Below the pieces are notes generated by a model. That model did no database searches. It had not been told where the DNA came from and saw nothing but the letters and a program-made list of their open reading frames with translations. Shown one piece after another: positions 1 to 64,000 of a DNA stretch of 64,000 nucleotides. Origin of the DNA: Candidatus Syntropharchaeum sp. (lineage in GTDB: Archaea; Halobacteriota; Syntropharchaeia; Syntropharchaeales; Syntropharchaeaceae). Location: positions 19,409 to 83,408 of the forward strand of contig JAOQII010000004.1 of assembly GCA_026134025.1 (NCBI GenBank). Direction: 5' to 3'. A program made the position numbers and the translations under genes. Positions within the stretch are counted from its first letter, which is position 1. Each line of letters starts with the position of its first letter.

Positions 1-401
1 GCTACTGCTGCGCTCACCTGGATATTATTTGTGCAGACAACGTTTGTAAGCCCGAGCGTTTGACATCTTGTAATTAAAGCGTCTATATCGGCGATCGTTA
101 TGCGGTGTTCAGCGTGGTTTATGAGCGTCCCCTGAGCTCCCGCCTCTTTTGCGGTCTCTGGAAGCACCCATCCTGTTGCACTCCCCACATCCTTTGCATC
201 GAGATGCTGGGCGAAACAGGGGATCTTGACCTGACGTGCGATCCATCCAAGATCAAACTGTTGAGGGCAGATGATTGTGCTTACACCACTCTCTTCAGTC
301 ACCTCTTCGCATGCCTTCGCCAGGGCAAGCCCATTTTTCCCCATCGACTCCTGATACGCTTTGACATTCAATATCACAACAGGTGTTTCTATTTTACTCA
401 T
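1..401 (-). CDS. tpiA: Triosephosphate isomerase, N-terminal about 133 codons; the C-terminal part lies beyond the window start
   Basis: Reverse-strand translation from ATG (complement of 399-401) reads MSKIETPVVILNVKAYQES...GTLINHAEHR, matching the archaeal TIM N-terminus and the LINHSE(H)R catalytic motif. Absent from the ORF track because it runs off the window edge. Confidence 0.75.
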   Translation of the reverse strand, partial: MSKIETPVVILNVKAYQESMGKNGLALAKACEEVTEESGVSTIICPQQFDLGWIARQVKIPCFAQHLDAKDVGSATGWVLPETAKEAGAQGTLINHAEHRITIADIDALITRCQTLGLTNVVCTNNIQVSAAV

Positions 402-669
402 AAGTTGGATCGATCGCTTTAGTAATTTATAGTTAACGATACGAAAAAATATGCATGGTCCAGAAAAATGAACTTTATCCTCCCGCAAAACTAAATCCAG
501 GATGGGATAAACTTTTCTATCCACGACTCAGCAAATGATAAACTCGCTGCAAGCCTGCTGAAATTATCGAGAATGAAGTGTGATACGACTCATCAGGAAG
601 AAGAAGCTGAGTTCAATATCAAGCTAAAGCATGAGAGGAGACAACTCGCAGAAGGAGCATTTTTCAGCT

Positions 670-1863
670 TCATTCATACCTCACAGCCTCAACAGGACTC
701 ATCCGTGCAGCTTTCATCGCAGGGTATAGCCCCGATCCAATCCCGACAATCAATGCAACTGCAAGACCAAGTGCGATAAGTCCTGGTGTAATCGGAGCAG
801 GCACATCAAGCCCTGCATAGTCTGTTGCAACGCGACCTGCACTGATTGCCATAGCTGCACCAAGTATGCATCCGAGAATCCCCCCGATGAGGCTCACAAC
901 CCCAGCTTCAATCAGAAAGAGCATAAGAATATCCCTGTTTCGTGCACCGATCGCCTTCATGATCCCAACCTCGTGTGTGCGTTCCATCACCGCCATCATC
1001 ATTGTGTTCATGATCCCGATCGAGGCAACAATCAGCGAAATTGCGGCAATCCCGACAAGAACAACCTGTATAACCTTGAAGATCCCACCGATCTGATCAA
1101 TGAAACTTCCCATCGTCATTGCGTTCGTGAAATCATCGAGCTTGTGGTTGTTATCAACGACCTTCTCGATTTTATCAGCGATCTTCTCTGCATCATCAAT
1201 ATCATAAACTGTCACATAGATGAATGAGATCTTGTCTGTCCCGAGCACACCCTTCGATGCCCGATCAGTAATGTAGATGTAGTTATCAACGTCATTCGAT
1301 GTGAGCGCATTCCCCTTCTCAAAGACCCCGATCACAACGAACTTATGCCCGTTTATATCTATTCTATCCCCTGCATGGACTGTTTCATCAAAATAGTCAT
1401 TTGCAACGTTATGCCCCACAACACACCCTGTATGATCGTTCTTTCTGAGCCATCTACCCTCATCAAAGTCGACGTTACCCTCATACATCGCCCAGAAATC
1501 TTCTGGATCTGCGCCGATAACCTGAATTACTCGTTTTGATCTTCTGAACTCAACCGTTGCTGAATCCCATGTTATGGCGGTTGTATCCTTCACGCCGCTT
1601 ATCCGTCCAACGTCTCTCAGATCCTGCTGCGTGAAGCTACCATGCTCGATGTACATCCCTGTGGTCATCTCCCCAGGCATAACAACTATAAGATCAGACA
1701 TCTCTGTGAGCTGTCCTGTTATCGCACCCTCCATTCCACTACCAATCGCGATAAGCCCGATTATTGCTGCAATCCCGACAGAGATACCAAGCAATGTTAA
1801 AAATGAACGAAACTTCCGCTCTCTTATATTCCTGTAAGCCAGCGTAAAGCTATCTGTGATCAT
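670..1863 (-). CDS. ABC transporter permease, FtsX/MacB-like (large extracytoplasmic domain plus C-terminal 4-TM FtsX fold)
   Basis: 397 aa; N-terminal TM (FRSFLTLLGISVGIAAIIGLIAIG), long soluble domain, C-terminal TM bundle typical of DUF214/FtsX permeases. No adjacent ATPase gene in the window. Confidence 0.75.
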   Translation of the reverse strand: MITDSFTLAYRNIRERKFRSFLTLLGISVGIAAIIGLIAIGSGMEGAITGQLTEMSDLIVVMPGEMTTGMYIEHGSFTQQDLRDVGRISGVKDTTAITWDSATVEFRRSKRVIQVIGADPEDFWAMYEGNVDFDEGRWLRKNDHTGCVVGHNVANDYFDETVHAGDRIDINGHKFVVIGVFEKGNALTSNDVDNYIYITDRASKGVLGTDKISFIYVTVYDIDDAEKIADKIEKVVDNNHKLDDFTNAMTMGSFIDQIGGIFKVIQVVLVGIAAISLIVASIGIMNTMMMAVMERTHEVGIMKAIGARNRDILMLFLIEAGVVSLIGGILGCILGAAMAISAGRVATDYAGLDVPAPITPGLIALGLAVALIVGIGSGLYPAMKAARMSPVEAVRYE

Positions 1864-2019
1864 TTGCTATCACCGAAATTCATCGGATGCGATCTAACTT
1901 CCACGAACTCAACTATCAGCATCTTTTTTTGGAGCGTTTGGCATATAAGTCTTGCTAACGATCGTTTTAGCTGAACTTTGGAGATAGTCTACAAATCTTT
2001 ATAATGATAGAGAGCGAAT

Positions 2020-2346
2020 ATGATAGTATACCCGGTTGGGCAGGAGGTGTATATTGTGACCGAACTTGAGATAGGGAAAGAACTTGGTGAGAAGATCGAG
2101 AAAAGTCTTGATATTCTGAAGGGGATTGCAGAGAAGGTTGAGCTTCCGAAACTTGATAAAGAGAAGTTTGAGGAGGCGATAGATCTTGTAAAAGAGACAA
2201 AGGAGGCGCTTGATATTCCAGGCATCAAAGATATGATCGGACTGGTTGAGGGAAAGCGCATCGAGGCTAAACTGAGTTTTGACAAACTGACGCTTGATGG
2301 TGCGATCAGGATTGATATTACACCAATTAAAGAAGAGGAGAAGTAG
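2020..2346 (+). CDS. Hypothetical small acidic protein (K/E-rich, beta-strand-like LxLDGxIRIDI motif)
   Basis: 108-aa ORF with RBS-like context. Forms a tightly spaced pair with the next ORF. Confidence 0.4.
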   Translation: MIVYPVGQEVYIVTELEIGKELGEKIEKSLDILKGIAEKVELPKLDKEKFEEAIDLVKETKEALDIPGIKDMIGLVEGKRIEAKLSFDKLTLDGAIRIDITPIKEEEK

Positions 2347-2351
2347 ATAGG

Positions 2352-2780
2352 TTGCCCATCTCCTTTGACTTTTTAAATTTGATCGAGAGCGGATCGATAA
2401 AGGCAGATCTGAAGATTGATGGATCGAGAAGAATTGGGGTTGGACTCGCGAGGGGTAAAATAAAAATTCATATCGAGGATCTCGATTTTGTGAAACTTCT
2501 TTTGAAGATCGGAAATCTCCTTAAATCTGAGATTGCTCTGACGGATATTGAAACGAGAAAGATCGGGCTTTTAGATGGGTTGAAGATCTTTAAAGGTATT
2601 GCAAAAGATCTTGCAGAAGCAAATCAGACGGTTATCGTGGTTTATGAAGGGAAGGAGATACTAAGGATCGGCGAGGAGGCAAAGCCTCTCTTAACCGGTA
2701 TTTTATTTGGGCGTATAGAAGTGGTTGATAAGATGAAGACCATCGCACTTTTCAGGGGTTTGATCACAGAAGCGAGATGA
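2352..2780 (+). CDS. Hypothetical protein (alternating-hydrophobic repeat motifs such as KIDGSRRIGVGL and KIKIHIEDL), TTG start
   Basis: 142-aa ORF 5 nt downstream of the previous ORF. Composition and repeats resemble the upstream partner. Confidence 0.35.
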   Translation: MPISFDFLNLIESGSIKADLKIDGSRRIGVGLARGKIKIHIEDLDFVKLLLKIGNLLKSEIALTDIETRKIGLLDGLKIFKGIAKDLAEANQTVIVVYEGKEILRIGEEAKPLLTGILFGRIEVVDKMKTIALFRGLITEAR

Positions 2781-3339
2781 TACCAAGTACGATAAGCGTG
2801 GTGAGAGCCATTCTAAAAGAAATTCCGAGCGTAACTGCAAGCCATGTCATCAGAGGCGTCATTCCCATAAGCCTGCCTATCACTGAGCCTGCCACCGCTC
2901 CTGTACCCTGAAGTGGGGTTGTTACAAGGAGAATAAGCCCGAGAAATTCGAGTTTCATCACCCATTTATATCTTTCAATCATTTTTTCTCCCTTTTCCAC
3001 TGTTTTCTTCACCATCGTCCCGATACCAGGTACCTCTTTCGTATAGTCGAAATTCCAGACGATAAAGAGTGCCTGAATAGCTTCGGTGAAAACAATGAAT
3101 AATATGAGATCAACTGCGGATATGCCAAGCGTTAAACCCACCTGAACAGCAGCTATCGGACCACCTACGGGTATAAACGAATAGATGCCAAGTACCGTTG
3201 CATACCTTGTGCATGTCGCCTGATCAGCAAGAGTGCAAAATAGGATTACGCCTGAAAGAGCGATTAAAAAGGGAATGATCAACTTTGCGAGTGCTCCATT
3301 CTCCGCCGGCACCAGCTGCTTTACATAATTAACCATACC
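2764..3339 (-). CDS. Integral membrane protein (COG2426-like small membrane protein); start probably the internal Met (MVNYVKQL)
   Basis: 4-5 hydrophobic helices. The longest ORF (to 3513) overlaps the divergent pfkB start and an AT-rich promoter region, so the internal ATG at 3339 is preferred. Confidence 0.5.
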   Translation of the reverse strand, partial: GMVNYVKQLVPAENGALAKLIIPFLIALSGVILFCTLADQATCTRYATVLGIYSFIPVGGPIAAVQVGLTLGISAVDLILFIVFTEAIQALFIVWNFDYTKEVPGIGTMVKKTVEKGEKMIERYKWVMKLEFLGLILLVTTPLQGTGAVAGSVIGRLMGMTPLMTWLAVTLGISFRMALTTLIVLGIISLL

Positions 3340-3494
3340 CAGATACTTACGTTGTTCACTCAGATAAGCCTTTCTCCACCCATCGTCTGAATATTTTGTG
3401 TAAATCTGTAGAAAAATTTTCTTCAAGAAGCGAAGGATACGCAAAGTTTTATAGTCTTTAGAGGCGATTATTACCTCTATCTGTAGGGGATAAA

Positions 3495-4427
3495 ATGATC
3501 TACACAATAACACTCAATCCTGCGCTGGATAGAACACTGTGGGTTAAAAAAACACAGTCAGAGGATTCTAACCGTATTGAAAGGGAGCAAAGGTACGCTG
3601 GCGGCAAAGGAATCGATGTATCCAGGGTTCTGACAACGCTGGGGATCAGCAATAAAGCACTTGGATTTGTTGGTGGGTTTGCAGGGGAAGAACTGGAGGG
3701 ACGATTGCTCAACGCCGGAGTTGCGTGTGATTTTATCAGGATTTCAGGCGAGACCCGCACAAACATCATCATCAATGAGATGAGCACAGGTAACCAGCTC
3801 GTCTTCAATGCCATGGGACCGGAAATCAAACCGTATGAACTTATGCAGATGATTCACAAAATTGAAAAGCTTGAAAAGCCTGAGATGGTGGTTATAAGTG
3901 GAAGTCTCCCTCCAGGGGTTCATCCCGTAATCTACCAAAACATTATTGAAATACTCAAGAAGAGAGGGGCCAGGGTTATACTGGATGCAGATGGAGATGC
4001 CCTGAAAGTGGGTATTCAAGGCTTCCCCGATGTTTTTAAACCTAACGTCTATGAATTGAGCCGATTGGTGAATAGGGAATTGAAAGGGATAGATGAGATC
4101 GTCACGGCAGCATCGCGCATCCATGAAGAAGGCGTAGAAATTGTGCTTGTTTCGATGGGAGCCAGAGGAATTATTCTCATCGGAGAAAAAGAGGAATACT
4201 GGGCTTATCCGCCTGAGGTGGAGGTGGAAAATACGATCGGTGCTGGAGATTCTGCCGTGGCTGGATTCGTCTATGGATTGGCCCGTGGTAAGAATCTAAA
4301 AGAAGCTCTGGTCTATGCGGTTGCTGCCGGGACAGCCACAACGTTGATGCCCGGAACCGCGCTGTGTAAGAGGGATGATTTTCTGAAGCTTGTCCCAGCG
4401 ATAAAACTGGATATGATAGGAGGATAA
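3495..4427 (+). CDS. PfkB-family carbohydrate kinase (1-phosphofructokinase/tagatose-6-P kinase-like)
   Basis: MIYTITLNPALDRTLWV N-terminus, GGKGIDVSRVL motif, C-terminal GAGDSAVAGFVYGL anion-hole/ATP motif typical of PfkB/FruK/LacC kinases. Confidence 0.8.
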   Translation: MIYTITLNPALDRTLWVKKTQSEDSNRIEREQRYAGGKGIDVSRVLTTLGISNKALGFVGGFAGEELEGRLLNAGVACDFIRISGETRTNIIINEMSTGNQLVFNAMGPEIKPYELMQMIHKIEKLEKPEMVVISGSLPPGVHPVIYQNIIEILKKRGARVILDADGDALKVGIQGFPDVFKPNVYELSRLVNRELKGIDEIVTAASRIHEEGVEIVLVSMGARGIILIGEKEEYWAYPPEVEVENTIGAGDSAVAGFVYGLARGKNLKEALVYAVAAGTATTLMPGTALCKRDDFLKLVPAIKLDMIGG

Positions 4428-4429
4428 CT

Positions 4430-5350
4430 ATGGGGATCTCTGCAGATGATGTAATTGTGCCACTGGATGTCCCAGCGGCAGCACGAGATGAATATATCGG
4501 AAACTACCTTAAGATCACCAGAGAAAGTGGTCGATTGATGCTCTTTGCAGGTGATCAAAAGGTCGAGCACATGAACGATGATTTTTATGGTGAAGGTATC
4601 CACATGGACGATAGCTCCCCTGAGCATCTCTTCAGAATTGCAAGCAAGGCTAAAATAGGTGTTTTTGCCACCCAGCTTGGACTGATTGCGAGATACGGCA
4701 TGGACTATCCTGAGGTGCCCTATCTCGTAAAACTGAACTCAAAAACGAACCTTGTAAAGACCGCTCAGGCAGATCCGCTGAGCCGGGCATGGTATGACGT
4801 CGATCAGGTGGTGGAATTTCGTGATAACAGCGGGCTTGAGATACTGGCAGTGGGTTATACGATCTATCTGGGAAGTGAATATGAGGCAGAGATGCTGTAT
4901 CAAGCAGCCCAGATCATCGACAGGGCTCACCAGCATGGTTTGATAACCGTATTATGGATATACCCGCGTGGTAAGGCGGTGGTAGATGAGAAAGACCCCC
5001 ATCTGATTGCAGGTGCAACCGGTGTTGCAGCATGTCTTGGCAGCGATTTCGTCAAGGTGAACTATCCCAGAAAAGAAGGCTATGAGTCGCCCGAGATATT
5101 CAAAGAGGCTGTCCTATCAGCAGGTCGCACAAAGGTCGTCTGTGCAGGTGGAGCCAGTGATGATGTTGAGGCGTTTCTGAGGCGACTTCATGACCAGATT
5201 CATATAAGCGGTGCCTGGGGAAATGCCACGGGTAGAAACATCCATCAGAAGTCACTCTCAGATGCCGTCCGTATGTGCAATGCCATCTATGCGATCACGG
5301 TGGAAGACGCGAGTGTGGCAGAAGCCCTAAAGATATATCATTCAGGATAG
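4430..5350 (+). CDS. Class I aldolase of the DhnA family (fructose-bisphosphate aldolase or ADH-synthase AroA'-type paralog)
   Basis: 306 aa, with a size and TIM-barrel-like pattern typical of archaeal DhnA-type aldolases (conserved Lys region DFVKVNYP). A 3-nt gap from pfkB suggests co-translation. Confidence 0.55.
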   Translation: MGISADDVIVPLDVPAAARDEYIGNYLKITRESGRLMLFAGDQKVEHMNDDFYGEGIHMDDSSPEHLFRIASKAKIGVFATQLGLIARYGMDYPEVPYLVKLNSKTNLVKTAQADPLSRAWYDVDQVVEFRDNSGLEILAVGYTIYLGSEYEAEMLYQAAQIIDRAHQHGLITVLWIYPRGKAVVDEKDPHLIAGATGVAACLGSDFVKVNYPRKEGYESPEIFKEAVLSAGRTKVVCAGGASDDVEAFLRRLHDQIHISGAWGNATGRNIHQKSLSDAVRMCNAIYAITVEDASVAEALKIYHSG

Positions 5351-5407
5351 GAGTTCCCGATTAGAAGGGGTAAAGTGTGATGCGGCAGTAATTCAGGAGA
5401 AAATAAG

Positions 5408-8077
5408 ATGAGCGCATTGCAGCTGAAAGAACTCGATAAGATTTTTAATCCAGGTAGTATTGCCGTGATCGGTGCAAGCAATAAGAAGGAGTCCGTTGGG
5501 TACACACTCTTCAATAACTTAATCGGTGCAGGATATGAGGGGGTTGTCTATCCCGTAAACAAAAGTGCTCCAAGTGTGCAGGGTATCCACAGCTACAGGA
5601 GTGTTGATCAAATTCCAAGAAAGATCGATCTCGCACTAATTGCCGTTCCAGCAAAGACCGTCCCTGAGGTTATGCGCGAGTGTGGTGAATCAGGTATTAG
5701 AGGGGCGATCATCATCTCTGCGGGTTTTAAAGAGATCGGAGCAAAGGGTAAAGAACTCGAAGATGAAGTCCTTGATATTGCCAGAGATTATGACATCAGG
5801 TTCATAGGTCCAAACTGTCTCGGCATCATACGACCAAAGATTCATCTCAATGCGAGCTTCGCCCCGCTCATGCCGGATGATGGAAAAATTGCATTCATAT
5901 CTCAGAGTGGAGCATTATGTGCCGCGGTTCTCGACTGGTGTCATCATCGTGGGATCGGGTTCAGCTCATTTGTATCGGTCGGTTCGATGGCAGACATCAC
6001 ATTTGGAGATCTCATCGATTATTTTGGTATGGATCCAGATACAGGCGCCATCATACTCTATATCGAAGCCCTGAAAAATGTGCGGGGTTTCATGAGTGCT
6101 GCCAGACACTTTGCAAAGACCAAGCCAATAATTGTTGTAAAATCAGGAAGGTGTGAGCGCTCTGCAGCGGTTGCCACATCACATACAGGGGCGATGGCAG
6201 GAGACGACGATCTCTATGATGCTGCATTCAAACGTGCGGGTATCGTTCGTGTTACCAGGATCGAAGAACTCTTTGACTGTGCCGAAGCTCTCGATTCCCA
6301 GACCAGACCCACAGGTAATCACCTCGCCATCGTGACAAACGCCGGTGGCCCTGGAGTTATGGCTGCAGACGAGTTACTCTCACAGGGTGGTGAGCTTGCA
6401 AAGCTTTCAAATAAGACAATTGAGGCTTTAAATGCCTGTCTTCCTCCATACTGGAGTCATGGAAACCCTGTTGATATCCTGGGTGATGCAACCCCAGAAC
6501 GGTACCGTGATGCAACGTCGATCACACTCAGAGATCCAAATGTAGACGGCGTTCTTCTGCTCCTGACCCCTGTCTCGATGTCTGATTCAGAGCTTACAGC
6601 GAGGTACATCGTGGATTTAAACCGTGATATCTCACCTGGCGATGTCTTTAAACCTCTGCTTGCCTCATGGATGGGTGAGGCGCTGGTTGAGAAGGGGCGA
6701 AAGATACTGGAGTCTGGGGGTATTCCAAGTTTTGAGACACCTGAAAGTGCGGTTACCACATACCTCCACATGTACCAGTACACAAAGAACATCGCGTCCC
6801 TCTATGAGATGCCAGAGGACATTCTGACCGGGTTTCATCCTGCAAAAGACGAGGTTAAATCGATCTTCAGGACTCTTGCAAGAGAAGGGCGGGAGCTTCT
6901 AACCGTTTACGAATCGATGAAGGTGCTTGCAGCGTATGATATACCCACAGTAAAAACCATGTTAGCGCATGATCCAGAAGAGGCTATCAAGATCGCGGAT
7001 GAGATCGGCTATCCTGTGGCAATGAAGATCGTATCCCCACAGATCACACACAAGACGGATATCGGGTGTGTTAAACTCAATATCCAGACGCAGGAAGATG
7101 TAAGAACTGCGTTTGAAGAGATTAACCGCAATGCAGGAGAACACGATCCAGATGCAACGATTCATGGTGTTGCGATCCAGCCGATGGTAACTGGTGCGGG
7201 TTACGAGGTCATTATAGGATCGAAGCGGGATAAGCTCTTTGGACCTGCCATATTGTTTGGTGCAGGCGGCACGATGGTTGAGTACATCAGGGACCAAACG
7301 ATCGGTTTCCCTCCTCTAAATCAGGCGCTGGCACACAGGATGATCGAGGATACAAGAATATCAAAGATTCTCAAAAATGGTTTTAGAGGAAGTCCCCCGG
7401 CAAATATCCGCCTGATCGAGGAGGCACTTGTCAAGATTTCATTCATGCTCATAGATTTCCCTGAGATCGAAGAGATGGACATAAACCCGATCCATGTCAA
7501 TGATACCTCCCTTCTTGCACTTGATGCGCGAATTTTGATCAACCCTGGAAAGGTTAATATCAGTGAGCCACCTGGAAGCGATCTTATCATAAGCAGGTGT
7601 CCCACCAAATACAATCAGGAATGGACTTCGCCTGCAGGAGATAAAATTTTCTTCAGAGTCGTCCGTCCCGAGGATGAACCTATGTGGCTTGAGATGGTAA
7701 GATCCTTCTCTGATGAGACGATACGCCAGAGGTTCTTTGCCCCACTCTCTGAGATCGATCACCACATGGTGGTTCGATACTGCCACATCGATTACGACCG
7801 TGAGATTGCGATTGCGGCGTTTGTTGAAGGAGAGGAAGGATACAGGATGGTTGGCGTGGGTCGCGTGGTCATACTCTCGGACGAAAATACAGGTGAGTTT
7901 GGTATGGCGATACGTGATGAATATCAGGAAAGAGGTATCGGCAATAAGTTAGTTGACATAATGATCGAGATTGCCAGGGATTTCAGGTTAAGGACGATTA
8001 TAGGCGATGTGCTTGCCGATAATTACCGTATGTTGAAGATCGCAGAGGATAAAGGATTCAAGATAAAAACGCCATGA
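5408..8077 (+). CDS. Pat-like protein: NDP-forming acyl-CoA synthetase (ADP-forming ACS alpha/beta domains) fused to a C-terminal GNAT acetyltransferase
   Basis: 889 aa. N-terminal CoA-binding Rossmann (SIAVIGASNKKESVGY), succinyl-CoA-synthetase-like and ATP-grasp domains. The C-terminal roughly 150 aa carry GNAT motif A (QERGIGNKLVD). The architecture is the same as the bacterial lysine acetyltransferase Pat/PatZ. Confidence 0.75.
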   Translation: MSALQLKELDKIFNPGSIAVIGASNKKESVGYTLFNNLIGAGYEGVVYPVNKSAPSVQGIHSYRSVDQIPRKIDLALIAVPAKTVPEVMRECGESGIRGAIIISAGFKEIGAKGKELEDEVLDIARDYDIRFIGPNCLGIIRPKIHLNASFAPLMPDDGKIAFISQSGALCAAVLDWCHHRGIGFSSFVSVGSMADITFGDLIDYFGMDPDTGAIILYIEALKNVRGFMSAARHFAKTKPIIVVKSGRCERSAAVATSHTGAMAGDDDLYDAAFKRAGIVRVTRIEELFDCAEALDSQTRPTGNHLAIVTNAGGPGVMAADELLSQGGELAKLSNKTIEALNACLPPYWSHGNPVDILGDATPERYRDATSITLRDPNVDGVLLLLTPVSMSDSELTARYIVDLNRDISPGDVFKPLLASWMGEALVEKGRKILESGGIPSFETPESAVTTYLHMYQYTKNIASLYEMPEDILTGFHPAKDEVKSIFRTLAREGRELLTVYESMKVLAAYDIPTVKTMLAHDPEEAIKIADEIGYPVAMKIVSPQITHKTDIGCVKLNIQTQEDVRTAFEEINRNAGEHDPDATIHGVAIQPMVTGAGYEVIIGSKRDKLFGPAILFGAGGTMVEYIRDQTIGFPPLNQALAHRMIEDTRISKILKNGFRGSPPANIRLIEEALVKISFMLIDFPEIEEMDINPIHVNDTSLLALDARILINPGKVNISEPPGSDLIISRCPTKYNQEWTSPAGDKIFFRVVRPEDEPMWLEMVRSFSDETIRQRFFAPLSEIDHHMVVRYCHIDYDREIAIAAFVEGEEGYRMVGVGRVVILSDENTGEFGMAIRDEYQERGIGNKLVDIMIEIARDFRLRTIIGDVLADNYRMLKIAEDKGFKIKTP

Positions 8078-8110
8078 AGACCCCAGTTTGAGGAGGGTGG
8101 TGCTCAATCT

Positions 8111-10471
8111 ATGAAAGATGGTAGCAGAGAATCTGAAGCTTCAGTGACTGGATTATCTGAGGAGGAAGCTGCAAAGCGAATCGAGAAGTTCGGGTACAAT
8201 GAGATACCTGAAAAGAAGGTGCACCCACTTTTGAAGTTTCTTTCTTACTTCTGGGGGCCAATCGCATGGATGATAGAGATTGCTGCAATTCTCTCGGCTG
8301 CGATCGGCGACTGGACAGATTTTGTGATAATCCTTGTGCTTCTCTTTCTAAATGGAGTCGTGGGGTTCTGGGAGGAGCGAAAAGCTGAGAATGTCGTCGC
8401 ACTTTTGAAACAGAAGTTAGCGATTCGATCCATGGTATTGAGAGATGGAAAGTGGCGAGATATTCCTGCAAGGGAGCTTGTACCAGGCGATATCGTCAGG
8501 ATAAAGATTGGAGAGATCATACCTGCCGATCTCAAACTCATTGAGGGCGGATATCTCACTGTCGATGAGTCAGCCCTGACCGGTGAATCGCTCCCGGTTG
8601 AGAAGGGAGAAGGGGATATCGCATATTCAGGTTCGGTTGTTACAAGAGGGGAAATGTTAGCTGTTGTTACAGCCACAGGATCTGATACATTCTTTGGAAG
8701 GACGGTTCAGCTCGTGGAAGAGGCGGGAACGGTGAGTTCATTCCAGAAGATGGTGATAAAAGTCGGAGATTACCTCATCATTATGGCACTGATCCTGATC
8801 TCCTTCACATTCATTGTTGCGATCTATCGTGGGGAGAGCCTGCTTGAGATGGCAACATTCGCACTTGTTCTGATGGTTGCAGCGATTCCCGCAGCACTGC
8901 CAGCGGTGCTATCGATCACAATGGCTGTTGGCGCCCTCAACCTCGCAAGAAGAAGTGCCGTTGTGACAAAACTCGTCTCAATAGAGGAGCTTGCAGGGGT
9001 TGATGTCTTATGTGCCGATAAGACCGGGACGCTCACGATGAATCAGCTAACCACCGGCGATCCTGTAACCTTCAACGACTACACAGATGAAGAACTCGCG
9101 CTCTATGCCGCCCTTGCCTCAGAAGGAGAGGATGCGATAGATAAGGCGATTCTAAAGCTTGTGGATGAGCTGAAAGTGGAAGATAAAGTCAAAGAGTACA
9201 GGCAGGTATCTTTTACCCCGTTTGATCCTGTGATAAAAAGAACAGAGGCAGAGGTATCAGATGGTGAAGATTTTAAGGTCACAAAAGGTGCTCCACAGGT
9301 GATTCTTGGATTGTGCGGGGGTAATTTAGAGGCTGAGAGGGTGGTTGAGGATTTTGCAGCAGAAGGATACAGATCGATCGCTGTTGCAAGAACTGAAGAG
9401 GGTAAATGGGAGCTTGTCGGGATCATACCGCTCTTTGATCCTCCGCGAGAAGATACACCCGCTGCGATCGAAGAGATCAAGGATCTCGGCGTTAAAGTCA
9501 AGATGTTGACAGGAGATAACATCGCCATTGCAAGACACATCGCAGAAATTCTCAATCTCGGTAGAAAGATACTCCCTATAGGAGATATCCTGAAGTTAAA
9601 GCGGGAGGCAGAGGTTGAACACCTGATAGAGGAGGCTGACGGCTTTTCAGAGGTTTTTCCTGAGCACAAATACCGCATAGTTGGTTATCTCCAGAAGCGC
9701 GGACATCTTGTTGGGATGACAGGAGATGGTGTCAATGATGCCCCTGCACTCAAGCGGGCAGACTGTGGAATCGCGGTTGCAGGGGCAACGGATGCTGCAA
9801 GAGCGGCTGCAGGGGTTGTATCACTTGAACCAGGGATCTCAATCATCAGGGACGCGATAGAAGAGGCAAGAAGAATCTTTCAGCGTATGGAAAGCTATGT
9901 CATCTACAGGATCACCGAGACAATACGGGTACTCTTCTTCATCGTATTTGCGATACTCATCTTCAATTTCTATCCGATAACAGCCCTCATGATCGTGCTT
10001 CTTGCCGTCTTAAACGATGCCCCGATACTCGCGATCGCATACGATAACGTGAAAAAGCTCAAAGAACCCGCACGATGGAACCTTGAGAAGATAATCTTAC
10101 TCTCAACACTTCTCGGATTTGTCGGTGTTATAAGCTCATTTCTGCTGTTTTATATCGGCGACAAGATCTTACTTTTAGGAAGGCCAGAGCTCCAGTCATT
10201 CATATTCCTGAAGCTTGCGGTTGCAGGGCATCTGACGATATTTGTGACGAGAAAAAGGGATCGGCTCTGGAAAAAACCATATCCCGGTGGTATCCTCTTC
10301 TGGTCTGCCATTGCAACAAAAATTCTTGCAACGCTCATCGTCGTCTACGGGATACTCGTAACCCCGATTGGATGGAAATTAGCGGGGCTTATCTGGGGAT
10401 ATGCTATTGTATGGATGCTCATCGCAGATCAGGCAAAGATGATGGCTATGCGAAGACTTGGGGAGTTTTAG
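8111..10471 (+). CDS. P-type ATPase, plasma-membrane H+-ATPase-like (P3A type)
   Basis: 786 aa; DKTGTLT phosphorylation motif (CADKTGTLTMNQLT), TGES, MTGDGVNDAPAL hinge, N-terminal EEAAKRIEKFGYNEI typical of P3A/P2 pumps, about 10 TM. Confidence 0.85.
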   Translation: MKDGSRESEASVTGLSEEEAAKRIEKFGYNEIPEKKVHPLLKFLSYFWGPIAWMIEIAAILSAAIGDWTDFVIILVLLFLNGVVGFWEERKAENVVALLKQKLAIRSMVLRDGKWRDIPARELVPGDIVRIKIGEIIPADLKLIEGGYLTVDESALTGESLPVEKGEGDIAYSGSVVTRGEMLAVVTATGSDTFFGRTVQLVEEAGTVSSFQKMVIKVGDYLIIMALILISFTFIVAIYRGESLLEMATFALVLMVAAIPAALPAVLSITMAVGALNLARRSAVVTKLVSIEELAGVDVLCADKTGTLTMNQLTTGDPVTFNDYTDEELALYAALASEGEDAIDKAILKLVDELKVEDKVKEYRQVSFTPFDPVIKRTEAEVSDGEDFKVTKGAPQVILGLCGGNLEAERVVEDFAAEGYRSIAVARTEEGKWELVGIIPLFDPPREDTPAAIEEIKDLGVKVKMLTGDNIAIARHIAEILNLGRKILPIGDILKLKREAEVEHLIEEADGFSEVFPEHKYRIVGYLQKRGHLVGMTGDGVNDAPALKRADCGIAVAGATDAARAAAGVVSLEPGISIIRDAIEEARRIFQRMESYVIYRITETIRVLFFIVFAILIFNFYPITALMIVLLAVLNDAPILAIAYDNVKKLKEPARWNLEKIILLSTLLGFVGVISSFLLFYIGDKILLLGRPELQSFIFLKLAVAGHLTIFVTRKRDRLWKKPYPGGILFWSAIATKILATLIVVYGILVTPIGWKLAGLIWGYAIVWMLIADQAKMMAMRRLGEF

Positions 10472-10529
10472 GGTGATAAGTCAAAAGATATTTAAGTGTG
10501 GACACACATCCCTCTACAGGTGAGGAATT

Positions 10530-11447
10530 ATGGGCAAGGTAACATCATTTCTTCTCATACTGCTTCTTATATCCGTTGGATTCAATATTTATCTGGTTCA
10601 GAATCAAAATAGTGATACAATTTCGGCCCTCCAGGATCGGATAACCTCACTTGAAGAACAGAACAGACACCTCACAATGGAGCTTTATCAGACCAACCTC
10701 TCACTCCAGCAAGCAAGAAGACAGCTTTCATTCTACAGAGATGAGATTGCAGAGCTTAAGAGTAAGATAAGCGCTAACAATGTCACGGGTGAGGTGGGCA
10801 CAGCGAGGCTTGATGCTCCAGCTGTGCTGCGCAGGGTTGAGTACAGCGGTGAGTTCCCATTTATGACCCAGCAGATAATTGAAGAAGGGACAATGATGGA
10901 GGTTACCGTTGAAATCAAGCCAGGTAAGGGGCGTGTGCTTGTTGAGACAGAACCGCTCATGGGTGTTGTATTTCAGGATGCAGCAAACAACGCAGTTGCC
11001 GCAGCCGAGAACTATCTCGGGTGTGATCTATCAGGGAGCGATGTGATCTTCTCGGTTGAGGCAGAGGCAGAGGTCCCTGAGGTTGATGGTCCAAGTGCTG
11101 GTGCGCTAATGACAACACTTGTCGTAGCTGCAGTTGAGAACATCACACTCCCTGAGGATATCACGATGACAGGGACGATAAGCCCCGATGGACATGTTGG
11201 TGAGATTGGCGGCGTCATAGAAAAGGCTAAAGCCTCAAAAGCGGCTGGAAAGCGCATCCTGATACTGCCAGAGGAGAATGATCACATTGTGAGGTATGAA
11301 GCGGTCAAAAAGCAGTATGGTGGACTCACGGTTATCACACAGAAGCCTGTAATCATTGACACAGAGGAATACATCGAGGAAAATATCGGGATTGATGTTG
11401 TGTATGTGGACTCGCTAAAAGAGATCTTTGATGTTATAAATGGGTGA
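10530..11447 (+). CDS. Membrane-anchored S16 (Lon-like) serine peptidase lacking an ATPase domain
   Basis: N-terminal TM helix, coiled-coil region, C-terminal Lon proteolytic domain with the catalytic-Ser motif VDGPSAGA and downstream Lys (KAAGKRILILP). Confidence 0.7.
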   Translation: MGKVTSFLLILLLISVGFNIYLVQNQNSDTISALQDRITSLEEQNRHLTMELYQTNLSLQQARRQLSFYRDEIAELKSKISANNVTGEVGTARLDAPAVLRRVEYSGEFPFMTQQIIEEGTMMEVTVEIKPGKGRVLVETEPLMGVVFQDAANNAVAAAENYLGCDLSGSDVIFSVEAEAEVPEVDGPSAGALMTTLVVAAVENITLPEDITMTGTISPDGHVGEIGGVIEKAKASKAAGKRILILPEENDHIVRYEAVKKQYGGLTVITQKPVIIDTEEYIEENIGIDVVYVDSLKEIFDVING

Positions 11448-11664
11448 ACGCATCCCAAAAATATTATTTGTACCATCTGATATTTATTTCGCTTCATCCT
11501 CCACGACACGGGGGGGCGATTCGTCGAACGTCATCGTTACCAGGTACCATGTACTGGTTCCTGATTCTGGGAGTTAAATCCTGGCGAAATTTATTGGAGA
11601 TAGTACATTTTTTTGAACATGAGGGCGTAACACTTAATAAACGTTGTATCATAGGCATCTTCAG

Positions 11665-12117
11665 ATGGAAGACAGCGAGAAGATAAAACACATTGTACGA
11701 ATCGCTAATACTGATCTTCAAGGTGCACAGAAGGTGGAACTTGCCCTTACAGGGATCAGAGGTATCGGGAGGCGCACTTCTCGTGTTATAACAGAGCGTG
11801 CAAATGTTGATCCCGATGCGGTAATGGGCTATCTGCCAGATGACGCAATCGCACGGCTTAAGGTCCAGGTGGAAGAGAAGGTCAATGAAACACTTCCTGT
11901 GTGGATGATGAATCGTCAGAGAGATCCGTTTACAGGTGAAGACAAGCACATCATCGCGACGGATTCGATGATGACACTGCGAGAGGATATCAATTTCATG
12001 AAGATGATCAGGTGTTATCGTGGTATCAGGCACGAGCGCGGGCATAAAGTTAGAGGTCAGCGCACGAAGTCCACAGGAAGAAAAGGAGCGATCGTTGGTG
12101 TCAGCAGGAAGAAGTGA
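11665..12117 (+). CDS. rps13: 30S ribosomal protein S13 (uS13)
   Basis: MEDSEKIKHIVRIANTDLQGAQKVELALTGIRGIGRR matches archaeal S13. The start was moved to the internal Met of the longer ORF. Confidence 0.9.
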   Translation: MEDSEKIKHIVRIANTDLQGAQKVELALTGIRGIGRRTSRVITERANVDPDAVMGYLPDDAIARLKVQVEEKVNETLPVWMMNRQRDPFTGEDKHIIATDSMMTLREDINFMKMIRCYRGIRHERGHKVRGQRTKSTGRKGAIVGVSRKK

Positions 12118-12137
12118 AGCTTGAGAGGGTGGAACTG

Positions 12138-12713
12138 ATGGGATATCCAGGTAAGTGTAAGAAACAGTATGAAACCCCTCGCTATCCATGGCAACACGAG
12201 AAGCTCGAGGAAGATGCGAACCTCATAAAGAGGTATGGCCTCAGGAACAAACGGGAGCTGTGGAAAGCAGAGAGTACACTCAGAACATACAGACGAGAAG
12301 CGAGAGAATTGCTCGCAATAAGGGCATCAGGGATGGTCAGTGAGAGTGCAAAGCGAGAGATCGGCAACCTTGTTGATAGCCTCAAGCGGAAGGGAATTTT
12401 AAATATAGACGGTGAGCTGGAGGATATCTTAGCGCTTACGGTTGAGGATTTTCTAAACCGACGACTACAGACGATCGTAACTCAGAAAAATCTCGCAAGT
12501 TCGATGAGGCAATCGAGACAGTTCATCGTTCACGGACATATAGCGGTCGATGGTCGGCGGGTCACAATCCCGAGTTTCATGGTGAAACGAGGTCAGGAGT
12601 CAGGGGTTGATTACTACGTGCGTTCTCCGATCACGGACGAGATGCACCCTGTAAGACCTGCGATGTCCGTTGAGGTCACAGCAGAAGGAGAAGGGGTGAA
12701 CGTTGATGAGTAA
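12138..12713 (+). CDS. rps4: 30S ribosomal protein S4 (uS4)
   Basis: [26 protein letters not shown]-terminus is typical of archaeal S4. Follows S13 in the conserved order. Confidence 0.9.
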
Positions 12714-13089
12714 ATGGGCGGTTGCACATATCCATGCATCATTCAATAATACGATCATCACGATCACAGATCTGACAGGGGCTGAGGTGATCGCAAAGTC
12801 CTCTGGTGGGATGGTAGTGAAGGCTGCAAGGGATGAGAGTTCATCCTATACTGCTATGCAGATGGCGAGTGAACTTGCAGAGGAGATCAAGGACAAAGGT
12901 ATCACTGGAATTCACATCAAGGTAAGGGCTCCAGGTGGGCACAGAGAACATAGCCCAGGACCTGGTGCACAGCCGTCAATACGTGCTTTTGCAAGGGCGG
13001 GTCTCAGGATTGGCAGGATTGAGGATGTCACACCAATCCCGCACGATGGCACAAAGCCCAAGGGAGGAAAGCGCGGCAGGAGGGTGTGA
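12703..13089 (+). CDS. rps11: 30S ribosomal protein S11 (uS11)
   Basis: [25 protein letters not shown]...VRAPGG...[19 protein letters not shown] is a near-canonical archaeal S11. Confidence 0.92.
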
Positions 13090-13884
13090 GTGGCAATCGA
13101 GATTAATGTCATCGAGCTCACTGAGAGGTATGCAAAGTTCATAATATCTGGCCTGACACCCGCGTCTGCAAACGCGCTCAGGCGGTGCATGATCAATGAG
13201 GTACCGCGGATGGCGATCGATGAGGTTAATTTTTATGAAAATACATCAGTACTATTCGATGAACAGCTTGCATTGCGTCTTGGTCTCATACCACTCAGGG
13301 CAGATCCAGGACTTTACGTGCTGGAGGATGAGTGTACGTGTGAGGATGGCTGCTCACTCTGCCAGTCCACGGCTTCGATCAGTGCAGAAGGTCCCATAAA
13401 GATTTATTCGTCGGATCTCGTCATGGGCGATGAGAACATCTCGGTTGCAGATGATAATATATTGATCGTAGATCTCAAAGACGGGCAGAAACTTCTCTTG
13501 AACGCTATCATAAAGCTTGGAACAGGAGAAATGCACGCGAAATGGCAGAATGCTGTTGTATGTGGTTATAAAAACATCCCGCATGTGAGCATTACGGACT
13601 GCAACGATTGCGGTAGATGTGTTGATGTGTGTCCCAGAGACGTCTTTAAATGTGTGGATGGGCGTGTCATGATCGGGGATGATATCAACTGCTCATGCTG
13701 CAATCTCTGCGTGGAAGCCTGCGAGCTTGACGGAATCGTGATTGAAGAGGATCCTGAAGCGTTCCTCTTTAAACTTGAGACAGATGGAGGGATGACCGCG
13801 AGTGCGTTAATTGTCTATGCGGTTCGAATGCTTAGAGATAAGGCAGTCAGGCTGAAATCTGTGCTTGAGCGTTTTTCCCATTGA
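13090..13884 (+). CDS. rpoD: DNA-directed RNA polymerase subunit D (Rpo3) with 4Fe-4S cluster domain
   Basis: 264 aa, conserved position after S11, Cys clusters (CNDCGRCVDVCP, CSCCNLCVEAC). The last roughly 13 codons lie inside the 243-bp repeat. Confidence 0.85.
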   Translation: MAIEINVIELTERYAKFIISGLTPASANALRRCMINEVPRMAIDEVNFYENTSVLFDEQLALRLGLIPLRADPGLYVLEDECTCEDGCSLCQSTASISAEGPIKIYSSDLVMGDENISVADDNILIVDLKDGQKLLLNAIIKLGTGEMHAKWQNAVVCGYKNIPHVSITDCNDCGRCVDVCPRDVFKCVDGRVMIGDDINCSCCNLCVEACELDGIVIEEDPEAFLFKLETDGGMTASALIVYAVRMLRDKAVRLKSVLERFSH

Positions 13885-14088
13885 GCCTTATCCCGGTAAT
13901 CGTCGATATATTCTTCTCCTGCATCACAACACCGATCGTTGAAGAGGCACACTCGATCATCGGCTCTCTGAGTGAAACAACAATAAATTGCGCGCTCTTT
14001 GATAACTTTTTGATCATCTTTGCGACCTTCTCGACATTCACACCATCGAGCATCATATCTATCTCATCCAGTGCATAGAACGGTGCTG
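13846..14088. repeat. Copy 1 of a perfect 243-bp direct repeat, a duplicate of the smc 3' end (last about 75 codons, antisense) placed downstream of and overlapping the rpoD 3' end
   Basis: Nucleotide identity with 15706-15948 checked by eye. The ORF track shows identical 69-aa (minus) and 65-aa (plus) translations at both sites. Confidence 0.9.
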
Positions 14089-14118
14089 TCTGAAAAGAGA
14101 ATAAATTAGAGATCTGTC

Positions 14119-14892
14119 TTATTTCACCTCTGATTTTACAAATCCTTCTGTTCCGTTTATCAGCTCTTTAACTTCTTCTATTGGCGGTTCCTCTTTTGCA
14201 TGGTCACACTTATTACGAATATCCCCCAGCCATTCAATCTTTTTTCGTTTGGTTTCACTCAAATGACCCGCTTTACGCAATCCTTGGGCGAGTGAGTTGA
14301 TACCTTTAATAACAGTGTGATTCACAGGCGGCGTTGAAGTCTCGCATAAGGTCTTTAAATAGCGTTCCAATGCAACACCAGCAACCGCACCCGCAGCACG
14401 GATAAAACCGTGATCTAAAAGAAGTCTTGCCTCCTCTAATTCGCTTTCAACTAGATCTGCACTGATTGTTCTTCTTAATTTTAAGTTTTGTATTTCAAAG
14501 ACTTCAGGTAATGATAACAGTAAGTTCCTTTGTGTGTCAAAGAAATCTGTAAACTCTTTAATTATGTAATGCACATCAATCTTAGCCCAATCTTTTCGAA
14601 GTTGGAGTAAACATAAAATTTCCTCATATTCTTTTATAAATTCGTCTTTTCGATCAGATAAATATTCTTTTATCAGGGTTTCTCCTTTTGAATACCATAT
14701 TTGATATGATTGAACATATTTTCTTTGTTCCTCTCTAAAAGAGTTCTCGAATCACATCATTTCAGTATTTAAGTCATTTATATACGCAAACGTAAAGGTA
14801 TCAGATAAAAAACCAGTCACCTTTTTCTCAATTTCTTCTGCTTCCTTCTCCAATTCCCTAACAGTATGGATCAGTTCACTTAATTGTGTCAT
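14119..14892 (-). pseudogene. HEPN-domain protein (R-x4-H motif RNKCDH) interrupted by an in-frame TGA. A 47-codon N-terminal piece is followed by a 210-codon distal open frame; the listed GTG-initiated 151-aa ORF (14119-14574) is its terminal part
   Basis: Manual reverse-strand translation: ATG at 14892, in-frame TGA at 14752-14754, then a 59-codon stop-free frame continuing into ORF 14119..14574. The C-terminal GDIRNKCDHAKEE is the HEPN RNase signature. Confidence 0.5.
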
Positions 14893-14942
14893 TCATCTCA
14901 TCCCAAGTTCTTTAGACGTTTATTCTATTGAGAGATATCAAA

Positions 14943-15383
14943 TTATTCTTGCGTTAGGTATTCAAATGCACTGATATACTTGTATTTGATTACATTCTTG
15001 TATTTTGTTATCGTTCTTTCTTTTGCTACATCATGATACTTAGTTACCGTTCGTTGTTTAGCGACTTCGTGATACTTTGTGACTGTTCTCTCTTTTGGCA
15101 GATAAGTTACGACATATTGAAATTTGGAAGGTCGAAGTACTTCATAGGAGCAATTCAAAAATCTAGTACTATTAACCGTCCATTCGAATTGGTGGCTTTC
15201 ACCAGGCATCAAAAATACACTATCTGTTATAGCATTATATGATCGTTCAGTAGTTACTATATGGAAAACTACCTGAAACATTCCACCACTATCCTCTGTA
15301 TTCGTTATCATAACCATTAAATCAAGTAATTCGATAGACCCCAGTCCAGAGTACAACTTTAAAAAATGCTTATAAAAAACCAA
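14943..15383 (-). CDS. Hypothetical protein with C-terminal 11-aa tandem repeats (ERTVTKYHEVAKQ / RTVTKYHDVAKE / RTITKYKNVIKY)
   Basis: 146-aa ORF inside the repeat-flanked islet. Low GC. Confidence 0.35.
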   Translation of the reverse strand: MVFYKHFLKLYSGLGSIELLDLMVMITNTEDSGGMFQVVFHIVTTERSYNAITDSVFLMPGESHQFEWTVNSTRFLNCSYEVLRPSKFQYVVTYLPKERTVTKYHEVAKQRTVTKYHDVAKERTITKYKNVIKYKYISAFEYLTQE

Positions 15384-15421
15384 ACCCGATGTTTCATAAC
15401 TATATGGGATATTATCTGTGG

Positions 15422-15637
15422 TTAATTCTTTTTTTCATAATATGTTTCTACATCCTCATAAGGTTCCATTTCATAATATGTTTCTGTAGTTTCGTATGGC
15501 TCTGTTACATAATACGTCTCGGTCGCACTATATGGCTCCTTAACCGTGTAAGAGACTTCTATCACTGGCATAGATATTGCAACGCAAGCACACAATGTTG
15601 CCAATAAAGCACCTATTGCAATCCATTTCCTTTCCAT
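15422..15637 (-). CDS. Small secreted or membrane-anchored protein with triplicated EPY-x3-ETYY repeats
   Basis: MERKWIAIGALLATLCACVAIS signal-like N-terminus (internal Met of the 87-aa ORF), followed by KEPYSATETYYVTEPYETTETYYEMEPYEDVETYY. Confidence 0.35.
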   Translation of the reverse strand: MERKWIAIGALLATLCACVAISMPVIEVSYTVKEPYSATETYYVTEPYETTETYYEMEPYEDVETYYEKKN

Positions 15638-15705
15638 TTGTGAACCTCTAACTCTTTTTTTATTGATCCTATATAAAACTATCAATTCACATCTTAAGAG
15701 AAGCG

Positions 15706-15948
15706 GTCAGGCTGAAATCTGTGCTTGAGCGTTTTTCCCATTGAGCCTTATCCCGGTAATCGTCGATATATTCTTCTCCTGCATCACAACACCGATCGTT
15801 GAAGAGGCACACTCGATCATCGGCTCTCTGAGTGAAACAACAATAAATTGCGCGCTCTTTGATAACTTTTTGATCATCTTTGCGACCTTCTCGACATTCA
15901 CACCATCGAGCATCATATCTATCTCATCCAGTGCATAGAACGGTGCTG
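15706..15948. repeat. Copy 2 of the 243-bp direct repeat (the native 3' end of smc)
   Basis: Identical to 13846-14088 and contiguous with the smc body. Confidence 0.9.
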
Positions 15949-18900
15949 GCCTGTATCTCTGGATTGCAAAAAGAAATGAGAGTGCTGTAAGACTTTTTTC
16001 ACCACCAGATAGTGCTTCTAATCGTTGAATAGGTTTTCCTGCTGGCTGAACCTGAATCAACAGACCTCCTTCAAATGGCTTTTCTCGAGATTCAAGCAAT
16101 ATCTCACCATTCCCATCAGAAAGCTCTCTGAAGACTTCTTTGAAGTTTGCATTTATCGCATCAAAGGTTGAGAGGAAGACTTCCCGTTTTCTCATCTCAT
16201 ACCCCTCGATCCGCTCGATGATCGCACGCCGCTCATTTGAGAGTGTATTTCTTCGCTGCATTAGCTCATCAGACCGTGATTCAACCTCAAAAAACGCATC
16301 TATCGCCTTCATATTTACAGGCTCGAGTGCACGCATCCTCTCTTCAATTCGCTTAATCTGCTCTCTGATCGTATCATGATCTTCTCTAACCTCTCCCTCT
16401 GGATCGATCCCTGCTTCATCGATCCTGCGTTTTAGCTCTGTAATCTGCGATACGAGTCCTTCTTCGATCTTACGAAGATCTGTTAGTGCGCCATCGATCC
16501 GTTCACGTCTTAATTTCAATCCCTCAATCTCCTCACGGAGTTCCATGACCCGACTGAAACGCTCTTTGAATAGATTTTTAAGCTTTGAAAGCTCCTCTTC
16601 CAGTGCCTTCTCGCGTTCAAGAAGTTCTTCGCGTTCGCTCTCAAGTTCTTTGATCCTGAAGATATTATCCTTTATCTCATCGTTTATGCCCGAAAGGCTT
16701 GCATCCAGCGCTTTTAATCGGTCTTCTCCCTCAGCTATCTTCTTCTCAAGATACTCTCGATCGAGCGTGATTGACTTGATTGAGAGGTCAATCTCGCCCA
16801 TCCTACCTTCGATCATCCTTATCTCCTCGGAGATTTGACGCTCCTTCTTTGTAAGTTCGGGTATCTTCGATGCCTTCAGATCTGATTCAAGCTCACCGAT
16901 CGCTGATTCAAGCTCACTTATTCGCCTTCCTGATGCAGCGAGTGCCTCCTCAAGCTGGATAATTTCAGCCCTGTTATCCTCCTTCTCAAATCTTTCAAGC
17001 TCACGCCTGAGATCGTTCAGGTTACGTTCGCTCTCTTTCTTCTCAATCTGCAACTTATTCAGGATACTCCCCTCTTCAAAGAGATCCTCGCGAATCGTTG
17101 CGTTCCGATTCTCAAGCGCCTTTATTCGTTCAAGATGCATCTTAAGCTCTGATTCAAGGACTGTTCTCTCCTCCTGAAACTTCAGAAGCTCATTTCCTGT
17201 GCTACTTGTGAACCTGAACCGTGATTTTAAGGGTGCACCCCCTGTCATGATACCGCTTCGCTCTATAAGATCTCCATCGAGCGTAACAGACCTGAACCGA
17301 TCCATCAATCGCCTTCCATCCTCAATCGATTCAACAACCACTGTATCCCTGAAGACGTGCCAGAACGCCCGCTCGAATTTGGGATCATACTCGATCAAAT
17401 CGATCGCAAATCCAAGAACGCCTGGATAATCAAGTCCATCCAGTTTTCTCCCATCTTTAAGCTTGTTCAGAGGTAAAAATGTTGCACGCCCCTTCTTGAT
17501 CTGTTTCAGGTACTCGATCGCGTACTGTCCATCGATATCTGTCTCAACAACGATGTACTGCATTTTCCCTCCTGCTGCAGCCTCAAGCGCAACCGCAAAA
17601 CGATTTTCTACCCTTCCAAGCTCAGCAATCGTTCCATAAACCCCCTCAAGCTGATGCATTCTCACAGCTTCCATAACAGACTTAACACCCTCGCTATACC
17701 CTTTGAATTCCTTTTCTGCGAGTACACGGGCCTCTATTTCCATTATCTTCCGCTCTAAAGCTTTGAGATCTTTCTCACGGCCATTCAGCAACGTGCGCTC
17801 TTCACCAAGCACCTTCTCATTCTCCTCAAGTTCCCTGGATAGCTCATGCGTTCTCTTTGCTCTAAGTGAGATCTCTCTCTTCTTTGTATCAAGCTCTTTC
17901 GCAAGTTTTTTCATTCTTTCAGTTATCAAATCAATTTCACCAGATCTTCTTCGTGAACGGTCGAGTATCATATCCTGTTTCATCAGAATCTCGTTCTTTT
18001 TTGACTGCTCAACCTCAAGCTCTCTACGGAGGGTGTATAACCTGTGGGTCGCATCCTCTGCCTTAGATCCTGCAGACTCAATCTCCTTTTTTATTCCATC
18101 AAGGATCGCGGTCTTCTCATCCAGCGTCTCCTTCAAGCTTCCCTTTCGTATCCGCTCATCATCGAAGCGTTTTAATGTGTCTTCAAGCTCCTGACGGTTT
18201 GATTCAAGCTCTATGAAGATACTGTTCTTCTGTGTCTTTAGATCTTCTATCCGCTCTCTACCCAGCGATACAAGCTCTTTGAAACGAGTTATAGTGCCAG
18301 AAACTTCTTCGAGACTTTTTTTAATGGTTAACACTTCTTCTTCACGTTTTTTTACAAGCCGTACCTCGTCTTCATCAAGATCTGACTGTATATCCTCCAT
18401 CTGTGCTGTTTTATTTGAAATACCCCTTGATATAATCTCTTTCTTCTCCAATCTATCCTCTATTGAGCTTTTTATCTCATCAAACTCCTGCTCTTTGAGA
18501 TTGAGGTCTGCAAGAAGGAGAGACGCCTCACACCGTACCTTCTCCTCCTTGAGGTTTTCATACATAAGCGCCTGATCTCGTTCGGTCTGGAGGACTTTGA
18601 GACGGTTTTTAAGTTCTTCAAGGATAATATCGAGCCTCTCGATCCTTGATCGCACCTCATCAAGCTCATGATGCGCTCGCTCCTTCTTTTCATCAAACTC
18701 CGCCACGCCAGAGATCTCATCTATGATCTTTCGCCGCTCAAATGAACTCATATTGAGTATTCTGGTGACATCGCCCTGCATTATCACATTGTATGAGTTT
18801 GAGGTGATGAAAGACCTGCTCAGTATCTCCTGGATCTCTGAAAATGTGCACGGCTTCCCATTGATATAATAATAACTGTAATAACCGTTATCCGTCTTTT

Positions 18901-19210
18901 TTACCTTCCTTGAAATCGTAACAGCATCTCTATCTATCGGAATTAAACGATCACTATTGTCAAAGTGGACCTTCACTTCGGCCTGATTTATCCCATCTCC
19001 ATTACCAGAGCTGTAGATAAGATCGGTCAGCTTATCGGCGCGCATATCTCTCGATTTTGAGAGCCCAAGCGTGAAGAGGATAGCATCAAGTACATTGCTC
19101 TTTCCACTCCCATTGGGTCCTGAAATCGTCATAAACTCGTCAAAGAGCGGTATATGAGTCTGATTTTTAAATGATTTAAAGTTCTTCAGGTCTATACCCT
19201 TAATATGCAC
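15707..19210 (-). CDS. smc: Chromosome segregation protein SMC
   Basis: 1167 aa. N-terminal Walker A (ISGPNGSGKSNVLDAILF), long coiled coils, hinge, C-terminal LSGGEKSLTALSFLFAIQ signature plus Walker B (FYALDEIDMMLD). Confidence 0.95.
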   Translation of the reverse strand: MHIKGIDLKNFKSFKNQTHIPLFDEFMTISGPNGSGKSNVLDAILFTLGLSKSRDMRADKLTDLIYSSGNGDGINQAEVKVHFDNSDRLIPIDRDAVTISRKVKKTDNGYYSYYYINGKPCTFSEIQEILSRSFITSNSYNVIMQGDVTRILNMSSFERRKIIDEISGVAEFDEKKERAHHELDEVRSRIERLDIILEELKNRLKVLQTERDQALMYENLKEEKVRCEASLLLADLNLKEQEFDEIKSSIEDRLEKKEIISRGISNKTAQMEDIQSDLDEDEVRLVKKREEEVLTIKKSLEEVSGTITRFKELVSLGRERIEDLKTQKNSIFIELESNRQELEDTLKRFDDERIRKGSLKETLDEKTAILDGIKKEIESAGSKAEDATHRLYTLRRELEVEQSKKNEILMKQDMILDRSRRRSGEIDLITERMKKLAKELDTKKREISLRAKRTHELSRELEENEKVLGEERTLLNGREKDLKALERKIMEIEARVLAEKEFKGYSEGVKSVMEAVRMHQLEGVYGTIAELGRVENRFAVALEAAAGGKMQYIVVETDIDGQYAIEYLKQIKKGRATFLPLNKLKDGRKLDGLDYPGVLGFAIDLIEYDPKFERAFWHVFRDTVVVESIEDGRRLMDRFRSVTLDGDLIERSGIMTGGAPLKSRFRFTSSTGNELLKFQEERTVLESELKMHLERIKALENRNATIREDLFEEGSILNKLQIEKKESERNLNDLRRELERFEKEDNRAEIIQLEEALAASGRRISELESAIGELESDLKASKIPELTKKERQISEEIRMIEGRMGEIDLSIKSITLDREYLEKKIAEGEDRLKALDASLSGINDEIKDNIFRIKELESEREELLEREKALEEELSKLKNLFKERFSRVMELREEIEGLKLRRERIDGALTDLRKIEEGLVSQITELKRRIDEAGIDPEGEVREDHDTIREQIKRIEERMRALEPVNMKAIDAFFEVESRSDELMQRRNTLSNERRAIIERIEGYEMRKREVFLSTFDAINANFKEVFRELSDGNGEILLESREKPFEGGLLIQVQPAGKPIQRLEALSGGEKSLTALSFLFAIQRYRPAPFYALDEIDMMLDGVNVEKVAKMIKKLSKSAQFIVVSLREPMIECASSTIGVVMQEKNISTITGIRLNGKNAQAQISA

Positions 19211-19551
19211 AATTCCATCCCCGAATTAGTATTGAGTCCAATTATATATTAAGTTAACCATTGACCGCAAAGTTCTTAAAGAATAAACGCAAGGTATGAT
19301 TACAAGCTTCATGATCATAATCAGATCATATAATTACAGTCAGTTACAATTCATCATTCACTCGTATAATCGTCTTGAATTTGATTGAATCTTAATAAGA
19401 TAAAAAGCTGCGATTAAAAGATAAAAGGGATCGTAGAAGTCTATTGGGTTGTTATCTGACTTATTTTGATATTGATCTGATATTGAAGTAAAGATCCAAT
19501 AAATTGAAAGGAGGATACAGATGAATACAAAAAATAGATGGGGGTTTAATT

Positions 19552-20865
19552 ATGCAGAGTAGCGATACCACCAAATACAATATACATGCAAAGATCACAG
19601 CAGAAGGCATTATCGAGCGGCCTGATGTTGTTGGTGCAATTTTTGGTCAGACAGAGGGTCTGATCGGTGATGAACTGGATCTGAGGGATCTCCAGAAGAC
19701 GGGTAGGATAGGGAGGATTGAGGTAAATATCGAGTCAAAATCTGGAAAGTCAACAGGTGTGATCGTGATACCGTCGAGCCTTGATCGGATTGAGACCGTG
19801 ATACTCGCAGCATCGCTTGAGACTATCGATAGAGTGGGTCCCTGTAACGCGAAGATTACACTTGATAGGATTGAGGATGTTCGCGCGGCAAAACGGGTAG
19901 CCATCATATCACGTGCGAAAGAACTTCTGAAGAACATGATCGAGCACGGGAGCCCCGAGAGCCAGGAGATTACAGAGGAGGTAAAACAGGCTGTTAGAGT
20001 TGAGGAGATAGCTCAGTATGGGCCTGATAAACTTCCAGCAGGACCACGCATCGATGATTCGGATGCTATAATTGTCGTTGAGGGAAGAGCTGATGTCCTG
20101 ACACTTCTGAAATACGGGATAAAGAACGCGATCGCTGTTGAGGGTACGAACGTGCCCCCGATTATCGGTGAACTGAGTAAGACAAAGACCGTTACCGCGT
20201 TTACAGACAGTGATCGTGGTGGTGAACTCATACTGAGAGAGCTTATGCAGATCGCAGAGATCGATTATATCGCAAGACCGCCGAATGGCAAGGGTGTCGA
20301 AGACCTGACGTACAAGGAAATCGTAAAATCCCTGAGAAACAAACTGCCAGCAGAGCAATGGGAGATCATGCGAGATAAGAAGGCAGAGAATGCGAAGAAC
20401 CATACGGGCAACCGTCGTGAAGTAACTCACCAGCAACCTCCTGTTAAAAAACCATCCAGGCGAGAAGTAGTCGTTAAACGAAGAACATTCGCCACACAAA
20501 AGACGGAAGAGATTCCTCAGGAAGTTGAACCACCAGCCAAAGCAGCAAACGAGGGTGTGAAGCTTGTTCTGTCTGATAGGGCGCCACTTACACACTTCAA
20601 TCAACTGCTTGGATCGAGGAACGCAAGGCTCATCGGTAGAGATGATAATGTTGTGAAGGAAGTCTCAATAAGGGAGCTTGCACAGACACTCAAAGGTGCT
20701 GAAGAGATCAGAGGTGTGGTTTTCGATGGCGTGATCACCCAGCGGATAATAGATATCGCATCAGATAAGGGAATTGAGTACGTCTTCGGAGGGAAACTTG
20801 GAAGCGTGATAAAGATCCCTGTTAACCTTAAAGTGCTGACAGAAGAGACGTTCAAGATGACATGA
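19552..20865 (+). CDS. dnaG: Archaeal DnaG-type primase (Toprim domain; exosome-associated DnaG)
   Basis: TKYNIHAKITAEGIIERPDVVGAIFGQTEGL N-terminus and central Toprim (IIVVEGRADVLTLLKYG...DSDRGGELI) are typical of archaeal DnaG. Basic C-terminal tail. Confidence 0.85.
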   Translation: MQSSDTTKYNIHAKITAEGIIERPDVVGAIFGQTEGLIGDELDLRDLQKTGRIGRIEVNIESKSGKSTGVIVIPSSLDRIETVILAASLETIDRVGPCNAKITLDRIEDVRAAKRVAIISRAKELLKNMIEHGSPESQEITEEVKQAVRVEEIAQYGPDKLPAGPRIDDSDAIIVVEGRADVLTLLKYGIKNAIAVEGTNVPPIIGELSKTKTVTAFTDSDRGGELILRELMQIAEIDYIARPPNGKGVEDLTYKEIVKSLRNKLPAEQWEIMRDKKAENAKNHTGNRREVTHQQPPVKKPSRREVVVKRRTFATQKTEEIPQEVEPPAKAANEGVKLVLSDRAPLTHFNQLLGSRNARLIGRDDNVVKEVSIRELAQTLKGAEEIRGVVFDGVITQRIIDIASDKGIEYVFGGKLGSVIKIPVNLKVLTEETFKMT

Positions 20866-21403
20866 GCTTTTCTTTCTCCCTTTTTATCCACTTTATCTTT
20901 TTTTCTACCTTGATGATCGATGGGTCATCCTCTGCTTTAGAGAGTTTCGCAAGCCGTTTAAGCTCACGCTCGTAAGGTGCGAGCCGTCTGGAGATTCTGA
21001 CGCCATCTTTATGCTTCAACCTTTTTTTACCCTCAATCTCTTCTGAATATATTTGATCAAGTTTTGAAAGGGTTCTATCCGCGATATTTTTGGTCTTCTC
21101 CTCTTTTTCGTCAAGATCTGTCTCGCAGACTGCAAGGAAGTTCTTCAATGATTCTGCAAGGGCTTCTCCGTGCGGCGTGAGCTTAAGATTCTTGATCCGC
21201 CCCGACTTCTCGGTCTCGATGATGCCGAGCTCTTCCATCGCGGATAGGATCTTGACAGCGTGTGCAAAGGTTGTATCAACCTCTTTCAGAATTCGTGAGG
21301 CATAAGGAAGGTTCATATTCGCGATTGAGATTAAAATCTCAGCAGGCTTATCCTGTAAAAAGAGTCGTTTGATCGTCTCAGACCGATCTGTTTCAGCTTT
21401 CAT
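20852..21403 (-). CDS. Hypothetical winged-helix DNA-binding protein with basic coiled-coil tail
   Basis: N-terminal HTH-like region (AEILISIANMNLPYASRILKEV...ILSAMEELGII), K/E-rich C-terminus. Start chosen at the internal Met to avoid overlap with the AMMECR1 gene. Confidence 0.4.
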   Translation of the reverse strand: MKAETDRSETIKRLFLQDKPAEILISIANMNLPYASRILKEVDTTFAHAVKILSAMEELGIIETEKSGRIKNLKLTPHGEALAESLKNFLAVCETDLDEKEEKTKNIADRTLSKLDQIYSEEIEGKKRLKHKDGVRISRRLAPYERELKRLAKLSKAEDDPSIIKVEKKIKWIKREKEKLMSS

Positions 21404-21956
21404 GGAATATTTGCCCTTCGAAGATGCTGACATCGGTCTTTTCATCGAGCCACATATCAGGTGTGAGTCCAGCTTTCAGGCACGTCTGTTCAAGAAAAGT
21501 CTCGGCATCCCAGCCCCACTCGACTGCGACCTGCGGCAGCAGAAGACCCTGATACGGACCTCTTCGAACGATCAAGCCATGCTTACCCACAACGATCTGA
21601 GAAGCCCGATCTTTCGGCTTAACACTGAGCCTCAAAGGTTCTGTCAGGATTGTGACCTCAAGCTCGATCATTTCGAGTTCATCAGGAGATACTGCCGGGA
21701 AGCGTGGATCAGATGAAGCTGCGCTTATCGCAGCCTCCAGAATCGCATCCTTTAACGCCATTATCGGATAAGGGAAACCGATGCAGCCTCTCAGCATCCC
21801 TTGCTTGTTTATCGTAACAAAAACACCTCGCTTCTCATTGAAGATTGCGGGGAGTTCGTAGGTATCGGTGTTGACGCGCCTTCCCTCCCTGACGTACGCC
21901 TCGATCGCATCCCTTGAAAGCTGGATTGCCAACTTACCCTCTTCTTCGCTCAGCAT
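21393..21956 (-). CDS. AMMECR1-domain protein
   Basis: 187 aa with the conserved LRGCIG motif and typical AMMECR1 length. Confidence 0.85.
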   Translation of the reverse strand: MLSEEEGKLAIQLSRDAIEAYVREGRRVNTDTYELPAIFNEKRGVFVTINKQGMLRGCIGFPYPIMALKDAILEAAISAASSDPRFPAVSPDELEMIELEVTILTEPLRLSVKPKDRASQIVVGKHGLIVRRGPYQGLLLPQVAVEWGWDAETFLEQTCLKAGLTPDMWLDEKTDVSIFEGQIFHES

Positions 21957-21968
21957 AACTTTTCTCTC

Positions 21969-22880
21969 TTACATATTAAGAAGCGACATCGGAGTAAGTT
22001 CAACGATAATCCTGCCACGATTGCTCGATTTTGTGATCGTTGCGATCTCAGAAAGTCTGTAATCGCTTATCAGCACATTCTCCACCGCTTCATGGTAATC
22101 ATCATAAGGTATCTTTATCCTCACCCCATTTAACCGCTGCACGATCGGTGCTGGTGCGAGCGAGTGCTTGATATCCTCTACCTGATTGAGAAGTTCATCC
22201 TTCACGACCCATGGCGGAACAAACGGCGGATCAATCGCAATCTCTTCTTTTCTAACTTTAACAGCCTTTTCCACCTCATCTGAGATTTTTTTCAAGAGTT
22301 CAATCTCATTCAGCCGCTTGAAGGTATAGGGGAGCCTTCCAAGCATCGAGATATATCTTACTCCTTCTATCTGTGTTTCAGGTAGCCCAACCGCGACTAC
22401 TGGAACGTTCAACGTCTTGAAGACCTCTATCTTCTCCTCTATGCATCGTTTGAAGTTTCCAAACCCGATGAGGCAGACATCATGCTCCTCTATTATCTGA
22501 CGCTCTCGCAATGTCAGCTGCGCAATTCGCCTGCCAACACCCCTTGCAAGCCCTATAACGTTCGTCTGTGCCCCTTTCCTCCGCATAATCTCAGCCATAT
22601 CACAGACCGGGTGTGGCAGGTGGTGTCGAGTGATCGTTGGCGTCACAACCGCTATCTCTGTCCCAAGAAGCGGTGCCTTCCTGAGCATTCCCTGAATATC
22701 TGCAGCGACATTTTCTATTACCTCATACTCCTCTACAGGAGCCGTGAAGGTGATGGTCGCCTCCTGCGCAAAGATCCGCTGAGTTATGATGTATCCGCCA
22801 AGATCTACGATAAGCTCAACAAGTTCTCCGTGCCTGTACGATCCACCTTCAAATATATAGTTCTCATACATAGGATTCAC
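21969..22880 (-). CDS. Conserved archaeal hypothetical protein (possibly a methanogen marker-type protein)
   Basis: 303-aa ORF translationally coupled to leuS upstream. No recognisable catalytic motif from reading alone. Confidence 0.35.
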
Positions 22881-25711
22881 TCCACAAATATCGCGGCTTT
22901 CATCGGATAAGCGAGTTTACTCTTTCCTGCAGGGTCATAAGCGGCGTCTTCTGCATTATAGACGGAGACACTCGCACCAAATTCCTGTTTAAAGAAGTCT
23001 TTTGCCCTGTCAAGCACCTTAAACTCGTTTATATCGGTTGCAAGAAGTAGATCAATCTCTTTCTCACTTATCCCCTGGTAATCCTCGATCATACGCTTAA
23101 CAAGTTTCGGCATCTCCTTTTTGTATGACCTCATCTCAGGATTTTCCATGATATAACGCATCACATCACTCAGCTCCACCCTACCTTTACTTCGTCTGGA
23201 TAAGACAACCCGTCTCACCTCCTCTTTCCATTCTGGAGTGGTGTACAGTATTATCCGTCTGGGTGTGATCTTTGTGACCTTGAGGATCTCATTTATATCA
23301 TTGTATGTCGCCTCTACAAGCCGCTCTTCAAGTTCAATTCCTGGGTTTACGAATTCATCATCAACTTTGGGATAAGTCAGATCGGTTACACTGCTCTTTC
23401 CCATCTTTTCCAGAAGTTCTGCGGTTATATGCGGCACAAACGGTGCAAGAAGCCTTACCCAGCGATCCAAAATGTATCTCATCGTCCACACTGCCCCGGG
23501 TCTTGACCCGTCAGATCGTCTCCTGTACCACCTGAGATCGCTTTCTATCCCAAAGAATGCCTGCTGTATAGCAGATCTTGTGAAGAAATTATCGAGTGCT
23601 TCTGTCGTTATTTTTATTCGATCCTGTAACCTGTTAAGAATCCAGTAATCGATCGATTCAAGCTCCTTCTCACCCTCGCCCATCTCGATAATCTCGTTCG
23701 CGGTATTCCAGAACCTCTCAAGGTGGCGCTTGCTCGCTGTAACCTCTTTACTACGCCAGTCAAAGTCCTGCCATGGTTCTGCAGACCCCATAAGGAAGAA
23801 CCTCACGGTATCTGCACCAAACTTCTCGATCGCATCGCTCAAGAGAATTACATTACCTTTTGAAGAACTCATTTTCTCCCCTTCAAGAAGTCCGATACCA
23901 AAGACCACGAGCCCTCTTGGGTGATATTCTTCGCTGAAGATCGCTGTATGGTGAAAAAGCTGGAACGTGAGGTGATTTGAGATTAAATCCTTTGCAGAAA
24001 GCCTGTAGTCGTACGGATACCAGTACATAAATTCTTCCTGCATCTTTTTTAGAATTTCCGGATCGACCCTGCACTCAGTATTTTTCTGCAGAAATATCCT
24101 GTCGAATACTGCGTCATCGAGAAGCTCAGGATCGATATCTTTGAGGTGCTGGGCGATCGTGTAGTACGCCATGTAAATCGTTGAATCACTCAAGGGTTCG
24201 ATGATCCATGCAGGATCCCAGGGAAGGGGTGTACCAAGTCCAACCTTCCTCGTGCATGCCCAGTCATTGAGCCAGTCAACGGTCCTTAAAAACTCACTCT
24301 CAAGCTCAGGTGGGATGAGTTTTGTCCTATCATGGATGCAGGTTTTCACAGAATCCTTCCAATCAGGGTCGCTGTATCTCACAAACCACTGATCCTTCAG
24401 GAGCTTGATGACAGCAGATGTGTTGCAACGGCAGACGACAGGGCGCTCACTGAACTCATACAGGCTCGCCGCATCACCACGTTCAGTGAGTTTTATCTTT
24501 ACATCATTCCGTGCCTGATATACAGGATCTCCACCAAACTCCTGTAGCATAAACCCCCTGTTAAACTCTGCAGAATAAAGTTCGTCGGTCGCACTGGTGA
24601 GCTTCTCATCCTCCTGATCTTTTATCCCCATCCGATTCACCACTTCTGCGGCAGGAATCTTTTCATAACCTTCAATCCTGATTACAGGAATCGGACGGAT
24701 GTTTTTGTATTTTCCAGCATTATGGAGATCTCTAAGTGCGATAAAGTCAAACGGGGCATGTGCAGGAACGCTCATTACAATTCCTGTACCCATATCCATC
24801 TCAACAAATGTCGCTGGAAGAATCTCGACTATATCATCATTCAAAGGGTTCTTTACCACCCGATCTATGAACCTCGAGCCTTTTACAAACGACTCGATCT
24901 CAAGGTCAAAGTCCTGATACTTGAGCTTCTCTGCCGCTTCTCTACTCAAGAGCCAGTTTTCATTGCGATCTTTCAACTTTGCGATGACATAGTCACCATC
25001 AGGGTTAATCCAGAGGTTTGTAACCCCGAAAAGCGTCTCGGGACGGAGTGTCGCAGTTGGAACCACCATCCCATCAGGGAGGCGAAACTTGATGAGGACA
25101 AACTCACTGATCGTAGCCTTCTCGCCAGTTAGGAGATCATGATCCCCAAGAGGATTATCGCAATTTGGGCAGAATTTGACAGGATGCTCACCTTTAGCCA
25201 CAAGACCTTTATCTTTAAGTTGATGATACTGCCATACGATAAACTTACTGTACTGAGGGTCTACGGTTGTAAATCTTCTCCTCCAATCGATCGAGAGTCC
25301 CATCGACCTCATAATATCTGTATAGTCATTGCTGAAGTATCGTACGATCTCATGAGGGTCGGTGAACCGTTCCATAACATCCTTTGGAACTTTGTAGACC
25401 TCCCTGTAGAGCTTTATAGCCTCCTGATCACCTCTTGCGATCCGGTTAGAGACGCCGATCACGGGCGTACCTGTCACATGGAAGCCCATCGGGAAGAGGA
25501 CGTTATAACCCTGCATTCGCTTGAATCTTGCTATAACATCAGGTACAGTGTAAGTTCTACCATGTCCGATATGCATTGCACCAGAGGGGTATGGATATGC
25601 AACATTCAGGTAAAATTTATCACCTAAACCTGGATCTGCTTCATACGCCCCCTTATCCTCCCAGATCTTCTGCCATTTAGATTCTATAAGCTTGAATTCG
25701 TATTTTCCCAT
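22877..25711 (-). CDS. leuS: Leucyl-tRNA synthetase (archaeal/eukaryal type)
   Basis: [22 protein letters not shown]-terminus, HIGH motif ([13 protein letters not shown]), KMSKS variant (KMSSSKGN), CP1 editing domain length. Start moved to MGKYEF. Confidence 0.95.
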
Positions 25712-25815
25712 CCTGAAACACACCTATCCCTCATTCAATTTAAAGGTAAAAGAAGTTTTTGGTTGCAGGCTTTGCACAACTTTAAATAGAAAAACCAGCG
25801 AATAAGAATGGAGGT

Positions 25816-26859
25816 ATGGTAAAGCGCGTATCAGCCCTGATAACTGTGATGGCAATCGCATCGATCACGGCATTTTCAGGATGTTTTGGGGTAGCACCTG
25901 CTGATACAATCGAGGATGAGAATACGATCGAAGAAACACCAGTATTTACGCCTGATTCCAACAATAGCAGCCTTGATAGTACACCGCCGAGCATACCACT
26001 CCCAGTTGCTATGTCTAACGTTAGCGTAGATGCACCCCCTCTCATTGAAGCGGAGGATCGAGAAGAGGTCGAAACTCCAGAAACGTCCACCCCTACCTCG
26101 CGCCCAACACCAGCCACGCCTCCTGTTCCTGTAATCGATGTGGTGGTACTGGATATACAGTTTGATCCGCCAGGAAATGACCGTGAGAACCTCAATGGTG
26201 AGTGGGTCAGGATCCTGAACAGGGGTGCGTCTGAGGTTGATATTGGTGGATGGAGCCTTGCGGATCGTAAGAACCATCTATACATCTTTCCAGAGGATTT
26301 TACGCTCCTTCCAGATGAGAGTGTGAAGGTGCATGTTGGCGCAGGGGAAGATACTCATACAGAACTCTACATGAATGAAAAGACCCCAATCTGGAATAAT
26401 GATGGAGATACTGCAACGCTCTCTGATGCAAATAATGTGATCATCGATCAGTACAGCTACACGCCCGAGACAGTGCCGACATCCTCTAAAACCGCCACAC
26501 CAACGCCAGCTCAAACTCAAACAGGTTCTATTGGGATTGTGATAGAAGAGATCAACTACGACCCAGAAGGTAACGATCGTGATAACCTCAACGAGGAGTG
26601 GGTCATGATCTTAAATACGGGTGATGACAATATAGATATGGGAGGATGGATCATCGTTGATGCGAAGAATCATTCGTACGTCTTTCCAGAAGGCTTTGAA
26701 CTTCCCCCTGTTTCGAGGGTCAAGGTTCATGTGGGAATAGGTGATGACAGCGATACAGACCTCTATATGAACGGAAAAAACCCGATCTGGAACAATGATG
26801 GCGATACTGCAACGCTCTTCGATTCACGAGGGGAGATCGTGGATCAATACAACTATTGA
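25816..26859 (+). CDS. Secreted lipoprotein with two lamin-tail domains (LTD) separated by Thr/Pro-rich linkers
   Basis: Signal peptide plus lipobox-like FSGC. Two copies of about 110 aa: NLN(G/E)EWV(R/M)ILN...GGW(S/I)...DxKNH(L/S)Y(I/V)FPE...VKVHVG...DLYMN...PIWNNDGDTATL...IVDQYSY. Confidence 0.65.
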   Translation: MVKRVSALITVMAIASITAFSGCFGVAPADTIEDENTIEETPVFTPDSNNSSLDSTPPSIPLPVAMSNVSVDAPPLIEAEDREEVETPETSTPTSRPTPATPPVPVIDVVVLDIQFDPPGNDRENLNGEWVRILNRGASEVDIGGWSLADRKNHLYIFPEDFTLLPDESVKVHVGAGEDTHTELYMNEKTPIWNNDGDTATLSDANNVIIDQYSYTPETVPTSSKTATPTPAQTQTGSIGIVIEEINYDPEGNDRDNLNEEWVMILNTGDDNIDMGGWIIVDAKNHSYVFPEGFELPPVSRVKVHVGIGDDSDTDLYMNGKNPIWNNDGDTATLFDSRGEIVDQYNY

Positions 26860-26877
26860 TGGGTTTCAATTCATACC

Positions 26878-27453
26878 ATGTACATAACAGATGAGGTCCT
26901 GAGGGAACTTGAAGAAAAATATGGAACGCCGAGGGTGATCGAGCTCAGCTTTGAGATTGACGAGGATGAGTTCAGGATCATGCGCCAGAGTATGCGCAAT
27001 AATAGAGCACATGACGTCACGTTCATCATCGAGAAAGCTGATAAGATAGCGGTAATCAGGAAACCATCACACCCTCCAGGCGTATATCGCATACCGAGTG
27101 GTGGAGTGGAACTCGGAGAAAAGTTTGAGGCGGGTCTCATAAGAGAGGCTTTTGAGGAGACAGGAATGAGTGTCGAGATCCTGAGATACCTCCTGAGGGT
27201 TGAGGCGTGTTTCACATCGAACGGTGACCATCAAAGCTGGAGATCTCATGTCTTTCAGACGAGATGGGTATCGGGCGAGCTTGATCCACGTGACAGAAAA
27301 GAGATTGAGGGGGCAAAATGGGTCACGCTCGATGAGCTGTGTGGTGAGATCCGAGCATCCTTGCTTAAGAGCGATTCTGGGGGACTTCATTACAGGGTGG
27401 CATTGACAGATGCTGCGATCAGGGAACTGTTAAATTCGAGGGAGAAACTTTAA
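26878..27453 (+). CDS. NUDIX hydrolase
   Basis: Nudix box GGVELGEKFEAGLIREAFEETGM (Gx5Ex7REUxEExGU). Confidence 0.75.
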   Translation: MYITDEVLRELEEKYGTPRVIELSFEIDEDEFRIMRQSMRNNRAHDVTFIIEKADKIAVIRKPSHPPGVYRIPSGGVELGEKFEAGLIREAFEETGMSVEILRYLLRVEACFTSNGDHQSWRSHVFQTRWVSGELDPRDRKEIEGAKWVTLDELCGEIRASLLKSDSGGLHYRVALTDAAIRELLNSREKL

Positions 27454-27481
27454 ATAGACCTCTGAAGGTATAGAGATTCAC

Positions 27482-27608
27482 TGGTATAGCGGCCATAGCG
27501 GCGGGGAAACTCCTGTACCCATCCCGAACACAGAAGATAAGCCCGCCAGCGTTCCTTGTTGTACTGAGGTGCGCGAGCCCTCGGGAAGTCTGGATCGCTG
27601 CTATACCA
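27482..27608 (+). rRNA. rrf: 5S ribosomal RNA (standalone copy)
   Basis: GGTATAGCGGC...CCCATCCCGAACACAGAAGATAAGCC...GCTGCTATACC. Terminal helix pairing (ggtatagc/gctatacc) and the conserved loop C/helix motifs of archaeal 5S. Confidence 0.8.
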
Positions 27609-27727
27609 TCCAATTCAGCTTATTGATCGTGTCTCGCAAATAATGCCCATTCTTCCGACAGATTTAAGTAGGTTGGTGGATGAAAATTAGCGTTGATAAT
27701 CTGATTTAATGAATGGAGAGGAGTTGA

Positions 27728-27952
<225 letters not shown>

Positions 27953-27984
27953 AATTTGGAATTAAAGATTGCGAGGTGAAGTAA

Positions 27985-28164
27985 ATGTCGAAAGGAACTC
28001 CTTCAATGGGAAAACGACAGAAGAAGAGCCATATCAGGTGCAGGCGATGTGGGAATAATTCATTCAATGTCCATCGAAAGGTCTGTGCATCATGTGGGTT
28101 TGGCAAAAGCAGACGTTTGAAATCGAATCAATGGCAGGTCAAGCGGGTTAAGTGGAACGTTTGA
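27985..28164 (+). CDS. rpl37e: 50S ribosomal protein L37e (eL37), zinc ribbon
   Basis: 59-aa ORF not in the track (below the 60-aa cutoff): [42 protein letters not shown]... is the canonical L37e C4 zinc ribbon. Conserved Sm-L37e pairing. Confidence 0.85.
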
Positions 28165-28175
28165 GCGTTTGAGAT

Positions 28176-29441
28176 ATGCTGCAGGTTAAGGGTCTGATTC
28201 TGATACTTTTTTTGATCTTTCTCTCATTCTCGCTATGTTGTATCGAAGAGGATTCAGATTTAGAGATCTCAACACCTGCTGAAACAGCAATAGAAACACC
28301 GGTTGCCACACCCCAACTCACGCCCACCCCATCGCTCAACCTGACAGCGATCGTCGATAAGGTGGAGGAGGTTCGTGGGCTGAATCTCATCGCTGATATT
28401 CCACAGCGGGAAATTAGCAGAGAGGAGCTTGAAGAACGATACAACACAACCGAAAAAGCGAGTGATGATCCTGATGATATTCTATTAAAAGCCCTCTTCA
28501 TGGTCGAATGGGACGATGACCTTGACAGGGTTGAGGCTTCGTACAAATCGAGTACGGTAATGGCGTACTATGACATCGAGAATAAAGAGATGGTGATCGT
28601 CAGCGGGTATGAGGCTGAACTTGAAAAGATCTATGCGCACGAGTACACACATGTACTCCAGGATCAGCACTTCAACCTGACAGAAATCCTCAACCAATCG
28701 ACCTTTGATGGTCGCATGGCACGAGATGCACTGGTTGAAGGGGATGCACTCCTCACCTGTGATCTCTATCAGGGTAAGACGCCATCGGGTCTCGCGATGG
28801 GGGTAAGCAAGGTCTATGAGGACGTTACACGAAGGACGCTCGAGGCATTCAGGACATTTTCGCATACCAGGGGTAAGTTCTTTGTGACCCAGCTCTATAA
28901 TGAGGGTGGTGGCTGGGAGCTTGTAAATGAAGCATATCGTAATCCACCGAGAACAACAGAGATGATAATGCACCCTGATAAATACACAAAAGGTGAAGAG
29001 GGAGTTAATATGTCAGCACCAGATCTCTTGCTGGATGGGTGGAATATGACGATCAACGATACGATGGGTGAGTTATTCATCCGTACAATGCTTGCTGATC
29101 ACATTAAATCGAGCAACGCATCCACATCAGCTTCAGGCTGGGGTGGAGACAGGTTAGTTCTCTATCAGAACGAGACTGACTACCTCTTTTGCTTCAATAT
29201 AAGCTGGGACAGCCCGATGGATGCAGATGAGTTTCTTGAAGGGTACAGAGAACTGATGAGATCTGTTAACGGGACGAAAATTGTTGATGAGAACGATTCT
29301 GTTGAGTGGGTGGTTGATGAGAATGAGTGGGTCCTGCTCCTTGAAATCAACGATTCTCTCAATCGAACGGTTCTTGCAGGATCATCCAACCCAGGAGTTC
29401 TCAATGAGCGTATGGAGGTTCTGGTGAATGGAGCTTGCTGA
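28176..29441 (+). CDS. Secreted putative zinc metallopeptidase (HExxH) with Thr/Pro-rich linker
   Basis: Signal peptide, TPVATPQLTPTPS linker, HEYTHVLQDQH zinc-binding motif, multiple N-glycosylation sequons (NxT/S). Confidence 0.5.
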   Translation: MLQVKGLILILFLIFLSFSLCCIEEDSDLEISTPAETAIETPVATPQLTPTPSLNLTAIVDKVEEVRGLNLIADIPQREISREELEERYNTTEKASDDPDDILLKALFMVEWDDDLDRVEASYKSSTVMAYYDIENKEMVIVSGYEAELEKIYAHEYTHVLQDQHFNLTEILNQSTFDGRMARDALVEGDALLTCDLYQGKTPSGLAMGVSKVYEDVTRRTLEAFRTFSHTRGKFFVTQLYNEGGGWELVNEAYRNPPRTTEMIMHPDKYTKGEEGVNMSAPDLLLDGWNMTINDTMGELFIRTMLADHIKSSNASTSASGWGGDRLVLYQNETDYLFCFNISWDSPMDADEFLEGYRELMRSVNGTKIVDENDSVEWVVDENEWVLLLEINDSLNRTVLAGSSNPGVLNERMEVLVNGAC

Positions 29442-29703
29442 AGTTCGCGAGAAGATTAGAAGGATAGATGAAAGAATTGCAGAGCTGATCAAAGAGCGCA
29501 CAGATCTCGCCCCCCACGTCTTCAACGCCAAAAAGAAGATAAACTGCGAGATAGTCGATAACAGACAGGTGGAAGATGTTTTAAAACGAGCGGAAGCGTT
29601 TGCAATCGCGAATGGATTAAATCCAGATGCCATGAGGCAGATATTTGAGATCTTGATTAAGATGAATACAGAAGAGCAGGAGCGGCTCTCAAGGGAAGAT
29701 TGA
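29428..29703 (+). CDS. Chorismate mutase, AroQ class (CM type 2)
   Basis: 91 aa, all-helical. (L)REKIRRIDERIAELIKER ... N-terminal helix pattern and size match AroQ. Confidence 0.6.
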   Translation: MELAEVREKIRRIDERIAELIKERTDLAPHVFNAKKKINCEIVDNRQVEDVLKRAEAFAIANGLNPDAMRQIFEILIKMNTEEQERLSRED

Positions 29704-29766
29704 GATAATTTTTCTCATCGCAATCTATTTATATCATACACAAAGAAGATTTATGAGGTATGGAGT

Positions 29767-30726
29767 GTGAATCATAGTATTATCGTACTTGGGTTTGTTA
29801 TAGTTCTGGCTTTAAGTGTGGGTAGCGCGGGTGCGACTGAGATATGGGTGCCTGATGATTATTTGACAATTCAAGCAGCGGTGAATAGCGCTTCAGCGTA
29901 TGATACAATAATTGTTAAAGATGGGACATATACAGAGAATGTTCGTGTTAATACGGCTCATCTAACGATCAAGTCTGAGAATGGGTCTGGTTCAACAATG
30001 GTCCAAGCAGCAAGTTCAAACGATCATGTCTTTGATATAACCGCGAACTATGTGAATATCAGCGGGTTTACGGTGACGGGGGCAACATCAGGCACATGGA
30101 CCACTGGAATTCGAGTTAATAATGCTGATTCTTGCACGATATCTGAAAACAACGTAAATGGCAATAGGCACGGAATACGTCTTTCAGGTTCGAGCAGTCA
30201 GAACATAATCAGAGATAACACGGTAAGTTCAAACGAGAAGTATGGTGTTTACCTAAGCTCTGACTCAACCGATGAGAACGAGATCATCCAGAACACGCTG
30301 GCTTCAAATGAAGCAGGGGTTTATATCAATAATGCAGACTATAACAACATCTCCTGCAACTACATCTTCAACAACAGCTACGGCATCTATCTCAAAGCTG
30401 GATCGACAGATAACACGATCAAACACAACAACATCATCGCAAACGGTGAGCTACAAGATGATGGTAGTTACCACTGGCAGTTCTACAACGACCAGGAGGA
30501 GGATGTCAGTGCGACCAATAACTGGTGGGGCACGACCGATGACGACCAGATCAACGCGAGCATCTATGACTGGCATGATAACTCAGAAAAAGGTAATGTT
30601 ACGTATCTCCCGAAGCTCGGTGGGCCATCCTCGTGCGCTGAGATCCCTGAACCCCTCACGCTTGTGATGGTCACGCTGGGGATTCTTGGGGTGATCGGGG
30701 CTGTTTACAGGAAGAGAGAGCGGTGA
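29767..30726 (+). CDS. Secreted right-handed parallel beta-helix (NosD/PbH1-like) repeat protein with C-terminal PEP-CTERM-type sorting signal
   Basis: Signal peptide, tandem about 22-aa beta-helix repeats (NNVNGNRHGIRLSGSSSQNIIRDNTVSSNEKYGVYLS...). C-terminus IPEPLTLVMVTLGILGVIGAVYRKRER has the PEP motif, a TM helix and a basic tail. Confidence 0.65.
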   Translation: MNHSIIVLGFVIVLALSVGSAGATEIWVPDDYLTIQAAVNSASAYDTIIVKDGTYTENVRVNTAHLTIKSENGSGSTMVQAASSNDHVFDITANYVNISGFTVTGATSGTWTTGIRVNNADSCTISENNVNGNRHGIRLSGSSSQNIIRDNTVSSNEKYGVYLSSDSTDENEIIQNTLASNEAGVYINNADYNNISCNYIFNNSYGIYLKAGSTDNTIKHNNIIANGELQDDGSYHWQFYNDQEEDVSATNNWWGTTDDDQINASIYDWHDNSEKGNVTYLPKLGGPSSCAEIPEPLTLVMVTLGILGVIGAVYRKRER

Positions 30727-30749
30727 TATTTCTTCTTTTCTTTTTACCG

Positions 30750-31160
30750 TCAGATCCTATCGAGTATCTCCCGTAGCTGGTCGATCTCAAGCTCCTGTCT
30801 GTGGCGCTCGTCCTCCCACAGTTTTCTGTAGAAGTAGAGGTATTCATAGAGTGCTGGCAGGTCTCTGCAGAAGATGATTCTGTGGTTTTCTATGATCTGG
30901 GCTTTCATGTAGAGTGGTAGTTCTTCAAAGAGCCATATATCGTATGGTTCACTGGTATCCAGATTTTTCCATGTATCTGCCAGGATTCTGCTCATCTCAT
31001 CTGGATCTTTTATCTTTGGTGCAACGATGGCGATGTCCAGATCACTTCTGCACGTGGATTCGCGCTTTGTTGTTGAGCCAAACTGGAGCAGCGCGAGGAT
31101 TCGCTGATCTTTCTGTAGCCATAAGCCTGATGCTATCGATCCAGCGCTCTCTTCAGCCAT
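30750..31160 (-). CDS. Minimal nucleotidyltransferase (MntA-type antitoxin, Pol-beta superfamily)
   Basis: GS-x9-DxD motif (FGSTTKRESTCRSDLDIAIV). Overlaps the upstream HEPN gene by 28 nt. Confidence 0.7.
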   Translation of the reverse strand: MAEESAGSIASGLWLQKDQRILALLQFGSTTKRESTCRSDLDIAIVAPKIKDPDEMSRILADTWKNLDTSEPYDIWLFEELPLYMKAQIIENHRIIFCRDLPALYEYLYFYRKLWEDERHRQELEIDQLREILDRI

Positions 31161-31570
31161 TCCGTCACCACATCGATGAAAGTTTCCGTGTGAGGCAGGA
31201 GTTTTTCGATCGAAATAAAGGCAATTTCAGGGTTTAGACCATTGTATCCGTGTATCAATCTGTTTCTAAGCCCATTTGCCTCGTTCAGGGTTTCTTTAAG
31301 CTTTTTGTCGATCACACCATGCTCGTAGAGGATGTTGATATTGGTGTAATCATCCTTCGGGAGTTTTCCCTCATCTTTTAAGATCATTGCAAGAATGTCT
31401 GTTGAAGCTTCCACGATCTCCTGCATCGCTTTGTAGATCGCAAGCCTTGTTTTCTTATCGATATTTTCTTTTGTATCGGTTTCACGCATCCATCTGTTTA
31501 TATCTTCACTCCGCTCCTTTATGTGATCTATTTTATCGATGTATCTTCGAACCCTCTCTTTCTCCATCAT
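31133..31570 (-). CDS. HEPN-domain toxin (HepT/DUF86 type)
   Basis: R-x4-HGY motif (GLRNRLIHGY) near the C-terminus. 145 aa. Operonic with the MNT gene. Confidence 0.75.
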   Translation of the reverse strand: MMEKERVRRYIDKIDHIKERSEDINRWMRETDTKENIDKKTRLAIYKAMQEIVEASTDILAMILKDEGKLPKDDYTNINILYEHGVIDKKLKETLNEANGLRNRLIHGYNGLNPEIAFISIEKLLPHTETFIDVVTEWLKRALDR

Positions 31571-31693
31571 TCCATCATTCTACTGGCTGATAGATAAAGC
31601 TTACCGCTGGATCGAGAAGATCAGAGGAAAAGACTAAAAGATACAAATTCACACATCAGGTATATATACTTCCACATGAAAGATCAATAGACG

Positions 31694-31924
31694 ATGATCG
31701 CGATGGCAACGCCAACAGTCATATCTGCGATTGGGGGAAGCGAGCTTGGCGTCTATGCCGTGCTGCTCCTCATTGGTCTTCTATCGGCTGCAGAGATTCT
31801 TGGTGCAGAACCTGATATCAGAAAGCGATTTGCTCCGTTCATGGAAGCTTATAATGCCATTGTGGTACCGCTCCTATTTGTATTCTCGTTGATTGTCTTA
31901 ACAAGGGTGCTCATGATTCTCTGA
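31694..31924 (+). CDS. Small hydrophobic membrane protein (hypothetical)
   Basis: 76-aa ORF with two predicted TM helices. Weak support. Confidence 0.3.
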   Translation: MIAMATPTVISAIGGSELGVYAVLLLIGLLSAAEILGAEPDIRKRFAPFMEAYNAIVVPLLFVFSLIVLTRVLMIL

Positions 31925-31939
31925 TATTTTTTGTGCGAT

Positions 31940-32680
31940 TTACATCCAGATTGGACAGATGACGAGGTAAAAAATATTAAGGAGAGCGTGAGAGATGAGA
32001 ACACCCGCGATGCTCCCGCTCTTTGATACCACATACCCGAAGAAGATCGAGGTCAGGAATACAAGCAGAATGAGCCACAGCCCTGATGCATAAGAGACAA
32101 AGAATGTGGCATAGAGGGTTGATGTCAGAAGGATCGCAAAAAGGGGGTTTTTCATAGCTCTTTCAACCGATTGCTGGATGATACCCCTGAATATAAGCTC
32201 ATCTGTGAATGCAGCAAGCATGAGGATCAATGATGCAGGGATTGGTGTTCCAGGTCCCGATGGCATGAGTAGCATCCATTCGAGATATCCGATAAAGGGA
32301 CCTGCAATGATGCATACTATCTGCAATATAGGATCTCTCAAAAGCATGCCCACCTCTTCGAGTGATATTCCAAGTACCGTGATCAGAATCAGCGAACCAG
32401 CAAGGAGTGAGATCGTTACCGCTATAAGATACCCCTCGTACGTGATGAGCTCAACAGGGATTGAGAGTGTTATGATACGATAAAGAGGAATGAGCGTCAT
32501 CACCTGGAAGAGGCGGGTAAAATCTGAAGAGAGGTCTTTTATGAAGGTGAACTGGAGGATCAAAAGTAATAAGATTGCGATATTGGATGTGATGCCAGCC
32601 TTCGGACCTGCGAAACATGTTGAGACCTCAGCGAGGATAATCAAGAGCGAGGTAAGTATCAGATGAGATACGGGTCGCAT
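31940..32680 (-). CDS. CPBP-family intramembrane metalloprotease (CAAX protease/Abi domain)
   Basis: Polytopic membrane protein with CPBP motif 1 (FTDELIFRG, EExxxR-like) and motif HxxxN (SHALLN). Confidence 0.75.
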   Translation of the reverse strand: MRPVSHLILTSLLIILAEVSTCFAGPKAGITSNIAILLLLILQFTFIKDLSSDFTRLFQVMTLIPLYRIITLSIPVELITYEGYLIAVTISLLAGSLILITVLGISLEEVGMLLRDPILQIVCIIAGPFIGYLEWMLLMPSGPGTPIPASLILMLAAFTDELIFRGIIQQSVERAMKNPLFAILLTSTLYATFFVSYASGLWLILLVFLTSIFFGYVVSKSGSIAGVLISHALLNIFYLVICPIWM

Positions 32681-32817
32681 GATATATCTTTATTCAGGCT
32701 CACTTAAACGATTGCGGGTGATGACAAAATGACATCCATGCTCGCATGATCACAAAATTTATATAGGGGTAATTAGAGAAGTAATTTGATTACACAGAGG
32801 TAAGTAGGCGATATGGT

Positions 32818-33486
32818 ATGAAGATGATTAGAATGGCACTGGTTGGAGTGCTTCTGATGATGGTGGTTATGCCGGCGGTTGGGGCTACATTCACGCTTGC
32901 TGATGAAGTGAAAAATTCGGTCGATAGCCAACCATATATCGTTATAGTTATGGAGCAGGGGGGTGGACCACCTGTTATACTAAAGCAAGGTGAGTCATAC
33001 GAGGTTCTTAGCGGCGTGCCTGTCAACTTCACGGCGGTATATATCTGGAAATGGCCTGGGAATGAGTTGAGTGATAATGAGATATTGGATATCGTACAAA
33101 GTGATGGAGAGACCATCAATAAATTTCAACAAAATACAGTTACTTCGCAAGCGTTCAATATAAAGAATATGTGGAAGGTGTATATCAATGAATCTACGGG
33201 TGACAGCACGGTATTAGGAGAAGGTGGACCATTGGATTTGAAGTGGAAATTCATACCGCGTTGCTACCTAGTTGGATGGACGCCGGCAGATAAAGTAAAT
33301 GAATACTATCCAGGCAAGGTTGGATCAACGTTTGATGTGACTGCAATGTGGAATAAATGGTGTTGGGGATCATCAATTCTTACAATAGAAGATATAGGTA
33401 TCGTCCCAGAACCCACCACTCTCGCCTTGACAGTCCTTGGCATCCTGGGCATTCTTGGATTTGTTAGAAGGAGAAGAGAGGCGTAA
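32818..33486 (+). CDS. PEP-CTERM-type sorting-signal protein (secreted)
   Basis: Signal peptide MKMIRMALVGVLLMMVVMPAVGA. C-terminus VPEPTTLALTVLGILGILGFVRRRREA. Confidence 0.65.
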   Translation: MKMIRMALVGVLLMMVVMPAVGATFTLADEVKNSVDSQPYIVIVMEQGGGPPVILKQGESYEVLSGVPVNFTAVYIWKWPGNELSDNEILDIVQSDGETINKFQQNTVTSQAFNIKNMWKVYINESTGDSTVLGEGGPLDLKWKFIPRCYLVGWTPADKVNEYYPGKVGSTFDVTAMWNKWCWGSSILTIEDIGIVPEPTTLALTVLGILGILGFVRRRREA

Positions 33487-33553
33487 CACGTATTATCACA
33501 ATGTTTATAACTGATAATGTGAGAGATGAAGTAATAATAGGAGGCGATATTGT

Positions 33554-34087
33554 ATGAAGACAATTAGAATGGCACTGGTTGGAGTGTTTCTGATGATGCT
33601 GGTTATGCCGGCGGTGGCAGCGTATAATATAGATATTTTCATGGATTGGAACCATGATGGTAATTTCGCGTGCGATGAAAGGCTTGTGCCAGGTGCTAAC
33701 TATACCGTTACGGCTGGTGTGGAGTATGATTTTATAGCCCACTTCTACGACTGGGGAGCGGACTCTTTTACATGGAATTTTGATGTTGGTGGACGCCATG
33801 ACGGTGAAGGGACAACATATCAGTATGGCGGGTACTGTAAGAATTGTAGCTGTTGCATGGATTGTGGCTGGTGGTCCAATGTATTATCCTATACCCCGGT
33901 GCTTGATGAGACCTTTGAGGTAAGTGCAGATTGCCTTGCCCATGGGATAACTGGATATTATGGTAGTACAAACGTAACGTTTGAAGCAGCAAGCATAACT
34001 GCCGTCCCAGAACCCACCACCCTCGCTCTAACAGCCCTTGGCATGCTGGGTGTTCTTGGATTTGTCAGAAGGAGAAGAGAGGCGTGA
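33554..34087 (+). CDS. PEP-CTERM-type sorting-signal protein, Cys-rich paralog
   Basis: Near-identical signal peptide (MKTIRMALVGVFLMMLVMPAVAA) and C-terminus (VPEPTTLALTALGMLGVLGFVRRRREA). Cys cluster YCKNCSCCMDCGWW. Confidence 0.65.
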   Translation: MKTIRMALVGVFLMMLVMPAVAAYNIDIFMDWNHDGNFACDERLVPGANYTVTAGVEYDFIAHFYDWGADSFTWNFDVGGRHDGEGTTYQYGGYCKNCSCCMDCGWWSNVLSYTPVLDETFEVSADCLAHGITGYYGSTNVTFEAASITAVPEPTTLALTALGMLGVLGFVRRRREA

Positions 34088-34097
34088 TCAACGCTTC

Positions 34098-35183
34098 CTA
34101 ACTCACGATCCTCAAGATATCACCATCTACAAGTGTGTGGGTCAGTCCTATACGCTGCCCCTCGTGCTTTGCAGATCGCCCCCAGACCTGTGCGTATTTA
34201 AAACTTCTTTTAAGATCACGATGTATCTTATCTGCCACATCAGCAACCGTAGCACCTGATTTTATGATAAGTGGATGCTCCATGTCTGCTTTCTTTCCAG
34301 GGGGCTTCATATAGATATGTATAAACCCAAGACCCCTGAATATCCGCTTCTTTAGCTCCTCCAGACCCTCTCCGGTCTCAGCAGAGATTAAAACAGCATT
34401 TGGTATTGTTCTTAATTGCTCAATCTCACGTCGATCTACGAGATCTATCTTGTTTATTATCCTCAATGACGGAATATAGAGCCTGTTTGCGAGGATTGCA
34501 TCGATCAATCGGTCGATCGTGAGATCTTCCCTGATTATAATATCTGCGTTGTGGATCTTATACTCTGAGAGAACTGTTTTTATCAGGGTCTCATCAAGCT
34601 GGACGTTTGGGGTTCTGTTAATCCTGATCCCACCTCGATCTTTCTTTATTATCCTCACATCTGGTGGAGCGAGGTTAAGCCTGATGCCTGCGTTGTAAAG
34701 CTCATGCTCGATCAATTCAAGCCGTTCAACCTCAAATACCGTCGTGAGAAGAAGGATCATATCTGCGGTTCTAACAACAGAGATCACCTCTTTCCCTCGT
34801 CCTTTCCCGATCGATGCACCCTCGATCAATCCTGGCACATCAACAAGCTGAATCTTTGCCCCCTGTATCTCCATCGCGCCCGGGATTACATCGAGCGTTG
34901 TGAAGTCGTATGCTGCAACCTCTGAGGTTGCGTTCGTGAACTTATTCAGGAGTGTGGACTTTCCCACAGATGGAGGGCCCACAAGTACCACTGTTGCATC
35001 CCCGGTCTTCTTCACCGAGTAACCACCGTGATGACTCTTTTTTGATGCTCTTTTGATCGCTTCGTCCCTGAGTTTAGCGAGCTTGGCTTTTAACTTGCCG
35101 ATATGGTGCTGGGTGGCTTTGTTATACGGCGTCTTTTTTATCTCTTCCTCGATCGCTCTGATTTCATCCTCTATTACCATCAT
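34098..35183 (-). CDS. DRG-family GTPase (Obg superfamily, C-terminal TGS domain)
   Basis: N-terminus IEDEIRAIEEEIKKTPYNKATQHHIGKLKAKLAKLR, G1 GPPSVGKSTLL, G3 DVPG, TGS-like C-terminus. Confidence 0.85.
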   Translation of the reverse strand: MMVIEDEIRAIEEEIKKTPYNKATQHHIGKLKAKLAKLRDEAIKRASKKSHHGGYSVKKTGDATVVLVGPPSVGKSTLLNKFTNATSEVAAYDFTTLDVIPGAMEIQGAKIQLVDVPGLIEGASIGKGRGKEVISVVRTADMILLLTTVFEVERLELIEHELYNAGIRLNLAPPDVRIIKKDRGGIRINRTPNVQLDETLIKTVLSEYKIHNADIIIREDLTIDRLIDAILANRLYIPSLRIINKIDLVDRREIEQLRTIPNAVLISAETGEGLEELKKRIFRGLGFIHIYMKPPGKKADMEHPLIIKSGATVADVADKIHRDLKRSFKYAQVWGRSAKHEGQRIGLTHTLVDGDILRIVS

Positions 35184-35250
35184 ACATCTATTGGCGCGCT
35201 TAGCTCAAAAAGTTTTTTAAGGTTTCATTGAGAACGCATCACGTGGTGGT

Positions 35251-36030
35251 TTGATGAAACAGGATGAGATCATTGATACGCTAAAAGCTCTTTTAGATTA
35301 TATAAACATCCACAGGGTCTTATCAGAAGAGGAATTACGCCTCAAGATAACCGAAGAGGTTTCAAAGATAGATGAGGAGAGGAGAAAAGAGATAGAGTAC
35401 AATCTTGGAGGGAATATGGAGGATCTTATATTTGAGAGCATTACGACACACGAGAAACTTTCTATAACCTCTCCAGATCTCCATGTCAAGATAAACTACC
35501 TTGGTGAGGTCTTCTACTGCCCGCCAAGCCATACATACATGGAAGCAGAGATCAAAGAAGCGTTCCTGCGCCTTGCGATGGGGCGTGTTGACTTTGAACA
35601 GTTCAAATCCGTGGTATCGAACTTCCTCGCCAGTGCGGGATATGAAATAGAGGTTAGAAATAATGAAGATGAGATTCTGGCAGCGAAAGATGGATTTGAG
35701 CCGCTCCGTGTACATCTTCTTCCCACGATAAATCTGGCAGCGAATAAACTTGAATCACTTGAAGGCGACGGGAACGTCCTTGTTGTTCCTACCGAGAAAA
35801 CACCATGGGCGTTTGTGAACTTTATTCATAACATGGATGATTACCAGATATCAAAGGATACAATGATATGGGTTGTAAACATCGGTAAAGGAACGGTAGA
35901 TCCTTTGATTGGCAATCCCACAGATGAAGATATAGCTTTGAGATTTGATAACCCGATGAGGGCAAGAAAAGCAGTTAAGATCTGGCGTGCATCCGCGCCT
36001 GGTGATAATTCGTTTCTTGGGTTGAATTGA
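35251..36030 (+). CDS. Hypothetical protein
   Basis: 259-aa ORF with no recognised motif. Confidence 0.35.
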   Translation: MMKQDEIIDTLKALLDYINIHRVLSEEELRLKITEEVSKIDEERRKEIEYNLGGNMEDLIFESITTHEKLSITSPDLHVKINYLGEVFYCPPSHTYMEAEIKEAFLRLAMGRVDFEQFKSVVSNFLASAGYEIEVRNNEDEILAAKDGFEPLRVHLLPTINLAANKLESLEGDGNVLVVPTEKTPWAFVNFIHNMDDYQISKDTMIWVVNIGKGTVDPLIGNPTDEDIALRFDNPMRARKAVKIWRASAPGDNSFLGLN

Positions 36031-36035
36031 ATCGT

Positions 36036-36497
36036 TCATTCGCGATCCAGAGCGATTATCATATCCTCTTTCAATATCCGAAGTACCATGTGTGACTTGA
36101 CCCGCGAAACCCCTTCAACCTGATTGAGCTTCCCCAGGTACGTGGCACATTCTTCACCCCTGCCAAAGCATCTTGACTTTACAACAAGATCGAAGTCACC
36201 TGTGACCTGATAGATGCAGCAAACCTCATGAAGCTCCCCGATCTTTGATGCAACACGTCTTGGGTCGTGATCGGATCCGACCTCCACCAGACTTATCATC
36301 GTATTCACACCTAAAACGGCATGATCAAGGATCGCTGTATAACCCTTTAAAATCCCACGCTCCTCAAGACGTCTTACACGCTCGCTCACCGTCGCAGTCG
36401 TTATCCCGATCTGTTCTGCGATTTTCCTGAAAGAGAGGCGCGCTTCACGCTGTAAGATCATCAATATCTTTCGATCAAGCTCATCGAGTTTCATCAT
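36036..36497 (-). CDS. Lrp/AsnC-family transcriptional regulator
   Basis: LDELDRKILMILQREARLSFRKIAEQIGITTATVSERVRRLEERGIL HTH plus RAM domain. Confidence 0.85.
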   Translation of the reverse strand: MMKLDELDRKILMILQREARLSFRKIAEQIGITTATVSERVRRLEERGILKGYTAILDHAVLGVNTMISLVEVGSDHDPRRVASKIGELHEVCCIYQVTGDFDLVVKSRCFGRGEECATYLGKLNQVEGVSRVKSHMVLRILKEDMIIALDRE

Positions 36498-37341
36498 TTC
36501 TCCTTTCTATCAGCGTTCCGACACCCTGATCTGTAAATAACTCAAGGAGGATCGAGTGTGGACGCTTCCCATCTATGATATGGCACTTGATGCCTGCCTC
36601 AACCGCACACAGGGCTGCGTCTACCTTCGGGATCATCCCACTTGCGATCACACCTTCATCGATCAACCTGAGGGCATTTTCTTTGGTTAAAGTTGGAATC
36701 AGGCTATCTGGATCACTGACGTCTTCTAAAACGCCACTGACATCTGTCAGAAAGAGAAGACGCTTCGCACCAATCGCAACTGCGATCTCACCTGCCACCA
36801 TATCTGCGTTGATATTGAGGCTGTTTCCCTCAGGATCCACACCGATCGGGGATACAACCGGGATGTAACCCTTACCTGCTGTGATCTCAAGAATCTCAGG
36901 GTTTATCGAGGTGATATTACCGACCCAGCCAAGCTCTTCGCTCTTCTTCTCACCCTCGATGAGCCTGCCATCCTTGCCAGATAGCCCTACGCCCTTTGCC
37001 CCGTACTTTCCGATCAGTGATACGATCTTCTGGTTGACGTTGCCAACGAGCACCATCCTTGTGATCTCAAGGGTCTCATCATCCGTGACCCGCAGACCTT
37101 TAACAAATGTGGGCTTCTTACCAAAGAGATCCATCTTCTCTGTGATCTCCTTCCCACCACCGTGAACGAGAACTGGCATGATCCCAACATAGCGAAGCAG
37201 GATAACATCCTTGACAAGATTCTCCATCAGTCTATCATCGACGAGTACCTCTCCACCCACTTTAAGAACCATCACTGATTTATAGAACTTCTGGATGTAA
37301 GGCAGCGCCTCGATTAAGATGTCCTCTCGCTTCAGGGTCAT
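36481..37341 (-). CDS. argB: Acetylglutamate kinase
   Basis: Amino-acid kinase fold: LIEALPYIQKFYKSVMVLKVGG, VLVHGGG, GKDGRL motifs. 286 aa. Confidence 0.8.
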   Translation of the reverse strand: MTLKREDILIEALPYIQKFYKSVMVLKVGGEVLVDDRLMENLVKDVILLRYVGIMPVLVHGGGKEITEKMDLFGKKPTFVKGLRVTDDETLEITRMVLVGNVNQKIVSLIGKYGAKGVGLSGKDGRLIEGEKKSEELGWVGNITSINPEILEITAGKGYIPVVSPIGVDPEGNSLNINADMVAGEIAVAIGAKRLLFLTDVSGVLEDVSDPDSLIPTLTKENALRLIDEGVIASGMIPKVDAALCAVEAGIKCHIIDGKRPHSILLELFTDQGVGTLIERRNDETR

Positions 37342-37379
37342 GCCTATTTACGTCTGTTTATTTTTTATAAAAGTTTTGA

Positions 37380-38735
37380 TCATAGCGTATCCAGTGGATA
37401 GAGTTCTGTAAATACAGCCTCAGCGGCCATCGAGATCGGCTCCGCACTTGGTTCTGGCGATAGTTCTGGCTGACTTGCTGCTCGGAATGTCATGAGATCA
37501 AGTGCTGTTAGTCTGCATCTTATCGCAACTGCTACCGCATCGATCACCTTTATCATAGAACTGGTATCACTCACGATCTGCCCACCTATTACCCGCTTTG
37601 TTCGCTTATCAAAGATCAGCTTCAAGGTGAACGGCTCCTGACCCGGCATCATCAGGTGCTTGTTTATCGTTGTAAACTTACCAACAGCGATATCGATCCC
37701 TGCAGCCTTTGCTGCCTGCTCTGTCAGTCCAACACCTGCAAACGACTTGTCGAGAAGCTTTGTTGTGAAGTTGTTGAGAAGTGGTGGGAACTCGATTTTG
37801 TATCCAAGAATGTTCTTTGCGATGATCCGACCTCCGATAACGGCATTGGGTCTGATCTGTCCTGGCATAACCTCGCCTGTAACGAGGTTCTCATACTCGA
37901 TCAGGTCACCACCAGCGTATATCTCAGGATCAGAGGTCTGAAGATATTTATTCACCTTGACACCGAATCTTCCGATCTCAAGTCCACAATCTCTGGCAAG
38001 CTCAATATTCGCACGAACACCAACCGATAATATCACTGTCCCGGCATCGATTCTGGTTCCATCTGAGAGTCTGACCCCTTCTACATCTCCTGTGCCAAGA
38101 AATTCATCTGCCATGACGCTCAGCTTTAAATCGATGCCTCTGGATTCGAGGTATTCCTCGATCTCCTGTGCCATATCGTGATCAAAGCTCACTGCCAGGA
38201 TGTGATCCACGGCCTCAACGACCGTTGTCCTGTAACCTTCCCGTGCAATTAAGCTTGCCATCTCAAGCCCGATCGCGCCTGCCCCGATTACAACGACACC
38301 GCGATCTCCTTTCTTCTTCAAATGATTCAGGATATTGACCGCATCCCTGCTTGTTCTGACGGTGAATACGCCTCCAAGATCCGCGCCTGGTATCGGAGGC
38401 TTCACCGGGATGCCACCTGTTGCAAGAACCAATTTATCGTAGGGGTAACTCCCACCATCCGCGGTTGTAACAATCTTTGCCTCACGATCGACCTTGACCG
38501 CCTTGACATCAACGAGCTTCGTCCCAACCTTTGTGAAGCGGTCATCATCTTTCACGGACGCCTCAACAGTTGCATCTCCGGCCACGATGTAGGGAATTGC
38601 ACATCTCGTCAGAAAGTTCTCCTCCTCACGAATCAGCGTCAGATCCACCGAAGGGTCAAGCTTCTTGAGCATCATCGAGCAGGGTCCGCCTGTACCAGCA
38701 CACCCAATCACAACAACTTTTAGCATATCAAACAC
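37380..38735 (-). CDS. FAD-dependent pyridine nucleotide-disulfide oxidoreductase (NADH oxidase/CoA-disulfide reductase family)
   Basis: Two Rossmann GxGxxG regions (VVVIGCAGTGG; VVVIGAGAIGLE), single redox Cys in the FLTRCAIPY context typical of Nox/CoADR, C-terminal dimerisation domain. Confidence 0.75.
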   Translation of the reverse strand: MFDMLKVVVIGCAGTGGPCSMMLKKLDPSVDLTLIREEENFLTRCAIPYIVAGDATVEASVKDDDRFTKVGTKLVDVKAVKVDREAKIVTTADGGSYPYDKLVLATGGIPVKPPIPGADLGGVFTVRTSRDAVNILNHLKKKGDRGVVVIGAGAIGLEMASLIAREGYRTTVVEAVDHILAVSFDHDMAQEIEEYLESRGIDLKLSVMADEFLGTGDVEGVRLSDGTRIDAGTVILSVGVRANIELARDCGLEIGRFGVKVNKYLQTSDPEIYAGGDLIEYENLVTGEVMPGQIRPNAVIGGRIIAKNILGYKIEFPPLLNNFTTKLLDKSFAGVGLTEQAAKAAGIDIAVGKFTTINKHLMMPGQEPFTLKLIFDKRTKRVIGGQIVSDTSSMIKVIDAVAVAIRCRLTALDLMTFRAASQPELSPEPSAEPISMAAEAVFTELYPLDTL

Positions 38736-38821
38736 CTCATGTACAAATGTTTAGTAAATAGTAGTTATTATAGATATATATATAAAAATTGTGGTGCAGC
38801 AATCTTTATCCAGATAAGTAG

Positions 38822-38848
38822 AAAAGAAAAAACCGGGAATTTCCCGGT
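38822..38848 (-). terminator. Intrinsic-type terminator for the FrhB-family gene: perfect palindrome accgggaatttcccggt followed on the coding strand by a T-tract
   Basis: The stem-loop ACCGGGAA/TTCCCGGT sits immediately 3' of the stop of the gene at 38853, followed by an oligo-T run on the minus strand. Confidence 0.5.
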
Positions 38849-38852
38849 ACAC

Positions 38853-39968
38853 CTAAATAAGCAGGTTCATCTCCGAAGGATCTATTAAAAGGTTCAATAA
38901 CTTCAGTGCGCCTGCAGATTCCATTATGTTCTTGAGGTTTCCAGACTTCTTCCTTGATGCAAGCTTTCTTACAAGCTCGACCTTATCGTCTGCCATCTCC
39001 TTGGTCTCGATCGCACCAGCCTTCTTCGCATCCTCGATGAGCTTCTTGCCGGTCTCATTTCTGATTATGACGGTGTTCCAACCTGATTCTGCCCCGATTG
39101 ATCCAACCGAGACATCTGAAAGCTCTGCTGCAAAGTCATAGCATACTTTGCAACCCTCACGCATACAGGATTTCATTGCTGCGATCTTCTCATCGATCTG
39201 GCCGCCGTCGGTGAATATCTTGAACTTACCCTCACCGATATCGAACTTCTTGACATCCTCGATCTTTACACCAAGCTCAGCAAGCTTTGCAAGCAGGAGA
39301 TCTCGATCGAATGTCTCGGTACAGAGGAGCCCTATCACATACTTGACCTTGTCCCCGTGAACATCGAAATAGTCTGAGAGCTGGATCTTTCGCATCGCCT
39401 GTACATGGCATGGTAGACCGACCATCGCGATATTTTCATGTCCGTCAGCGATCGCGTTTGCAACACCGATGATCGTTGGACACTGCTCATAGTTTGATCC
39501 TGCACCTGCAAGAATATCTTCTTTACTGGTTGCAACAAACGGCTCGGGTTTCCATTTCTCGGTCTCTGAGTTCTTGGAGATACACGCGGCATCGATCTCA
39601 CCCTTATCCATGAGGTACGTGAGAAGCGCGGTCACAACACCGCCATCCTGCCCTTGCTCATGGATCGCAGCATCAGTTGCCTTTGCTGATATGATCTCGG
39701 TGTAATATCCAAGATCTTTATCGCTCCTGACACCGCCAAGAACCGCTTTCTCCATCTCAAGGATGGGCAGGAACGTCCTTGGACAGAAATCAAAGCACGC
39801 ACCATGGAGTTCGAAGCATTTTTCATCCGTGGTCGGAAGCTGATTCTCATAGCGGATATACTCGGTACAGAATCCACCGCAGGCACCGCAGTAACAGCAG
39901 ATCCCGGTGTATACGACCCTTGACTCCAGATCGTTTATATTTCCCTCTTCTGCAAACTTCATAATCAT
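38853..39968 (-). CDS. FrhB/FdhB/FpoF-family F420-binding iron-sulfur flavoprotein (coenzyme F420 hydrogenase/dehydrogenase beta subunit family)
   Basis: N-terminal 2x[4Fe-4S] ferredoxin motifs (CCYCGACGGFC...CFDFCP), central FrhB N/C-domains (GQDGGVVTALL...), size 371 aa. Confidence 0.7.
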   Translation of the reverse strand: MIMKFAEEGNINDLESRVVYTGICCYCGACGGFCTEYIRYENQLPTTDEKCFELHGACFDFCPRTFLPILEMEKAVLGGVRSDKDLGYYTEIISAKATDAAIHEQGQDGGVVTALLTYLMDKGEIDAACISKNSETEKWKPEPFVATSKEDILAGAGSNYEQCPTIIGVANAIADGHENIAMVGLPCHVQAMRKIQLSDYFDVHGDKVKYVIGLLCTETFDRDLLLAKLAELGVKIEDVKKFDIGEGKFKIFTDGGQIDEKIAAMKSCMREGCKVCYDFAAELSDVSVGSIGAESGWNTVIIRNETGKKLIEDAKKAGAIETKEMADDKVELVRKLASRKKSGNLKNIMESAGALKLLNLLIDPSEMNLLI

Positions 39969-40231
39969 TTCCTCCTGTAACTTGCACAGGTAGAAGTCGG
40001 CTTATTGGACGCGTCTATCCAGACGATCCAGTTCTTACCGACCCTCTTCGTATTGAGCATCTTTTCCTTGGAGAGTTCCAGAATGTTGGTCTTTGCTGTT
40101 GCCCAGCTTACCCCAACCTTTTCGGCGATCTCCCCGATCGACATGGGCTCTCTTGCCTCGTTCACCATCGCAATTATCCTGTTTTGAGTTGGTGTCATAG
40201 CAGATACATCGACCTCTTTGTTAAGATGCAT
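39965..40231 (-). CDS. Small winged-helix transcriptional regulator
   Basis: 88 aa; PMSIGEIAEKVGVSWATAKTNILELSKEKML HTH. 4-nt overlap with the FrhB-family gene suggests an operon. Confidence 0.5.
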   Translation of the reverse strand: MHLNKEVDVSAMTPTQNRIIAMVNEAREPMSIGEIAEKVGVSWATAKTNILELSKEKMLNTKRVGKNWIVWIDASNKPTSTCASYRRK

Positions 40232-40281
40232 GTTAACAGTGGTGACACCATCTATATAAAGATTGTGGAATTGAAGAAACA

Positions 40282-41181
40282 GTGAATGAAGACTTAACAG
40301 ATATATATACTAAGAACAAAATAAATTACATGGAATCAAACGCTAAGGATCTTCTGCTCGTAATTCTATTCACGTTTCTATGCATCCCATCTATCCTCAT
40401 CCCTTCCCTGTGTGAGACACCGATACGAGTCATACTCGGACTCCCGCTGATTCTTTTTTTCCCTGGCTATGCTTTGATCGCCGCACTATTTCCAGCAAGA
40501 GAAGATCTTGATATGATCGAACGTCTCGCACTGAGTTTTGGGCTCAGCATTGCTCTTGTGCCGCTTCTTGGGCTTGTATTGAACTACACGCCGTTCGGGA
40601 TCAGATTGATACCGATACTTCTCACCCTATCCGGATTTACGATCATCTTATCGCTTTTCGCATTCACCCGTAGGAGAAAACTTCCAGCGAACCTTAGATT
40701 CTCGGTTGATTTCAAATCATATTTTGCTGGATTGAAAGCGTCATTTACGAGAGAAAACAGGCTTGATCGCATCCTGACTATCCTTCTCTTCGCAGCAATC
40801 ATCATTGCAATCGCTATGACCGTATATGTCATCGTTACACCGAAAGAAGGTGAGCATTTTACAGAGTTCTATATTCTTGGTGCAAATGGTACTGCTGATG
40901 AGTATCCGACTGATCTGGCTGTCGGAGAGGAGGGAAAACTCATTGTAGGTATTGTAAACCATGAATATACCAACTATAGCTATCGTCTTGAGGTTAAATT
41001 CAATGAGAACGTACTTTATGAGGAGTTTATAACATTGTCACACAACGAGACATGGGAGCAACCCTTCTCGTTTCAAGCAGATAAAAGTGGAGAGGATCAG
41101 CGATTGGAATTTCTACTCTACAACAAGAGTGGAACTGAGCCTTACAGATCACTACATCTATGGGTTGATGTGCGTGAATAG
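40282..41181 (+). CDS. DUF1616-family archaeal membrane protein
   Basis: N-terminal 4-5 TM segments plus a C-terminal soluble beta-rich domain. Conserved PGYALI motif region. Confidence 0.5.
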   Translation: MNEDLTDIYTKNKINYMESNAKDLLLVILFTFLCIPSILIPSLCETPIRVILGLPLILFFPGYALIAALFPAREDLDMIERLALSFGLSIALVPLLGLVLNYTPFGIRLIPILLTLSGFTIILSLFAFTRRRKLPANLRFSVDFKSYFAGLKASFTRENRLDRILTILLFAAIIIAIAMTVYVIVTPKEGEHFTEFYILGANGTADEYPTDLAVGEEGKLIVGIVNHEYTNYSYRLEVKFNENVLYEEFITLSHNETWEQPFSFQADKSGEDQRLEFLLYNKSGTEPYRSLHLWVDVRE

Positions 41182-41253
41182 TTGCGAAGAAGATTCGAAT
41201 ACTTTAAATATTAAAAGATGTATTGGATATGTATTATTAAAAGGTATAGATCC

Positions 41254-41628
41254 ATGAGGGAGCGTTCGATAAGTGTCCTGGATGAGGATGATACGACGAT
41301 CGTTGATCTCCTGATTAGACTTGGATTTAAGAGAAACGTCGCAAATGTGATCGTTTTCCTCTCAAAGGTTGGAGGTGCAACTTCGCGAGATATTGAGTTT
41401 GCGGCAGACCTCAGACAACCCGAGGTTAGTATCACGATGCGGGAGATGCATCAGAATAAGTGGGTACTCGAGCGGGAGATAAAGCGGGGTGGCAAAGGCA
41501 GACCTATAAAGGAGTACAGGCTTGCGGTAGGGATCAGGGATATCATTGAGTATATCGAGGCACTGAAGAAGCAGGAGTTCGAGGCAGATATGGAGCATAT
41601 CCGCATGCTTAAAGATTTAATCAAATGA
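41254..41628 (+). CDS. Winged-helix (ArsR/TrmB-like) transcriptional regulator
   Basis: TTIVDLLIRLGFKRNVANVIVFLSKVGGATSRDIEFAADLRQPEVSITMREM HTH. Start moved to the internal Met. Confidence 0.5.
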   Translation: MRERSISVLDEDDTTIVDLLIRLGFKRNVANVIVFLSKVGGATSRDIEFAADLRQPEVSITMREMHQNKWVLEREIKRGGKGRPIKEYRLAVGIRDIIEYIEALKKQEFEADMEHIRMLKDLIK

Positions 41629-41640
41629 AAGAGGCTATTT

Positions 41641-42198
41641 TTGAGGCTTATTCTTGGTATAACGGGTGCGAGCGGGGTAATATATGGTACGAGACTTCTT
41701 GAGTTCTTGAAGAGAGAGAAGGTTGAGGTTGAGACGCACCTTGTAATCTCTGAGATGGGAAAACAGATCATCGAACTTGAGCTTGAGCAGAGACTTGAGG
41801 ATGTGATCGGGCTTGCCTCATTCTTTTATGAGAACACTGACCTTACGGCGCCCATAGCAAGCGGCTCTTTCCACATTGACGCAACAATCATCGTTCCATG
41901 CAGTATGAAGACGGTTGCATCGGTCGCAAATGGGATCTCCGAGAACCTGATAGCCCGTGCTGCTGATATATCCCTTAAAGAAAAGCGAAAGCTTGTCATC
42001 GTCCCAAGAGAAACCCCTTTGAGTGAGATACATCTTAAAAACCTCCTGAAAGTTGCAAGAGCTGGAGGTACAGTAATCCCTGCATCACCTGCGTTTTATC
42101 ATGAACCAGAACGTCTTGAAGATCTCGCAGACTTCATCGTGGGTAAGGTACTTGAAGCGATCGGGATCGAGCACAATCTCTACAGGAGATGGGGCTAA
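41641..42198 (+). CDS. ubiX: Flavin prenyltransferase UbiX/PAD1 family
   Basis: ILGITGASGVIYGTRLLEFL flavoprotein N-terminus, PCSMKTVASVANGI motif, 185 aa. Confidence 0.85.
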   Translation: MRLILGITGASGVIYGTRLLEFLKREKVEVETHLVISEMGKQIIELELEQRLEDVIGLASFFYENTDLTAPIASGSFHIDATIIVPCSMKTVASVANGISENLIARAADISLKEKRKLVIVPRETPLSEIHLKNLLKVARAGGTVIPASPAFYHEPERLEDLADFIVGKVLEAIGIEHNLYRRWG

Positions 42199-42241
42199 GA
42201 TAACCGTTAAAGATATATAAAAGTGATGGTTAAAAAAATCT

Positions 42242-42736
42242 ATGAAAAAGCTTCGAATATCCTTTCTGGTCATTTTCTTACTGCTTTTATTCATTCCAGC
42301 CACTTTTGCAGGAACGATCGAGTGGCATACGTATGATGAAGGAATGAAACTTGCGGCTTCAGAGGGGGGGGTTGCGATGATCTATTTTCATTCCGATTCG
42401 TGCTACTACTGCAGACAGATGGAATCAACAACTCTCTCAGATCCCGAAATAATAGCTCTCTCAGGAAAGATGATCTGCATTGATGCAAACGGAGATCGTA
42501 ATCTCCTTGCAAGATACTACGTCAGAAGCTATCCCACGATTCTTTTTGTTGATCCAGATGGTGAGGAGATATTCAGGTTAATCGGCTACAGAGATCCACC
42601 TACCTTCAAAACTTATGTGGAGGCAATCCTTGAGGGTAATCCACCACCCACATCCACTGAGTCGCCTGCTTGTGGCGTTCTCATAGTGCTGGGTGTAATA
42701 ACTGGATTATGGATTTACCTGAGGCAAAATAGATGA
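42242..42736 (+). CDS. Thioredoxin-fold thiol-disulfide oxidoreductase, secreted with C-terminal TM anchor
   Basis: Signal peptide, CxxC (SCYYC) in a Trx-like context, YPTILFVD, C-terminal hydrophobic helix. Confidence 0.65.
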   Translation: MKKLRISFLVIFLLLLFIPATFAGTIEWHTYDEGMKLAASEGGVAMIYFHSDSCYYCRQMESTTLSDPEIIALSGKMICIDANGDRNLLARYYVRSYPTILFVDPDGEEIFRLIGYRDPPTFKTYVEAILEGNPPPTSTESPACGVLIVLGVITGLWIYLRQNR

Positions 42737-43395
42737 TAGAGCTTCCTGTACCCATTCTTTCATTTTTATTTGGTGTTTTAAGCATCTTCACTCCGTGTGT
42801 TCTCCCTGTAATCCCAATTATCGCAGCTTATGCAGTAAAAGCAGGGCGATTTGTGCCTCTGGCGCTTGCATGCGGCTTCTCAATCTCGTATTTTTTGATG
42901 GGGATTGTTGCATTAGCCTTTGGACAGATCATGTATTCACTTGGCGATCTTTTGTGGCGTGGGGCAAGCGCGATCATAATCATAATGGGCGTATATATCC
43001 TGCTCGAGGAGCGTTTATCACCCGATATTCTATCAAGGCTACCATCCTCTGGTCTTTTTGATCATTTAAGGGCAAAGATGGGGAGTGAGATCAACGGTGT
43101 TTTAGGGGGTCTTCTTCTTGGGGCAACACTCAGCATTGTCTGGATACCATGTACAGGGCCTATTTTAGGATCTTTTCTCGCGATGATAGCGATGGAAGCC
43201 ACGTCACTTTATGAAAATCCACTTTTACTCCTCCTGTACTCATCAGGAATGGCAGTGCCTTTTTTAGCAATCGCTTACGGGTCAAATCTTTTTGTAAACA
43301 GGGTGAAGAGCTTATCTTCTCATCTTCCAGCTATAAGAACCCTATCTGGCATCATATTGATCCTGACCGGGATCTATTTCTGGCTGAAACTCTGA
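42733..43395 (+). CDS. ccdA: CcdA/DsbD-family transmembrane thiol-disulfide electron transporter
   Basis: Two conserved Cys in TM1/TM4 (FTPCVLPVIP; WIPCTGPILG), 6 TM. Start overlaps the upstream Trx-like gene. Confidence 0.8.
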   Translation: MIELPVPILSFLFGVLSIFTPCVLPVIPIIAAYAVKAGRFVPLALACGFSISYFLMGIVALAFGQIMYSLGDLLWRGASAIIIIMGVYILLEERLSPDILSRLPSSGLFDHLRAKMGSEINGVLGGLLLGATLSIVWIPCTGPILGSFLAMIAMEATSLYENPLLLLLYSSGMAVPFLAIAYGSNLFVNRVKSLSSHLPAIRTLSGIILILTGIYFWLKL

Positions 43396-43449
43396 ATTTA
43401 TGGAATCGTTATCTATATATGATTAGATGATGATAAGGAATAAAGGAGG

Positions 43450-44646
43450 GTGATTGATATAGATTTTGATCAGGGTCTACTAACGACAATACATGATATA
43501 TCCGTGAACTTTGATCAGTTGTCAGCACGTCTGCATGAGCTTACAAAGACCTATTCAACGGGTGTTATTATACCACTGCTCGAGAAGGATCTTAAAAATC
43601 CTGCGATGTCACGGATCATCGAAGGTTTGAATGAATGTACGTACCTGAATAAGGTATTTATCGCACTGGCGGCATCTGAAGATGGTTACAGCAGATCTCT
43701 TAAGACTTTTAAAGAACTCCAGATCCCAAATGAAACACTCTGGTGTAACAGCCCTGCGGTAAATGATGTCTTTGAGGATCTTGCAGTAGAAGGATTGGAT
43801 CTTACACATTATACCGGAAAAGGAATGGATGTATGGATAGCTTTTGGGATTGCGAGTCTCGAACTTGACGCATTCGTTCTTCACGATGGGGATATTCGTA
43901 CCTATTCAAAAATGATCCCAACAAAACTACTCTATCCGATCGTTGATCCAGAACTTGACTTTTTATTTACAAAAGGATATTATGCGAGGGTTGATACAGC
44001 AGATAAGATTATATATGGGAGGATATATCGCCTCTTCATCACACCAATCCTCGATGTTCTACAGGAGAAATTTGGCTACGATCTTGAGTTTTTGAGATAC
44101 CTGCAATCATTCAGGTACCTGCTCTCTGGCGAGATCGGTCTGACAAGTGAACTCGCCCTCAATTTGAGGATTGCGTGTGGGTGGGGGCTTGAGATCGGGA
44201 CCCTATCTGAGCTTATTAGAAACATTCATTACAAACGGGCATGCCAGGTCGATCTTGGGCTTTATGAGCATAAACATCAGGTGATGACGAAGGGTAAGAG
44301 TGAAGGAATTCTGAGGGTCGCGGGAGAGTGCTTTATAACGATCCTTAGAACGCTCACTGAGATGTATGCGATTGAAGTATCAGAGGAGTCATTTGCGAGT
44401 ATGAAGGTAGCCTACAGGCGTATGGCTACAGACAAGATACGTCAGTATCGGGCGATGGCGGTCTGTAATGGTCTGGACTATGATCTCAACCTCGAGGGGT
44501 ATATGGTGGAACAGTTTTCAGATGTAATAATGACTGCTGGAAGATCGTATCTAAAAAATCCGACAGCAAGGCAGATGCCTAACTGGCTACGTGCCCTATC
44601 AGCGATGCCAGATCTGAGAGAAAAGCTCCGAAAAGCGACGATATAA
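43450..44646 (+). CDS. Glucosyl-3-phosphoglycerate/mannosyl-3-phosphoglycerate synthase-like glycosyltransferase (GT81/GpgS-like)
   Basis: Resembles GpgS: GKGMDVWIAF...LHDGD (GKGEALW...IDSD in GpgS) and LSGEIGLTSEL...WGLEIGTLSEL (LSGEYAASREL...YGVEIGLLIDT). The neighbouring MpgP-family phosphatase supports this. Confidence 0.55.
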   Translation: MIDIDFDQGLLTTIHDISVNFDQLSARLHELTKTYSTGVIIPLLEKDLKNPAMSRIIEGLNECTYLNKVFIALAASEDGYSRSLKTFKELQIPNETLWCNSPAVNDVFEDLAVEGLDLTHYTGKGMDVWIAFGIASLELDAFVLHDGDIRTYSKMIPTKLLYPIVDPELDFLFTKGYYARVDTADKIIYGRIYRLFITPILDVLQEKFGYDLEFLRYLQSFRYLLSGEIGLTSELALNLRIACGWGLEIGTLSELIRNIHYKRACQVDLGLYEHKHQVMTKGKSEGILRVAGECFITILRTLTEMYAIEVSEESFASMKVAYRRMATDKIRQYRAMAVCNGLDYDLNLEGYMVEQFSDVIMTAGRSYLKNPTARQMPNWLRALSAMPDLREKLRKATI

Positions 44647-44652
44647 CAGGAT

Positions 44653-45852
44653 TCAAAGAAAATTCGTTGAGTACGCCTTATATGCCCTCAGGTACTCTGC
44701 ATGGGGCCATATAAGTGGCGTTGTAACATACACCAGTCCATCCTTCCATTTTGGATGCTTTTTTATATTCTCGATCATTGTTAGTTTTGTATCCCGCAGT
44801 ATCATTGCATTCTGGTAGCTCTCAAGCCACTGTTCGAACCGGTCTATCGTTGAGATATGTTCTGGAAACTTGTAATCATGAGCCATATCCACACACCAGC
44901 CAAGGTATATCTCAGCCACATCATCGTTGCCGACCTCGCAGTAATGCTTCGCAAGCTGGCATGTGAAGTGAAGCCAGGGGCCGTATCCGCCATTGTTTCG
45001 ATCCCAGCTTTCAGGATAGCGGTTCAATCCATCGAGCTCCTCGTCCCAGAGGTTATCGTGCAGTCGCCTCACCGTATTGAGTATCTTTAGGTCATCATCA
45101 GGGATCAGCCCGAAGTATGCGGGTGCATACTCAACGACGTCTGGATCTGTGACCGTGGATGCAAAAGGATCATACCCCAGTGGTTCGCTGTGCATATCTC
45201 GTATTCTTATGGTCTTTATGAATGTTCGCCTTCTCGGGCTGTATAACCTCGTGAAGATGCTTTTCTTTATCTTCTCTGCCTCTTCCTTCCAGCCATCAAC
45301 ATCTTCTCCTATCGCCTCACCGATCTTGACTGCCTCAAAGATCCCGGCACAGCAGGCCGAGTTTGCGTAGATCTCAAAACCGTGCTCGTATGCAGGGAAT
45401 TCGTGGATGCTGTTCACCGTGTGTATCAGATCAACCTCATTGTTCTTGTGTGAGATGATGAACTCGACCGCTTTCTTGATCGCCCACCAGTACTCCCGGC
45501 ATAGATCTTCATCCCGTGTGAGCTGGAAGTATTTTCCTGTGGCAAAGAGTATAAGCCCGTTACCATCGATCTGAACGTCTTTGTAGGAGGCGTCATTGCC
45601 ATCCACATCATACCGCTGTGAATACTCACCCGAAGGCTTCTGGATCGGTAACATGAACCTCAAAGCTCGCTCTGCCTCATCGATCATATTTGCTGCAAGT
45701 GCCCCGAGTATTATGACCGAGTGATCACGCGCGTATATGTATGGGTACCTTGTACCAGGTGGTGATGCATAGAAACCTCCGTTTGGGTGCTGGTTCTCCC
45801 GTATCACCCGCATCGACTCATACCATAGATCCTTCGCCTTGTTTTGATCCAT
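44653..45852 (-). CDS. Glycoside hydrolase with (alpha/alpha)6-barrel, GH15/GH63-like (glucoamylase/trehalase/glycosyl-glycerate hydrolase family)
   Basis: N-terminus QHPNGGFYASPPGTRYPYIYARDHS is typical of archaeal GH15-like enzymes. 399 aa. Confidence 0.6.
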   Translation of the reverse strand: MDQNKAKDLWYESMRVIRENQHPNGGFYASPPGTRYPYIYARDHSVIILGALAANMIDEAERALRFMLPIQKPSGEYSQRYDVDGNDASYKDVQIDGNGLILFATGKYFQLTRDEDLCREYWWAIKKAVEFIISHKNNEVDLIHTVNSIHEFPAYEHGFEIYANSACCAGIFEAVKIGEAIGEDVDGWKEEAEKIKKSIFTRLYSPRRRTFIKTIRIRDMHSEPLGYDPFASTVTDPDVVEYAPAYFGLIPDDDLKILNTVRRLHDNLWDEELDGLNRYPESWDRNNGGYGPWLHFTCQLAKHYCEVGNDDVAEIYLGWCVDMAHDYKFPEHISTIDRFEQWLESYQNAMILRDTKLTMIENIKKHPKWKDGLVYVTTPLIWPHAEYLRAYKAYSTNFL

Positions 45853-45861
45853 CTTTACCCC

Positions 45862-46368
45862 TCACTCATATCTGAAGATGCAGTATGCGCCTTCCTCAAG
45901 TAATTTTTCGATATCCTTCCTGTCAACCCCAAGTTTTTCTATTGCAGCATCATTGAATACAGGTTCCTGTGATGCCACCATCCTTGATGCAAGGTGATAA
46001 AACGTCTTACCAGCAAGTTCTGCTCGTTTTCTCCTTTGAGCATGGTGCATTATGCAAAAAATACTCGAAGCGGCAGCCTCTTCTTCTGGTTTTTCCCCTT
46101 TAAGTTCTTCCAAATTTACATATCCATTCGCATCTCTTGGGAGTGCTTCAAAGGTCTCTGGAATCTCAAATATCGCATACAGTGGGCAGCTCATGATGGA
46201 GCTGAACTCACCGGTTACTTTGCCTTCAACGCCTGGGCCTTCAAGTTCTGCCAGCCGTTCGCCTATTGATTCAAGCCACTTCTTGAGACCCTGGGCGCCG
46301 TGCTCATTTGCAACCTCGATCATACCGGCTATAAACGCCCAGGCCGGTGCATTTCTCCTTGTAAGCAT
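45862..46368 (-). CDS. Hypothetical protein
   Basis: 168-aa ORF between the GH and phosphatase genes, same strand. Confidence 0.35.
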   Translation of the reverse strand: MLTRRNAPAWAFIAGMIEVANEHGAQGLKKWLESIGERLAELEGPGVEGKVTGEFSSIMSCPLYAIFEIPETFEALPRDANGYVNLEELKGEKPEEEAAASSIFCIMHHAQRRKRAELAGKTFYHLASRMVASQEPVFNDAAIEKLGVDRKDIEKLLEEGAYCIFRYE

Positions 46369-46394
46369 CCTCTCACATCACCTTTTAGATTAAT

Positions 46395-47198
46395 TTATCC
46401 CATAAGCTCTATTATAACTTTGTTCCATCCTTCAGGTCCAATCCCACGAGCCTTTTTAAGACCATTAAACGAGACCATCGGATCATACGAGCCATCTGGT
46501 TTCTTGACAAGATAGGGGATATCAACTTCTCTAAGCATCGGAAGATCATTGAGACTGTCTCCCAGACCGATCGTTTTGATTTCTTTGTCGTGAGAGAAAA
46601 GCTCTGTTAACCGGTTTGTGGCCTTACCCTTGTCATTATCTCCCATTATGTGATAGTATCGCCCACCAACGGTGTAGCTAAAACCCAGCCTCGTAATCTC
46701 CTCCAGGATCATTTCAGCGCAATAGCCATCCTCAGGTATCTCAAACGCTTCATCATATTCACGAAGCTTTGCAAGGCAGGAATCCTCATAAGACAGACCA
46801 CAAGAAGCGGAAATCTCTTCAGGAGTCATATCTCCAAACCCGATGATTCTGCATCCTGTCTTTGAGCTTACAGTACTGAGTACACCCCTAAGTGTCCTGT
46901 AATCAGTCCCAAACTCAATTACATTGTATCCATCAACTTCTCTTGTGTAATCATACTCGAAATCAAAATACCCCTGAGGTATGAAGATCGCACCACCATT
47001 CTCAGGTATGAATGGGTCATTTATCTCAAGTTTTTTCCTGTAAACCTCTATCTCAGCCCGCGTCTTGCTTGTACAGAAGACGATGGGCACGCCCCGCTCT
47101 TTTAAAAGCTTTATAGCAGGCAGTGCCTTCTCGTATGAGTAGGTATCAGCATCCACGAGTGTTCCATCTAAATCAGTGAACACGACATATTCTTCCAC
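46395..47198 (-). CDS. Mannosyl/glucosyl-3-phosphoglycerate phosphatase (MpgP/YedP family, HAD-IIB)
   Basis: HAD motif I FTDLDGTLV, motif II CTSKT, C-terminal GDSLNDLPML. 267 aa, typical of MpgP/GpgP. Confidence 0.7.
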   Translation of the reverse strand: MEEYVVFTDLDGTLVDADTYSYEKALPAIKLLKERGVPIVFCTSKTRAEIEVYRKKLEINDPFIPENGGAIFIPQGYFDFEYDYTREVDGYNVIEFGTDYRTLRGVLSTVSSKTGCRIIGFGDMTPEEISASCGLSYEDSCLAKLREYDEAFEIPEDGYCAEMILEEITRLGFSYTVGGRYYHIMGDNDKGKATNRLTELFSHDKEIKTIGLGDSLNDLPMLREVDIPYLVKKPDGSYDPMVSFNGLKKARGIGPEGWNKVIIELMG

Positions 47199-47483
47199 AA
47201 GGAATCCCCCGTATTATCTCTTTACTACGAGTTTCTATATATATGTATTTTCATTTGGTAATCGATTAGCGTGGAATTTGAGCGAATAGTTCTTTGGAAA
47301 GATTTTTAAATCGCAACTCATAGTGTTAATAACGATAACGACTCCTGGAGGTTCAAGAATGGGAGAGATGACAGAGGAGCAGAAACGGGTGAAGGTTCAG
47401 GCATGCAGGGATGAAGTGGGGGATAAGTTCCCGATGAAGACCTGCATCGAGCACTGCCCGCTCTATGAGATCTGTAAGGATCT

Positions 47484-47569
47484 GCCGAGGTAGCCAAGCG
47501 GCCTACGGCGCTGGTCTTGAAAACCAGTGGGGCATACGTCCCGCAAGGGTTCAAATCCCTTCCTCGGCG
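47484..47569 (+). tRNA. tRNA-Ser (anticodon TGA), class II with long variable arm
   Basis: Acceptor stem GCCGAGG/CCTCGGC, anticodon loop CTTGAAA, long extra arm, T-loop GGTTCAAATCC. Confidence 0.85.
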
Positions 47570-47578
47570 TTTTTTTTT
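47570..47578 (+). terminator. Oligo-T tract immediately 3' of tRNA-Ser (archaeal-type terminator)
   Basis: A run of nine T residues directly after the discriminator base. Confidence 0.45.
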
Positions 47579-47876
47579 GGGAAAGAGGCAATGCGTCTCT
47601 ATCGTAATTTTTTAATGTTGCATGACTCACACGACAAAACACCCACCTGTGGCAGGGCCACTGACGTGTTAGGTCGGAGACTGAGTTAAGAGGTAAGGTG
47701 AGATGCACCTCATGCTGAAAAATCACAATATTTGAGGTTTATCAACCCCGGGCACTTGATCTGAACGCTAATCGAGAGCGGTTGATGGATGAATGGGGAC
47801 TTAGCTGATCAGGTATTAAATGTTGCCATAAAGATATAAACAAATAAATTAAGTTCGAATAGTATGGTGGTAAGCC

Positions 47877-48905
47877 ATGGGTGATTACAGAGATCGGAGT
47901 TATTTATCTGCGATAGAAGCCGCTAAATTTCTAAATATTTCTGTGAAGAAATTGCACGGATTAACAAGAAATAATACTATCGAATACAAAAAATCAGCCA
48001 GCGGTCAGATGAGATACGATCTGGAAGACCTGAAAAAATACGCTGAAGAAAATCATATACAATTGGATGGCGTGAATATAGAAATAAAACGTCTCTCTCA
48101 GCTTAAAATAGACAACACCATTCAAAAATTCATTTTTGGGAGTTCTATGGAGATGAAAGAGTTAGAAGATGATTCGGTACATCTCATGATCACTTCGCCA
48201 CCGTATTTTAACGCTAAAATGTATACAAATGAGCCGATTGAAGGCGATTTAGGGAATGTTCATGATTTAAATGAATGGTTTTCAGATATATCAAAAGTTT
48301 GGAAAGAGGTTTATCGAGTATTACAACCCGGTAGAAAAGCCTTTATTAACATAATGAATCTTCCCATACGAGAAAATAAAACTTTCAGGAGTCTAAATCT
48401 GGTTGGTAAAACAATTGATGTTATGGAAGATATTGGTTTTATTTTTAAGAGAGACATAATATGGCATAAAACAAACGGTGTTAAAGCACACTTCGGAACG
48501 TATCCATATCCAGGCGGTATATTGTTAAATAACATGCACGAATTCATATTAGAATTTAGCAAACCCGAGAAGAGAGGATTTAAAAAATACGGACATCTAA
48601 CCAAAGAACAGAAAGAAAAATCAAAAATAGAAAAAGATTTCTGGTTGAAATTAAAAAACAGTGATGTATGGTTGATAAAACCAGAAAAAAGCGGGGATAA
48701 CCGTAATCATGTAGCGCCTTTCCCCTATGAACTTCCTTTTCGGTTGATCAAAGCCTACAGTTACATTTCTGAGACCGTACTCGATCCCTTTGCGGGCTCA
48801 TTTGTTACATTGAAAGCCGCAAAAGATTTAGAAAGAAACGGAATTGGGTATGAGATAAATAAAGAAATTCTCAAGGAGGCACTGATTGAATTTGAAAGTG
48901 AGTAA
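47877..48905 (+). CDS. DNA methyltransferase (N4-C/N6-A, beta-class, SPPY motif) with N-terminal HTH
   Basis: Motif IV ITSPPYF precedes motif I LDPFAGSFVT. N-terminal MerR/excisionase-like HTH (LSAIEAAKFLNISVKKL). GC visibly lower than its surroundings. Confidence 0.8.
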   Translation: MGDYRDRSYLSAIEAAKFLNISVKKLHGLTRNNTIEYKKSASGQMRYDLEDLKKYAEENHIQLDGVNIEIKRLSQLKIDNTIQKFIFGSSMEMKELEDDSVHLMITSPPYFNAKMYTNEPIEGDLGNVHDLNEWFSDISKVWKEVYRVLQPGRKAFINIMNLPIRENKTFRSLNLVGKTIDVMEDIGFIFKRDIIWHKTNGVKAHFGTYPYPGGILLNNMHEFILEFSKPEKRGFKKYGHLTKEQKEKSKIEKDFWLKLKNSDVWLIKPEKSGDNRNHVAPFPYELPFRLIKAYSYISETVLDPFAGSFVTLKAAKDLERNGIGYEINKEILKEALIEFESE

Positions 48906-49356
48906 ACCAGATCTTACCAGAATCAATGATTCGATGAATTACTTACTCACCCATTCATACCCCCTTTCTCCATGATCAAGCCATTGCTCCATCCAATCCA
49001 ACCATACGCCCCTCACATCCACTATCTCCAAAAACTTGGTCTAAGACCTTCTCCACTTCAAAAACAGATGCTGGTGGATTTTTCCAGAATAAATAAGCAG
49101 ATGTGACCTCCTCTTGAGCTTTGTGCGGTGTCGTTTGTTGTGATTTATAATCTTAAAGTCAGTGATGAAGTTCAAGCCTTTAAACGCTTGGGTTGTGAAT
49201 AATACATCCTGTAAGAGTTTATAGATTCCATTGGCAGGTTTGTGATCTTCTCTGCTGCTCTTATGCTCAAATATGGAGATTTGATCCTGAGTGTGGCAGT
49301 GTCTGACTGCAAGTCGGAAGCAGGGTTAGAATTGGGCGATTGGAGTGGGTGGGGAG

Positions 49357-49402
49357 TTATAAAAGGAGATGGTCTGAGTATGAATAATTACGCAAGAGGT
49401 CT
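49357..49402 (+). repeat. 46-bp conserved element, copy A (ttataaaaGGAGATGGTCTGAGTATGAATAATTACGCAAGAGGTCT)
   Basis: 42/46 identity with 62488-62533. Begins with a TATA-like ttataaaa. Confidence 0.7.
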
Positions 49403-49473
49403 ATTTAAATGCTGAACCAATATCTTTATATAATCTCCATTAGATATAATTCTTAGCTTAAAGGGGGAAAAGC

Positions 49474-50169
49474 ATGAGTAGATATTCAATAGATGAGTTT
49501 GTACGTGCCACATCAGAGCGAGATCGCGGTGAGGGCCCATTTGAGCTTGAGAACGATCGGACGCTGGAGATCCAGCTTGATGGTATGGTATGGATAAAAA
49601 TGGGATCGATGGTCGCGTACAATGGTAATATTAAGTTCACGCGCGAGGGTGTTCTGGAACATGGTATCGGCAAGATGCTGAAGAAAGCGGTCACAGGCGA
49701 GGGAACGATGCTCACAAAGGCAGAAGGGAGTGGGAATCTCTATCTTGCAGACAGCGGTAAGAAGATCTCTGTAATAGAACTTCAGGGAGATTCAATCACC
49801 GTCAACGGGAACGACCTCCTCGCATTCCAGAATTCGGTCAAGTGGGATATAACGATGATGAAGAAGATAACAGGGGTGCTTGCAGGCGGGCTTTTCAATG
49901 TCAAGCTTCAGGGGGAGGGTATGATCGCGATAACCACTCATTACGACCCTGTAACACTTATTGTAAAGCCTGGTGAACCTGTATTCACAGACCCGAATGC
50001 AACCGTTGCATGGTCATCTAACCTCGCCCCGGATCTCAAGGCGGATGTCTCACTGAAGACCCTGGTTGGCAGAACGAGCGGTGAGACAATTCAGATGAGG
50101 TTCGATGGTGATGGTTTCGTCGTTATCCAGCCTTTCGAGGAGATTTACTACATGGAGACAACGGCTTGA
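49474..50169 (+). CDS. AIM24/DUF124-family protein
   Basis: 231 aa; beta-rich sequence with the characteristic G-rich repeats (KMLKKAVTGEGTMLTKAEGSGNLYLADSGKKI...LAGGLFNVKLQGEGMIAI). Confidence 0.6.
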   Translation: MSRYSIDEFVRATSERDRGEGPFELENDRTLEIQLDGMVWIKMGSMVAYNGNIKFTREGVLEHGIGKMLKKAVTGEGTMLTKAEGSGNLYLADSGKKISVIELQGDSITVNGNDLLAFQNSVKWDITMMKKITGVLAGGLFNVKLQGEGMIAITTHYDPVTLIVKPGEPVFTDPNATVAWSSNLAPDLKADVSLKTLVGRTSGETIQMRFDGDGFVVIQPFEEIYYMETTA

Positions 50170-50176
50170 TCGAGCT

Positions 50177-50752
50177 ATGAAGATTGAGAACGTTGTTGTA
50201 ATAATCGTAATCCTCGCTGCAGTCGGGATCATTTACCTGAACCTCGATAGGGAAGAGCTTGCTCCACTCAAAGAGGCGATTGATGCAGGTATTGAGGGCG
50301 GTTCATACTATATTAACCTTTTGATAGACGGTTTTGCTGACCTCCTCTCCCCTGTCACCTCAAAGGTTGTTATGAAAGGTGAGTATGTTAATACAGGTGA
50401 CCTTGAGATGACAATCAGCGAATGCGAGCTTGTTGATAGCGTTTTTGCAGAGGAGGGTGCAGCTTATCTTCTGGCACTTGTAAGTGTTAGAAACGTTGGA
50501 CAGGTTCCAGCGCACCTCCCAATTTTGATAGATATGCGCCTCTACTATCTCGATGATGTGATTCGACCAAAGAAAAGCTGGCGTGTTCCAGGCGGTAGGA
50601 CACACTACGATCCTCTTACAACAGATAAAATCTATCCAAATATCACAAAGGAAGGATGGGTATGCTTTGAGGTCCCAAAAGATATGAATCTCTCAGAAGC
50701 TGTAGTATCGGCGAGGTGTGAGGGTAGAAGGATTAAGTGGATGTGTGGTTGA
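50177..50752 (+). CDS. Membrane-anchored hypothetical protein (DUF4352-like beta-sandwich)
   Basis: N-terminal TM (VVVIIVILAAVGIIYL), then a soluble domain. Start taken at the internal Met after the AIM24 stop. Confidence 0.4.
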   Translation: MKIENVVVIIVILAAVGIIYLNLDREELAPLKEAIDAGIEGGSYYINLLIDGFADLLSPVTSKVVMKGEYVNTGDLEMTISECELVDSVFAEEGAAYLLALVSVRNVGQVPAHLPILIDMRLYYLDDVIRPKKSWRVPGGRTHYDPLTTDKIYPNITKEGWVCFEVPKDMNLSEAVVSARCEGRRIKWMCG

Positions 50753-50877
50753 CGCCATGGATATGGGATAATCGAAATAGTTATGTAAACCTACTGATAG
50801 AAGGGGGAGAATTAGTGTCGAGGTATTTGTTTAGCTCCCCTCTTTTAACCTTTCTTCAATCGATATTCTCTGAATGA

Positions 50878-51144
50878 ATGGCACGAAGAATAACACATTT
50901 CGATCCATGTATCAGTAAAAATGATAGAGGGCTACTCAGAGAACTTCGGGATGAAACTGCACATCTGAAAGAAGAGAATGCAAGACATGCCAAAGAAATC
51001 GAAGAAACGTGGCGCTCCAAAGGGTATTCAGGATGCATTCCTGCGTGTTCATGGATGAGACCGGAGGTAAGGAGCTTTCAAGAGGTGATTCATGAGAAGT
51101 TCAGGTTGCAGAGGACATATTTGAAGAGCTTGATGGGTTGTTGA
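50878..51144 (+). CDS. Hypothetical small protein
   Basis: 88-aa ORF. Weak support. Confidence 0.2.
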   Translation: MARRITHFDPCISKNDRGLLRELRDETAHLKEENARHAKEIEETWRSKGYSGCIPACSWMRPEVRSFQEVIHEKFRLQRTYLKSLMGC

Positions 51145-51213
51145 GGGAGGAGCTTTGTGGAGTGAGGTAAAGAAATACTAAAATTCTTATCAAAGTTACA
51201 TCTGATCTTGAAA

Positions 51214-51834
51214 CTACTCCAGAACTGCATGTCGTGCTTTCAGATCTTCCTCGCTTGCGCCTATTACTGCCATAAGCTCTGCGATTACAGCATCGAGCAC
51301 AACGAGCGATAGAACTTCAAACACCGTTCCAAGCGGCGTGAGGGATCGATATTCCCCTTTGATCTGTCGTTCTGTGTAGTCTTCCCCACCCACGTATTTT
51401 CTATCGAACCTGCCCCTGACCTCAAGGATAACGTCAGAAAGCTTCCCGAGCGTCGAGGATGGGACACTTGTGACAGAACCGATCAATACTCCTCTCGACT
51501 TTGCAACACGTGCCATATTTGCAATGTTCAACGTCTCACCAGAACCTGATATCGCGATTACAAGATCCCCTTTCTCAACCGCAGGTGTTGTGGTCTCGCC
51601 AGCGACATAAACGTTGAAACCAAGATGCATCAGCCGCATCGCAAACGCCTTTGCAACAAGTCCAGAACGTCCTGCTCCCATCACGAAAATCTTGTCTGCA
51701 TCCAGTATAACATCTATCAGCGCCTTGACGGCTTTTTCATCTATGGTCTCGATCGTCTCGTTGATCTGGTCCTTTATCAGTCCAATACAGCTCCTGAAAC
51801 TTGAACAGGTAACGCCATTTAAATTTTTGGGCAT
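51214..51834 (-). CDS. SIS-domain sugar-phosphate isomerase (6-phospho-3-hexuloisomerase-like)
   Basis: IFVMGAGRSGLVAKAFAMRLMHLGF SIS motif. About 200 aa, typical of archaeal PHI. Confidence 0.65.
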   Translation of the reverse strand: MPKNLNGVTCSSFRSCIGLIKDQINETIETIDEKAVKALIDVILDADKIFVMGAGRSGLVAKAFAMRLMHLGFNVYVAGETTTPAVEKGDLVIAISGSGETLNIANMARVAKSRGVLIGSVTSVPSSTLGKLSDVILEVRGRFDRKYVGGEDYTERQIKGEYRSLTPLGTVFEVLSLVVLDAVIAELMAVIGASEEDLKARHAVLE

Positions 51835-51837
51835 CTT

Positions 51838-52338
51838 TTAATCATCACTTGTACTGATATTTATACTCTTTGCTATTCCACTGGCGTTCAATTTGTTAAG
51901 GAGGAGGCGTATCTTCTCATCGTCAGCCTCCCACAAAATCGTCTTCTCGATATCACTCATCTCAAGTTCATGATCGATCGAATCGAGTAAACATTCGAGA
52001 ACCTCTTCCCTGATGAGTGGAGCGTTGAATATCGCCCTGTACTTATCCCCCTTCCTTCGGTATGAGAGTAAGATCAGCCCCCTCCCCGCCATCCGTTCTA
52101 TATCAGGAAACTCAGCGAGAAGATCCATCTCACAGGTTAATTTGGGATCGACCGTTCTAATTACATGCATTATTCTCGAGATATCCCCCCGTTCTGCACG
52201 CCTCCCAAGCCACATCCTAATCTTGCCATAGGTTATCGTGAGCAGGATGTTCTCATAACCGATTGTCAGATTCAGGAGGTTGCAGTTCAAACTATCGATG
52301 AGCGATGAAGGGGATTTTTCAGCTGACATCTCATACAC
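51838..52338 (-). CDS. Hypothetical protein
   Basis: 166-aa ORF translationally coupled to the downstream SIS gene. Confidence 0.35.
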   Translation of the reverse strand: MYEMSAEKSPSSLIDSLNCNLLNLTIGYENILLTITYGKIRMWLGRRAERGDISRIMHVIRTVDPKLTCEMDLLAEFPDIERMAGRGLILLSYRRKGDKYRAIFNAPLIREEVLECLLDSIDHELEMSDIEKTILWEADDEKIRLLLNKLNASGIAKSINISTSDD

Positions 52339-52411
52339 CCATAACTTCGGATCGGTTCGAATTTTACGTAAGGTATAATTAGATCTACAGTCGATACATA
52401 AATAATCTCAG

Positions 52412-52984
52412 GTGATCTCAACGTTGGGGGATACAGAAAAGCTTTTAGTCCTTTCGCTTGGCGATGAAGCGTCAAAAAAGATCTCGCAGGCAATTGCAAA
52501 CGATACAGCAAGGGATATACTCAATCTAGTTGCAGACGAGCCTCTATCGAGTAGTACAATTGCAGAGAAGCTTGAGATTCCACTTACAACAGTCCAGTAC
52601 AATATTGAGAAGCTTACCGAAGCAGGGCTCATCGATGTCAAGGAAAAGAGATGGAGCAAAAAGGGGAGGACGATCAAGGTTTATGGTCCAAAACGGAAGC
52701 TTCTTATCATTGTACCTGAGAATATTGGGAAAGAAGACATTCTGGGGGCTGTGAGAAAGTATCTCGGGATACTGCTCTTTGCGGGACTTCTATCTGTGAT
52801 ACTTGAGTTCATAACGTCAGATGGTTTTTTGGGAAAGAACGATTCAAAGGTTGCATTCGAGGCAGTTGAAGAGGTTACCAGAGGTATCTGGAATTTTGGA
52901 GATCATGTAGCCCTGTATTTCTTTGCAGGCGCTCTTTTTGTTGTTCTGCTTCTGCTTCTTGTTGATTGGTGGAAGAAGAGATAA
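52412..52984 (+). CDS. ArsR-family HTH regulator fused to a C-terminal transmembrane segment
   Basis: N-terminal ArsR-like wHTH (ISQAIANDTARDILNLVADEPLSSSTIAEKLEIPLTTVQYNIEKLTEAGLI), followed by two hydrophobic helices. Confidence 0.55.
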   Translation: MISTLGDTEKLLVLSLGDEASKKISQAIANDTARDILNLVADEPLSSSTIAEKLEIPLTTVQYNIEKLTEAGLIDVKEKRWSKKGRTIKVYGPKRKLLIIVPENIGKEDILGAVRKYLGILLFAGLLSVILEFITSDGFLGKNDSKVAFEAVEEVTRGIWNFGDHVALYFFAGALFVVLLLLLVDWWKKR

Positions 52985-53002
52985 GATTAACAGGAAAAAT
53001 TA

Positions 53003-53074
53003 AGCCAAGGTCCGGATTCGAACCGGAGTATAGTCGCTCTGCAGGCGACCGCGTAGCCACTCTGCCACCTTGGC
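53003..53074 (-). tRNA. tRNA-Cys (anticodon GCA)
   Basis: On the minus strand: acceptor GCCAAGG/CCTTGGC, anticodon stem GTCGC/GCGAC with loop CTGCAGA, T-arm TCCGG-TTCGAAT-CCGGA. D-arm slightly irregular. Confidence 0.7.
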
Positions 53075-53134
53075 ACGTTAAATCAAACCAACATCTCTAC
53101 TTCATCAGGGGTATATATAAGATTGGCGATCTTT

Positions 53135-54043
53135 CTAAACCCCTCTCAAAAAGCCTGCGGCATCCTCTGGAGGGACAGTGAGGATATAGATCCCGGTATT
53201 AAGCTCAAAACCTGCGGCTATCGAGAGTTTTGGGAGAATTCTTATGTTGAGGTGGTAATCCTCGTCGATCGTCTGTAAAAAGTGGTAATTGTATGGCGGG
53301 TCATCGAGTACAACCTTTAGAGACCTCAAAAGATCCCTGAAGATCCTCGAAAAAGAGGTTCTCTCGCTTGAGTCCATGCACGTTATATTATTTATATGTC
53401 GCTTTGGGATGACCCAGACCTCAAAAGGGGTCTTCGAATAGAAAGGTGCGAAAGCGATCCACGTCTGATCCTCGAAGATTACGCGACTGGATCCAGACTC
53501 CTCTTTCGTGATGGAACAGTACGGGCATCGATCAAGCTGTTTGATGACATCGCGTTCCCTTTCAAGTTCTGATGGCCTCAGCGGAAGTGCGATAAGCTGT
53601 GTGTGGGAGTGAGCAATCGATGCGCCAGCCTCTCGCTTATGATTCTTGAAGAGTGAAACGTACAGGATCGAGGCTTTATGCGCATAAAAATTGAAACGAT
53701 CCTGATAGGCATCCACCATGAGTTCCATCTCTACATCCGTAAAATCTGCGGGACTTGCGTCATGCTTTGCGGTCTCAACGATCACCTCATGGTGGCCATC
53801 TGGTGGACTTAAAGCTGGATAGAGGTTTTCAAAGCATCTCACATCCCACGATTGACCGGAATTAAGTTGATATACCGCTGTTTCAGGTGGAGTCATCGTT
53901 TCATTACCAGGACAGAACGGACAGTCCTTTGCTGGTCTTCTGGATCTTGCGTCATCCTTGATAAAATCCTGTGGTCGCTTTGCTCTACCAGATGCAAGAA
54001 TGCAGTACTCATTGAGGAAGTAATGCTTTCTTATCTCAGTCAT
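53135..54043 (-). CDS. GalT-family nucleotidyltransferase (galactose-1-phosphate uridylyltransferase/ADP-glucose phosphorylase-like, HIT superfamily)
   Basis: Zn-binding CPFCPGNE, HxHxQ active site (AHSHTQLIA), two half-barrel halves. Confidence 0.75.
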   Translation of the reverse strand: MTEIRKHYFLNEYCILASGRAKRPQDFIKDDARSRRPAKDCPFCPGNETMTPPETAVYQLNSGQSWDVRCFENLYPALSPPDGHHEVIVETAKHDASPADFTDVEMELMVDAYQDRFNFYAHKASILYVSLFKNHKREAGASIAHSHTQLIALPLRPSELERERDVIKQLDRCPYCSITKEESGSSRVIFEDQTWIAFAPFYSKTPFEVWVIPKRHINNITCMDSSERTSFSRIFRDLLRSLKVVLDDPPYNYHFLQTIDEDYHLNIRILPKLSIAAGFELNTGIYILTVPPEDAAGFLRGV

Positions 54044-54583
54044 CTATACTGCTCGCTTGAGTTCCACAACCTTGAGACTTCTATTGTCCTGGCAACTATC
54101 CTGTAAATCCCCCAGCACATTCAAGATAACGTATTTATCCCCTCTGATCAATCCGGGCGGAAAACAGAAATCTCTGAACTTGCAATCTATGAAACTGCAC
54201 ACTTTTGGCACATATACGATCTTCGATCTATCAAAGCACTTCTTTGAGTCGATTGCAGCTTTTATGGTGGGTTCTACTACCTCTACAGCAATGACTCCTC
54301 CGTCATGGATCGGGCAGTCATGTCCTGTCCCGCTTCTGACCTTAAGAACCCTGTATCGTCTACCTTCATCGAGATTCGTGCAGGTGTTTCGCATACGACA
54401 GTTTTCACACTCATCAGGGGTTTTATTGACGACGAACTCGACACCTTCCCTTGCAAGTCTCATCCCGATGAGCGTCACGATCACCTCGCTCTCACTAACA
54501 TCAAGTTCAACATCCTCTGCTTTGAATCGCTCCCACAGATCATCAGATTTATCAGATCCTTCAACATCTCCAGCCATCTTCAT
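54044..54583 (-). CDS. UPF0179-family conserved archaeal protein (Cys-rich)
   Basis: VTLIGMRLAREG and multiple CxxC-like cysteines are typical of UPF0179. The true start may be an internal Met. Confidence 0.55.
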   Translation of the reverse strand: MKMAGDVEGSDKSDDLWERFKAEDVELDVSESEVIVTLIGMRLAREGVEFVVNKTPDECENCRMRNTCTNLDEGRRYRVLKVRSGTGHDCPIHDGGVIAVEVVEPTIKAAIDSKKCFDRSKIVYVPKVCSFIDCKFRDFCFPPGLIRGDKYVILNVLGDLQDSCQDNRSLKVVELKRAV

Positions 54584-54601
54584 TATCCCTCTTTTATCTT
54601 T

Positions 54602-55633
54602 CTAAATAACCTTTGTGACAGATGCAAGCCTGTATGCCGCATCCTCTGTGATTCCTTCGCCAAGTATCGTGTACCTGTCAGGGTTTATGGTATGGGCGAT
54701 CGTGAGCGCTTCCACAATATACGCTCCATCGATTCCAAGCCCTTCTGCATCAACAGGCGCTCCAATATCAGAGAGTGCTCTGCGTATCGATCTCCAGTCA
54801 CCACCATGAAGGTGCATCATCATGATCGTACCAACTCCACACTGTTCACCGTGCATCGCAGGCCTGGGTGCAATTCTATCGAGTGCGTGGCTGAATTTGT
54901 GCTCAGAACCAGATGCAGGGGCAGAAGTTCCTGCTATACTCATCGCAACCCCACTCGATATGAGTGCCTTCACAACGAACCGTACAGACTCTTCAACGTT
55001 CGGTTTGATCGCGCCTGAGGATTCGATGATCATCTTTGCCGTCATCTCTGAGAGCGCTGCTGCATAGGCACTGTAAGGTGCGTTCTTAAGCCTTGATGCA
55101 AGTCGCCAATCCCTGACCGCGGTGAAGTTTGAGATGATATCTCCACATCCAGAGCGAAGAAACCTTGGTGGGGCTTTTGCGATGATCTCGGTATCTGCAA
55201 CCACACCAAGCGGTGATTGAGCAGCCATCGATATCGATCCACGTTCCTCTTTAACAGACGCCCTTGATGACGCGATTCCATCATGCGCTGCCGTGGTCGG
55301 AACGCTTAAAAAAGGTATACCAATCTGTGCAGATGAAACTTTGGCAAGATCTATCACTGTCCCACCACCAACACCCACGATAAAAGATGCTCCAACCTCC
55401 TCTGCACGCGCTTTCACGTTCTCGATCCGTTCCCTCGTGATCGAATCCGTAACAAAAGCTGAAAAATCGTAACCCGCATCAGCGAGAATCTCACAGACGT
55501 TATCCCCTGCTATCTTTCTTGTGAGATCATCCATGACAACAACTACCGAATCATGGAGTCCGAGTTTCTTACAGGCATTCGCGATCTCGTTTATCGTACC
55601 GTGGCCCACGACGATCTCACGTGGGAGCTGCAT
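54602..55633 (-). CDS. egsA: Glycerol-1-phosphate dehydrogenase [NAD(P)+] (archaeal lipid backbone synthesis)
   Basis: Dehydroquinate-synthase-like fold: GVGGGTVIDLAKV nucleotide motif, HDGIAS, HALD metal ligands. Start moved to MQLPREIVVGHG. Confidence 0.85.
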   Translation of the reverse strand: MQLPREIVVGHGTINEIANACKKLGLHDSVVVVMDDLTRKIAGDNVCEILADAGYDFSAFVTDSITRERIENVKARAEEVGASFIVGVGGGTVIDLAKVSSAQIGIPFLSVPTTAAHDGIASSRASVKEERGSISMAAQSPLGVVADTEIIAKAPPRFLRSGCGDIISNFTAVRDWRLASRLKNAPYSAYAAALSEMTAKMIIESSGAIKPNVEESVRFVVKALISSGVAMSIAGTSAPASGSEHKFSHALDRIAPRPAMHGEQCGVGTIMMMHLHGGDWRSIRRALSDIGAPVDAEGLGIDGAYIVEALTIAHTINPDRYTILGEGITEDAAYRLASVTKVI

Positions 55634-55795
55634 CCACTTCGGCGTTCTAATCTCGTTCAACAAGCTTATATACCTCGCCTTTAAATTATTTAGGGTGATC
55701 TTCTGACGCTGTGGGATCTCGTATACCAGTACTACATCGATCCGATCGTTCATGATACAGGATATAATCCCGTTAACACGCTTACATGGGCGATC

Positions 55796-56521
55796 GTGCT
55801 TGGGTTAAGTCTCTTCGGCGTCTTGAGACTGCTCAAAGCCCTTGAGATTCGGATAGATACACGCTTTATCTTTTCTCTCATCCCTTATATCTTTGTTGGA
55901 TCGACGCTCAGGGTGATAGAGGATGCAAATCTGATAAACCCACCCGCCTCATACCTTCTGATAACGCCCCTCATCTATTTCATCGTCTTTTTAGCGGTCT
56001 TAACGCTCCTTCTTATATCCATCAGGATTACACCTGAATTTTACGCGCTCTTCGGCTCATTCGGTATGCTGTGGACACTCTTAAATCTTGCGATCCTGAT
56101 TCTAAAGGTGGACGCGCTAAATCTCTGGGTATTGCCTGCCATAATCCTGATCGCACTCGGGGTTATCATACCACTGTATCTAATTCTTCGAGTATTGAAT
56201 GAGATTTTATTACCCAGCCCTGAGAACCTCGCGATTCTTGGATCTCATCTCCTCGATGCATCAAGCACGTTCATCGGTGTTGATCACCTCTCGTACCAGG
56301 GAAAACACGTCGTTGAACGCTTTCTGATCGAGCATACAGGAACAGCTCTCTCAATGATCCCGCTCAAACTCATCATCCTGTTACCACTCCTCTATCTACT
56401 CGATCGTGAGCTTAAAGATGAGGAGGATGCAGATCTCAAAGGTATCCTTATCCTTACGCTGATCGTCATTGGGCTTGCACCTGCTATTAGAAATACGACA
56501 AGGATGCTTTTTGGGATTTGA
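55796..56521 (+). CDS. DUF63-family archaeal integral membrane protein
   Basis: 241 aa, 6-7 TM, conserved LLDASSTFIGVDH region typical of DUF63. Confidence 0.5.
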   Translation: MLGLSLFGVLRLLKALEIRIDTRFIFSLIPYIFVGSTLRVIEDANLINPPASYLLITPLIYFIVFLAVLTLLLISIRITPEFYALFGSFGMLWTLLNLAILILKVDALNLWVLPAIILIALGVIIPLYLILRVLNEILLPSPENLAILGSHLLDASSTFIGVDHLSYQGKHVVERFLIEHTGTALSMIPLKLIILLPLLYLLDRELKDEEDADLKGILILTLIVIGLAPAIRNTTRMLFGI

Positions 56522-56603
56522 TGAGGGGAGAATATGGAGCGCAGATACCTATTTATTTAGAAATTTTTATATACTAAAAAATGGTCGTCTTCGTTGGGTG
56601 TGA

Positions 56604-56972
56604 ATGATGTCAGGTTATATGGAAATCGCCTTGATTACGATTGTTGGAATACTGTTTCCTGTTATTGCATTTGTAGCTTCCTGGCTTTTGAGACCATCTC
56701 ATCCGAATGATGAAAAATTCACGATATATGAATGTGGTGAGATAGCCCTGGGCGGTGATTCACGTAAGAATATTGGTATCCAGTTCTATCTCTTCGCTTT
56801 GATCTTCGTCATCTTTGATGTTGAAGCGATATTTTTATACCCCTGGGCGGTATCGTTTGGAGGATTGGGTGCCTTTGCATTCATCGAGATGATGATTTTC
56901 ATCGGCGTTCTTGTCGCGGGCTATGCATATGCATGGAAGATAGGCGCTCTTGAATGGGTTGGTGATGCGTGA
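56604..56972 (+). CDS. fpoA: F420H2 dehydrogenase/complex I subunit A (NuoA-type)
   Basis: 3-TM protein with [13 protein letters not shown] and [13 protein letters not shown] motifs. Confidence 0.85.
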
Positions 56973-58087
56973 TGGATCGAGAGTATGTCACGGATAAGAT
57001 CAGAAGAAGTATGGGAAGACGCATTCTGACCGATGAAGAGGTTTCCGGATGGTGGATAATTGGTGGGATCGTAACCTTCGGTCTTCTTTTCCTTCTGCTT
57101 TTTTTAAAGTTGATTCACCGGAGAAATGAGCATTTTAAACGACAGAAAATGCTTGAAGAGCAGATCATAGAACTCGTGGGTATCGATCTGAAAGATAAAA
57201 AGATGCTCGCCGATCTCAAGGCGATCCATAACGAAGGCTACGAGTCGGGTGAGTTTAAAGATCTATCATTCTTAAGAATTATCCCTGCAATCATTACACT
57301 TGGACTCTACATCGAATGGAGACTCACAAAAGATCTCATGATCCATGCAGAGAGACAGCGGCGATTCTTCTCATGCTATCTCGGACGAGAACTTGAGGAT
57401 ACAACTCCCCAGCGACCCACAGGGAAATATCTCGGACTGGGTGTTGTGACACTCGGGTTATTTGGGATCTACTGGACGAACCTTATCATAAAAGACTCGA
57501 ATGAGCACTTTAAAGATCAGTGGAAGCTTGAAGATCTACTGCCAGAAGCGGGCATGGAGATCGATGAGGGGGTAGATCCAGACTTCTATAAGAACATAAT
57601 CTTAACAACGGTTGATAAGTTCCTAAACTGGGGCAGGACGTGCTCCGTATGGCCAATGGCGTTCGGTACTGCCTGTTGCGCGATGGAGATGATGGCGACA
57701 TTTGCCTCACGTAATGATATGGATCGATACGGCATGATCTTTCGTAACTCACCCAGACAGGCAGATGTTCTCATTGTGGCAGGCACGATCACGCAGAAGA
57801 TGGCACCACGACTCAGGAGGCTCTATGATCAGATGGCTGAGCCGAAGTACGTCATAGCGATGGGCGCGTGTGCAATGACAGGCGGTCCCTTTGTCAACTC
57901 ATACAGCGTACTCAAAGGCGTGGATAAAGTCATACCTGTGGATATATATCTTCCGGGCTGCCCGCCGAGGCCAGAGGCACTCCTCAATGCGTTCCTCCAG
58001 CTTCAGGAACGGATGAAAGAGGAGCGCACAGTAACAAAGAAATTTGAAAGATGGATTTTAAAAGACCGTAAGGAGGTTGTAACATGA
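56969..58087 (+). CDS. fpoB: F420H2 dehydrogenase/complex I subunit B (NuoB-type, N2 cluster) with an unusual 200-aa membrane-associated N-terminal extension
   Basis: C-terminal 170 aa are canonical NuoB ([26 protein letters not shown]). The N-terminal part has a TM helix ([19 protein letters not shown]) and a second hydrophobic segment. Confidence 0.85.
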
Positions 58088-58542
58088 GTGAAGAACTTCT
58101 CAATGAGTTTCCTCATGTGGTAAAATCCGAAGATGGACTTCTACTTGTCGAGGCTGATCAGATCATCGAGGTTTGCACATTCCTCAAAAATAAGGGCTTT
58201 GACTTCCTTGAGGCGATATCAGGCGCTGACTTTGAGGAATATCTGGAAGTAATATATAATATTGCGTCTTACTCGAAGCCAGATCGGGTAATGCTCACCG
58301 TGAGAATCTCGAAGGATAATCCGATACTGCCAACTGTCACCTCACTCTGGCATGGTGCGAACTGGCATGAACGGGAAGCGTACGATATGTTCGGGATAAA
58401 GTTCAAAGGACATCCCAAACTCGCAAGAATCCTTTTGCCAGATAGCTGGGATGGATATCCACTCTTGAAGAGCTATCCACTGGATAAGGAGCAGAAGGTA
58501 GAGCTTGAGGATGAGACGGGGGTGGAGATATGTCAGATATAA
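58084..58542 (+). CDS. fpoC: F420H2 dehydrogenase/complex I subunit C (NuoC-type, 30 kDa)
   Basis: [23 protein letters not shown] signature. Confidence 0.85.
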
Positions 58543-59636
58543 GAAAGGTTGTAGAGATCCCGATCAATATGGGTCCTGCTCATCCTGCAACACACGGTGT
58601 TCTGAGGCTCAGGCTCAAGCTTGAAGGTGAGATCGTTAGAGAGGTCGATCCAGTCATCGGGTACCTCCACCGCGGCATTGAGAAACTTGCAGAATCACTG
58701 ACTTACCCACAGTTCATCCCATACACAGACCGGCTCGATTATGCCGGAAGCATGCTCAACAACCTCGGTTATGTTAAAGCAGTAGAGGAACTTCTTGGAA
58801 TTGAGGTCCCAGAGCGAGCTGAGTACCTCAGGGTGATGACGACAGAGCTTTCAAGGATTGCGTCTCACCTTGTATGGCTCTCTGCATGGGGGCTTGATCT
58901 TGGCGCGATGGCACCGTTTTTCTACTGTTTCAGGGAGCGAGAAGAGATCTTAAATATCTTTGAGATGCTCTGCGGTGCGAGGATAACATTTTCATACATG
59001 CGAATCGGCGGTGTCTCAAAAGATATGCCAGAAGGCTTTGCCGACCGCCTGCAGAACTTCCTCGATATATTTCCTGAGAAGCTGAGTGAGTATGAGACGA
59101 TCTTGACCGAGAATGAAATCTTTCTGGCAAGAACGGTCGGAGTCGGGATACTACCAAAAGAAGATGCGATCGATTATGGTGTGACAGGACCTATTGCCAG
59201 AGCATCAGGACTTGAATACGATACGCGAAAGATTGAGCCCTACTCGATCTATGATCGGTTCGATTTCAGGATTCCTGTGGAGCATGGATGTGACGTCTAT
59301 TCCCGTTACCTCATTCGAGTTGAGGAGATGAAACAGAGTATGAAGATCGTTCAGCAGGCACTTGACAAGATTCCAGAAGGAGAAATCATGGCAAAGGTTC
59401 CGAAGAAGATAAAGCCAGAACCTGGAAGGGTTTATTCTCGTGTTGAAGGTTCTAAAGGTGAGCTTGGCTTTTTAATAATAAGTGATGGATCTGATAAGCC
59501 GTATCGGCTCAGGATTCGCTCACCTGCATACAGCAACGTCGCTGCACTGCCTGTCATGTGTGAGAATGCAAAGATTGCGGATGTTGTTGCGACCGTGGGT
59601 AGCCTGGATATATGTCTTGGGGAGATGGATAGATGA
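58530..59636 (+). CDS. fpoD: F420H2 dehydrogenase/complex I subunit D (NuoD-type, 49 kDa)
   Basis: NMGPAHPATHGVLRL N-terminus, RIGGV and C-terminal conserved regions. 368 aa. Confidence 0.9.
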   Translation: MSDIRKVVEIPINMGPAHPATHGVLRLRLKLEGEIVREVDPVIGYLHRGIEKLAESLTYPQFIPYTDRLDYAGSMLNNLGYVKAVEELLGIEVPERAEYLRVMTTELSRIASHLVWLSAWGLDLGAMAPFFYCFREREEILNIFEMLCGARITFSYMRIGGVSKDMPEGFADRLQNFLDIFPEKLSEYETILTENEIFLARTVGVGILPKEDAIDYGVTGPIARASGLEYDTRKIEPYSIYDRFDFRIPVEHGCDVYSRYLIRVEEMKQSMKIVQQALDKIPEGEIMAKVPKKIKPEPGRVYSRVEGSKGELGFLIISDGSDKPYRLRIRSPAYSNVAALPVMCENAKIADVVATVGSLDICLGEMDR

Positions 59637-60670
59637 CAACAACGATGTATGATTCACTTGTTGGAATCCTGAGTCAGCTGGGAGTCTATCAGATACTTTC
59701 AGGTTTTTTACCAGAGATTGTGATCAGGATAATGCTGGTACTTGCTATCGCGGGGGTTGTCGCGACCGTAGCATCGTTGATACTTGCATACCTGACATGG
59801 CTTGAACGGAAAGTCCTGAGTGATATTCAGCAGCGAATAGGGCCAATGCGAACAGGGCCACATGGACTCCTGCAGCCGATCGCGGATGGTATCAAGCTGC
59901 TCGTCAAGGAGGATGTTCACCCAAAGACGATCGATAAATGGGTCTTCCTGCTTGCACCAATCGTGATGTTTGTACCTGTCGTGGTCGTACTTGCTGTAAT
60001 TCCCTTCGGAAAAACCCTTGTTATGACAGATCTCAGCGTTGGGATCGTCTTCCTGCTTGCAGTCTCATCGCTTCCGACGCTTGGTATTATTATGGCTTCA
60101 TGGGCGCAGAATAACAAGTATGCGGTTCTTGCAGGGCTTAGAAGGGCGGCAGAGATCATAAGCTATGAAATATCGATGGTTCTCGCTGCCATAGGGGTAG
60201 TATTACTTGCAGGAACATTGAGTTTACCTGGAATCGTTGAAGCACAGACCGGATTACCTTATATTATTCTCCAGCCGCTTGGATTTCTGATATTCTTCAT
60301 CGGACTCCTTGCAGACCTTGGGAGAATTCCTTTCGACTTCCAGGAGTCTGAATCAGAACTTGTTGCAGGGTACACAACCGAATATTCAGGGATGAAATTC
60401 TCCTTCTTCTTCTTAGCTGAGTACCTTGAACTCTTTGTTGCAGGGGGAATTCTCACCACGCTATATCTTGGAGGCTGGAATGGGCCGTTCCTGCCGTCAT
60501 GGCTCTGGTTTGCTATAAAGACCTTTATCGTGATCTGGGTGATCCTCTGGATTCGTGCAACCTTACCAAGGGTCAGGATTGATCAGTTACTTGATATTGG
60601 ATGGAAGTGGCTCCTACCGCTTGCACTTCTGAATATTGCAATAACTGGCGGTGTGCTGGCGGTGATGTGA
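59633..60670 (+). CDS. fpoH: F420H2 dehydrogenase/complex I subunit H (NuoH-type membrane subunit)
   Basis: 8-TM protein with WLERKVLSDIQQRIGPMRTGPHGLLQPIADGIKL and FDFQESESELVAGY(T)TEYSG motifs. Confidence 0.9.
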   Translation: MTTTMYDSLVGILSQLGVYQILSGFLPEIVIRIMLVLAIAGVVATVASLILAYLTWLERKVLSDIQQRIGPMRTGPHGLLQPIADGIKLLVKEDVHPKTIDKWVFLLAPIVMFVPVVVVLAVIPFGKTLVMTDLSVGIVFLLAVSSLPTLGIIMASWAQNNKYAVLAGLRRAAEIISYEISMVLAAIGVVLLAGTLSLPGIVEAQTGLPYIILQPLGFLIFFIGLLADLGRIPFDFQESESELVAGYTTEYSGMKFSFFFLAEYLELFVAGGILTTLYLGGWNGPFLPSWLWFAIKTFIVIWVILWIRATLPRVRIDQLLDIGWKWLLPLALLNIAITGGVLAVM

Positions 60671-60683
60671 AGGATTATAATTT

Positions 60684-61472
60684 ATGACCGAGATTCCAAA
60701 GAATCATCCCCGCTACGAATCTTTGTCGCTGCGGGAAGAAATAACAAGATGCGTTGAAGCAGGAATTACCAGCAGGCAGGGACTCATCGCACACGGGAGA
60801 GGTGAGGCGATCGATTATCTCATCGGTGAAAAATCACTTCCAACTGCGTTAGAGGCAGAAGATGCGGCTGTTGCTCTTCTTTTAACTGCAGAAAGACCTG
60901 TAATATCTGTAAACGGCAATACCGCAGCACTGGCTCCGAAAGGGATCGTCGAGCTTGCAGAGCTTGTGGATGCAAAGATCGAAGTGAATCTCTTTCACAG
61001 GACAGAGGAGCGGATAGCAAAGATCAAAGAGCATCTTGAGAGCTATGGTGCCAGGGGTGTTCTTGGCCTGGAACCTAATGAGGTGATACCAGGTCTTTCA
61101 AGTGAACGTGCGAAGGTCTCAAGAGAAGGGATATTCAGTGCAGATACAGTGCTTGTGCCGCTTGAGGATGGGGATCGGTGTGAGGCGCTTGTTGCGATGG
61201 GAAAGAAAGTGATAGCGATCGATATTAACCCATTCTCCCGCACATCGAGGATGGCACACATCTCGATCGTGGATAATGTGATTCGCGCGATACCAAATAT
61301 GATTAAAAGCGCCAACGAGTTAAAGTATACACGGGTAATTGATCTGCTGTTCATGATTGAATGTTTTGAGAACAAGAAAAACCTGAAAAGCACGGTTGAA
61401 GAGATCAAGCGAGGTCTGGATGAGGGACGACTGGAAGAGAGTCAGGGCTATAGCAAACTATCAATTTGGTAG
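60684..61472 (+). CDS. Conserved archaeal protein, possibly 4-phosphopantoate--beta-alanine ligase (phosphopantothenate synthetase, COG1701)
   Basis: 262 aa. Size and overall pattern are consistent with archaeal PPS, but no diagnostic motif could be verified by eye. Confidence 0.4.
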   Translation: MTEIPKNHPRYESLSLREEITRCVEAGITSRQGLIAHGRGEAIDYLIGEKSLPTALEAEDAAVALLLTAERPVISVNGNTAALAPKGIVELAELVDAKIEVNLFHRTEERIAKIKEHLESYGARGVLGLEPNEVIPGLSSERAKVSREGIFSADTVLVPLEDGDRCEALVAMGKKVIAIDINPFSRTSRMAHISIVDNVIRAIPNMIKSANELKYTRVIDLLFMIECFENKKNLKSTVEEIKRGLDEGRLEESQGYSKLSIW

Positions 61473-61884
61473 GGGAGCTGGATCTGCTCTCTTCCCTGAT
61501 GAACCTGAGATTCGCCGCTCAAGAACAGGGCGTATAAGGCAGATCTTCTATAGGGGGGAGAGGATAGCAACACTTAAGACCGATGGGCTATTCACCTTAA
61601 GTATTGAGGGTGCTACAAGGTTGCACCACCACCTTCCATACCCAAAGATGCGTGTCGTTGTTGAGGATGATGCAGCCCCCTTCGTTCGTGATGGTAAGAA
61701 TGTATTTGCGAGGCATGTCGTCGAGGTCGATGATGATCTTCGCGCGTTCGATGAGGTCCTGGTCGTCGATCGATCCCGCAACCTGCTGGGCACGGGTAAA
61801 GCAGTTCTTTCAGCGTGCGAGATGCTTTCGTTTATGAGGGGTGTGGCGGTTGATGTTAGATCTGGAGTCGGAGGAGTTGAGTAA
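61420..61884 (+). CDS. PUA-domain RNA-binding protein
   Basis: MRDDWKRVRAIANYQFGRGAGSALFP N-terminus and C-terminal PUA-like beta region (GKNVFARHVVEVDDDLRAFDEVLVVD). Overlaps the upstream ORF end. Confidence 0.55.
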   Translation: MRDDWKRVRAIANYQFGRGAGSALFPDEPEIRRSRTGRIRQIFYRGERIATLKTDGLFTLSIEGATRLHHHLPYPKMRVVVEDDAAPFVRDGKNVFARHVVEVDDDLRAFDEVLVVDRSRNLLGTGKAVLSACEMLSFMRGVAVDVRSGVGGVE

Positions 61885-61885
61885 G

Positions 61886-62233
61886 ATGTTTCCTGGAATG
61901 GCGGGTGCCAACCCGAGAAAGATGAAACAGATGATGAAACAGATGGGGATCTCACTCGATGAGCTTGAGGATGTGCGTGAGGTCGTAATCAGGATGGGTG
62001 ATCGAGAACTGGTCTTTCCGGATGCGGTTGTCACGGTGATGAATGCACAGGGGACAACGCTCTATCAGGTTGTTGGAACGCCAGAGGAGCGATCACTGGG
62101 GCCTGAAATAGATGAGGAGGATCTTCAACTTGTGATCGAGAAGACCGGTGCAACGCGCGAAGAGGCAAAAGAAGCTCTGGAGAGTGCAAACGGAGATCTT
62201 ATCGAGGCAATAATGAAACTTGGTGGTGAATGA
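61886..62233 (+). CDS. nac: Nascent polypeptide-associated complex protein (NAC alpha homolog) with C-terminal UBA domain
   Basis: MFPGMAGANPRKMKQMMKQMGI N-terminus, NAC domain, C-terminal UBA (EEAKEALESANGDLIEAIMKL). Confidence 0.85.
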   Translation: MFPGMAGANPRKMKQMMKQMGISLDELEDVREVVIRMGDRELVFPDAVVTVMNAQGTTLYQVVGTPEERSLGPEIDEEDLQLVIEKTGATREEAKEALESANGDLIEAIMKLGGE

Positions 62234-62254
62234 TCAGTATCCATTCTTTTTGAT

Positions 62255-62339
62255 GCGGGGGTTGCCAAGCCAGGTCAAAGGCGCAGGGCTTAGGACCCTG
62301 TCTCGTAGGAGTTCGCGAGTTCGAATCTCGTCCCCCGCA
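62255..62339 (+). tRNA. tRNA-Leu (anticodon TAG), class II with long variable arm
   Basis: Acceptor GCGGGGG/CCCCCGC, anticodon stem CAGGG/CCCTG with loop CTTAGGA, long extra arm, T-loop GTTCGAATC. Confidence 0.85.
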
Positions 62340-62487
62340 TAGCCCTCCCTCAGGGGTTGCGAGCTAATTGCCAGAGAATCGATCCAAGATCAAGAATCAT
62401 TACGTCTTACTTGGCAACGATGACGTTCGACGATCTGGAGGCACCGGAGCAGGAACTCCAGCGTTTCAGAAATAGAGTCTTGGAATA

Positions 62488-62533
62488 TTATAAAAAGTGA
62501 TGGTCTGAGTATGAATGATTACGCAAGAGGTCT
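62488..62533 (+). repeat. 46-bp conserved element, copy B (ttataaaaAGTGATGGTCTGAGTATGAATGATTACGCAAGAGGTCT)
   Basis: Near-identical to 49357-49402. Located about 150 bp 3' of tRNA-Leu. Confidence 0.7.
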
Positions 62534-62548
62534 TTATCCTCTCATACA

Positions 62549-63376
62549 TCAGCCATACATATCCTTCAACCCTTCTCGTACAGCTTCCTCCATAACCTCA
62601 AGCGGCGGATCGACCCCCAGCCAGATCCTGAATGACTCCGCCCCCTGATAGACGAGCATCTTGACACCATCTATCGTCAGGCACCCTCTACGCTCTGCCT
62701 CACCAAGCAGCATGGTTTTTTGGGGGTTATAGACAAGATCAAATACGATCAGGTCCTCGTGAAGGAGGTCAGGGTCTATCGGAATTTTATCAACCTCCGG
62801 GTACATACCTACCGATGTTGTGTTTATGAGAATATCAGACTCGGCTATAACAGGTGCGATTCTCTCTCTTTCAAGACCGATTGCAGTAACACTCCCACCA
62901 AGCTCATCAGCCAGTCTTTCACCCTTTTCTTTTGTCCTGTTTGAGATTACAAGCTTGCAACCTGCCTCAACACAGGAGAAAGCTACTGCACGGGAAGCTC
63001 CACCTGCACCAAGCATCAGAACACGTTTATCTCCAAGATCAATACCTGCTGACCGAAGCGAACCTGTAACGCCAAACGCATCGGTATTGTATCCTTTTTC
63101 ACGGATGAAATCGATCGTATTTACCGCACCGATTCTTTCTGCAAGTGGATCGGGATCGATAAACGCCATCACAGCCTCTTTGTGTGGGACTGTGACGTTG
63201 AGACCCTGAATTCCAAGCGCCTTTGCACCACGGATTGCTTCGCTCAGATCTTCAGATTTCACGCGAAATGGGAGATACGTACACTCAAGCTCGAGCGCCC
63301 TGTATGCAGCATTGTGCATCCTCGGGGAGAGTGAATGCCCGATCGGGTCACCGATAACACCGAATATCCGCATCAT
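62549..63376 (-). CDS. aroE: Shikimate dehydrogenase
   Basis: IFGVIGDPIGHSLSPRMHNAAYRAL N-terminus, GAGGASRAV NADP-binding loop. 275 aa. Confidence 0.9.
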   Translation of the reverse strand: MMRIFGVIGDPIGHSLSPRMHNAAYRALELECTYLPFRVKSEDLSEAIRGAKALGIQGLNVTVPHKEAVMAFIDPDPLAERIGAVNTIDFIREKGYNTDAFGVTGSLRSAGIDLGDKRVLMLGAGGASRAVAFSCVEAGCKLVISNRTKEKGERLADELGGSVTAIGLERERIAPVIAESDILINTTSVGMYPEVDKIPIDPDLLHEDLIVFDLVYNPQKTMLLGEAERRGCLTIDGVKMLVYQGAESFRIWLGVDPPLEVMEEAVREGLKDMYG

Positions 63377-64000
63377 AGAAGCGCATCTCTTATGAGTCCT
63401 GCAACGCTCACGGAACTTGTAATTGTCTCGATCGTGTCTGTTGAGAACGGGCTGATTTTAGCCTTCTTAAGCCTCAAAAGTGCGTTCCTAACAAATACGC
63501 CGTGGATGCATCCTGCATAGATATTCCCTGCACCGTTTCGCTTCAGGAGATTTGCAGCTTCGATGATCGTCCCACCGCTTGAGATGATATCATCAACGAT
63601 TATAACATCCCTGTCTGCTACAGCAAGATCCCTGTCCTCGATTACGACCTCATCGTCACTTATTCGTTTCTTTCTAAGCCAGTCCCAATCAAGCTCACCG
63701 CCTGCTGCCACAGATGCTGCAAGTTCTTTTGCCCCACCATCGGGTGCAATAACAAGCGGATCCGTGAGGTTTAGCCCATCGATATAATCTCCGATAACTG
63801 CTGCAGCGTTAAGGTCACGTGCTGAAGATGTGAAATACTTCATCACACCAGGGTTGTGGATATTTATCGTAAATACGCGATCCGCTTCGATCGTTCTTGC
63901 AAGTGCACGGGCTGTTACCCCTTCCCCGGCTTTAAACCGCTTATCCTGCCTTGCGTATCCAAAGTAGGGAATAACAACTGAGATGCTATCTGCAACCACA
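63373..64000 (-). CDS. prs: Ribose-phosphate pyrophosphokinase (PRPP synthetase), C-terminal part; the N-terminus lies beyond the window end
   Basis: PYFGYARQDKR catalytic flexible-loop motif and DDIISSGGTI PRPP-binding motif. 4-nt overlap with the aroE start. Confidence 0.85.
   Translation of the reverse strand, partial: VVADSISVVIPYFGYARQDKRFKAGEGVTARALARTIEADRVFTINIHNPGVMKYFTSSARDLNAAAVIGDYIDGLNLTDPLVIAPDGGAKELAASVAAGGELDWDWLRKKRISDDEVVIEDRDLAVADRDVIIVDDIISSGGTIIEAANLLKRNGAGNIYAGCIHGVFVRNALLRLKKAKISPFSTDTIETITSSVSVAGLIRDALL

What the first reader, a model, noticed from the sequence alone, without database searches (positions are those of the whole stretch)
43450..47198. Compatible-solute cluster: GpgS/MpgS-like glycosyltransferase, GH15/GH63-like hydrolase, a hypothetical gene and an MpgP-family phosphatase
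The glycosyltransferase shares the GKG...DxD and LSGE...G(Y/W)G(V/L)EIG motifs with glucosyl-3-phosphoglycerate synthase. The HAD phosphatase has the MpgP/YedP motif set. An (alpha/alpha)6 glycosidase lies between them on the opposite strand. Together this suggests synthesis (two-step via the phosphorylated intermediate) and hydrolysis of glucosylglycerate or mannosylglycerate at one locus, as described for Methanococcoides and Methanohalophilus.
Basis: partly seen in the sequence, partly recalled or inferred. Interest (0 to 1): 0.5.

Follow-up and report, generated by a model that had tools for sequence, protein, structure and literature searches.

The report
Archaeal glucosylglycerate synthesis-and-turnover gene cluster
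This is a four-gene cassette in a butane-oxidising-type archaeon (Candidatus Syntrophoarchaeum): two genes make the stress-protectant sugar-acid glucosylglycerate by a known pathway, and a conserved, unstudied pair (a small sensor-like protein and a glucoamylase-like enzyme) probably breaks it down again.

Summary

- **Synthase.** The glycosyltransferase is a full-length homologue of the characterised Methanococcoides burtonii GpgS (46% identity; NF040724 at 499 bits, below the 700-bit equivalog cut-off).
- **Phosphatase.** The HAD protein passes the curated MpgP/GpgP cut-offs and is 56% identical to M. burtonii GpgP.
- **"Hypothetical" gene.** It has no family hit. It models confidently as a Bet3/V4R/H-NOX-type ligand-binding fold.
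- **Synteny across 77 archaeal genome loci.** The hypothetical gene lies directly upstream of the GH15-like gene in 72/72 loci. The phosphatase lies upstream in 57/64. A GpgS-like transferase lies nearby in 46/77. M. burtonii carries the same four genes.

Synthesis of a glycosyl-glycerate is well supported and is already reflected in the public annotation of this MAG. Hydrolysis by the GH15-like enzyme, regulated or assisted by the small protein, is a plausible inference and is not shown.

A 2026 paper reports an unidentified glucose-containing compound that dominates Syntrophoarchaeum cultures. Its extra m/z 351 ion equals the mass I calculate for a TMS hexosyl-glycerate fragment.

The parts
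43450..44646 (+). gpgS-like glycosyltransferase (archaeal-type glucosyl-3-phosphoglycerate synthase homologue, 398 aa)
   Evidence: NF040724 GpgS_Meth E 6e-150, 499.5 bits, aligned 4-397 of 398 to 1-395 of 402, below the 700-bit cut-off. 46% identity over 396 aa to ABE51702.1/Q12XX4, the characterised M. burtonii GpgS. Distant match to solved GT81 GpgS/MpgS with the catalytic motifs aligned. Motifs GKG123, DGD146, LSGE225, GWGLEIG244.
44653..45852 (-). Single-domain GH15-like (alpha/alpha)6 glycosidase, candidate glucosylglycerate hydrolase (399 aa)
45862..46368 (-). 168-aa protein of an unnamed family with a Bet3/V4R/H-NOX-like fold; putative ligand-binding partner of the glycosidase
46395..47198 (-). 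gpgP/mpgP: HAD-IIB glycosyl-3-phosphoglycerate phosphatase (267 aa); first gene of the minus-strand operon
   Evidence: TIGR02461 osmo_MPG_phos at 255.2 bits (cut-off 244.35). TIGR01486 at 237.5 bits (cut-off 164.75). 56% identity to ABE51701.1/Q12XX5, the M. burtonii GpgP/MpgP. HAD motifs present.
47199..47330 (-). AT-rich upstream region of the gpgP-hyp-GH15 operon, with a TATA-like run (about 47237-47250) and a G-rich ribosome-binding-like site just before the GTG start
   Evidence: Read directly from the sequence. Inference only; no promoter tool for archaea was available.

Best explanation
The locus is a self-contained cassette for making and turning over a glycosyl-glycerate compatible solute, most likely alpha-glucosylglycerate (GG).

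- Step 1 (homology to a characterised enzyme): the plus-strand transferase condenses an NDP-glucose with 3-phosphoglycerate to give glucosyl-3-phosphoglycerate.
- Step 2 (curated family membership): the HAD-IIB phosphatase removes the phosphate to give GG.
- Step 3 (inferred): the GH15-like single-domain glycosidase is co-transcribed with the phosphatase. It hydrolyses the alpha-glucosidic bond of GG to glucose plus glycerate by the inverting two-glutamate GH15 mechanism (E156 as acid, E331 as base). This lets the pool be drawn down when stress is relieved.
- Step 4 (inferred, weakest): the small Bet3/V4R-like protein encoded 9 nt upstream of the glycosidase binds a small ligand or the enzyme itself and gates step 3. 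This would stop synthesis and hydrolysis from running as a futile cycle. Salt inhibition plays that role for the cyanobacterial glucosylglycerol hydrolase.

My step-wise confidence: steps 1-2 about 0.9, the sugar being glucose about 0.7, step 3 about 0.55, step 4 about 0.3.
For: Steps 1-2: as listed under parts. The LSGE (Ser) form of the donor-sugar loop is the form proposed to exclude mannose in M. tuberculosis GpgS (PMC2581804).

Cassette: the same four genes are adjacent in M. burtonii and Ca. S. butanivorans while the flanking genes differ.

Synteny over 77 genome loci: hyp-GH15 72/72, HAD upstream 57/64, GpgS-like transferase within the held DNA 46/77 in five different arrangements. In a deep-branching group the triad instead sits next to a different, 472-aa GpgS-like transferase (PRK13915 at 112 bits). 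The link is therefore to the pathway, not to one gene lineage.

Step 3: GH15 fold and catalytic signature. GH15 enzymes act on alpha-glucosides, and GG is an alpha-glucoside (established knowledge). The general-base glutamate is retained, which argues for a hydrolase rather than a GH65-type phosphorylase (inference). There is precedent for a degrading enzyme encoded beside the synthase and controlled after translation: GGHA and GGP (PMC10873239).

Step 4: confident model, with structural neighbours that are ligand-binding or sensor domains. The 9-nt spacing to the glycosidase gene suggests coupled expression.
Against: The transferase scores below the NCBIfam equivalog cut-off (499 vs 700 bits). 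M. burtonii GpgS carries LAGE and one mycobacterial GpgS carries LGGE at the 'discriminating' loop, so the Ser rule is weak.

No biochemical or expression data exist for the GH15-like protein or the small protein. The known GG/MG hydrolases are GH63, a different family (PMC6608630).

Co-transcribing a hydrolase with the biosynthetic phosphatase is odd unless activity is regulated. The predicted acid-catalyst loop (residues 147-156) and two other loops have low model confidence.

Twelve loci with at least 5 kb upstream and at least 3 kb downstream show no GpgS-like gene nearby, including Methanohalophilus and ANME-1.
Confidence: 0.6

Rival explanations
1. The solute is mannosylglycerate (or both MG and GG). 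The transferase uses GDP-mannose, as the GT81 MpgS/GpgS of Rubrobacter does, and the GH15-like enzyme is an alpha-mannosidase-type MG hydrolase.
Against: The closest characterised relative, full length at 46% identity, is strictly GDP-glucose specific. The LSGE loop carries Ser, not Gly. The four best structural neighbours of the glycosidase are glucose-specific GH15 enzymes.
Confidence: 0.15
2. The GH15-like enzyme is not a GG hydrolase. It is a small glucoamylase, isomaltase or trehalase that mobilises glycogen or oligosaccharides to supply glucose for NDP-glucose and hence GG synthesis. Its linkage to gpgP reflects co-regulation of supply, not degradation.
For: Public annotation calls it 'glucoamylase'. 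The best family hits are oligosaccharide amylase, trehalase and glucoamylase models. Its nearest single-domain structure is isomaltose glucohydrolase. Co-transcription with a biosynthetic gene fits a supply role.
Against: All those family scores are far below the cut-offs: 114 vs 821, 43 vs 820, 32 vs 742. PDB sequence matches are only E of about 1e-3 or weaker, so it is a separate subfamily. That subfamily was found only beside the small protein and almost always beside gpgP, although the scan used peptide patterns taken from this subfamily. It lacks the N-terminal domain of prokaryotic glucoamylases (399 aa).
Confidence: 0.15
3. The GH15-like enzyme, with the small protein, modifies GG rather than degrading it. 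For example it could act as a transglucosylase that builds a di-hexosyl glycerate or a GG-primed oligosaccharide, by analogy with GG as the primer of mycobacterial methylglucose lipopolysaccharide.
Against: No additional glycosyltransferase, methyltransferase or acyltransferase is conserved in the cassette. GH15 enzymes are overwhelmingly hydrolases (established knowledge). The enzyme is a bare catalytic domain.
Confidence: 0.08

Closest known systems
Methanococcoides burtonii gpgS-gpgP (GpgS Q12XX4/ABE51702, GpgP Q12XX5/ABE51701; Costa et al. 2006, J Bacteriol 188:1022, cited in PMC3736172 and PMC3240985)
   Same: Both loci carry the same four gene families: transferase 46%, phosphatase 56%, small protein 30%, GH15-like 66% identity. 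Both have the phosphatase-small protein-GH15 order on one strand.
   Different: In M. burtonii gpgS is divergent from gpgP. Here it is convergent with the GH15-like gene, 6 nt apart. The window transferase is too divergent to pass the equivalog cut-off. The host is a thermophilic alkane oxidiser rather than a cold-adapted methanogen. Only gpgS and gpgP were characterised in M. burtonii.
Mycobacterial glucosylglycerate hydrolase GgH and Thermus/Rubrobacter mannosylglycerate hydrolase MgH (GH63)
   Same: The proposed reaction is the same: inverting hydrolysis of GG or MG to hexose plus glycerate. Both are (alpha/alpha)6 barrels of about 400-450 aa (PMC6608630).
Cyanobacterial glucosylglycerol system (ggpS with gghA) and Marinobacter ggpPS-ggp
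   Same: A compatible-solute synthase and the enzyme that degrades the same solute are encoded together. Degradation is held in check after translation, by salt inhibition (PMC10873239). That is the logic proposed here.
   Different: The solute is different (glucosylglycerol) and so are the enzyme families (GGP is GH13_18). Regulation is by ionic strength acting on the enzyme itself, not by a separate small protein.
Single-domain GH15 isomaltose glucohydrolase of Kribbella flavida (PDB 5z3a) and other GH15 enzymes
   Different: Sequence similarity is marginal (E about 0.03). The window enzyme has an inserted, low-confidence loop at the acid catalyst. The genomic context is entirely different.
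V4R / Bet3 (TRAPP) / H-NOX / BcsD / YslB fold group
   Different: No sequence-level match to any Pfam family, including V4R. It is a stand-alone 168-aa protein tied to a glycosidase. Its remote sequence relatives instead sit in Roadblock/LC7 plus small-GTPase loci.

Membership tests
Archaeal-type glucosyl-3-phosphoglycerate synthase (NCBIfam NF040724 GpgS_Meth; related to CAZy GT81) | Whole-protein score at or above the curated equivalog cut-off (700 bits) | tested here: not met
   499.5 bits, E 6e-150, full-length alignment. It is a clear homologue but outside the curated equivalog boundary.
Archaeal-type glucosyl-3-phosphoglycerate synthase (NCBIfam NF040724 GpgS_Meth; related to CAZy GT81) | Full-length homology to the biochemically characterised enzyme (M. 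burtonii Q12XX4) | tested here: met
   46% identity and 67% positives over 396 aa, E 1e-133. The identity of the reference sequence was confirmed by accession.
Archaeal-type glucosyl-3-phosphoglycerate synthase (NCBIfam NF040724 GpgS_Meth; related to CAZy GT81) | GT-A catalytic motifs of GpgS: GKG lysine, DxD, (P)L(S/G)GE donor loop, G(Y/W)G(V/L)E, downstream His | tested here: met
   GKG123, DGD146, LSGE225, GWGLEIG244 and EHKH273 align to the same motifs in solved mycobacterial GpgS.
Archaeal-type glucosyl-3-phosphoglycerate synthase (NCBIfam NF040724 GpgS_Meth; related to CAZy GT81) | Catalyses NDP-glucose + 3-phosphoglycerate -> glucosyl-3-phosphoglycerate, with discrimination against mannose | not testable with these tools
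   Only indirect evidence: Ser in the LSGE loop (PMC2581804), and characterised GpgS enzymes do not all follow this rule.
Mannosyl/glucosyl-3-phosphoglycerate phosphatase (TIGR02461 osmo_MPG_phos; TIGR01486 HAD-SF-IIB-MPGP) | Score above the curated cut-offs | tested here: met
   TIGR02461 at 255.2 vs 244.35. TIGR01486 at 237.5 vs 164.75.
Mannosyl/glucosyl-3-phosphoglycerate phosphatase (TIGR02461 osmo_MPG_phos; TIGR01486 HAD-SF-IIB-MPGP) | HAD motifs I-IV (DxDGT, T/S, K, GDxxND) | tested here: met
   DLDGT9, TSK43, DKGK189, GDSLND213. 56% identity to the characterised M. burtonii GpgP.
Mannosyl/glucosyl-3-phosphoglycerate phosphatase (TIGR02461 osmo_MPG_phos; TIGR01486 HAD-SF-IIB-MPGP) | Encoded next to, or near, the cognate synthase | tested here: met
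   About 1.7 kb from the transferase gene in the window. Recurrent across loci.
Glycoside hydrolase family 15 | Pfam PF00723 above the gathering threshold | tested here: met
   41.3 bits vs 22, residues 75-391.
Glycoside hydrolase family 15 | (alpha/alpha)6 barrel closest to GH15 structures | tested here: met
Glycoside hydrolase family 15 | Catalytic acid and base glutamates plus the substrate-binding Arg-Asp and RYPE arginine | tested here: met
   R42-D43, E156, R278 and E331 are invariant in 17 sequences down to 54% identity. Caveat: the acid lies in a low-confidence loop, and the alignment there contains a gap.
Glycoside hydrolase family 15 | Membership of a characterised GH15 specificity group (glucoamylase TIGR01535, oligosaccharide amylase TIGR01577, archaeal trehalases TreH1/TreH2) | tested here: not met
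   Scores 32, 114, 43 and 35 bits against cut-offs 742, 821, 820 and 1000. Only the catalytic-domain part of those models is matched.
GH63 mannosylglycerate/glucosylglycerate hydrolase (MgH/GgH) | Match to the MGH1-like GH domain (PF22422) above its cut-off, or closest fold to GH63 | tested here: not met
GH63 mannosylglycerate/glucosylglycerate hydrolase (MgH/GgH) | Hydrolyses GG/MG to hexose plus glycerate | not testable with these tools
   Function is inferred from gene neighbourhood only.
V4R / Bet3 / H-NOX fold group | Sequence match to a family model (e.g. Pfam V4R) | tested here: not met
   No Pfam or NCBIfam family at E <= 0.01 for the window protein. No relevant family at E <= 1 for any of 28 members.
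V4R / Bet3 / H-NOX fold group | Shared three-dimensional fold | tested here: inconclusive
V4R / Bet3 / H-NOX fold group | Binds a small ligand or cofactor | not testable with these tools
   The partly conserved Cys/His motifs (CP[LF], C.MHH, C-terminal C) are only suggestive.

The most novel reading that the evidence does not exclude
The small Bet3/V4R-like protein and the GH15-like enzyme form a previously unrecognised two-component glucosylglycerate hydrolase. It would be a GH15-family counterpart of the GH63 GgH/MgH enzymes, gated by a ligand-sensing subunit. It is conserved across marine Methanosarcinales, ANME-1/-2/-3, Alkanophaga, Methanolliviera and Syntrophoarchaeum. A corollary follows for the abundant unidentified glucose-containing 'disaccharide' with an m/z 351 fragment reported in 2026 from Syntrophoarchaeum and ANME-1 cultures: it would be the glycosyl-glycerate made by this cassette.
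Probability: 0.35. Interest if true: 0.6.

Novelty: new variant of a known kind. Interest (0 to 1): 0.42.

Why it matters
The biosynthetic half is textbook and already annotated, so on its own it adds only a new host lineage.

What could matter is the conserved pair beside it. No enzyme that degrades glucosylglycerate is known in archaea, and the known bacterial ones belong to another family. A GH15-type hydrolase with a sensor-like partner would show how these archaea recycle a major carbon and charge pool. It would also give the 'glucoamylase' annotations in dozens of methanogen and methanotroph genomes a real function.

The cassette also offers a concrete, cheap test for the identity of the dominant unknown metabolite in thermophilic alkane-oxidising consortia: run a GG or MG standard.

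Tried and rejected
- **GH63 membership of the glycosidase.** Rejected.
- **Equivalog-level assignment of the glycosidase** to glucoamylase, oligosaccharide amylase or trehalase. Rejected.
- **Family assignment of the small protein.** Pfam and NCBIfam gave nothing. Pfam on its remote relatives also gave nothing.
- **Profile comparison of the GH alignment with A. niger glucoamylase.** It aligned only the RYPE region at low probability, so the acid and base assignments rest on the HMMER alignments.
- **Primary literature.** The primary paper PMC1347341 is not held. A search for M. burtonii locus tags found no paper. A search for GH15 plus glucosylglycerate plus methanogen found nothing relevant.
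- **A linked sugar-nucleotide or glycerate gene in the flanks.** None is present: DUF1616, UbiX-like flavoprotein, thioredoxin/DsbD, DNA methylase, AIM24, SIS.
- **An alternative synthase upstream of the ANME-1 triads.** The upstream gene is elongation factor aEF-2.
- **Fold search of the small protein against afdb50.** That library was unavailable.
- **A published TMS mass spectrum of glucosylglycerate.** None was found in the library. The m/z 351 argument rests on my own fragment arithmetic.


Full report
**Observation.** The finding's coordinates coincide exactly with four ORFs:
- 43450-44646 (+), 398 aa
- 44653-45852 (-), 399 aa
- 45862-46368 (-), 168 aa
- 46395-47198 (-), 267 aa

The three minus-strand genes are separated by 26 and 9 nt. 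The transferase and the glycosidase converge with 6 nt between their stop codons. The transferase has GKG123, DGD146, LSGE225 and GWGLEIG244. The phosphatase has DLDGT9, TSK43, DKGK189 and GDSLND213.

**Transferase and phosphatase.** Pfam does not recognise the transferase. NCBIfam NF040724 (GpgS_Meth) matches it end to end at E 6e-150 and 499.5 bits, which is below that model's 700-bit equivalog cut-off.

The transferase is 46% identical over 396 residues to the 404-aa protein next to the M. burtonii phosphatase. An exact-sequence look-up shows that protein to be ABE51702.1/Q12XX4. This is the accession used in the literature for the characterised, GDP-glucose-specific M. burtonii GpgS (PMC3736172).

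Against solved structures it matches only GT81 GpgS and MpgS chains, weakly (E 3e-5 to 5e-3). The lysine, DxD, L(S/G)GE and G(Y/W)GxE motifs are in register.

The HAD protein exceeds the curated cut-offs of TIGR02461 (255.2 vs 244.35) and TIGR01486 (237.5 vs 164.75). It is 56% identical to M. burtonii GpgP/MpgP, ABE51701.1/Q12XX5. Phosphatases of this family dephosphorylate both glucosyl- and mannosyl-3-phosphoglycerate (PMC3240985).

Two-step synthesis of a glycosyl-glycerate is therefore well supported. Glucose is favoured by the nearest characterised relative and, weakly, by the Ser in the LSGE loop (PMC2581804). It is not proven. M. burtonii has LAGE and one mycobacterial GpgS has LGGE at that position.

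**Glycosidase.** Family searches place it in GH15 but in no characterised specificity group:
- It passes Pfam GH15 (41.3 bits vs 22) and fails the GH63-type MGH1-like model (16.1 bits vs 27).
- It lies far below every NCBIfam equivalog cut-off for glucoamylase, oligosaccharide amylase and archaeal trehalases, and it matches only their catalytic-domain portion.
- By sequence it has no significant PDB relative as a single query. As a profile it has only marginal ones (dextran dextrinase E 0.0016, isomaltose glucohydrolase E 0.03).

R42-D43, E156, R278 and E331 are invariant across the family. They align with the GH15 RD motif, the WE acid, the RYPE arginine and the PEQ base.

It is therefore a divergent, single-domain GH15-type enzyme with an intact inverting hydrolase machinery. 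It is not a GH63 enzyme. Retention of the base glutamate argues against a phosphorylase (inference).

**The 'hypothetical' gene.** No Pfam or NCBIfam family matches it or any of 27 relatives. The family is small. A word-seeded search found 6 relatives and then 27. A full HMM scan of 1.8 billion representatives found 12 clusters at E < 1e-10.

This is a fold used for binding small ligands or for regulatory protein contacts.

Weak sequence relatives of 170-208 aa share its CPF / FC.(M/I)HQ / C.Y motifs. They sit among Roadblock/LC7 and small-GTPase genes. Their Pfam scan is also empty.

**Gene neighbourhood.** M. burtonii carries the same four genes, with gpgS divergent from gpgP-hyp-GH15. Ca. 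S. butanivorans has the window's arrangement but different flanking genes. The window's own flanks are unrelated to sugar metabolism.

I scanned one genome per GTDB species with the GH15-like alignment. This returned 77 loci from:
- Methanococcoides, Methanolobus, Methanohalophilus, Methanosalsum, Methanohalobium
- Methanothrix/Methanocrinis
- ANME-2, ANME-3 and ANME-1
- Alkanophaga, Methanolliviera
- an unnamed deep group

ORF-level HMM searches gave the following:
- The small gene lies directly upstream on the same strand in 72 of 72 loci with enough flank.
- The phosphatase lies upstream in 57 of 64.
- A GpgS-like transferase lies within the held DNA in 46 of 77, in five different positions and orientations.

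In the deep group the adjacent transferase is a different 472-aa GpgS-like protein. It is closer to the bacterial PRK13915 model (112 bits) than to GpgS_Meth (56 bits). The association is therefore with the pathway rather than with one gene lineage.

In ANME-1 the triad follows aEF-2 with no synthase nearby. Twelve well-flanked loci lack a nearby synthase. I could not check whether those genomes encode one elsewhere.

**Source and annotation status.** The window's proteins are exact matches to a Candidatus Syntrophoarchaeum sp. MAG on an 87.7-kb contig. They are already annotated as glucosyl-3-phosphoglycerate synthase, 'glucoamylase' and mannosyl-3-phosphoglycerate phosphatase. The small protein is 'hypothetical' in the related genomes where a source names it.

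**Mechanism.** Steps 1 and 2 (GpgS, then GpgP) rest on homology to characterised enzymes. Step 3, hydrolysis of GG by the GH15-like enzyme, rests on four things:
- the near-obligate linkage to gpgP
- the alpha-glucoside chemistry of GH15
- the intact catalytic pair
- precedent: compatible-solute hydrolases or phosphorylases encoded beside the synthase and restrained by salt (GGHA, GGP; PMC10873239)

Known GG and MG hydrolases are GH63 (PMC6608630), so this would be a non-homologous replacement within the same barrel architecture.

Step 4 is the most speculative. In it the small protein senses a ligand and gates the hydrolase, which would avoid a futile cycle. It rests on fold, gene adjacency and spacing only.

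Rivals are laid out in the rival-explanations section: mannosylglycerate instead of GG, a supply-side glucoamylase, or a transglucosylase.

**A link to an open observation.** A 2026 study found that thermophilic cultures dominated by Syntrophoarchaeum (Butane50, Propane50) or ANME-1 (GB50) are dominated by an unidentified glucose-containing compound. It elutes before trehalose (21.7 and 22.4 min, against 25.9 min). It shows m/z 361, 217 and 204 plus an unexplained m/z 351. Those archaea have few trehalose genes (PMC13597711).

I applied the general R-O-CH=O+-TMS fragment of TMS glycosides (my own knowledge of TMS-sugar fragmentation). Nominal-mass arithmetic gives 133 for methyl glycosides, 337 for glycerol glycosides and exactly 351 for a 2-O-linked glycerate aglycone. 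Per-TMS GG (700 Da) is lighter than per-TMS trehalose (918 Da), which is consistent with earlier elution.

This is an inference, not an identification. I found no published TMS spectrum of GG in the library. It is cheap to test.

**Verdict.** The biosynthetic half is known biology in a new host and is already annotated. The GH15-like enzyme and its Bet3/V4R-like partner form a conserved pair that I found no report of in the searched literature. Their role in glycosyl-glycerate turnover is plausible but untested. I rate this a new variant of a known kind, of moderate interest.

Noticed in passing
window 47483-47570 (tRNA-Ser UGA), 47877-48905, and about 48000-50000: The tRNA-Ser gene is followed about 300 nt later by a gene encoding an HTH_17 (excisionase-type) domain fused to an N6/N4 DNA methylase. 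GC content drops to 0.40 in the same stretch. This could be an integrated element or a defence island at a tRNA.
   Followed up: partly
window 47359-47493 (+): A 44-codon ORF sits behind a GGAGGT Shine-Dalgarno-like site. It encodes a Cys-rich peptide (MGEMTEEQKRVKVQACRDEVGDKFPMKTCIEHCPLYEICKDLPR, my hand translation). Its last 11 nt overlap the 5' end of the tRNA-Ser gene. It falls below the ORF-list length threshold and was read by eye.
   Followed up: no
L081:1685-2287 and neighbours (contig JAZDLJ010000459.1): Remote relatives of the 168-aa protein (P0156-P0172, 170-208 aa) share its CPF...FC.MHQ...C.Y motifs. In L081 one sits between three Roadblock/LC7 genes, a small Arf/Ras-like GTPase and a PatA_N protein. 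A Bet3-like protein next to a small GTPase recalls TRAPP as a Rab exchange factor.
   Followed up: partly
L067:5141-6562, L070:3102-4523, L071:5210-6628, L073:5215-6639, L076:1-1212: A deep-branching 'uncultured archaeon' group carries the phosphatase-small protein-GH15 triad behind a distinct 472-aa GpgS-like transferase. It scores 112 bits on PRK13915 and 56 bits on GpgS_Meth, below both cut-offs. This may be a third lineage of glycosyl-3-phosphoglycerate synthase.
   Followed up: partly
L066 (contig DYFG01000011.1, labelled Nitrosotalea sp.): This contig carries an ANME-1-like phosphatase-small protein-GH15 triad, very similar to L065 (scores; N-terminal alignment), although it is binned as a thaumarchaeon. 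This is probably a mis-binned contig.
   Followed up: no
window 27485-27606 (+): A 5S rRNA gene (98.8 bits). No 16S or 23S rRNA was detected anywhere in the 64-kb window.
   Followed up: no
window 14001-16000: The lowest GC content in the window (0.366, against about 0.46 overall), with a strand-skew switch, just upstream of a 1167-aa minus-strand ORF at 15707-19210.
   Followed up: no
window 42242-43395 (+): A thioredoxin-like protein with an N-terminal signal or anchor-like segment overlaps by 4 nt with a DsbD/CcdA-type membrane protein. The pair lies immediately upstream of the transferase gene. It is not conserved beside the cluster in Ca. S. butanivorans.
   Followed up: partly

Follow-up and report, generated by a model that had tools for sequence, protein, structure and literature searches.

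Orphan m4C methylases are common in archaea, as are patchy horizontal gene transfer and loss (PMC10609329). The gene analyzed here lies in a 64-kb window, the whole stretch of DNA under study, from Candidatus Syntrophoarchaeum sp., and its product resembles the archaeal orphan Type II m4C/m6A methylases on record (REBASE; PMC10609329, PMC6471742) in that it is a chromosomally encoded class-beta N6_N4 enzyme with no adjacent nuclease. As in that group, its patchy occurrence is best fitted by horizontal transfer combined with loss, while within its species-level population it is conserved. Above the species level, however, it does not appear 'persistent', since it is missing beside the AIM24 gene of a sister species, and unlike archaeal orphan methylases it combines an N-terminal HTH_17 domain with a variant motif I (FxGxF).

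The closest solved structure is that of TTHA0409 (M.TthA0409) from Thermus thermophilus HB8 (PDB 2ZIE/2ZIF/2ZIG), retrieved by Foldseek at 8e-13 with a TM score of 0.72 on the target. Both proteins have the class-beta order of motifs, an SPPY motif IV and a C-terminal motif I region, but TTHA0409 has no HTH_17 domain, shows a canonical FAGTG motif I, has a specificity that is itself 'putative', and shares approximately 27-35% identity with the methylase in the catalytic domain only. M.PvuII and the rotifer N4CMT, both class-beta N4-cytosine methyltransferases, have the fold in common (Foldseek 5e-8 and 3e-12, respectively) and are distant at 18-23% identity; N4CMT, a structurally characterized m4C enzyme, likewise has SPPY as its motif IV (PMC10406627). 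A further point of reference is provided by methylases that carry an HTH and regulate their own expression (PMC2760811, PMC3978073). In SsoII and Ecl18kI, as here, a Type II methylase from a compact restriction-modification (R-M) cassette has a DNA-binding HTH at its N-terminal end, connected through a linker. Those enzymes are C5-cytosine methylases with another type of HTH and divergently oriented R and M genes, whereas the present family is of class beta, has an HTH_17 of the excisionase/MerR type and is encoded co-directionally with its partner, so that the analogy is one of mechanism only.

The landmark of the locus is a host gene for tRNA-Ser(TGA) on the forward strand (47483-47570; ARAGORN, and Rfam RF00005 with 58.8 bits), directly followed on its 3' side by a T9 run read from the sequence at 47571-47579. 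Non-coding DNA of host-like GC content (47580-47807; 46-48% in a fine GC profile) separates it from the foreign segment, which starts with an upstream region (47808-47876, + strand) that in blastn matches the sequence preceding the gene in L086 (698-761), the nearest relative with a linked partner, and would have been transferred together with the gene it precedes. This gene (47877-48905, + strand) encodes, as evidenced by Pfam, PADLOC, phmmer and Foldseek, a class-beta amino-DNA methyltransferase of 342 amino acids that is solitary within the window, and it begins 306 bp past the 3' end of the tRNA. A non-coding spacer of 40% GC follows (48906-49419), delimited by six-frame translation, and then the native upstream region of the AIM24 gene (49420-49473, + strand), recognized by blastn of the sister-species loci L090 and L091 against the window. 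The methylase gene and some 70 bp of its own upstream sequence thus occupy part of the intergenic DNA that separates tRNA-Ser from AIM24, and neither flank of the gene contains a long ORF.

An earlier note on this DNA had described a low-GC orphan methyltransferase of the beta class with an N-terminal HTH, lacking a restriction endonuclease, an integrase and a duplicate of the tRNA end, and followed by short broken frames; this description held, and it can now be given in numbers. The HTH, which covers residues 9-59 (47901-48053), is recognized by the PF12728 HTH_17 profile with 32.8 bits (E 8e-8; curated cut-off 27), and in an AF2 model it forms a helix-helix-strand-helix arrangement over residues 12-58; the TIGR01764 'excise' profile matches it with 20.6 bits, under its cut-off of 28.8. 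An N-terminal HTH of the excisionase type is a family-wide feature. A linker of approximately residues 60-85 leads to the catalytic domain, for which PF01555 (N6_N4_Mtase) aligns at residues 101-335 (48177-48881) with an E-value of 3.6e-44 over profile positions 1-219 of 221. Direct reading of the sequence places SPPY, motif IV, at residues 107-110 (48195-48206) and DPFAGSF, motif I, at residues 303-309 (48783-48803). The order IV-TRD-I is the circularly permuted one by which class beta is defined (PMC7544214), and SPPY conforms to the motif IV pattern (D/N/S)-P-P-(Y/F/W). Residues T106-S107-P108-P109-Y110 are invariant in a 38-sequence alignment (A5), and TSPPY is present in all eight of the commonest motif IV variants listed. 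PADLOC assigns the protein to MTase_II (7.6e-59), phmmer against the PDB retrieves TTHA0409 (5e-33), and the AF2 model matches TTHA0409, N4CMT, CcrM, RsrI and PvuII in Foldseek with E-values from 8e-13 to 5e-8. The protein is predicted still to bind AdoMet and probably to methylate DNA. The modified base is probably m4C rather than m6A: SPPY is the motif IV of N4CMT, and phage homologs of the methylase are annotated as N4-cytosine methylases. Note that m4C and m6A enzymes are sometimes nearly alike (PMC10609329).

A deviation is found in motif I, where the consensus FxGxG reads F-A-G-S-F and the last glycine, present in all solved class-beta relatives that were aligned, is replaced by phenylalanine. 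This raises the question whether the enzyme is dead or dying with an ORF that is still recent, or persists purely as an HTH DNA-binding protein, and the GC content of the gene, which has not been ameliorated and implies recency, would fit such a reading. The phenylalanine, however, is common to the whole nearest clade (the window protein and P0001-P0005), whose members are mutually 67-80% identical, and further homologs have A, L, M or C at this position; the variant thus appears to be old and tolerated. One clade member, P0004, even combines FAGSF with an intact adjoining partner gene. Among 119 homologs, 153 positions show a conservation of 95% or more, and the methylase deviates at two of them, which equals the family median. 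Its mean identity to 115 outgroup homologs (66.3%) is close to that of the partner-linked P0004 (66.6%), so that there is no acceleration in rate. Across five population variants not a single stop or frameshift was found. The polymorphism relative to the same-species contig L001, 6 non-synonymous and 4 synonymous changes, is only weakly suggestive of constraint and can also be listed on the side of decay. Taken with the points above, we consider loss of the enzymatic function decidedly improbable; to judge by its sequence the methylase appears well preserved and not decaying.

This preservation extends through the population. The protein matches MCW7076030.1, an annotated product of Candidatus Syntrophoarchaeum sp., at 100% identity; proteins of 98-100% identity occur in five public records, and L001, L087 and L088 each have the intact ORF at this site. 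Whether the methylase is a conserved core gene at this position, a circumstance that the earlier note had named as speaking against its reading, has a divided answer: it is fixed among the same-species contigs seen, yet absent beside AIM24 in the sister species, and hence is not an old core gene.

With a GC content of 34.7% the methylase gene stands out from the window mean of 45.8% (sd 3.1% in 1029-bp windows) at z = -3.6, so that GC is far from uniform; fewer than 1% of windows are equally low, and all of them fall on the methylase gene or on an island at 14-16 kb. The GC3 value is 0.327, whereas genes average 0.479 (sd 0.054). As a side observation, a second island is located at the smc gene and is bounded by a 246-bp repeat. 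The methylase gene is judged foreign on account of its low GC content and because its nearest full relatives reside in low-GC contigs of bacterial type. In blastn, window positions 47808-48880 align with positions 698-1768 of L086 at 71.9% identity, and DNA homology to the foreign relatives is limited to this 1.07 kb, that is, the gene and about 70 bp upstream of it. Scanning the genome contigs for AIM24 in search of an empty site returned only a mis-binned 3.4-kb copy and distant bacterial homologs, a metagenome scan with the HAD phosphatase gave relatives lacking the tRNA-Ser synteny, and the AIM24 relatives of 90% (L090/L091) and 75% identity (L099/L100) have other neighbors on both sides and provide no empty site. 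As no empty-site relative was found, the boundaries of the insertion are drawn from homology and GC content alone.

A strongly foreign composition might also arise if a bacterial fragment had been joined chimerically to an archaeal contig during assembly or binning, and a public copy of the locus, QMLL01000344.1, does carry the label Deltaproteobacteria. This 3.4-kb contig is itself mis-binned archaeal DNA, though, and both junctions recur in independent assemblies from different samples, L001 (JGI 3300013103), L087 (ERZ2433807) and L088 (ERZ23491060), of which L087 spans 40.7 kb and is 99.0% identical over 20.7 kb. In addition, an 87.7-kb NCBI contig carries both MCW7076030.1 and MCW7076031.1, where the adjacency of methylase and AIM24 is suggested by the consecutive accession numbers alone. 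An artefact therefore deserves hardly any credence.

The family context of the methylase differs from its solitary state in the archaeal window. Homologs of 65-72% identity in five unrelated genomes are followed, after only 4-10 bp, by a conserved partner gene for a protein of about 375 amino acids, and in L003/L004, L075-L080, L081, L082 and L086 the ORF immediately after the methylase encodes such a partner. The partner proteins align with one another at 54-85% identity, and the L086 partner is recovered by an HMM of the other partners at 4e-162. These donor-like loci have a GC content of 30-36%. L086 represents a complete cassette with a methylase that is 71% identical by alignment (72% by BLASTP), and it stems from the metagenome assembly that also yielded the same-species contig L088. 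Neither tblastn nor HMM searches returned a match to the partner family in the 64-kb window, in line with the solitary status claimed before, and the partner is absent as well from the 20.7 kb that were read of contig L087 (40.7 kb in total). No restriction endonuclease adjoins the methylase, ORFs in the 568 bp downstream being at most 57 amino acids long. The best phage and plasmid homologs of the methylase remain below 40% identity, and IMG/VR contains no close homolog. A comparison of site counts in quartets for a single versus a repeated loss of the partner ended in a tie of approximately 7:7.

The partner is presumed to be a restriction endonuclease. It has no recognizable nuclease domain or fold, a confident AF2 model found no match in the PDB, and its homologs, at least 750 in number, are all annotated as hypothetical. 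An example of the partner is IALB_0626 of Ignavibacterium album, which likewise adjoins a methylase gene. The R-M label thus derives from gene context and a D...ExQ motif picked out by eye. We consider it likely that the archaeal protein is a Type II class-beta methylase from a bacterial-type cassette that was acquired horizontally and is now solitary. The designation as an R-M remnant, offered before as one of two possibilities, is then reasonable by descent, since methylases of this family are as a rule closely followed by a partner gene, but not in the sense of a decaying locus, as the methylase is intact. There is a slim chance of something else altogether, an undescribed two-gene family for defense or R-M that inserts next to tRNA genes in the absence of any integrase, with the excisionase-like HTH of the methylase conceivably helping, and whose methylase half (FxGxF) has been domesticated as an epigenetic regulator in this uncultured archaeon.

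The position of the gene next to tRNA-Ser had previously been taken, in the second of those possibilities, as typical of a degraded integrative element targeting the tRNA, with integrase, attachment site and endonuclease decayed into the flanks. The distance of only 306 bp to the tRNA has parallels in the family: in L003 a tRNA-Ser(CGA) lies 197 bp upstream of the family member, in L081 a tRNA-Pro is found 12 bp past the partner, and in L082, whose surroundings also include a Thoeris TIR gene and a recombinase fragment, a tRNA-Pro is located 2 kb upstream. In three of eight independent family contexts a tRNA gene is no more than 310 bp away, where roughly 3% would be expected, and about 800 bp of non-coding DNA around the methylase gene are left unexplained. 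Against this, no Pfam domain of an integrase or recombinase was detected among the genes called in the 20.7-kb locus on L087, a same-species contig on which 10 kb to either side of AIM24 span the whole methylase locus. No exact copy of tRNA-Ser sequence of at least 12 bp exists elsewhere in the 64-kb window, hence there is no att direct repeat, and L003, L081 and L082 also lack tRNA repeats of at least 12-13 bp. Nor does GC content drop immediately after the tRNA, as had been stated: it is still 46-48% over 47540-47780, and the fall begins near 47780-47800, some 210-230 bp past the tRNA. Homology to the relatives starts 238 bp after tRNA-Ser, and positions 47580-47807 show no homology to the cassette relatives; on sequence grounds they appear to lie outside the acquired cassette. 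The foreign homology, finally, amounts to a mere 1.07 kb, which is about 1.1 kb of foreign DNA set off from the tRNA by roughly 230 bp.

The downstream DNA (48906-49473), approximately 570 bp that had been attributed to a decayed element or endonuclease, offers little to such an origin either. Its 568 bp have a GC content of 40.5%, ordinary when compared with 41.7% for the intergenic DNA of the genome overall, and blastn of L090/L091 aligns window positions 49420-50740 at 79% identity, so that homology to the sister species sets in 54 bp 5' of the AIM24 ATG and this is the only portion of the spacer in common. A remnant of a restriction enzyme was sought here and rejected: neither tblastn with word size 2 nor hmmsearch --max rose above noise in the search for the partner (best E 0.16-0.26). 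The spacer has no plasmid matches, no Rfam families and no tandem repeats, and comparison to 95 other loci gave only chance matches of 26-29 bp; the flanks are unlike the partner, plasmids, phages or any locus that was fetched. The spacer is C-rich on the + strand at 48920-49100. After 49011, between CCCTCACA repeats, it has a 30-bp indel that varies among strains, and a 46-bp repeat that shows no convincing RNA fold and is absent from IMG/VR is present in it once (49358-49402). Set against the tRNA coincidences, these findings make a decayed tRNA-targeting element unlikely.

The co-transferred upstream region (47808-47876) contains an AT-rich TTGCCA-N16-TAAATT / GATATAAAC stretch, and a GGTGGT site resembling a Shine-Dalgarno sequence is found 7 nt 5' of the methylase ATG. 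A sigma-70-like match at 47823-47850 may be regarded as a candidate promoter in the archaeon. By analogy to the autoregulatory methylases, the HTH probably binds the promoter of the cassette itself. A search for inverted repeats of at least 12 nt in 47780-47880 was negative, and no clear palindrome is common to the upstream regions of eight homologous loci, among which only the window and L086 can be aligned in this part.

For the acquisition of a solitary methylase by horizontal transfer, the following course of events can be proposed. In a low-GC (30-37%) donor pool the gene would have come first in a compact cassette of two genes, and Candidatus Syntrophoarchaeum sp. would have acquired the methylase together with roughly 70 bp of the DNA preceding it (47808-48905), the partner either having been lost before the transfer or cleanly deleted afterwards. 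Selection would since maintain an intact enzyme, predicted to methylate the exocyclic amino group of a base within a short specific sequence throughout the host chromosome. In the absence of a cognate nuclease, such methylation may serve as an epigenetic mark, or it may guard the host against newly arriving cassettes that share its specificity and are present in the same sediment; alternatively, the gene might merely persist once the toxic half was gone.

The locus would then represent an inter-domain transfer of an R-M methylase into an alkane-oxidizing archaeon, where it is kept without its nuclease. Transfer and nuclease-free retention form a pattern that is well known in archaea, and in this respect the case carries little weight beyond bookkeeping. 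It does lead to the prediction that the DNA of Syntrophoarchaeum is methylated at one specific motif, probably as m4C, and this motif could bear on future genetic manipulation of the organism. Three side results may prove more useful than the methylase locus itself: the mis-binned public contig, the second island at the smc gene, and the partner proteins, which constitute a large, uncharacterized family and a candidate for a new restriction enzyme.

Between tRNA-Ser(TGA) (47483-47570, with nine T's directly after it) and the AIM24 gene (49474-50169) we find a single substantial open reading frame, 47877-48905 on the plus strand, encoding a methylase of 342 amino acids. An excisionase/MerR-type HTH_17 domain (residues 9-59, E 8e-8) is followed by an N6_N4_Mtase domain (residues 101-335, E 3.6e-44) in which motif IV, SPPY (48195-48206), lies ahead of motif I, DPFAGSF (48783-48803), the order that defines class beta (PMC7544214). 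Among solved proteins the enzyme is closest to TTHA0409, a methylase of Thermus (phmmer 5e-33), and the AlphaFold model (pLDDT 68) structurally matches TTHA0409, rotifer N4CMT, CcrM, M.RsrI and M.PvuII. As N4CMT has the same SPPY at motif IV, the enzyme is probably m4C-forming (PMC10406627). The protein is already in GenBank, annotated as 'DNA methyltransferase [Candidatus Syntrophoarchaeum sp.]' (MCW7076030.1, 87.7-kb contig, 100% identity), and the accession that follows is its AIM24 neighbour. Note that on the other side a 44-aa Cys-rich frame, 47359-47493 (+), MGEMTEEQKRVKVQACRDEVGDKFPMKTCIEHCPLYEICKDLPR, runs with its stop codon 11 nt into tRNA-Ser; gene calling picked it up in the same-species contig L087 (7858-7992), and it has no Pfam or NCBIfam match.

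The earlier note's description of a low-GC, solitary HTH methylase beside tRNA-Ser thus holds, and the gene is foreign by composition, with a GC content of 34.7% vs 45.8% for the window (z = -3.6) and a GC3 of 0.327 vs a gene mean of 0.479. The drop in GC had, however, been placed immediately after the tRNA, whereas 46-48% is maintained over about 210 bp and the fall occurs only near 47780-47800. Nucleotide homology to relatives begins at 47808 (L086, the nearest relative with a partner gene) or 47866 (L002, which encodes the homologue P0002) and ends at about 48870-48880, short of the stop codon, and about 70 bp upstream of the methylase can be aligned to L086. From these limits the acquired segment would therefore measure about 1.1 kb, the methylase with its own upstream region.

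The 570 bp downstream (48906-49473), previously read as decayed DNA, do not bear out that description. At 40.5% they are close in GC content to the genome's ordinary intergenic DNA (41.7%), they contain no frame above 57 aa, no Rfam match, no tandem repeat and no match to plasmids or any fetched locus, and nothing in the ORF, homology or GC checks points to a nuclease or integrase derivative. The sister species shares the final 54 bp (49420-49473), which are the native AIM24 upstream region. A 30-bp indel between strains after 49011, flanked by CCCTCACA repeats, fits unconstrained DNA. The spacer also carries one copy (49358-49402) of a 46-bp repeat starting with TTATAAAA, 72 bp upstream of AIM24 and just left of the start of sister-species homology; the other copy, at 62489-62533, differs by 3 mismatches (0 such repeats are expected by chance) and follows tRNA-Leu(TAG) at a distance of about 150 bp. 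RNA folding gave nothing convincing for the repeat, and IMG/VR does not contain it. Elsewhere, the window's only other low-GC island (14089-15702, about 31-39% GC) is flanked by a perfect 246-bp direct repeat (13843-14088 and 15703-15948) that copies the smc 3' end including the last 69 codons. The island contains three small minus-strand ORFs, one of them (14119-14574) a HEPN-domain protein, and no integrase was seen. It has the look of DNA inserted at the 3' end of smc that left a long target duplication; the repeat could also be an assembly artefact.

The window itself is archaeal, its genes including glycerol-1-phosphate dehydrogenase, archaeal-type LeuRS and SMC. A chimeric assembly is ruled out, because this gene arrangement recurs, with about 99% identical nucleotides, in the independent assemblies L001 (3.4 kb), L087 (a 40.7-kb contig collinear over 20.7 kb) and L088. 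L001 is also L005 (QMLL01000344.1, 3403 bp), publicly labelled 'MAG: Deltaproteobacteria bacterium B119_G9'; as it is 98.9% identical, gap-free, to window 47662-51064, it is evidently mis-binned.

All same-species contigs have the methylase gene, and in the sister species (L090/L091, AIM24 90% identical) another gene lies upstream of AIM24, with neither tRNA nor methylase; the context differs again in the more distant L099, tRNA-Ser is not retained next to relatives of the HAD gene upstream, and no true empty site was found among the AIM24 and HAD-gene relatives examined. As far as can be seen the gene is species-specific, which together with its unameliorated GC argues for recent acquisition. 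The AIM24 and DUF4352 pair (49474-50752) stands in a different context in each relative examined (L090, L099), L099 having AIM24 without DUF4352 and then a ClpB-like gene; as homology to the sister species is moreover confined to 49420-50740, the region around the pair is rearranged between close species.

A decaying methylase was considered and rejected: the frame is intact in every population variant seen, it departs from the family at 2 of 153 positions at least 95% conserved (the family median is the same), and on average it is 66.3% identical to 115 outgroup homologues, or 73.0% over the catalytic domain only, on par with P0004, the partner-linked homologue in L086 (66.6% and 72.6%). The final Gly of FxGxG in motif I, present in solved relatives, is Phe here. 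As this variant is common to the whole nearest clade (P0001-P0005, 70-98% identical to the window protein) and in P0004 adjoins a full-length partner, it is old and presumably compatible with activity.

The family is very large, its top members 65-70% identical and spread over many bacterial phyla. In five independent contexts (L003/L004, L075-L080, L081, L082 and L086) a conserved ORF of about 375 aa lies 4-10 bp downstream of the methylase (e.g. L086 1818-2966, L078 1568-2692, L081 7052-8218, L082 7058-8182). These partners align at 54-85% identity, that of L086 matching their HMM at 4e-162, and belong to a family of at least 750 members, all annotated 'hypothetical', with no Pfam domain and no NCBIfam, PADLOC or PDB match. 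The AF2 model is confident (pLDDT 86) and has no significant structural neighbour; E34/E36, D78 and E92-x-Q94 are invariant. Tight linkage, co-orientation and 1-bp frameshift alleles make the partner a presumed restriction endonuclease of an uncharacterised family. The single frameshift is found in L075 (7073-8198), L077 and L079, the intact frame in L078 and L080, the genes being otherwise 100% identical beside identical methylase proteins; either the presumed nuclease is naturally inactivated or phase-variable, or the frameshift is a sequencing error in a homopolymer. The partner is undetectable in the 568 bp downstream of the window methylase and in the rest of the window, and P0002 (archaeal-looking context) and P0003 (L083) of the nearest clade are solitary too. 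In a WOR-3 bacterium (L082 3811-9078) the complete cassette sits in a small defence island ordered tRNA-Pro, truncated serine-recombinase fragment, HTH_3 gene, methylase, partner and Thoeris ThsB TIR gene, the C-protein-like HTH_3 gene ending 4 bp upstream of the methylase.

Of the two origins offered in the earlier note, descent from a restriction-modification system is supported, as are the foreign origin and solitary state of the gene; a degraded integrative element is not. Window and locus searches confirmed that nuclease partner, integrase and att repeat are missing, and the hallmarks of such an element are absent: there is no integrase near the locus, no copy of the tRNA sequence in the window, and phages, plasmids and IMG/VR contain no close homologue of the methylase. 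A tRNA island as vehicle is possible, given a tRNA gene within 310 bp in 3/8 family contexts, but att repeats are present in none of these.

In archaea, orphan m4C methylases with patchy transfer or loss are common (PMC10609329, PMC6471742). By analogy with SsoII/Ecl18kI (PMC3978073, PMC2760811) the HTH is probably an autoregulator acting at the cassette promoter; no operator was found in the upstream regions examined. L086, with its complete cassette, and the same-species contig L088 come from one assembly. We consider it quite likely that this is a solitary Type II class-beta methylase that would modify a short sequence genome-wide; the methylation would be an epigenetic mark or would give protection from complete cassettes co-occurring in the same sediment.

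Follow-up and report, generated by a model that had tools for sequence, protein, structure and literature searches.

The BOX elements of pneumococci and the BIMEs of E. coli form stable stem-loops and are present in tens to hundreds of copies. The repeat described here, found in an uncultured archaeon of the Candidatus Syntropharchaeales, shares with BOX (boxA-boxB-boxC) and with BIMEs/REP a length below 200 nt, the non-coding character, the intergenic position, the composition of modules in different combinations, the variability between strains and the frequent location after the 3' ends of genes. In contrast to these elements, it shows no significant fold, was detected at only about five loci and belongs to an archaeal host. 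MITEs, e.g. the SM elements of Sulfolobus, are alike in their small size, lack of coding, dispersal, presence/absence polymorphism and conserved ends with a divergent interior, and it is MITE-like, too, that one copy of the repeat adjoins a truncated gene. However, the terminal inverted repeats and the parent IS of MITEs were not found here, and no target-site duplication was visible at the boundaries inspected. A literature search for Syntrophoarchaeum plus MITE found no paper.

A third group for comparison are the integron attC sites, including single attC sites without integrase. Both attC and our repeat comprise a conserved site of ~50-140 nt located 3' of a variable short 'cargo', with a sharp boundary and unrelated DNA beyond, but the repeat lacks R''/R' boxes (RYYYAAC...GTTRRRY) and an imperfect palindrome, does not form arrays and has no integron integrase in its neighbourhood. 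The occurrence of integrons in archaea has been reported (PMC9668308). Overall, we regard the repeat as a small intergenic element of a kind that is not surprising, though uncharacterised.

The two copies in the window

The window, i.e. the whole stretch of DNA analysed, comprises 64,000 nt of a Candidatus Syntropharchaeum contig. A repeat search detected a 46-nt direct repeat (family D6) on its plus strand, with copy A at 49357-49402 and copy B at 62488-62533. The two copies are identical at 43 of 46 positions (93%) and differ at core positions 9, 11 and 30. The initial annotation had given 42/46; the strong pairwise likeness stands, but the figure is a miscount, since the consensus given there itself carries three ambiguity codes. 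A 35-nt core pattern with up to 3 mismatches matched exactly twice in the window and not once in 100 dinucleotide shuffles. The A/B duplicate is real and far beyond chance. No third copy was found in the window with a profile made from all copies.

In a pairwise alignment of A and B including 100 nt on either side, the likeness opens at TTATAAAA and closes at GGTCT, in agreement with the earlier description of unrelated flanks. Compared with other loci, the similarity of copy A spans 49352-49404 and ends in GGTCTAT (BLAST: 100% over 47 nt with L010, 96% over 52 nt with L013). Copy B was recovered by repeat search, pattern and alignment and is present as the same copy in the strain contigs L003 and L001.

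Both copies are intergenic, A past a methyltransferase islet and B about 150 bp past tRNA-Leu, as had been stated before. Copy A is preceded by an ORF combining HTH_17 and an N6_N4 DNA methyltransferase (47877-48905, GC 36%) and followed by a gene of the AIM24 family (49474-50169). Copy B starts 148 nt past tRNA-Leu(TAG) (62254-62340) and ends 16 nt short of the stop of the convergent aroE gene (62549-63376). The small frames described for the copies were found, too: an 11-codon ORF in A (MNNYARGLFKC) and a 45-codon ORF in B running antisense into aroE.

The islet preceding copy A (47571-49356) is low in GC and directly follows tRNA-Ser(TGA). Its orphan DNA methyltransferase is fused to the excisionase-like HTH_17 (47877-48905) and is followed by ~450 nt without a credible ORF. 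A contig of the Logan assembly breaks at 47576. Neither an integrase nor a tRNA-end repeat was detected in the islet, and the tRNA-Ser end is not repeated within 47300-49600.

Other direct repeats were noticed in the window. The sequences 13843-14088 and 15703-15948 (246 nt, 100% identical) flank a 1.6-kb low-GC insert (36-37%) between the 3' ends of an RNA polymerase Rpb3/RpoD-type gene (13090-13884) and of SMC (15707-19210, minus strand). This insert encodes a HEPN-domain protein (14119-14574) and two ORFs without Pfam match. It has the appearance of a recent insertion whose duplicated target or att sequence is unusually long. The pairs 32803-32879/33539-33615 and 33402-33484/34003-34085 (77-83 nt, 89-92% identity) correspond to parts of two tandem small ORFs, namely their signal-peptide-like starts and their PEP-CTERM-like ends, which are hydrophobic and rich in arginine. 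These ORFs probably encode paralogous secreted or anchored proteins.

Further loci and their distribution

The search for more copies proposed in the initial annotation was positive and yielded three new loci in a metagenome scan as well as strain variants of the known ones. JGI metagenome contigs were scanned with a 19-nt core pattern for which an exact match was required. The eight matches comprised L009, which is the locus of copy A again, the three new loci L010, L012 and L013, and four chance 19-mers (L006-L008 and L011), which were rejected as they showed no similarity beyond the pattern. The ENA contig L014, reached via the neighbouring cdhE gene, stems from another sample and carries the copy of L013, with 2 nt deleted from the core. 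L010 abuts a PadR fragment, L012 lies upstream of TRAM/tRNA-Leu and the L013/L014 copy follows cdhE. The copies are intergenic and often located beside tRNA genes or shortly after convergent genes, at their 3' ends. Judged from these contigs, the repeat is present at at least five places in an uncultured Ca. Syntropharchaeales archaeon of the butane-oxidiser type; that L010 and L012 are from the same organism we only infer.

The AroE protein encoded next to copy B is 99% identical to that of the 'Candidatus Syntropharchaeales archaeon' MAG GCA_054799105.1 and 75% identical to that of Ca. Syntrophoarchaeum sp. WYZ-LMO15. Among 185,579 species-representative genomes, the sole match to the core was a 3.4-kb Guaymas Basin contig representing the same locus as copy A. 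Viral contigs gave no match in three scans with different sub-patterns, nor did plasmid and phage collections searched with the unit by blastn. Specificity of the repeat for this Ca. Syntropharchaeales lineage is part of the best-supported interpretation.

The Guaymas Basin contig (QMLL01000344.1 = Ga0164318_10065484, our L002/L009) is deposited in the MAG 'Deltaproteobacteria bacterium B119_G9'. Since it is near-identical to positions 47662-51064 of the window, it is probably mis-binned archaeal DNA of the Syntropharchaeales.

Modules, strain variation and boundaries

Every copy loses similarity at the same point, directly after GGTCTAAT, 2-3 nt past the 46-mer. At the other side, the similarity begins at TTATAAAA in the comparison of A and B only, and it persists upstream in five of the seven sequenced copies; in most copies, 25 to about 100 nt are conserved beyond the 'TATA'. 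The sequence CTKGGAATA upstream of the box is common to B, its strain variant L003 and L010-L014, and GTTTCAGAAATAG further upstream is common to B and L010-L014. The lengths of similarity within the core family are nested: 46-52 nt for A, 71 nt for B (window 62463-62533, 87-92% identity to L010, L012 and L013 by BLAST) and 140-152 nt for L010, L012 and L013, which are ~95% identical to each other up to or near the starts of their contigs. The linker of copy B, GTTTCAGAAATAG(AG)T plus CTTGGAATA (62463-62487, plus strand), holds the short palindrome TTTC-A-GAAA; it recurs in L010, L012, L013 and L014 and is not found in copy A.

Upstream of these shared parts the copies carry heads of at least three versions (A-type, B-type and L010-type), which are not alignable as DNA. 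The degenerate A-type head (49289-49356, plus strand) shows no similarity to the others that is detectable at DNA level. The B-type head (62384-62462, plus strand) is unlike the head of L010/L012/L013, and its 5' 50 nt recur at 11521-11570. Given the shared 3' end, the upstream similarity and the interchangeable heads, the best-supported reading of the alignments is that the 46-mer represents the 3'-terminal and best-conserved module of a modular non-coding repeat of ~140-155 nt, and no stand-alone promoter of a small RNA. The full unit would consist of a variable head (~70 nt, at least three types), followed by GTTTCAGAAATAG, CTKGGAATA and the core reaching from TTATAAAA to GGTCTAAT.

Modules were also observed without the core. 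The intergenic region 11448-11643 is a patchwork of a B-type head piece and a module that we call X. The head piece (11521-11570, minus strand; inverted repeat I1, 50 nt, 80%) is located between the genes of a Lon_C protease and of rpS13, and its local alignment with the B-type head reached a score of 52. Module X (11460-11498, minus strand) occurs 3' of the core in L012, too (207-244; BLAST, 85% over 39 nt).

Strain variation was found within the unit of copy B. A segment of 85 nt (62394-62478, plus strand) is present in the window and missing from L003 (GCA_054799105.1, the strain with the 99% identical AroE), where the alignment has a clean gap. L003 contains 6 extra nt (AATACT) right after the core, and the flanks are otherwise nearly identical. 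In relatives whose CdhE is 87-88% identical, the orthologous site after cdhE shows no trace of the repeat. The neighbourhood of aroE is not syntenic in relatives with 75-84% identity. In L010, an ORF of the PadR family on the opposite strand is cut at profile position 32 of 75, exactly at the end of the core. With its absence from sister species, the 85-nt indel between strains, at least five loci, a length of ~140-155 nt and broken frames, the repeat has the properties of a small, non-coding, multi-copy and polymorphic element.

Furthermore, contigs from four independent assemblies have their ends at the element, at its module junctions or next to these. Among the Logan contigs (SRR21418560), L001 ends exactly at 62479, L021 at 11504, between X and the head piece, and another one at 47576. 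L010 and L014 share the homologous 5' position at which they break off, and L015 stops 8 nt past cdhE.

In all relatives, the cdhE stop is followed by a G/C hairpin (CCCCCC-N5-GGGGGG) and a T-run, resembling an intrinsic terminator in an archaeon (positions 178-196 in L013, 3680-3710 in L020 and about 7390-7410 in L016). The repeat of L013/L014 sits just beyond this terminator-like hairpin.

The unit was also compared with the hallmarks of mobile elements. Terminal inverted repeats were not detected: alignment of the first 70 nt of the units with the reverse complement of the core end gave a score of 12, which was matched by 390-455 of 500 shuffles. By inspection, no matching short repeats indicating target-site duplication were seen at the boundaries of L012, L013 and B, where the 5' boundary is uncertain because contigs end there. 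No transposase or recombinase was identified as autonomous partner, and no clean pair of an empty and a filled site was obtained for the whole unit. An IS200/IS605 end (PATE), expected to have subterminal hairpins, or a TnpB omega-RNA, expected to be a structured scaffold over 100 nt up to the boundary, was rejected, with no stable hairpin in the terminal 50 nt and a whole-unit z of ~0; tnpA and tnpB were not seen in any locus. A CRISPR leader was rejected, too, as no CRISPR-like repeats lie beside any copy and L012 and L013 share only 13 nt past the unit. The same applies for a group II intron 3' end, for which there was no intron match in Rfam.

Readings of the repeat

The interpretation given in the initial annotation is partly supported. 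The specific proposal that the 46-mer starts with a promoter and continues into the 5' end of a small RNA fits poorly, but the broader alternative named there, a conserved regulatory or att-like site, may hold. The TATA-like box is internal to the repeat, because in five of seven copies the similarity continues upstream via CTKGGAATA, GTTTCAGAAATAG and up to ~90 more nt. Conservation stops about 12-19 nt past the plus-strand start, which is predicted about 23-30 nt after TTATAAAA; with so short a shared stretch followed by unrelated sequence, conservation does not indicate a promoter plus sRNA 5' end. The DNA downstream of the core differs from locus to locus, being antisense of aroE, of cdhE and of the PadR fragment and upstream of the AIM24 and TRAM genes, and no common RNA body or terminator was found across the loci. 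Structure prediction gave no significant fold, neither for whole units (z -0.8 to +0.5, both strands) nor for the core alone (z -0.9 to +0.2). Rfam detected tRNAs and 5S only, both in the whole window at gathering thresholds and at E<=5 in the B region, L010, L012 and L013. The small-RNA interpretation is thus largely unsupported.

C/D box RNAs are arranged as C (RUGAUGA), D', C' and D (CUGA) with a guide spacing of ~12 nt. As candidate, a C/D box sRNA was rejected: GUGAUGG is followed by CUGA after 1 nt, a terminal CUGA is missing and there is no Rfam match of the snoRNA type. An H/ACA reading was ruled out by box order and spacing on inspection. The apparent pairing GGAGAT/ATCTCC in A and L010 was treated as chance because it falls in the promoter region of AIM24 in the one case and in sequence coding for PadR in the other.

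At copy B, a hairpin is predicted from the 5' half of the core together with the last codons, the stop and the 3' flank of aroE (62497-62560, plus strand; MFE -20.5 kcal/mol, z=-2.8). T5 comes next on the minus strand, and the hairpin is kept in L003 despite a 6-nt insertion in the loop (z=-1.8). Folding of the other loci gave no counterpart, so the hairpin is locus-specific; it is possibly a candidate terminator of aroE.

Another match concerns the 5S rRNA promoter. The 15 nt TTTAAATAGACCTCT at 27449-27463 (plus strand) comprise its TATA box and the next 7 nt and recur exactly at 49395-49409 on the minus strand. The match is unique to copy A, since half of it falls in the flank of A. It may be due to chance, or GACCTCT may be a promoter-proximal motif of this organism.

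It appears unlikely that the repeat is a portable promoter or sRNA start for either strand, in which TTATAAAA would be the TATA box of short antisense or leader RNAs starting at ~49387-49394 and 62518-62525 (plus strand) or at ~49327-49334 and 62458-62465 (minus strand). With archaeal BRE/TATA promoters the repeat has in common a box of 8 nt, TTATAAAA, and a purine-rich sequence on its 5' side, which is GGGAATA on the plus strand of most copies, and in the window both the 5S promoter (GAGAAAC-TTTAAATA) and the AIM24 promoter (TTTATATAA) look similar. The palindrome TTTCAGAAA stands at the place of a putative minus-strand start or operator, L012 and L013 each have a minus-strand ATG where their similarity ends, and the 15 nt of the 5S promoter are repeated on the minus strand over the 3' junction of copy A. 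Unlike BRE/TATA promoters, however, the box is located midway within the repeat, can be read just as well on the other strand and has no consistent transcript or gene downstream. A plus-strand transcript would hold 12-19 conserved nt and then unrelated sequence without a common terminator; on the minus strand, no gene follows either window copy. Moreover, significant structure and Rfam matches are both absent, conservation of the repeat at orthologous sites does not extend to sister species, and L013 and L014 are altered inside the box (TTATAAGA). Alternatively, the copies might be relics of a family of small protein genes, e.g. of a DUF433-like antitoxin, with the core as C-terminal end plus 3' UTR kept alike by gene conversion, which we regard as rather unlikely, albeit not negligible. 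One frame ends with ...YK(K/R)RWSEYE* inside the core, and the core substitutions in it are AAA/AAG (synonymous), AGG/AAG (R/K) and TAA/TGA (stop/stop). In the ...YKRRWSEYE* frame, the A-type head reads ECGSV*LQVGSRVRIGRLEW, compared with ERGMQFLTRGSRIPVSEIVW in the L012 head. These two heads are thus alike as protein and not as DNA (tblastn E=1.4e-4; 7 of 20 identities excluding the core), a level reached by 7 of the 127,876 six-frame 20-mers in the window, among which the one in the A head is core-adjacent (background about 5e-5 per 20-mer). DUF433 proteins (PF04255) are small HTH proteins, often antitoxin-like, and the G-S-R-I-P-V-x-E-I of the L012 translation resembles their G-T-R-I-P-V core. 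The match over the GSRIPV motif is weak (E=0.0097-0.074, 13-16 bits); its best score of 16.2 bits is below the Pfam threshold of 23.6, covers profile positions 15-39 only and needs read-through of a stop. In contrast to DUF433 genes, the ORF ends at about profile position 39 of 56 and lacks a toxin gene as partner; in most copies it is interrupted by a frame shift or a stop. Furthermore, no copy has a convincing start codon; the A-type head contains an in-frame stop and no start, so that its coding content is at most a relic; B has an in-frame TGA; and B and the L013/L014 copy carry frame-shifting 2-nt indels, so that the frame in which B reads the conserved GTTTCAGAAATAG is not that of L010-L012. 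According to the alignment, the differences among L010, L012, L013 and L014 are mostly non-synonymous. Homologues were found neither for the 53-aa L012 peptide among 5.8 billion clustered proteins (word-indexed search) nor for the 47-aa B ORF among 1.84 billion representatives, and coding does not explain the 17 conserved nt after the stop and the sharp boundary. At most, the sequences allow that the unit descends from a small gene, which it is not now.

Two further readings concern the origin of the copies. An att- or attC-like site at the edge of acquired DNA, e.g. at the right edge of the tRNA-Ser-linked methyltransferase islet in the case of A and of a tRNA-Leu-adjacent remnant in the case of B, seems improbable to us. 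A tRNA gene lies upstream of either copy, a low-GC islet with an HTH_17-methyltransferase fusion has A at its end, a Logan contig breaks exactly at the 3' end of tRNA-Ser, and a variable 'cargo' beside a constant site of ~55 nt is reminiscent of a cassette with its attC. However, A and B are not the attL/attR pair of a 13-kb insert, because the interval between them (49403-62487) is housekeeping DNA of uniform GC encoding Fpo/Nuo subunits, a G1P dehydrogenase-type Fe-ADH, phosphopantothenate synthetase, NAC and tRNA-Cys. The core neither overlaps nor resembles tRNA 3' ends: its alignment to the four available tRNAs was non-significant, with one of 24 comparisons to tRNA 3' ends reaching 4 of 300 shuffles, and a tRNA-derived att core was therefore rejected. 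An attC was rejected, too, as the palindrome typical of it is missing, self-complementarity is not significant and the end GGTCTAAT, read directly, misfits GTTRRRY. In addition, no integrase was found, the islet edge has no repeat of the tRNA-Ser end, the copies are solitary and not arranged in arrays, and viral, plasmid and phage collections contain no match. Little credence is given as well to the view that the copies are functionless leftovers of a few segmental duplications, subject to neither mobility nor selection. The low copy number, the lack of structure and of recognisable machinery and the restriction to one lineage would suit such leftovers, but neutral decay would not keep a block of 46-55 nt 93-100% identical across at least five loci while the adjacent homologous sequence diverged beyond detection at DNA level, nor is a single 3' end point common to all copies or a concentration of strain-level indels in the element expected from it.

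We tentatively favour, at somewhat short of an even chance, a non-coding repeat of intergenic DNA that recombines or is mobile, with its conserved core acting in cis. It is present in multiple copies with a sharp common 3' boundary and shuffled modules; strains and species differ in its presence, and one boundary coincides with a broken gene. From these observations, mobility of the unit is inferred. The unit might spread or reshuffle through a trans-acting process, recombination or transposition, that uses the conserved core as its recognition or recombination site, which would explain why the core remained 93-100% identical and the heads diverged past recognition as DNA. Modules would be gained, lost and recombined on the time scale of strains. 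In that case, the two copies in the window would be units that have decayed or been rearranged, A consisting of the core and a relic head and B being a full-length variant. Against this reading of a recombining repeat speak the results given above on terminal inverted repeats, target-site duplication, a partner enzyme and an empty site, as well as the low copy number, with five loci seen in a scan which needed a 19-nt exact match. Furthermore, a near-identical core next to saturated heads also fits selection on a host function, or gene conversion, and the contig ends may have trivial causes, e.g. nearby tRNA genes or low coverage. A more specific version, to which we assign a very low probability, is that the core is the site of an undescribed archaeal module-exchange system, 3'-anchored and cassette-like, analogous to attC/dif and working without inverted repeats through a putative recombinase on an unstructured site of ~55 nt. 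Such a system would account for a 3' end that is constant and heads that are interchangeable, for the strain-level gain or loss of 85 nt and for the truncated gene at the boundary.

For the host, any effects of the recombining repeat are probably cis-regulatory and incidental. The AT-rich TTATAAAA/TTTTATAA box of the core could be a putative TATA box in either direction, and the run of T4-5 on the minus strand of the core (49365-49361 and 62496-62492) could be a putative aid to the termination of convergent genes such as aroE. By itself the repeat reveals no new RNA or mechanism; its main value is to correct the small-RNA annotation and to flag a repeat family. It also draws attention to portable promoter- or terminator-like sequences dropped beside core metabolic genes (aroE, cdh operon) and could serve as a marker for strain tracking. 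If our reading is true, a lineage-specific small repeat marks sites of strain-level rearrangement in alkane-oxidising Syntropharchaeales, and this would explain why metagenome assemblies of this organism are fragmented at these points.

Follow-up and report, generated by a model that had tools for sequence, protein, structure and literature searches.

NuoB (also known as Nqo6, NDUFS7/PSST or NdhK), a complex-I subunit, is highly conserved, and in its canonical form it belongs to the peripheral arm and has no membrane segments. Gene fusions inside the nuo operon have been described within the Q-module, such as E. coli NuoCD and the NuoBCD proteins modelled by NF009808, and these join core subunits with one another. 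Small accessory membrane subunits, such as cyanobacterial NdhL and mitochondrial NDUFA13 and NDUFA1, are found at the complex-I heel. Candidatus Syntrophoarchaeum, the archaeal clade considered here, is an anaerobic butane oxidiser and not a methanogen; for Syntropharchaeia as a whole, GTDB r220 contains 61 genomes (PMC11543930). Among the complex-I homologues of Archaea that lack NuoEFG are Fpo, the F420H2:methanophenazine oxidoreductase of Methanosarcina, and Fqo of Archaeoglobus and ANME-1, both with the gene order A-B-C-D-H. In Ca. S. butanivorans, the cluster SBU_000563-567 has been treated as a Nuo-like ferredoxin:menaquinone oxidoreductase distinct from Fqo (fqoJ being SBU_000209), with the remaining subunits (nuoI, J, K and N are named) at a second locus starting from SBU_000874 (PMC11543930). 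A supplementary table of the same work lists SBU_000566 as PF14018;PF01058, and PSORTb assigns this S. butanivorans orthologue to 'CytoplasmicMembrane' (supplement to PMC11543930). In the paper texts searched we found no discussion of DUF4234, DUF6693 or a membrane-anchored NuoB, the pair of Pfam domains appearing just in that one table.

Judged from its sequence, the locus analysed here encodes an undescribed, lineage-restricted variant of this well-known enzyme. It lies in a stretch of 64,000 nucleotides (hereafter the window, to whose positions all coordinates refer), where a five-gene cluster nuoA-B-C-D-H spans 56604-60670 and includes a nuoB gene fused at its 5' end to a module of the DUF4234/DUF6693 family:

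56604..56972, + strand: nuoA (ND3-like, 122 aa; PF00507, E = 1.4e-35), whose stop codon, TGA (56970-56972), is shared in part with the nuoB start
56961-56966, + strand: Shine-Dalgarno-like GGTGAT, recognised from the sequence, 5 nt 5' of ATG 56972
56969..58087, + strand: fused gene (DUF4234/DUF6693-family membrane module plus NuoB), 372 aa if started at GTG 56969, 371 aa if started at ATG 56972
58085-58087, + strand: stop codon of the fused gene
58084-58542, + strand: nuoC
58530-59636, + strand: nuoD
59633-60670, + strand: nuoH (nuoC, nuoD and nuoH by Pfam, with PF00329, PF00346 and PF00146 across the three genes)

The same gene order was found at three orthologous loci (L004, L084 and L085). 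No nuoI-N genes were found after nuoH, where the downstream genes are unrelated (PPS_PS, TGT_C2/PUA, NAC), and Rfam and tRNA scans gave no match in or near the fused gene.

The C-terminal half of the 372-aa open reading frame carries the NuoB core and its N2-cluster cysteines, as the first-pass annotation of this DNA had proposed:

57590..58036, + strand: NuoB (Nqo6/PSST) core, residues 208-356, from Pfam/NCBIfam models, cysteines and PDB sequence matches
57674-57679, + strand: N2-cluster cysteines C236/C237, motif CCAMEMM
57869-57871, + strand: N2-cluster cysteine C301, motif GACAM
57959-57961, + strand: N2-cluster cysteine C331, motif GCPP

All four ligands of the N2 cluster (the tandem CC and two single Cys) are present and align with those of NDUFS7. 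PF01058 matches residues 236-344 (E = 4e-32, 111 bits against a cut-off of 27), and the NCBIfam NuoB models match residues ~206-354 with 240-249 bits (TIGR01957, 240.9, cut-off 142.7; NF005012, 248.6, cut-off 116), while the NuoB/C/D model NF009808 gave E = 4e-60 against the core, yet fell under its own cut-off. Residues 17-161 of T. thermophilus Nqo6 align with residues 208-352. Identity of the core (residues ~208-356) to ordinary NuoB is 49-56%, and reaches 51-67% across the BLASTP-aligned region. By these sequence criteria the NuoB part is intact and in a normal operon context. The protein thus has the CC...C...C ligands, model scores and operon of canonical NuoB, and differs from it by a hydrophobic N-terminal module of ~195 residues with three segments, which would embed an otherwise peripheral subunit in the membrane. 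Each of the 43 solved homologues matched in PDB sequences starts at residue 199 of the query or later, and the other homologues among the best 120 are 204-268 aa long, without the module. In contrast to NuoCD and NuoBCD, the fusion links one core subunit with a membrane protein that is unrelated and comes from outside the complex.

The first-pass annotation had named the gene fpoB and placed it in a methanogen Fpo complex, a label that does not hold. The closest proteins are those of Candidatus Syntrophoarchaeum (91% identity to sp. GoM_oil, 79% to S. butanivorans), and beyond the fused clade the nearest cores are of Nuo type, from Thermoplasmatales MAGs, Acidobacteria, Planctomycetota and Bacteroidota. 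Although Fpo and Fqo resemble this system in lacking NuoEFG and in gene order, they are not the nearest relatives of its core, and in S. butanivorans Fqo has a cluster of its own (PMC11543930). There is no fpoF or fpoO adjacent to the cluster, and the FrhB-like gene of the window is 17 kb off on the opposite strand. The enzyme is, by these relationships, the NuoEFG-less, 11-subunit-type Nuo-like complex of Syntrophoarchaeum, separate from Fqo and not an Fpo.

The fusion was found in frame, right after nuoA, in four Candidatus Syntrophoarchaeum lineages, namely that of the window, Ca. Syntrophoarchaeum sp. GoM_oil (L084/L085), Ca. S. butanivorans (L004, L086, L095) and a fourth (L002/L003), with between-lineage amino-acid identities of 73-91%. 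Over the 204 codons of the extension there is not a single indel among the four, and nuoA and nuoB overlap in every orthologous locus. The dN/dS of the extension is 0.096 at a dS of 0.65 against GoM_oil and 0.06-0.09 against the others, compared with ~0.05 for the core. A stop-free run of 196 codons would have a chance of ~2e-5 given the base composition of the window (GC 0.458). The extension is a genuine coding sequence under purifying selection, as had been suspected from the absence of stop codons. Among the matches listed, NuoB fusions of the module occur only in the Syntrophoarchaeum clade, and the best explanation is that the fusion arose in the ancestor of this genus-level clade, where a complete stand-alone DUF4234/DUF6693 member of ~195 residues would have been joined to the N-terminus of NuoB.

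The open reading frame as listed starts at GTG 56969 and shares 4 nt with the stop region of nuoA, an overlap already pointed out in the first-pass annotation, whereas a start at ATG 56972 would share 1 nt (TGATG). This ATG and the Shine-Dalgarno-like element are kept in every orthologue (GGTGAT or GGTGGT, at equal spacing in six loci), while the codon before the ATG varies between GTG and TTG. Because the ATG and the element are conserved and the preceding codon is variable, translation likely starts at ATG 56972, giving a protein of 371 aa, one residue shorter than from the GTG.

The extension has relatives that exist as proteins of their own. PF14018 (DUF4234) matches residues 149-183 (E = 3e-8 to 3.5e-9, 34.0-37.1 bits, gathering cut-off 25.3), a match that covers just positions 1-35 of the 70 in the model. 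phmmer recovered 230 clusters at 50% identity over residues ~27-192 (best E = 1.6e-22, across residues 10-190), and a profile search more than 1000 clusters at 90% identity, most of 177-214 aa. Stand-alone, uncharacterised DUF4234 (PF14018)/DUF6693 (PF20403) proteins of archaea and metagenomes align with the extension end to end and colinearly at 23-41% identity, and stop shortly after the third of the motif helices listed below, where the linker begins. Here, the suggestion that the extension could be a fused extra protein is borne out: these relatives are independent products of 170-340 aa, and in Syntrophoarchaeum the same module forms the N-terminal half of a 371-aa NuoB. All residues that alignments A2, A4 and A5 show to be invariant in the family are kept in the fusion (R52, N53, H55, F56, D122, H126, T161, G163, Y168, W169, N178, H180 and E188). 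Some relatives have further domains, namely FHA or a zinc ribbon at the C-terminus, or a zinc ribbon or GYF at the N-terminus, which suggests a reusable membrane module. We found no characterised protein, solved structure or family similar to the module, and the family profile had no match among PDB sequences even at E = 10. The 'NuoL/MnhA' label that JGI gives to 195-aa stand-alone members is in our view a spurious COG assignment, to which NCBIfam, a profile search of PDB sequences and a Pfam scan lend no support.

The module and its junction with NuoB comprise the following features:

56978..57031, + strand: N-terminal amphipathic helix, residues 4-21, with the family motif R-x-x-T-D (AF2 helix, pLDDT ~88)
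57047..57115, + strand: hydrophobic segment 1, residues 27-49, with a central, near-invariant G38; proposed re-entrant hairpin
57119..57148, + strand: motif helix 1, residues 51-60, with family-invariant R52, N53, H55 and F56
57263..57322, + strand: hydrophobic segment 2, residues 99-118, with P106, invariant in A4, near its centre
57323..57367, + strand: motif helix 2, residues 119-133, with invariant D122 and H126
57425..57493, + strand: hydrophobic segment 3, residues 153-175, with central invariant T161 and G163; region of the DUF4234 Pfam match
57494..57535, + strand: motif helix 3, residues 176-189, with invariant N178, H180 and E188
57536..57589, + strand: acidic linker and fusion junction, residues 190-207, of low pLDDT and holding the non-conserved Met196

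Comparison of the repeats by hhalign (R1-R3, 97%, E = 3e-11; R2-R3, 86%; R1-R2, 73%) shows that the module consists of three homologous repeats, which the stand-alone proteins share. Each unit pairs a hydrophobic segment of ~20 residues, broken at its centre by Gly/Pro, with a downstream polar helix bearing an (R/K/D)-x-N/x-x-H motif. On the hydrophobicity scale of Kyte and Doolittle the three segments (residues 24-52, 99-117 and 155-175) peak at 2.47, 1.51 and 1.64, and in some family members motif 1 is preceded by one hydrophobic stretch or by two.

Two topologies were weighed for these segments. Covariation, the Gly/Pro breakers, the pattern of AF2 helices and the parity of fused domains indicate that they more probably form re-entrant hairpins than span the membrane as helices. 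In AF2 models the extension has a pLDDT of 84-93 and its helices break at 36-38, 104-107 and 161-163; at least 90% of sequences have G38. The N-terminal helix (residues 4-21) covaries antiparallel with residues 50-65 (D22-R51, score 1.66, 10/10 bootstraps), a pairing that would bring together D22 and R51 from the two flanks of hydrophobic segment 1. Direct coupling analysis (DCA), by pairs above a shuffle null, places motif helices 1, 2 and 3 in parallel register (R52-D122, Q59-Q130 and H55-H126 between helices 1 and 2, Q130-Q184 and L123-S177 between helices 2 and 3); the alignment is small (Meff 166, ~10 pairs over a lenient null), and the parallel pairs coincide exactly with equivalent positions of the repeats, where covariation can arise in the absence of contact. 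A joint alignment of fused, stand-alone and NuoB-only sequences (A3) was discarded, MAFFT having wrongly aligned the stand-alone proteins with the NuoB core. As the alignment broke in local tests with any NuoB-only sequence added, the full-length AF2 alignment was built without such rows, and the NuoB core is consequently poorly modelled there.

The other topology, three ordinary transmembrane helices with the N-terminus outside, TM1 running out-to-in, TM2 in-to-out and TM3 out-to-in, seems to us unlikely, yet deserves serious consideration. At 20-23 residues each the segments are long and hydrophobic enough, the strongest cluster of positive charge follows segment 1, the C-terminus must be cytoplasmic, and segment 1 came out unbroken, as a single helix, in the first AF2 model. 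However, the motifs after segments 1-3, which are homologous and equally conserved, would then be divided between the two sides of the membrane, and contact within the covarying pairs R52-D122, Q59-Q130 and D22-R51 would be impossible. In addition, the (near-)invariant G38, P106 and G163 lie at the segment centres, and family members that differ in the number of hydrophobic stretches ahead of motif 1, or have a zinc ribbon or GYF domain at the N-terminus or an FHA domain at the C-terminus, could not all keep these soluble domains cytoplasmic. Positive-inside charge counts did not discriminate between the topologies. The first-pass annotation had seen one strong transmembrane helix and a second hydrophobic stretch; the hydrophobicity stands, extended to three segments, and their membrane-spanning nature probably does not. 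With re-entrant hairpins, the three segments would dip into the cytoplasmic leaflet, leaving both ends of the module cytoplasmic; the three polar helices would pack in parallel as a cytoplasmic bundle, from which the acidic linker of ~18 residues (190-207) would lead into the NuoB core.

Taken as a whole, the best explanation of the fusion, which takes in a hairpin topology and membrane anchoring, is a built-in accessory subunit attached to a functional NuoB, which we regard as fairly probable. A single polypeptide, translated from the nuoA-overlapping ATG 56972 behind the Shine-Dalgarno-like GGTGAT, would dock as usual through its NuoB core on NuoD, NuoH and NuoA, and its module would, next to NuoA/NuoH, hold the quinone module at the membrane and may aid assembly or stability. 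We infer this anchoring or stabilising role from the architecture. In position and role the module would be analogous to NdhL, NDUFA13 and NDUFA1, with helices beside ND1/ND3 that stabilise the junction of the peripheral and membrane arms. Since the stand-alone members are never beside nuo or fpo genes in the seven genomic contexts examined, the family has no independent functional link to complex I.

That His, Asn, Asp and Arg are so strictly conserved in the module suggests more than passive anchoring. In a reading that we hold only tentatively, the module would have a specific activity instead, with an invariant pseudo-threefold layer at the membrane interface (R52/N53/H55, D122/H126 and N178/H180/E188) that binds a partner protein, a metal or the head-group of a lipid or quinone, and so modulates quinone access or docks an electron donor or acceptor. 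Hundreds of divergent stand-alone proteins share these polar residues without variation, and the fusion has kept them; two of their pairs covary (H55-H126 and R52-D122), and the dN/dS of the extension comes close to the low value of the catalytic core. Stand-alone genes also have recurrent glycosyltransferase and aminotransferase neighbours, hinting at a lipid- or glycan-linked role, but these come from closely syntenic contigs that may represent one lineage. Moreover, no similar characterised protein, structure or family was found among those searched, no ligand can be named, and the FHA, zinc ribbon and GYF fusions would equally suit a generic anchor or scaffold. A further and equally speculative possibility combines the accessory subunit with such a layer, as a new type of accessory subunit: a pseudo-threefold, monotopic 'three-hairpin' module dipping into the cytoplasmic leaflet by the quinone-entry region (NuoH/NuoA), whose His/Asn/Asp/Arg layer would bind lipid, quinone, metal or a partner.

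It is improbable that the two parts are joined at the level of the gene only, with cleavage in the acidic linker (~190-207) or an extra internal start yielding a separate membrane protein and a NuoB of normal size, and the fusion serving co-expression. The acidic linker of low pLDDT may be flexible, and codon 196 is ATG in three of the four lineages, near where the first-pass annotation had envisaged an alternative start. However, residue 196 is Ile in Ca. S. butanivorans, no start codon is common to all lineages at positions 165-215, and ATG196 has no Shine-Dalgarno-like sequence before it. The linker sequence LPEAG-x-E-x-DE is conserved, which argues for a constrained tether and not a disposable spacer, and in none of the lineages are module and NuoB split by a stop codon or frameshift. 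An artefact, be it a mis-called start before a normal NuoB or a chimeric or frameshifted assembly, is favoured only by the general consideration that many long N-terminal extensions turn out to be errors of annotation. It is effectively refuted by the identical architecture in independent NCBI, JGI, ENA and Logan assemblies, whose divergence between lineages (73-91% amino-acid identity) shows that no single faulty reference underlies them, by purifying selection along the whole extension, by a Pfam domain above its gathering score together with an entire matching protein family, and by the lack of a nuoA-nuoB gap in any lineage.

An N-terminal extension comparable to that of Syntrophoarchaeum is absent from the 43 solved homologues and from the others among the best 120, and the fusion sets the Nuo-like complex of this clade structurally apart from both Fqo and Fpo. 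Its practical reach is limited to one genus-level clade and the function is deduced, but it indicates that in an archaeal relative of complex I a membrane part can become covalently attached to the Q-module. The complex itself has been proposed to oxidise ferredoxin and reduce menaquinone in a coupled reaction during anaerobic butane oxidation. For the DUF4234/DUF6693 family, NuoB is the first concrete physical partner of any member, and the three repeats, candidate re-entrant hairpins and putative cytoplasmic bundle with its His-rich layer provide a testable model of the family. If the three-hairpin accessory subunit were to prove true, the fusion would be the first functional ('Rosetta-stone') clue to DUF4234/DUF6693, and would mark an adaptation, specific to this lineage, of the Nuo-like ferredoxin:menaquinone complex in alkane-oxidising archaea.

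The fused nuoB gene overlaps the end of nuoA:

56604-56972, forward strand: nuoA (PF00507), with its TGA stop at 56970-56972
56969-58087, forward strand: fused nuoB, 372 aa, a single open reading frame in the ORF listing

Read from GTG 56969, the overlap with the nuoA stop is 4 nt, and read from ATG 56972 it is 1 nt, with GGTGAT 5 nt upstream of the ATG. Because six orthologous loci share the ATG, its TGATG overlap and a GGTGAT or GGTGGT element, with a varying preceding codon (GTG or TTG), ATG 56972 is the probable start codon. PF01058 covers residues 236-344 and the NCBIfam NuoB models residues ~206-354, well over their cut-offs; cysteines C236, C237, C301 and C331 are all present, and all solved homologues (NDUFS7, Nqo6, NuoB, NdhK, MbhJ and HycG) align from residue 199 onwards only. 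Judged by its sequence, the core is unambiguously NuoB. The ORF listing, domain matches and cysteines thus confirm the first-pass annotation, which had described a NuoB core behind a hydrophobic extension whose start overlaps the nuoA stop; the hydrophobic stretches that it had given as at least one strong TM helix and a second stretch are also present, and number three in the front ~195 residues (24-52, 99-117 and 155-175).

A stop-free run of the length of the extension has a chance of ~2e-5 at the base composition of the window. Searches first with the extension by itself and afterwards with the full protein recovered the same fused architecture in P0003 (371 aa, 91% identical, annotated as NADH ubiquinone oxidoreductase chain B of Candidatus Syntrophoarchaeum sp. 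GoM_oil), P0004 (371 aa, 79%) and P0001 (76%, partial at a contig end). Among species-representative genomes, a scan detected the fusion in Ca. S. butanivorans BOX1 (79%), a metagenome scan added a truncated fused copy (L095), and nuoA immediately precedes the fused gene at every locus. Across four lineages (the window, GoM_oil, S. butanivorans and that of locus L002), the 204 extension codons aligned with zero indels. Nei-Gojobori dN/dS of the extension was 0.096 against GoM_oil (dS 0.65, unsaturated) and 0.06-0.09 against the other lineages, that of the NuoB core being ~0.05. The extension had been called probably genuine at first pass, and its in-frame conservation under purifying selection (0.06-0.096) bears this out. 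Met196, put forward there as an alternative start, fared otherwise: codon 196 encodes Ile in S. butanivorans, from codon 165 to codon 215 the lineages share no start codon, and no SD precedes ATG196, which makes internal initiation unlikely. In-frame conservation, low dN/dS and the lack of a shared internal start codon therefore exclude a mis-called start, and the recurrence of the fused architecture in several lineages, always after nuoA, excludes an assembly artefact.

Pfam placed DUF4234 (PF14018) on residues 149-183, over its gathering score. With phmmer, run exhaustively, 230 of 1.84 billion cluster representatives matched at E <= 1e-3 (best 1.6e-22), nearly all of them 170-340 aa long; a profile search yielded over 1000 clusters (90% identity), most of 177-214 aa, carrying PF14018 and/or PF20403 (DUF6693). 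The phmmer matches cover query residues ~27-192 and run to their own C-termini, so that the extension is an entire membrane protein of the stand-alone kind, in agreement with the earlier suggestion of a fused extra subunit. The family invariants R52, N53, H55, F56, D122, H126, T161, G163, Y168, W169, N178, H180 and E188 are kept in the window protein, and an acidic linker (residues 190-207) joins the module to an almost complete NuoB. Among the matches listed, no stand-alone relative has NuoB attached. In a few, the C-terminus bears an FHA domain or zinc ribbon, or the N-terminus a zinc ribbon or GYF domain.

Around seven stand-alone members, no genes for respiration were found. Divergent GT4/GT2/GT2 genes recur on five contigs with shared synteny, one from Bathyarchaeota, with a class-I/II aminotransferase downstream, often overlapping, and in some CobY and CobS; this neighbourhood could hint at a lipid-, glycan- or cobamide-linked role. 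At the stand-alone loci L087-L094 (L091 in a Bathyarchaeota genome), a radical-SAM/SPASM gene, DUF362 and the divergent GT4, GT2 and GT2 lie upstream, and Aminotran_1_2, often overlapping the end of the family gene, downstream, followed in some by CobY-like and CobS genes. Neither the family nor a predicted model of the extension resembled any solved structure or named family, and no paper text in the searchable literature discusses DUF4234/DUF6693. Three 195-aa stand-alone members (P0331, P0344 and P0385) bear the JGI name 'NADH:ubiquinone oxidoreductase subunit 5 (L)/MnhA'; this label looks spurious, since neither an NCBIfam match nor a hit of the profile in PDB backs it and P0331 and P0344 have no precomputed Pfam domain. 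In alignment A1, the metagenomic NuoB homologues P0005 (346 aa) and P0006 (246 aa) show an internally duplicated core stretch, probably an assembly or gene-call artefact unrelated to the DUF4234 extension. The ~70-residue His/Gly-rich C-terminal tail of the close homologues P0007, P0008 and P0011 is a different NuoB elaboration from the N-terminal module.

Profile-profile comparison resolved the module into three homologous repeats, R1 (~28-70), R2 (~99-138) and R3 (~151-191), with probabilities of 97% for R1-R3 (E 3e-11), 86% for R2-R3 and 73% for R1-R2. Each comprises a ~20-residue hydrophobic segment, with a (nearly) invariant helix breaker midway (G38, P106, T161/G163), and then a polar helix bearing the motif (R/K/D)-x-(N/x)-x-H. 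Pairs that were bootstrap-stable and above the column-shuffle null (maximum 1.24-1.49) emerged from mean-field DCA with 271 sequences (Meff 166), although only about ten exceeded this lenient null. Q59-Q130, Q130-Q184, R52-D122 and L123-S177 argue that the three motif helices lie side by side in parallel register, though such repeat-equivalent positions may covary even when they do not touch; L48/R51-I174 and D22-R51 suggest that both flanks of segment 1 are in contact. Motif 1 is preceded by one hydrophobic stretch in some family forms and by two in others, and soluble domains occur at either end (N-terminal zinc ribbon or GYF; C-terminal FHA, zinc ribbon or NuoB), which would be cytoplasmic in all forms only if both ends of each repeat are on the cytoplasmic side. 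Helix breakers, DCA pairs and this parity together lead us to favour, with some confidence, re-entrant hairpins over spanning helices; a classic arrangement of three membrane-spanning helices is a distinctly weaker possibility, and both models would leave the NuoB core cytoplasmic.

The window cluster consists of nuoA-B-C-D-H only (56604-60670), followed by unrelated genes for a phosphopantothenate synthetase, an archaeosine-TGT C2/PUA protein and NAC. The five genes recur in GoM_oil and S. butanivorans with differing flanks, and they appear to travel together; the genes on either side also differ in the L002 lineage. A DUF63 membrane protein gene (55796-56521, forward strand; PF01889, E 4e-73) directly precedes nuoA in the window and is absent from the other lineages examined. 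In the S. butanivorans supplement of PMC11543930, SBU_000563-567 are nuoH, D, C, B and A, SBU_000566 being annotated 'PF14018;PF01058'; PMC11543930 also places the remaining subunits (nuoI, J, K and N among them) at a second locus from SBU_000874, and a separate Fqo cluster elsewhere (fqoJ = SBU_000209). It reports these Nuo protein families in three of seven ACR-encoding and none of 54 MCR-encoding Syntropharchaeia genomes, and in its model the enzyme is a ferredoxin:menaquinone oxidoreductase that lacks NuoEFG and translocates ions. The nearest cores outside the fused clade are Nuo proteins of Thermoplasmatales MAGs, Acidobacteria, Planctomycetota and Bacteroidota (51-67% identity). This makes the earlier labels 'FpoB' and 'methanogen' incorrect, and the enzyme is the Nuo-like complex of an anaerobic alkane oxidiser.

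Other features of the window were as follows:

5408-8077, forward strand: 889-aa protein with CoA-binding, succinyl-CoA-ligase-like and ATP-grasp_5 domains and a C-terminal GNAT acetyltransferase, by its domains a Pat-type protein lysine acetyltransferase architecture in an archaeon
27485-27606, forward strand: stand-alone 5S rRNA (Rfam, 98.8 bits; no other rRNA match across the window)
28176-29441 and 43450-44646, forward strand: ORFs of 421 and 398 aa with no Pfam match at E <= 1e-5
37380-38735, reverse strand: pyridine-nucleotide-disulfide oxidoreductase, 451 aa, adjoining the next gene
38853-39968, reverse strand: FrhB/FdhB-like protein, 371 aa (PF04422 and PF04432), with a ~90-aa N-terminal extension, forming with its neighbour what may be an F420-linked redox pair, at 17 kb from the nuo genes
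47483, 53003 and 62254: tRNA-Ser, tRNA-Cys and tRNA-Leu

The N-terminal half of the fused protein is a membrane-associated three-repeat module recruited from the stand-alone family, and the C-terminal half an intact N2-cluster subunit. Translation would be coupled to that of nuoA; the module would insert into the cytoplasmic face of the membrane, and the ~18-residue linker behind the ~14-residue motif helix 3 would permit docking of the core on NuoD/NuoH/NuoA. In complex I structures, the NuoB N-terminus lies at the membrane surface beside ND1/ND3, which would put the module at the 'heel', near the quinone entry. Its simplest role would be that of a built-in accessory anchor, stabilising the Q-module on the membrane arm or assisting its assembly, comparable to the separate small subunits added at the same position in other lineages. 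A specific ligand- or partner-binding role, to which the strict conservation of the His/Asn/Asp/Arg layer would lend itself, appears a good deal less probable than not. The gene encodes a single polypeptide and is under selection as such; cleavage of the product, or dual initiation, is improbable.

The fused sequences are already public, and one supplementary table of PMC11543930 gives both Pfam domains of the S. butanivorans orthologue; the searchable text holds no description or interpretation of the fusion, the family or the module architecture. On present sequence evidence, this is a NuoB to which a recruited membrane module is covalently joined, confined to a genus-level clade, and the fusion opens a large DUF family to testing.
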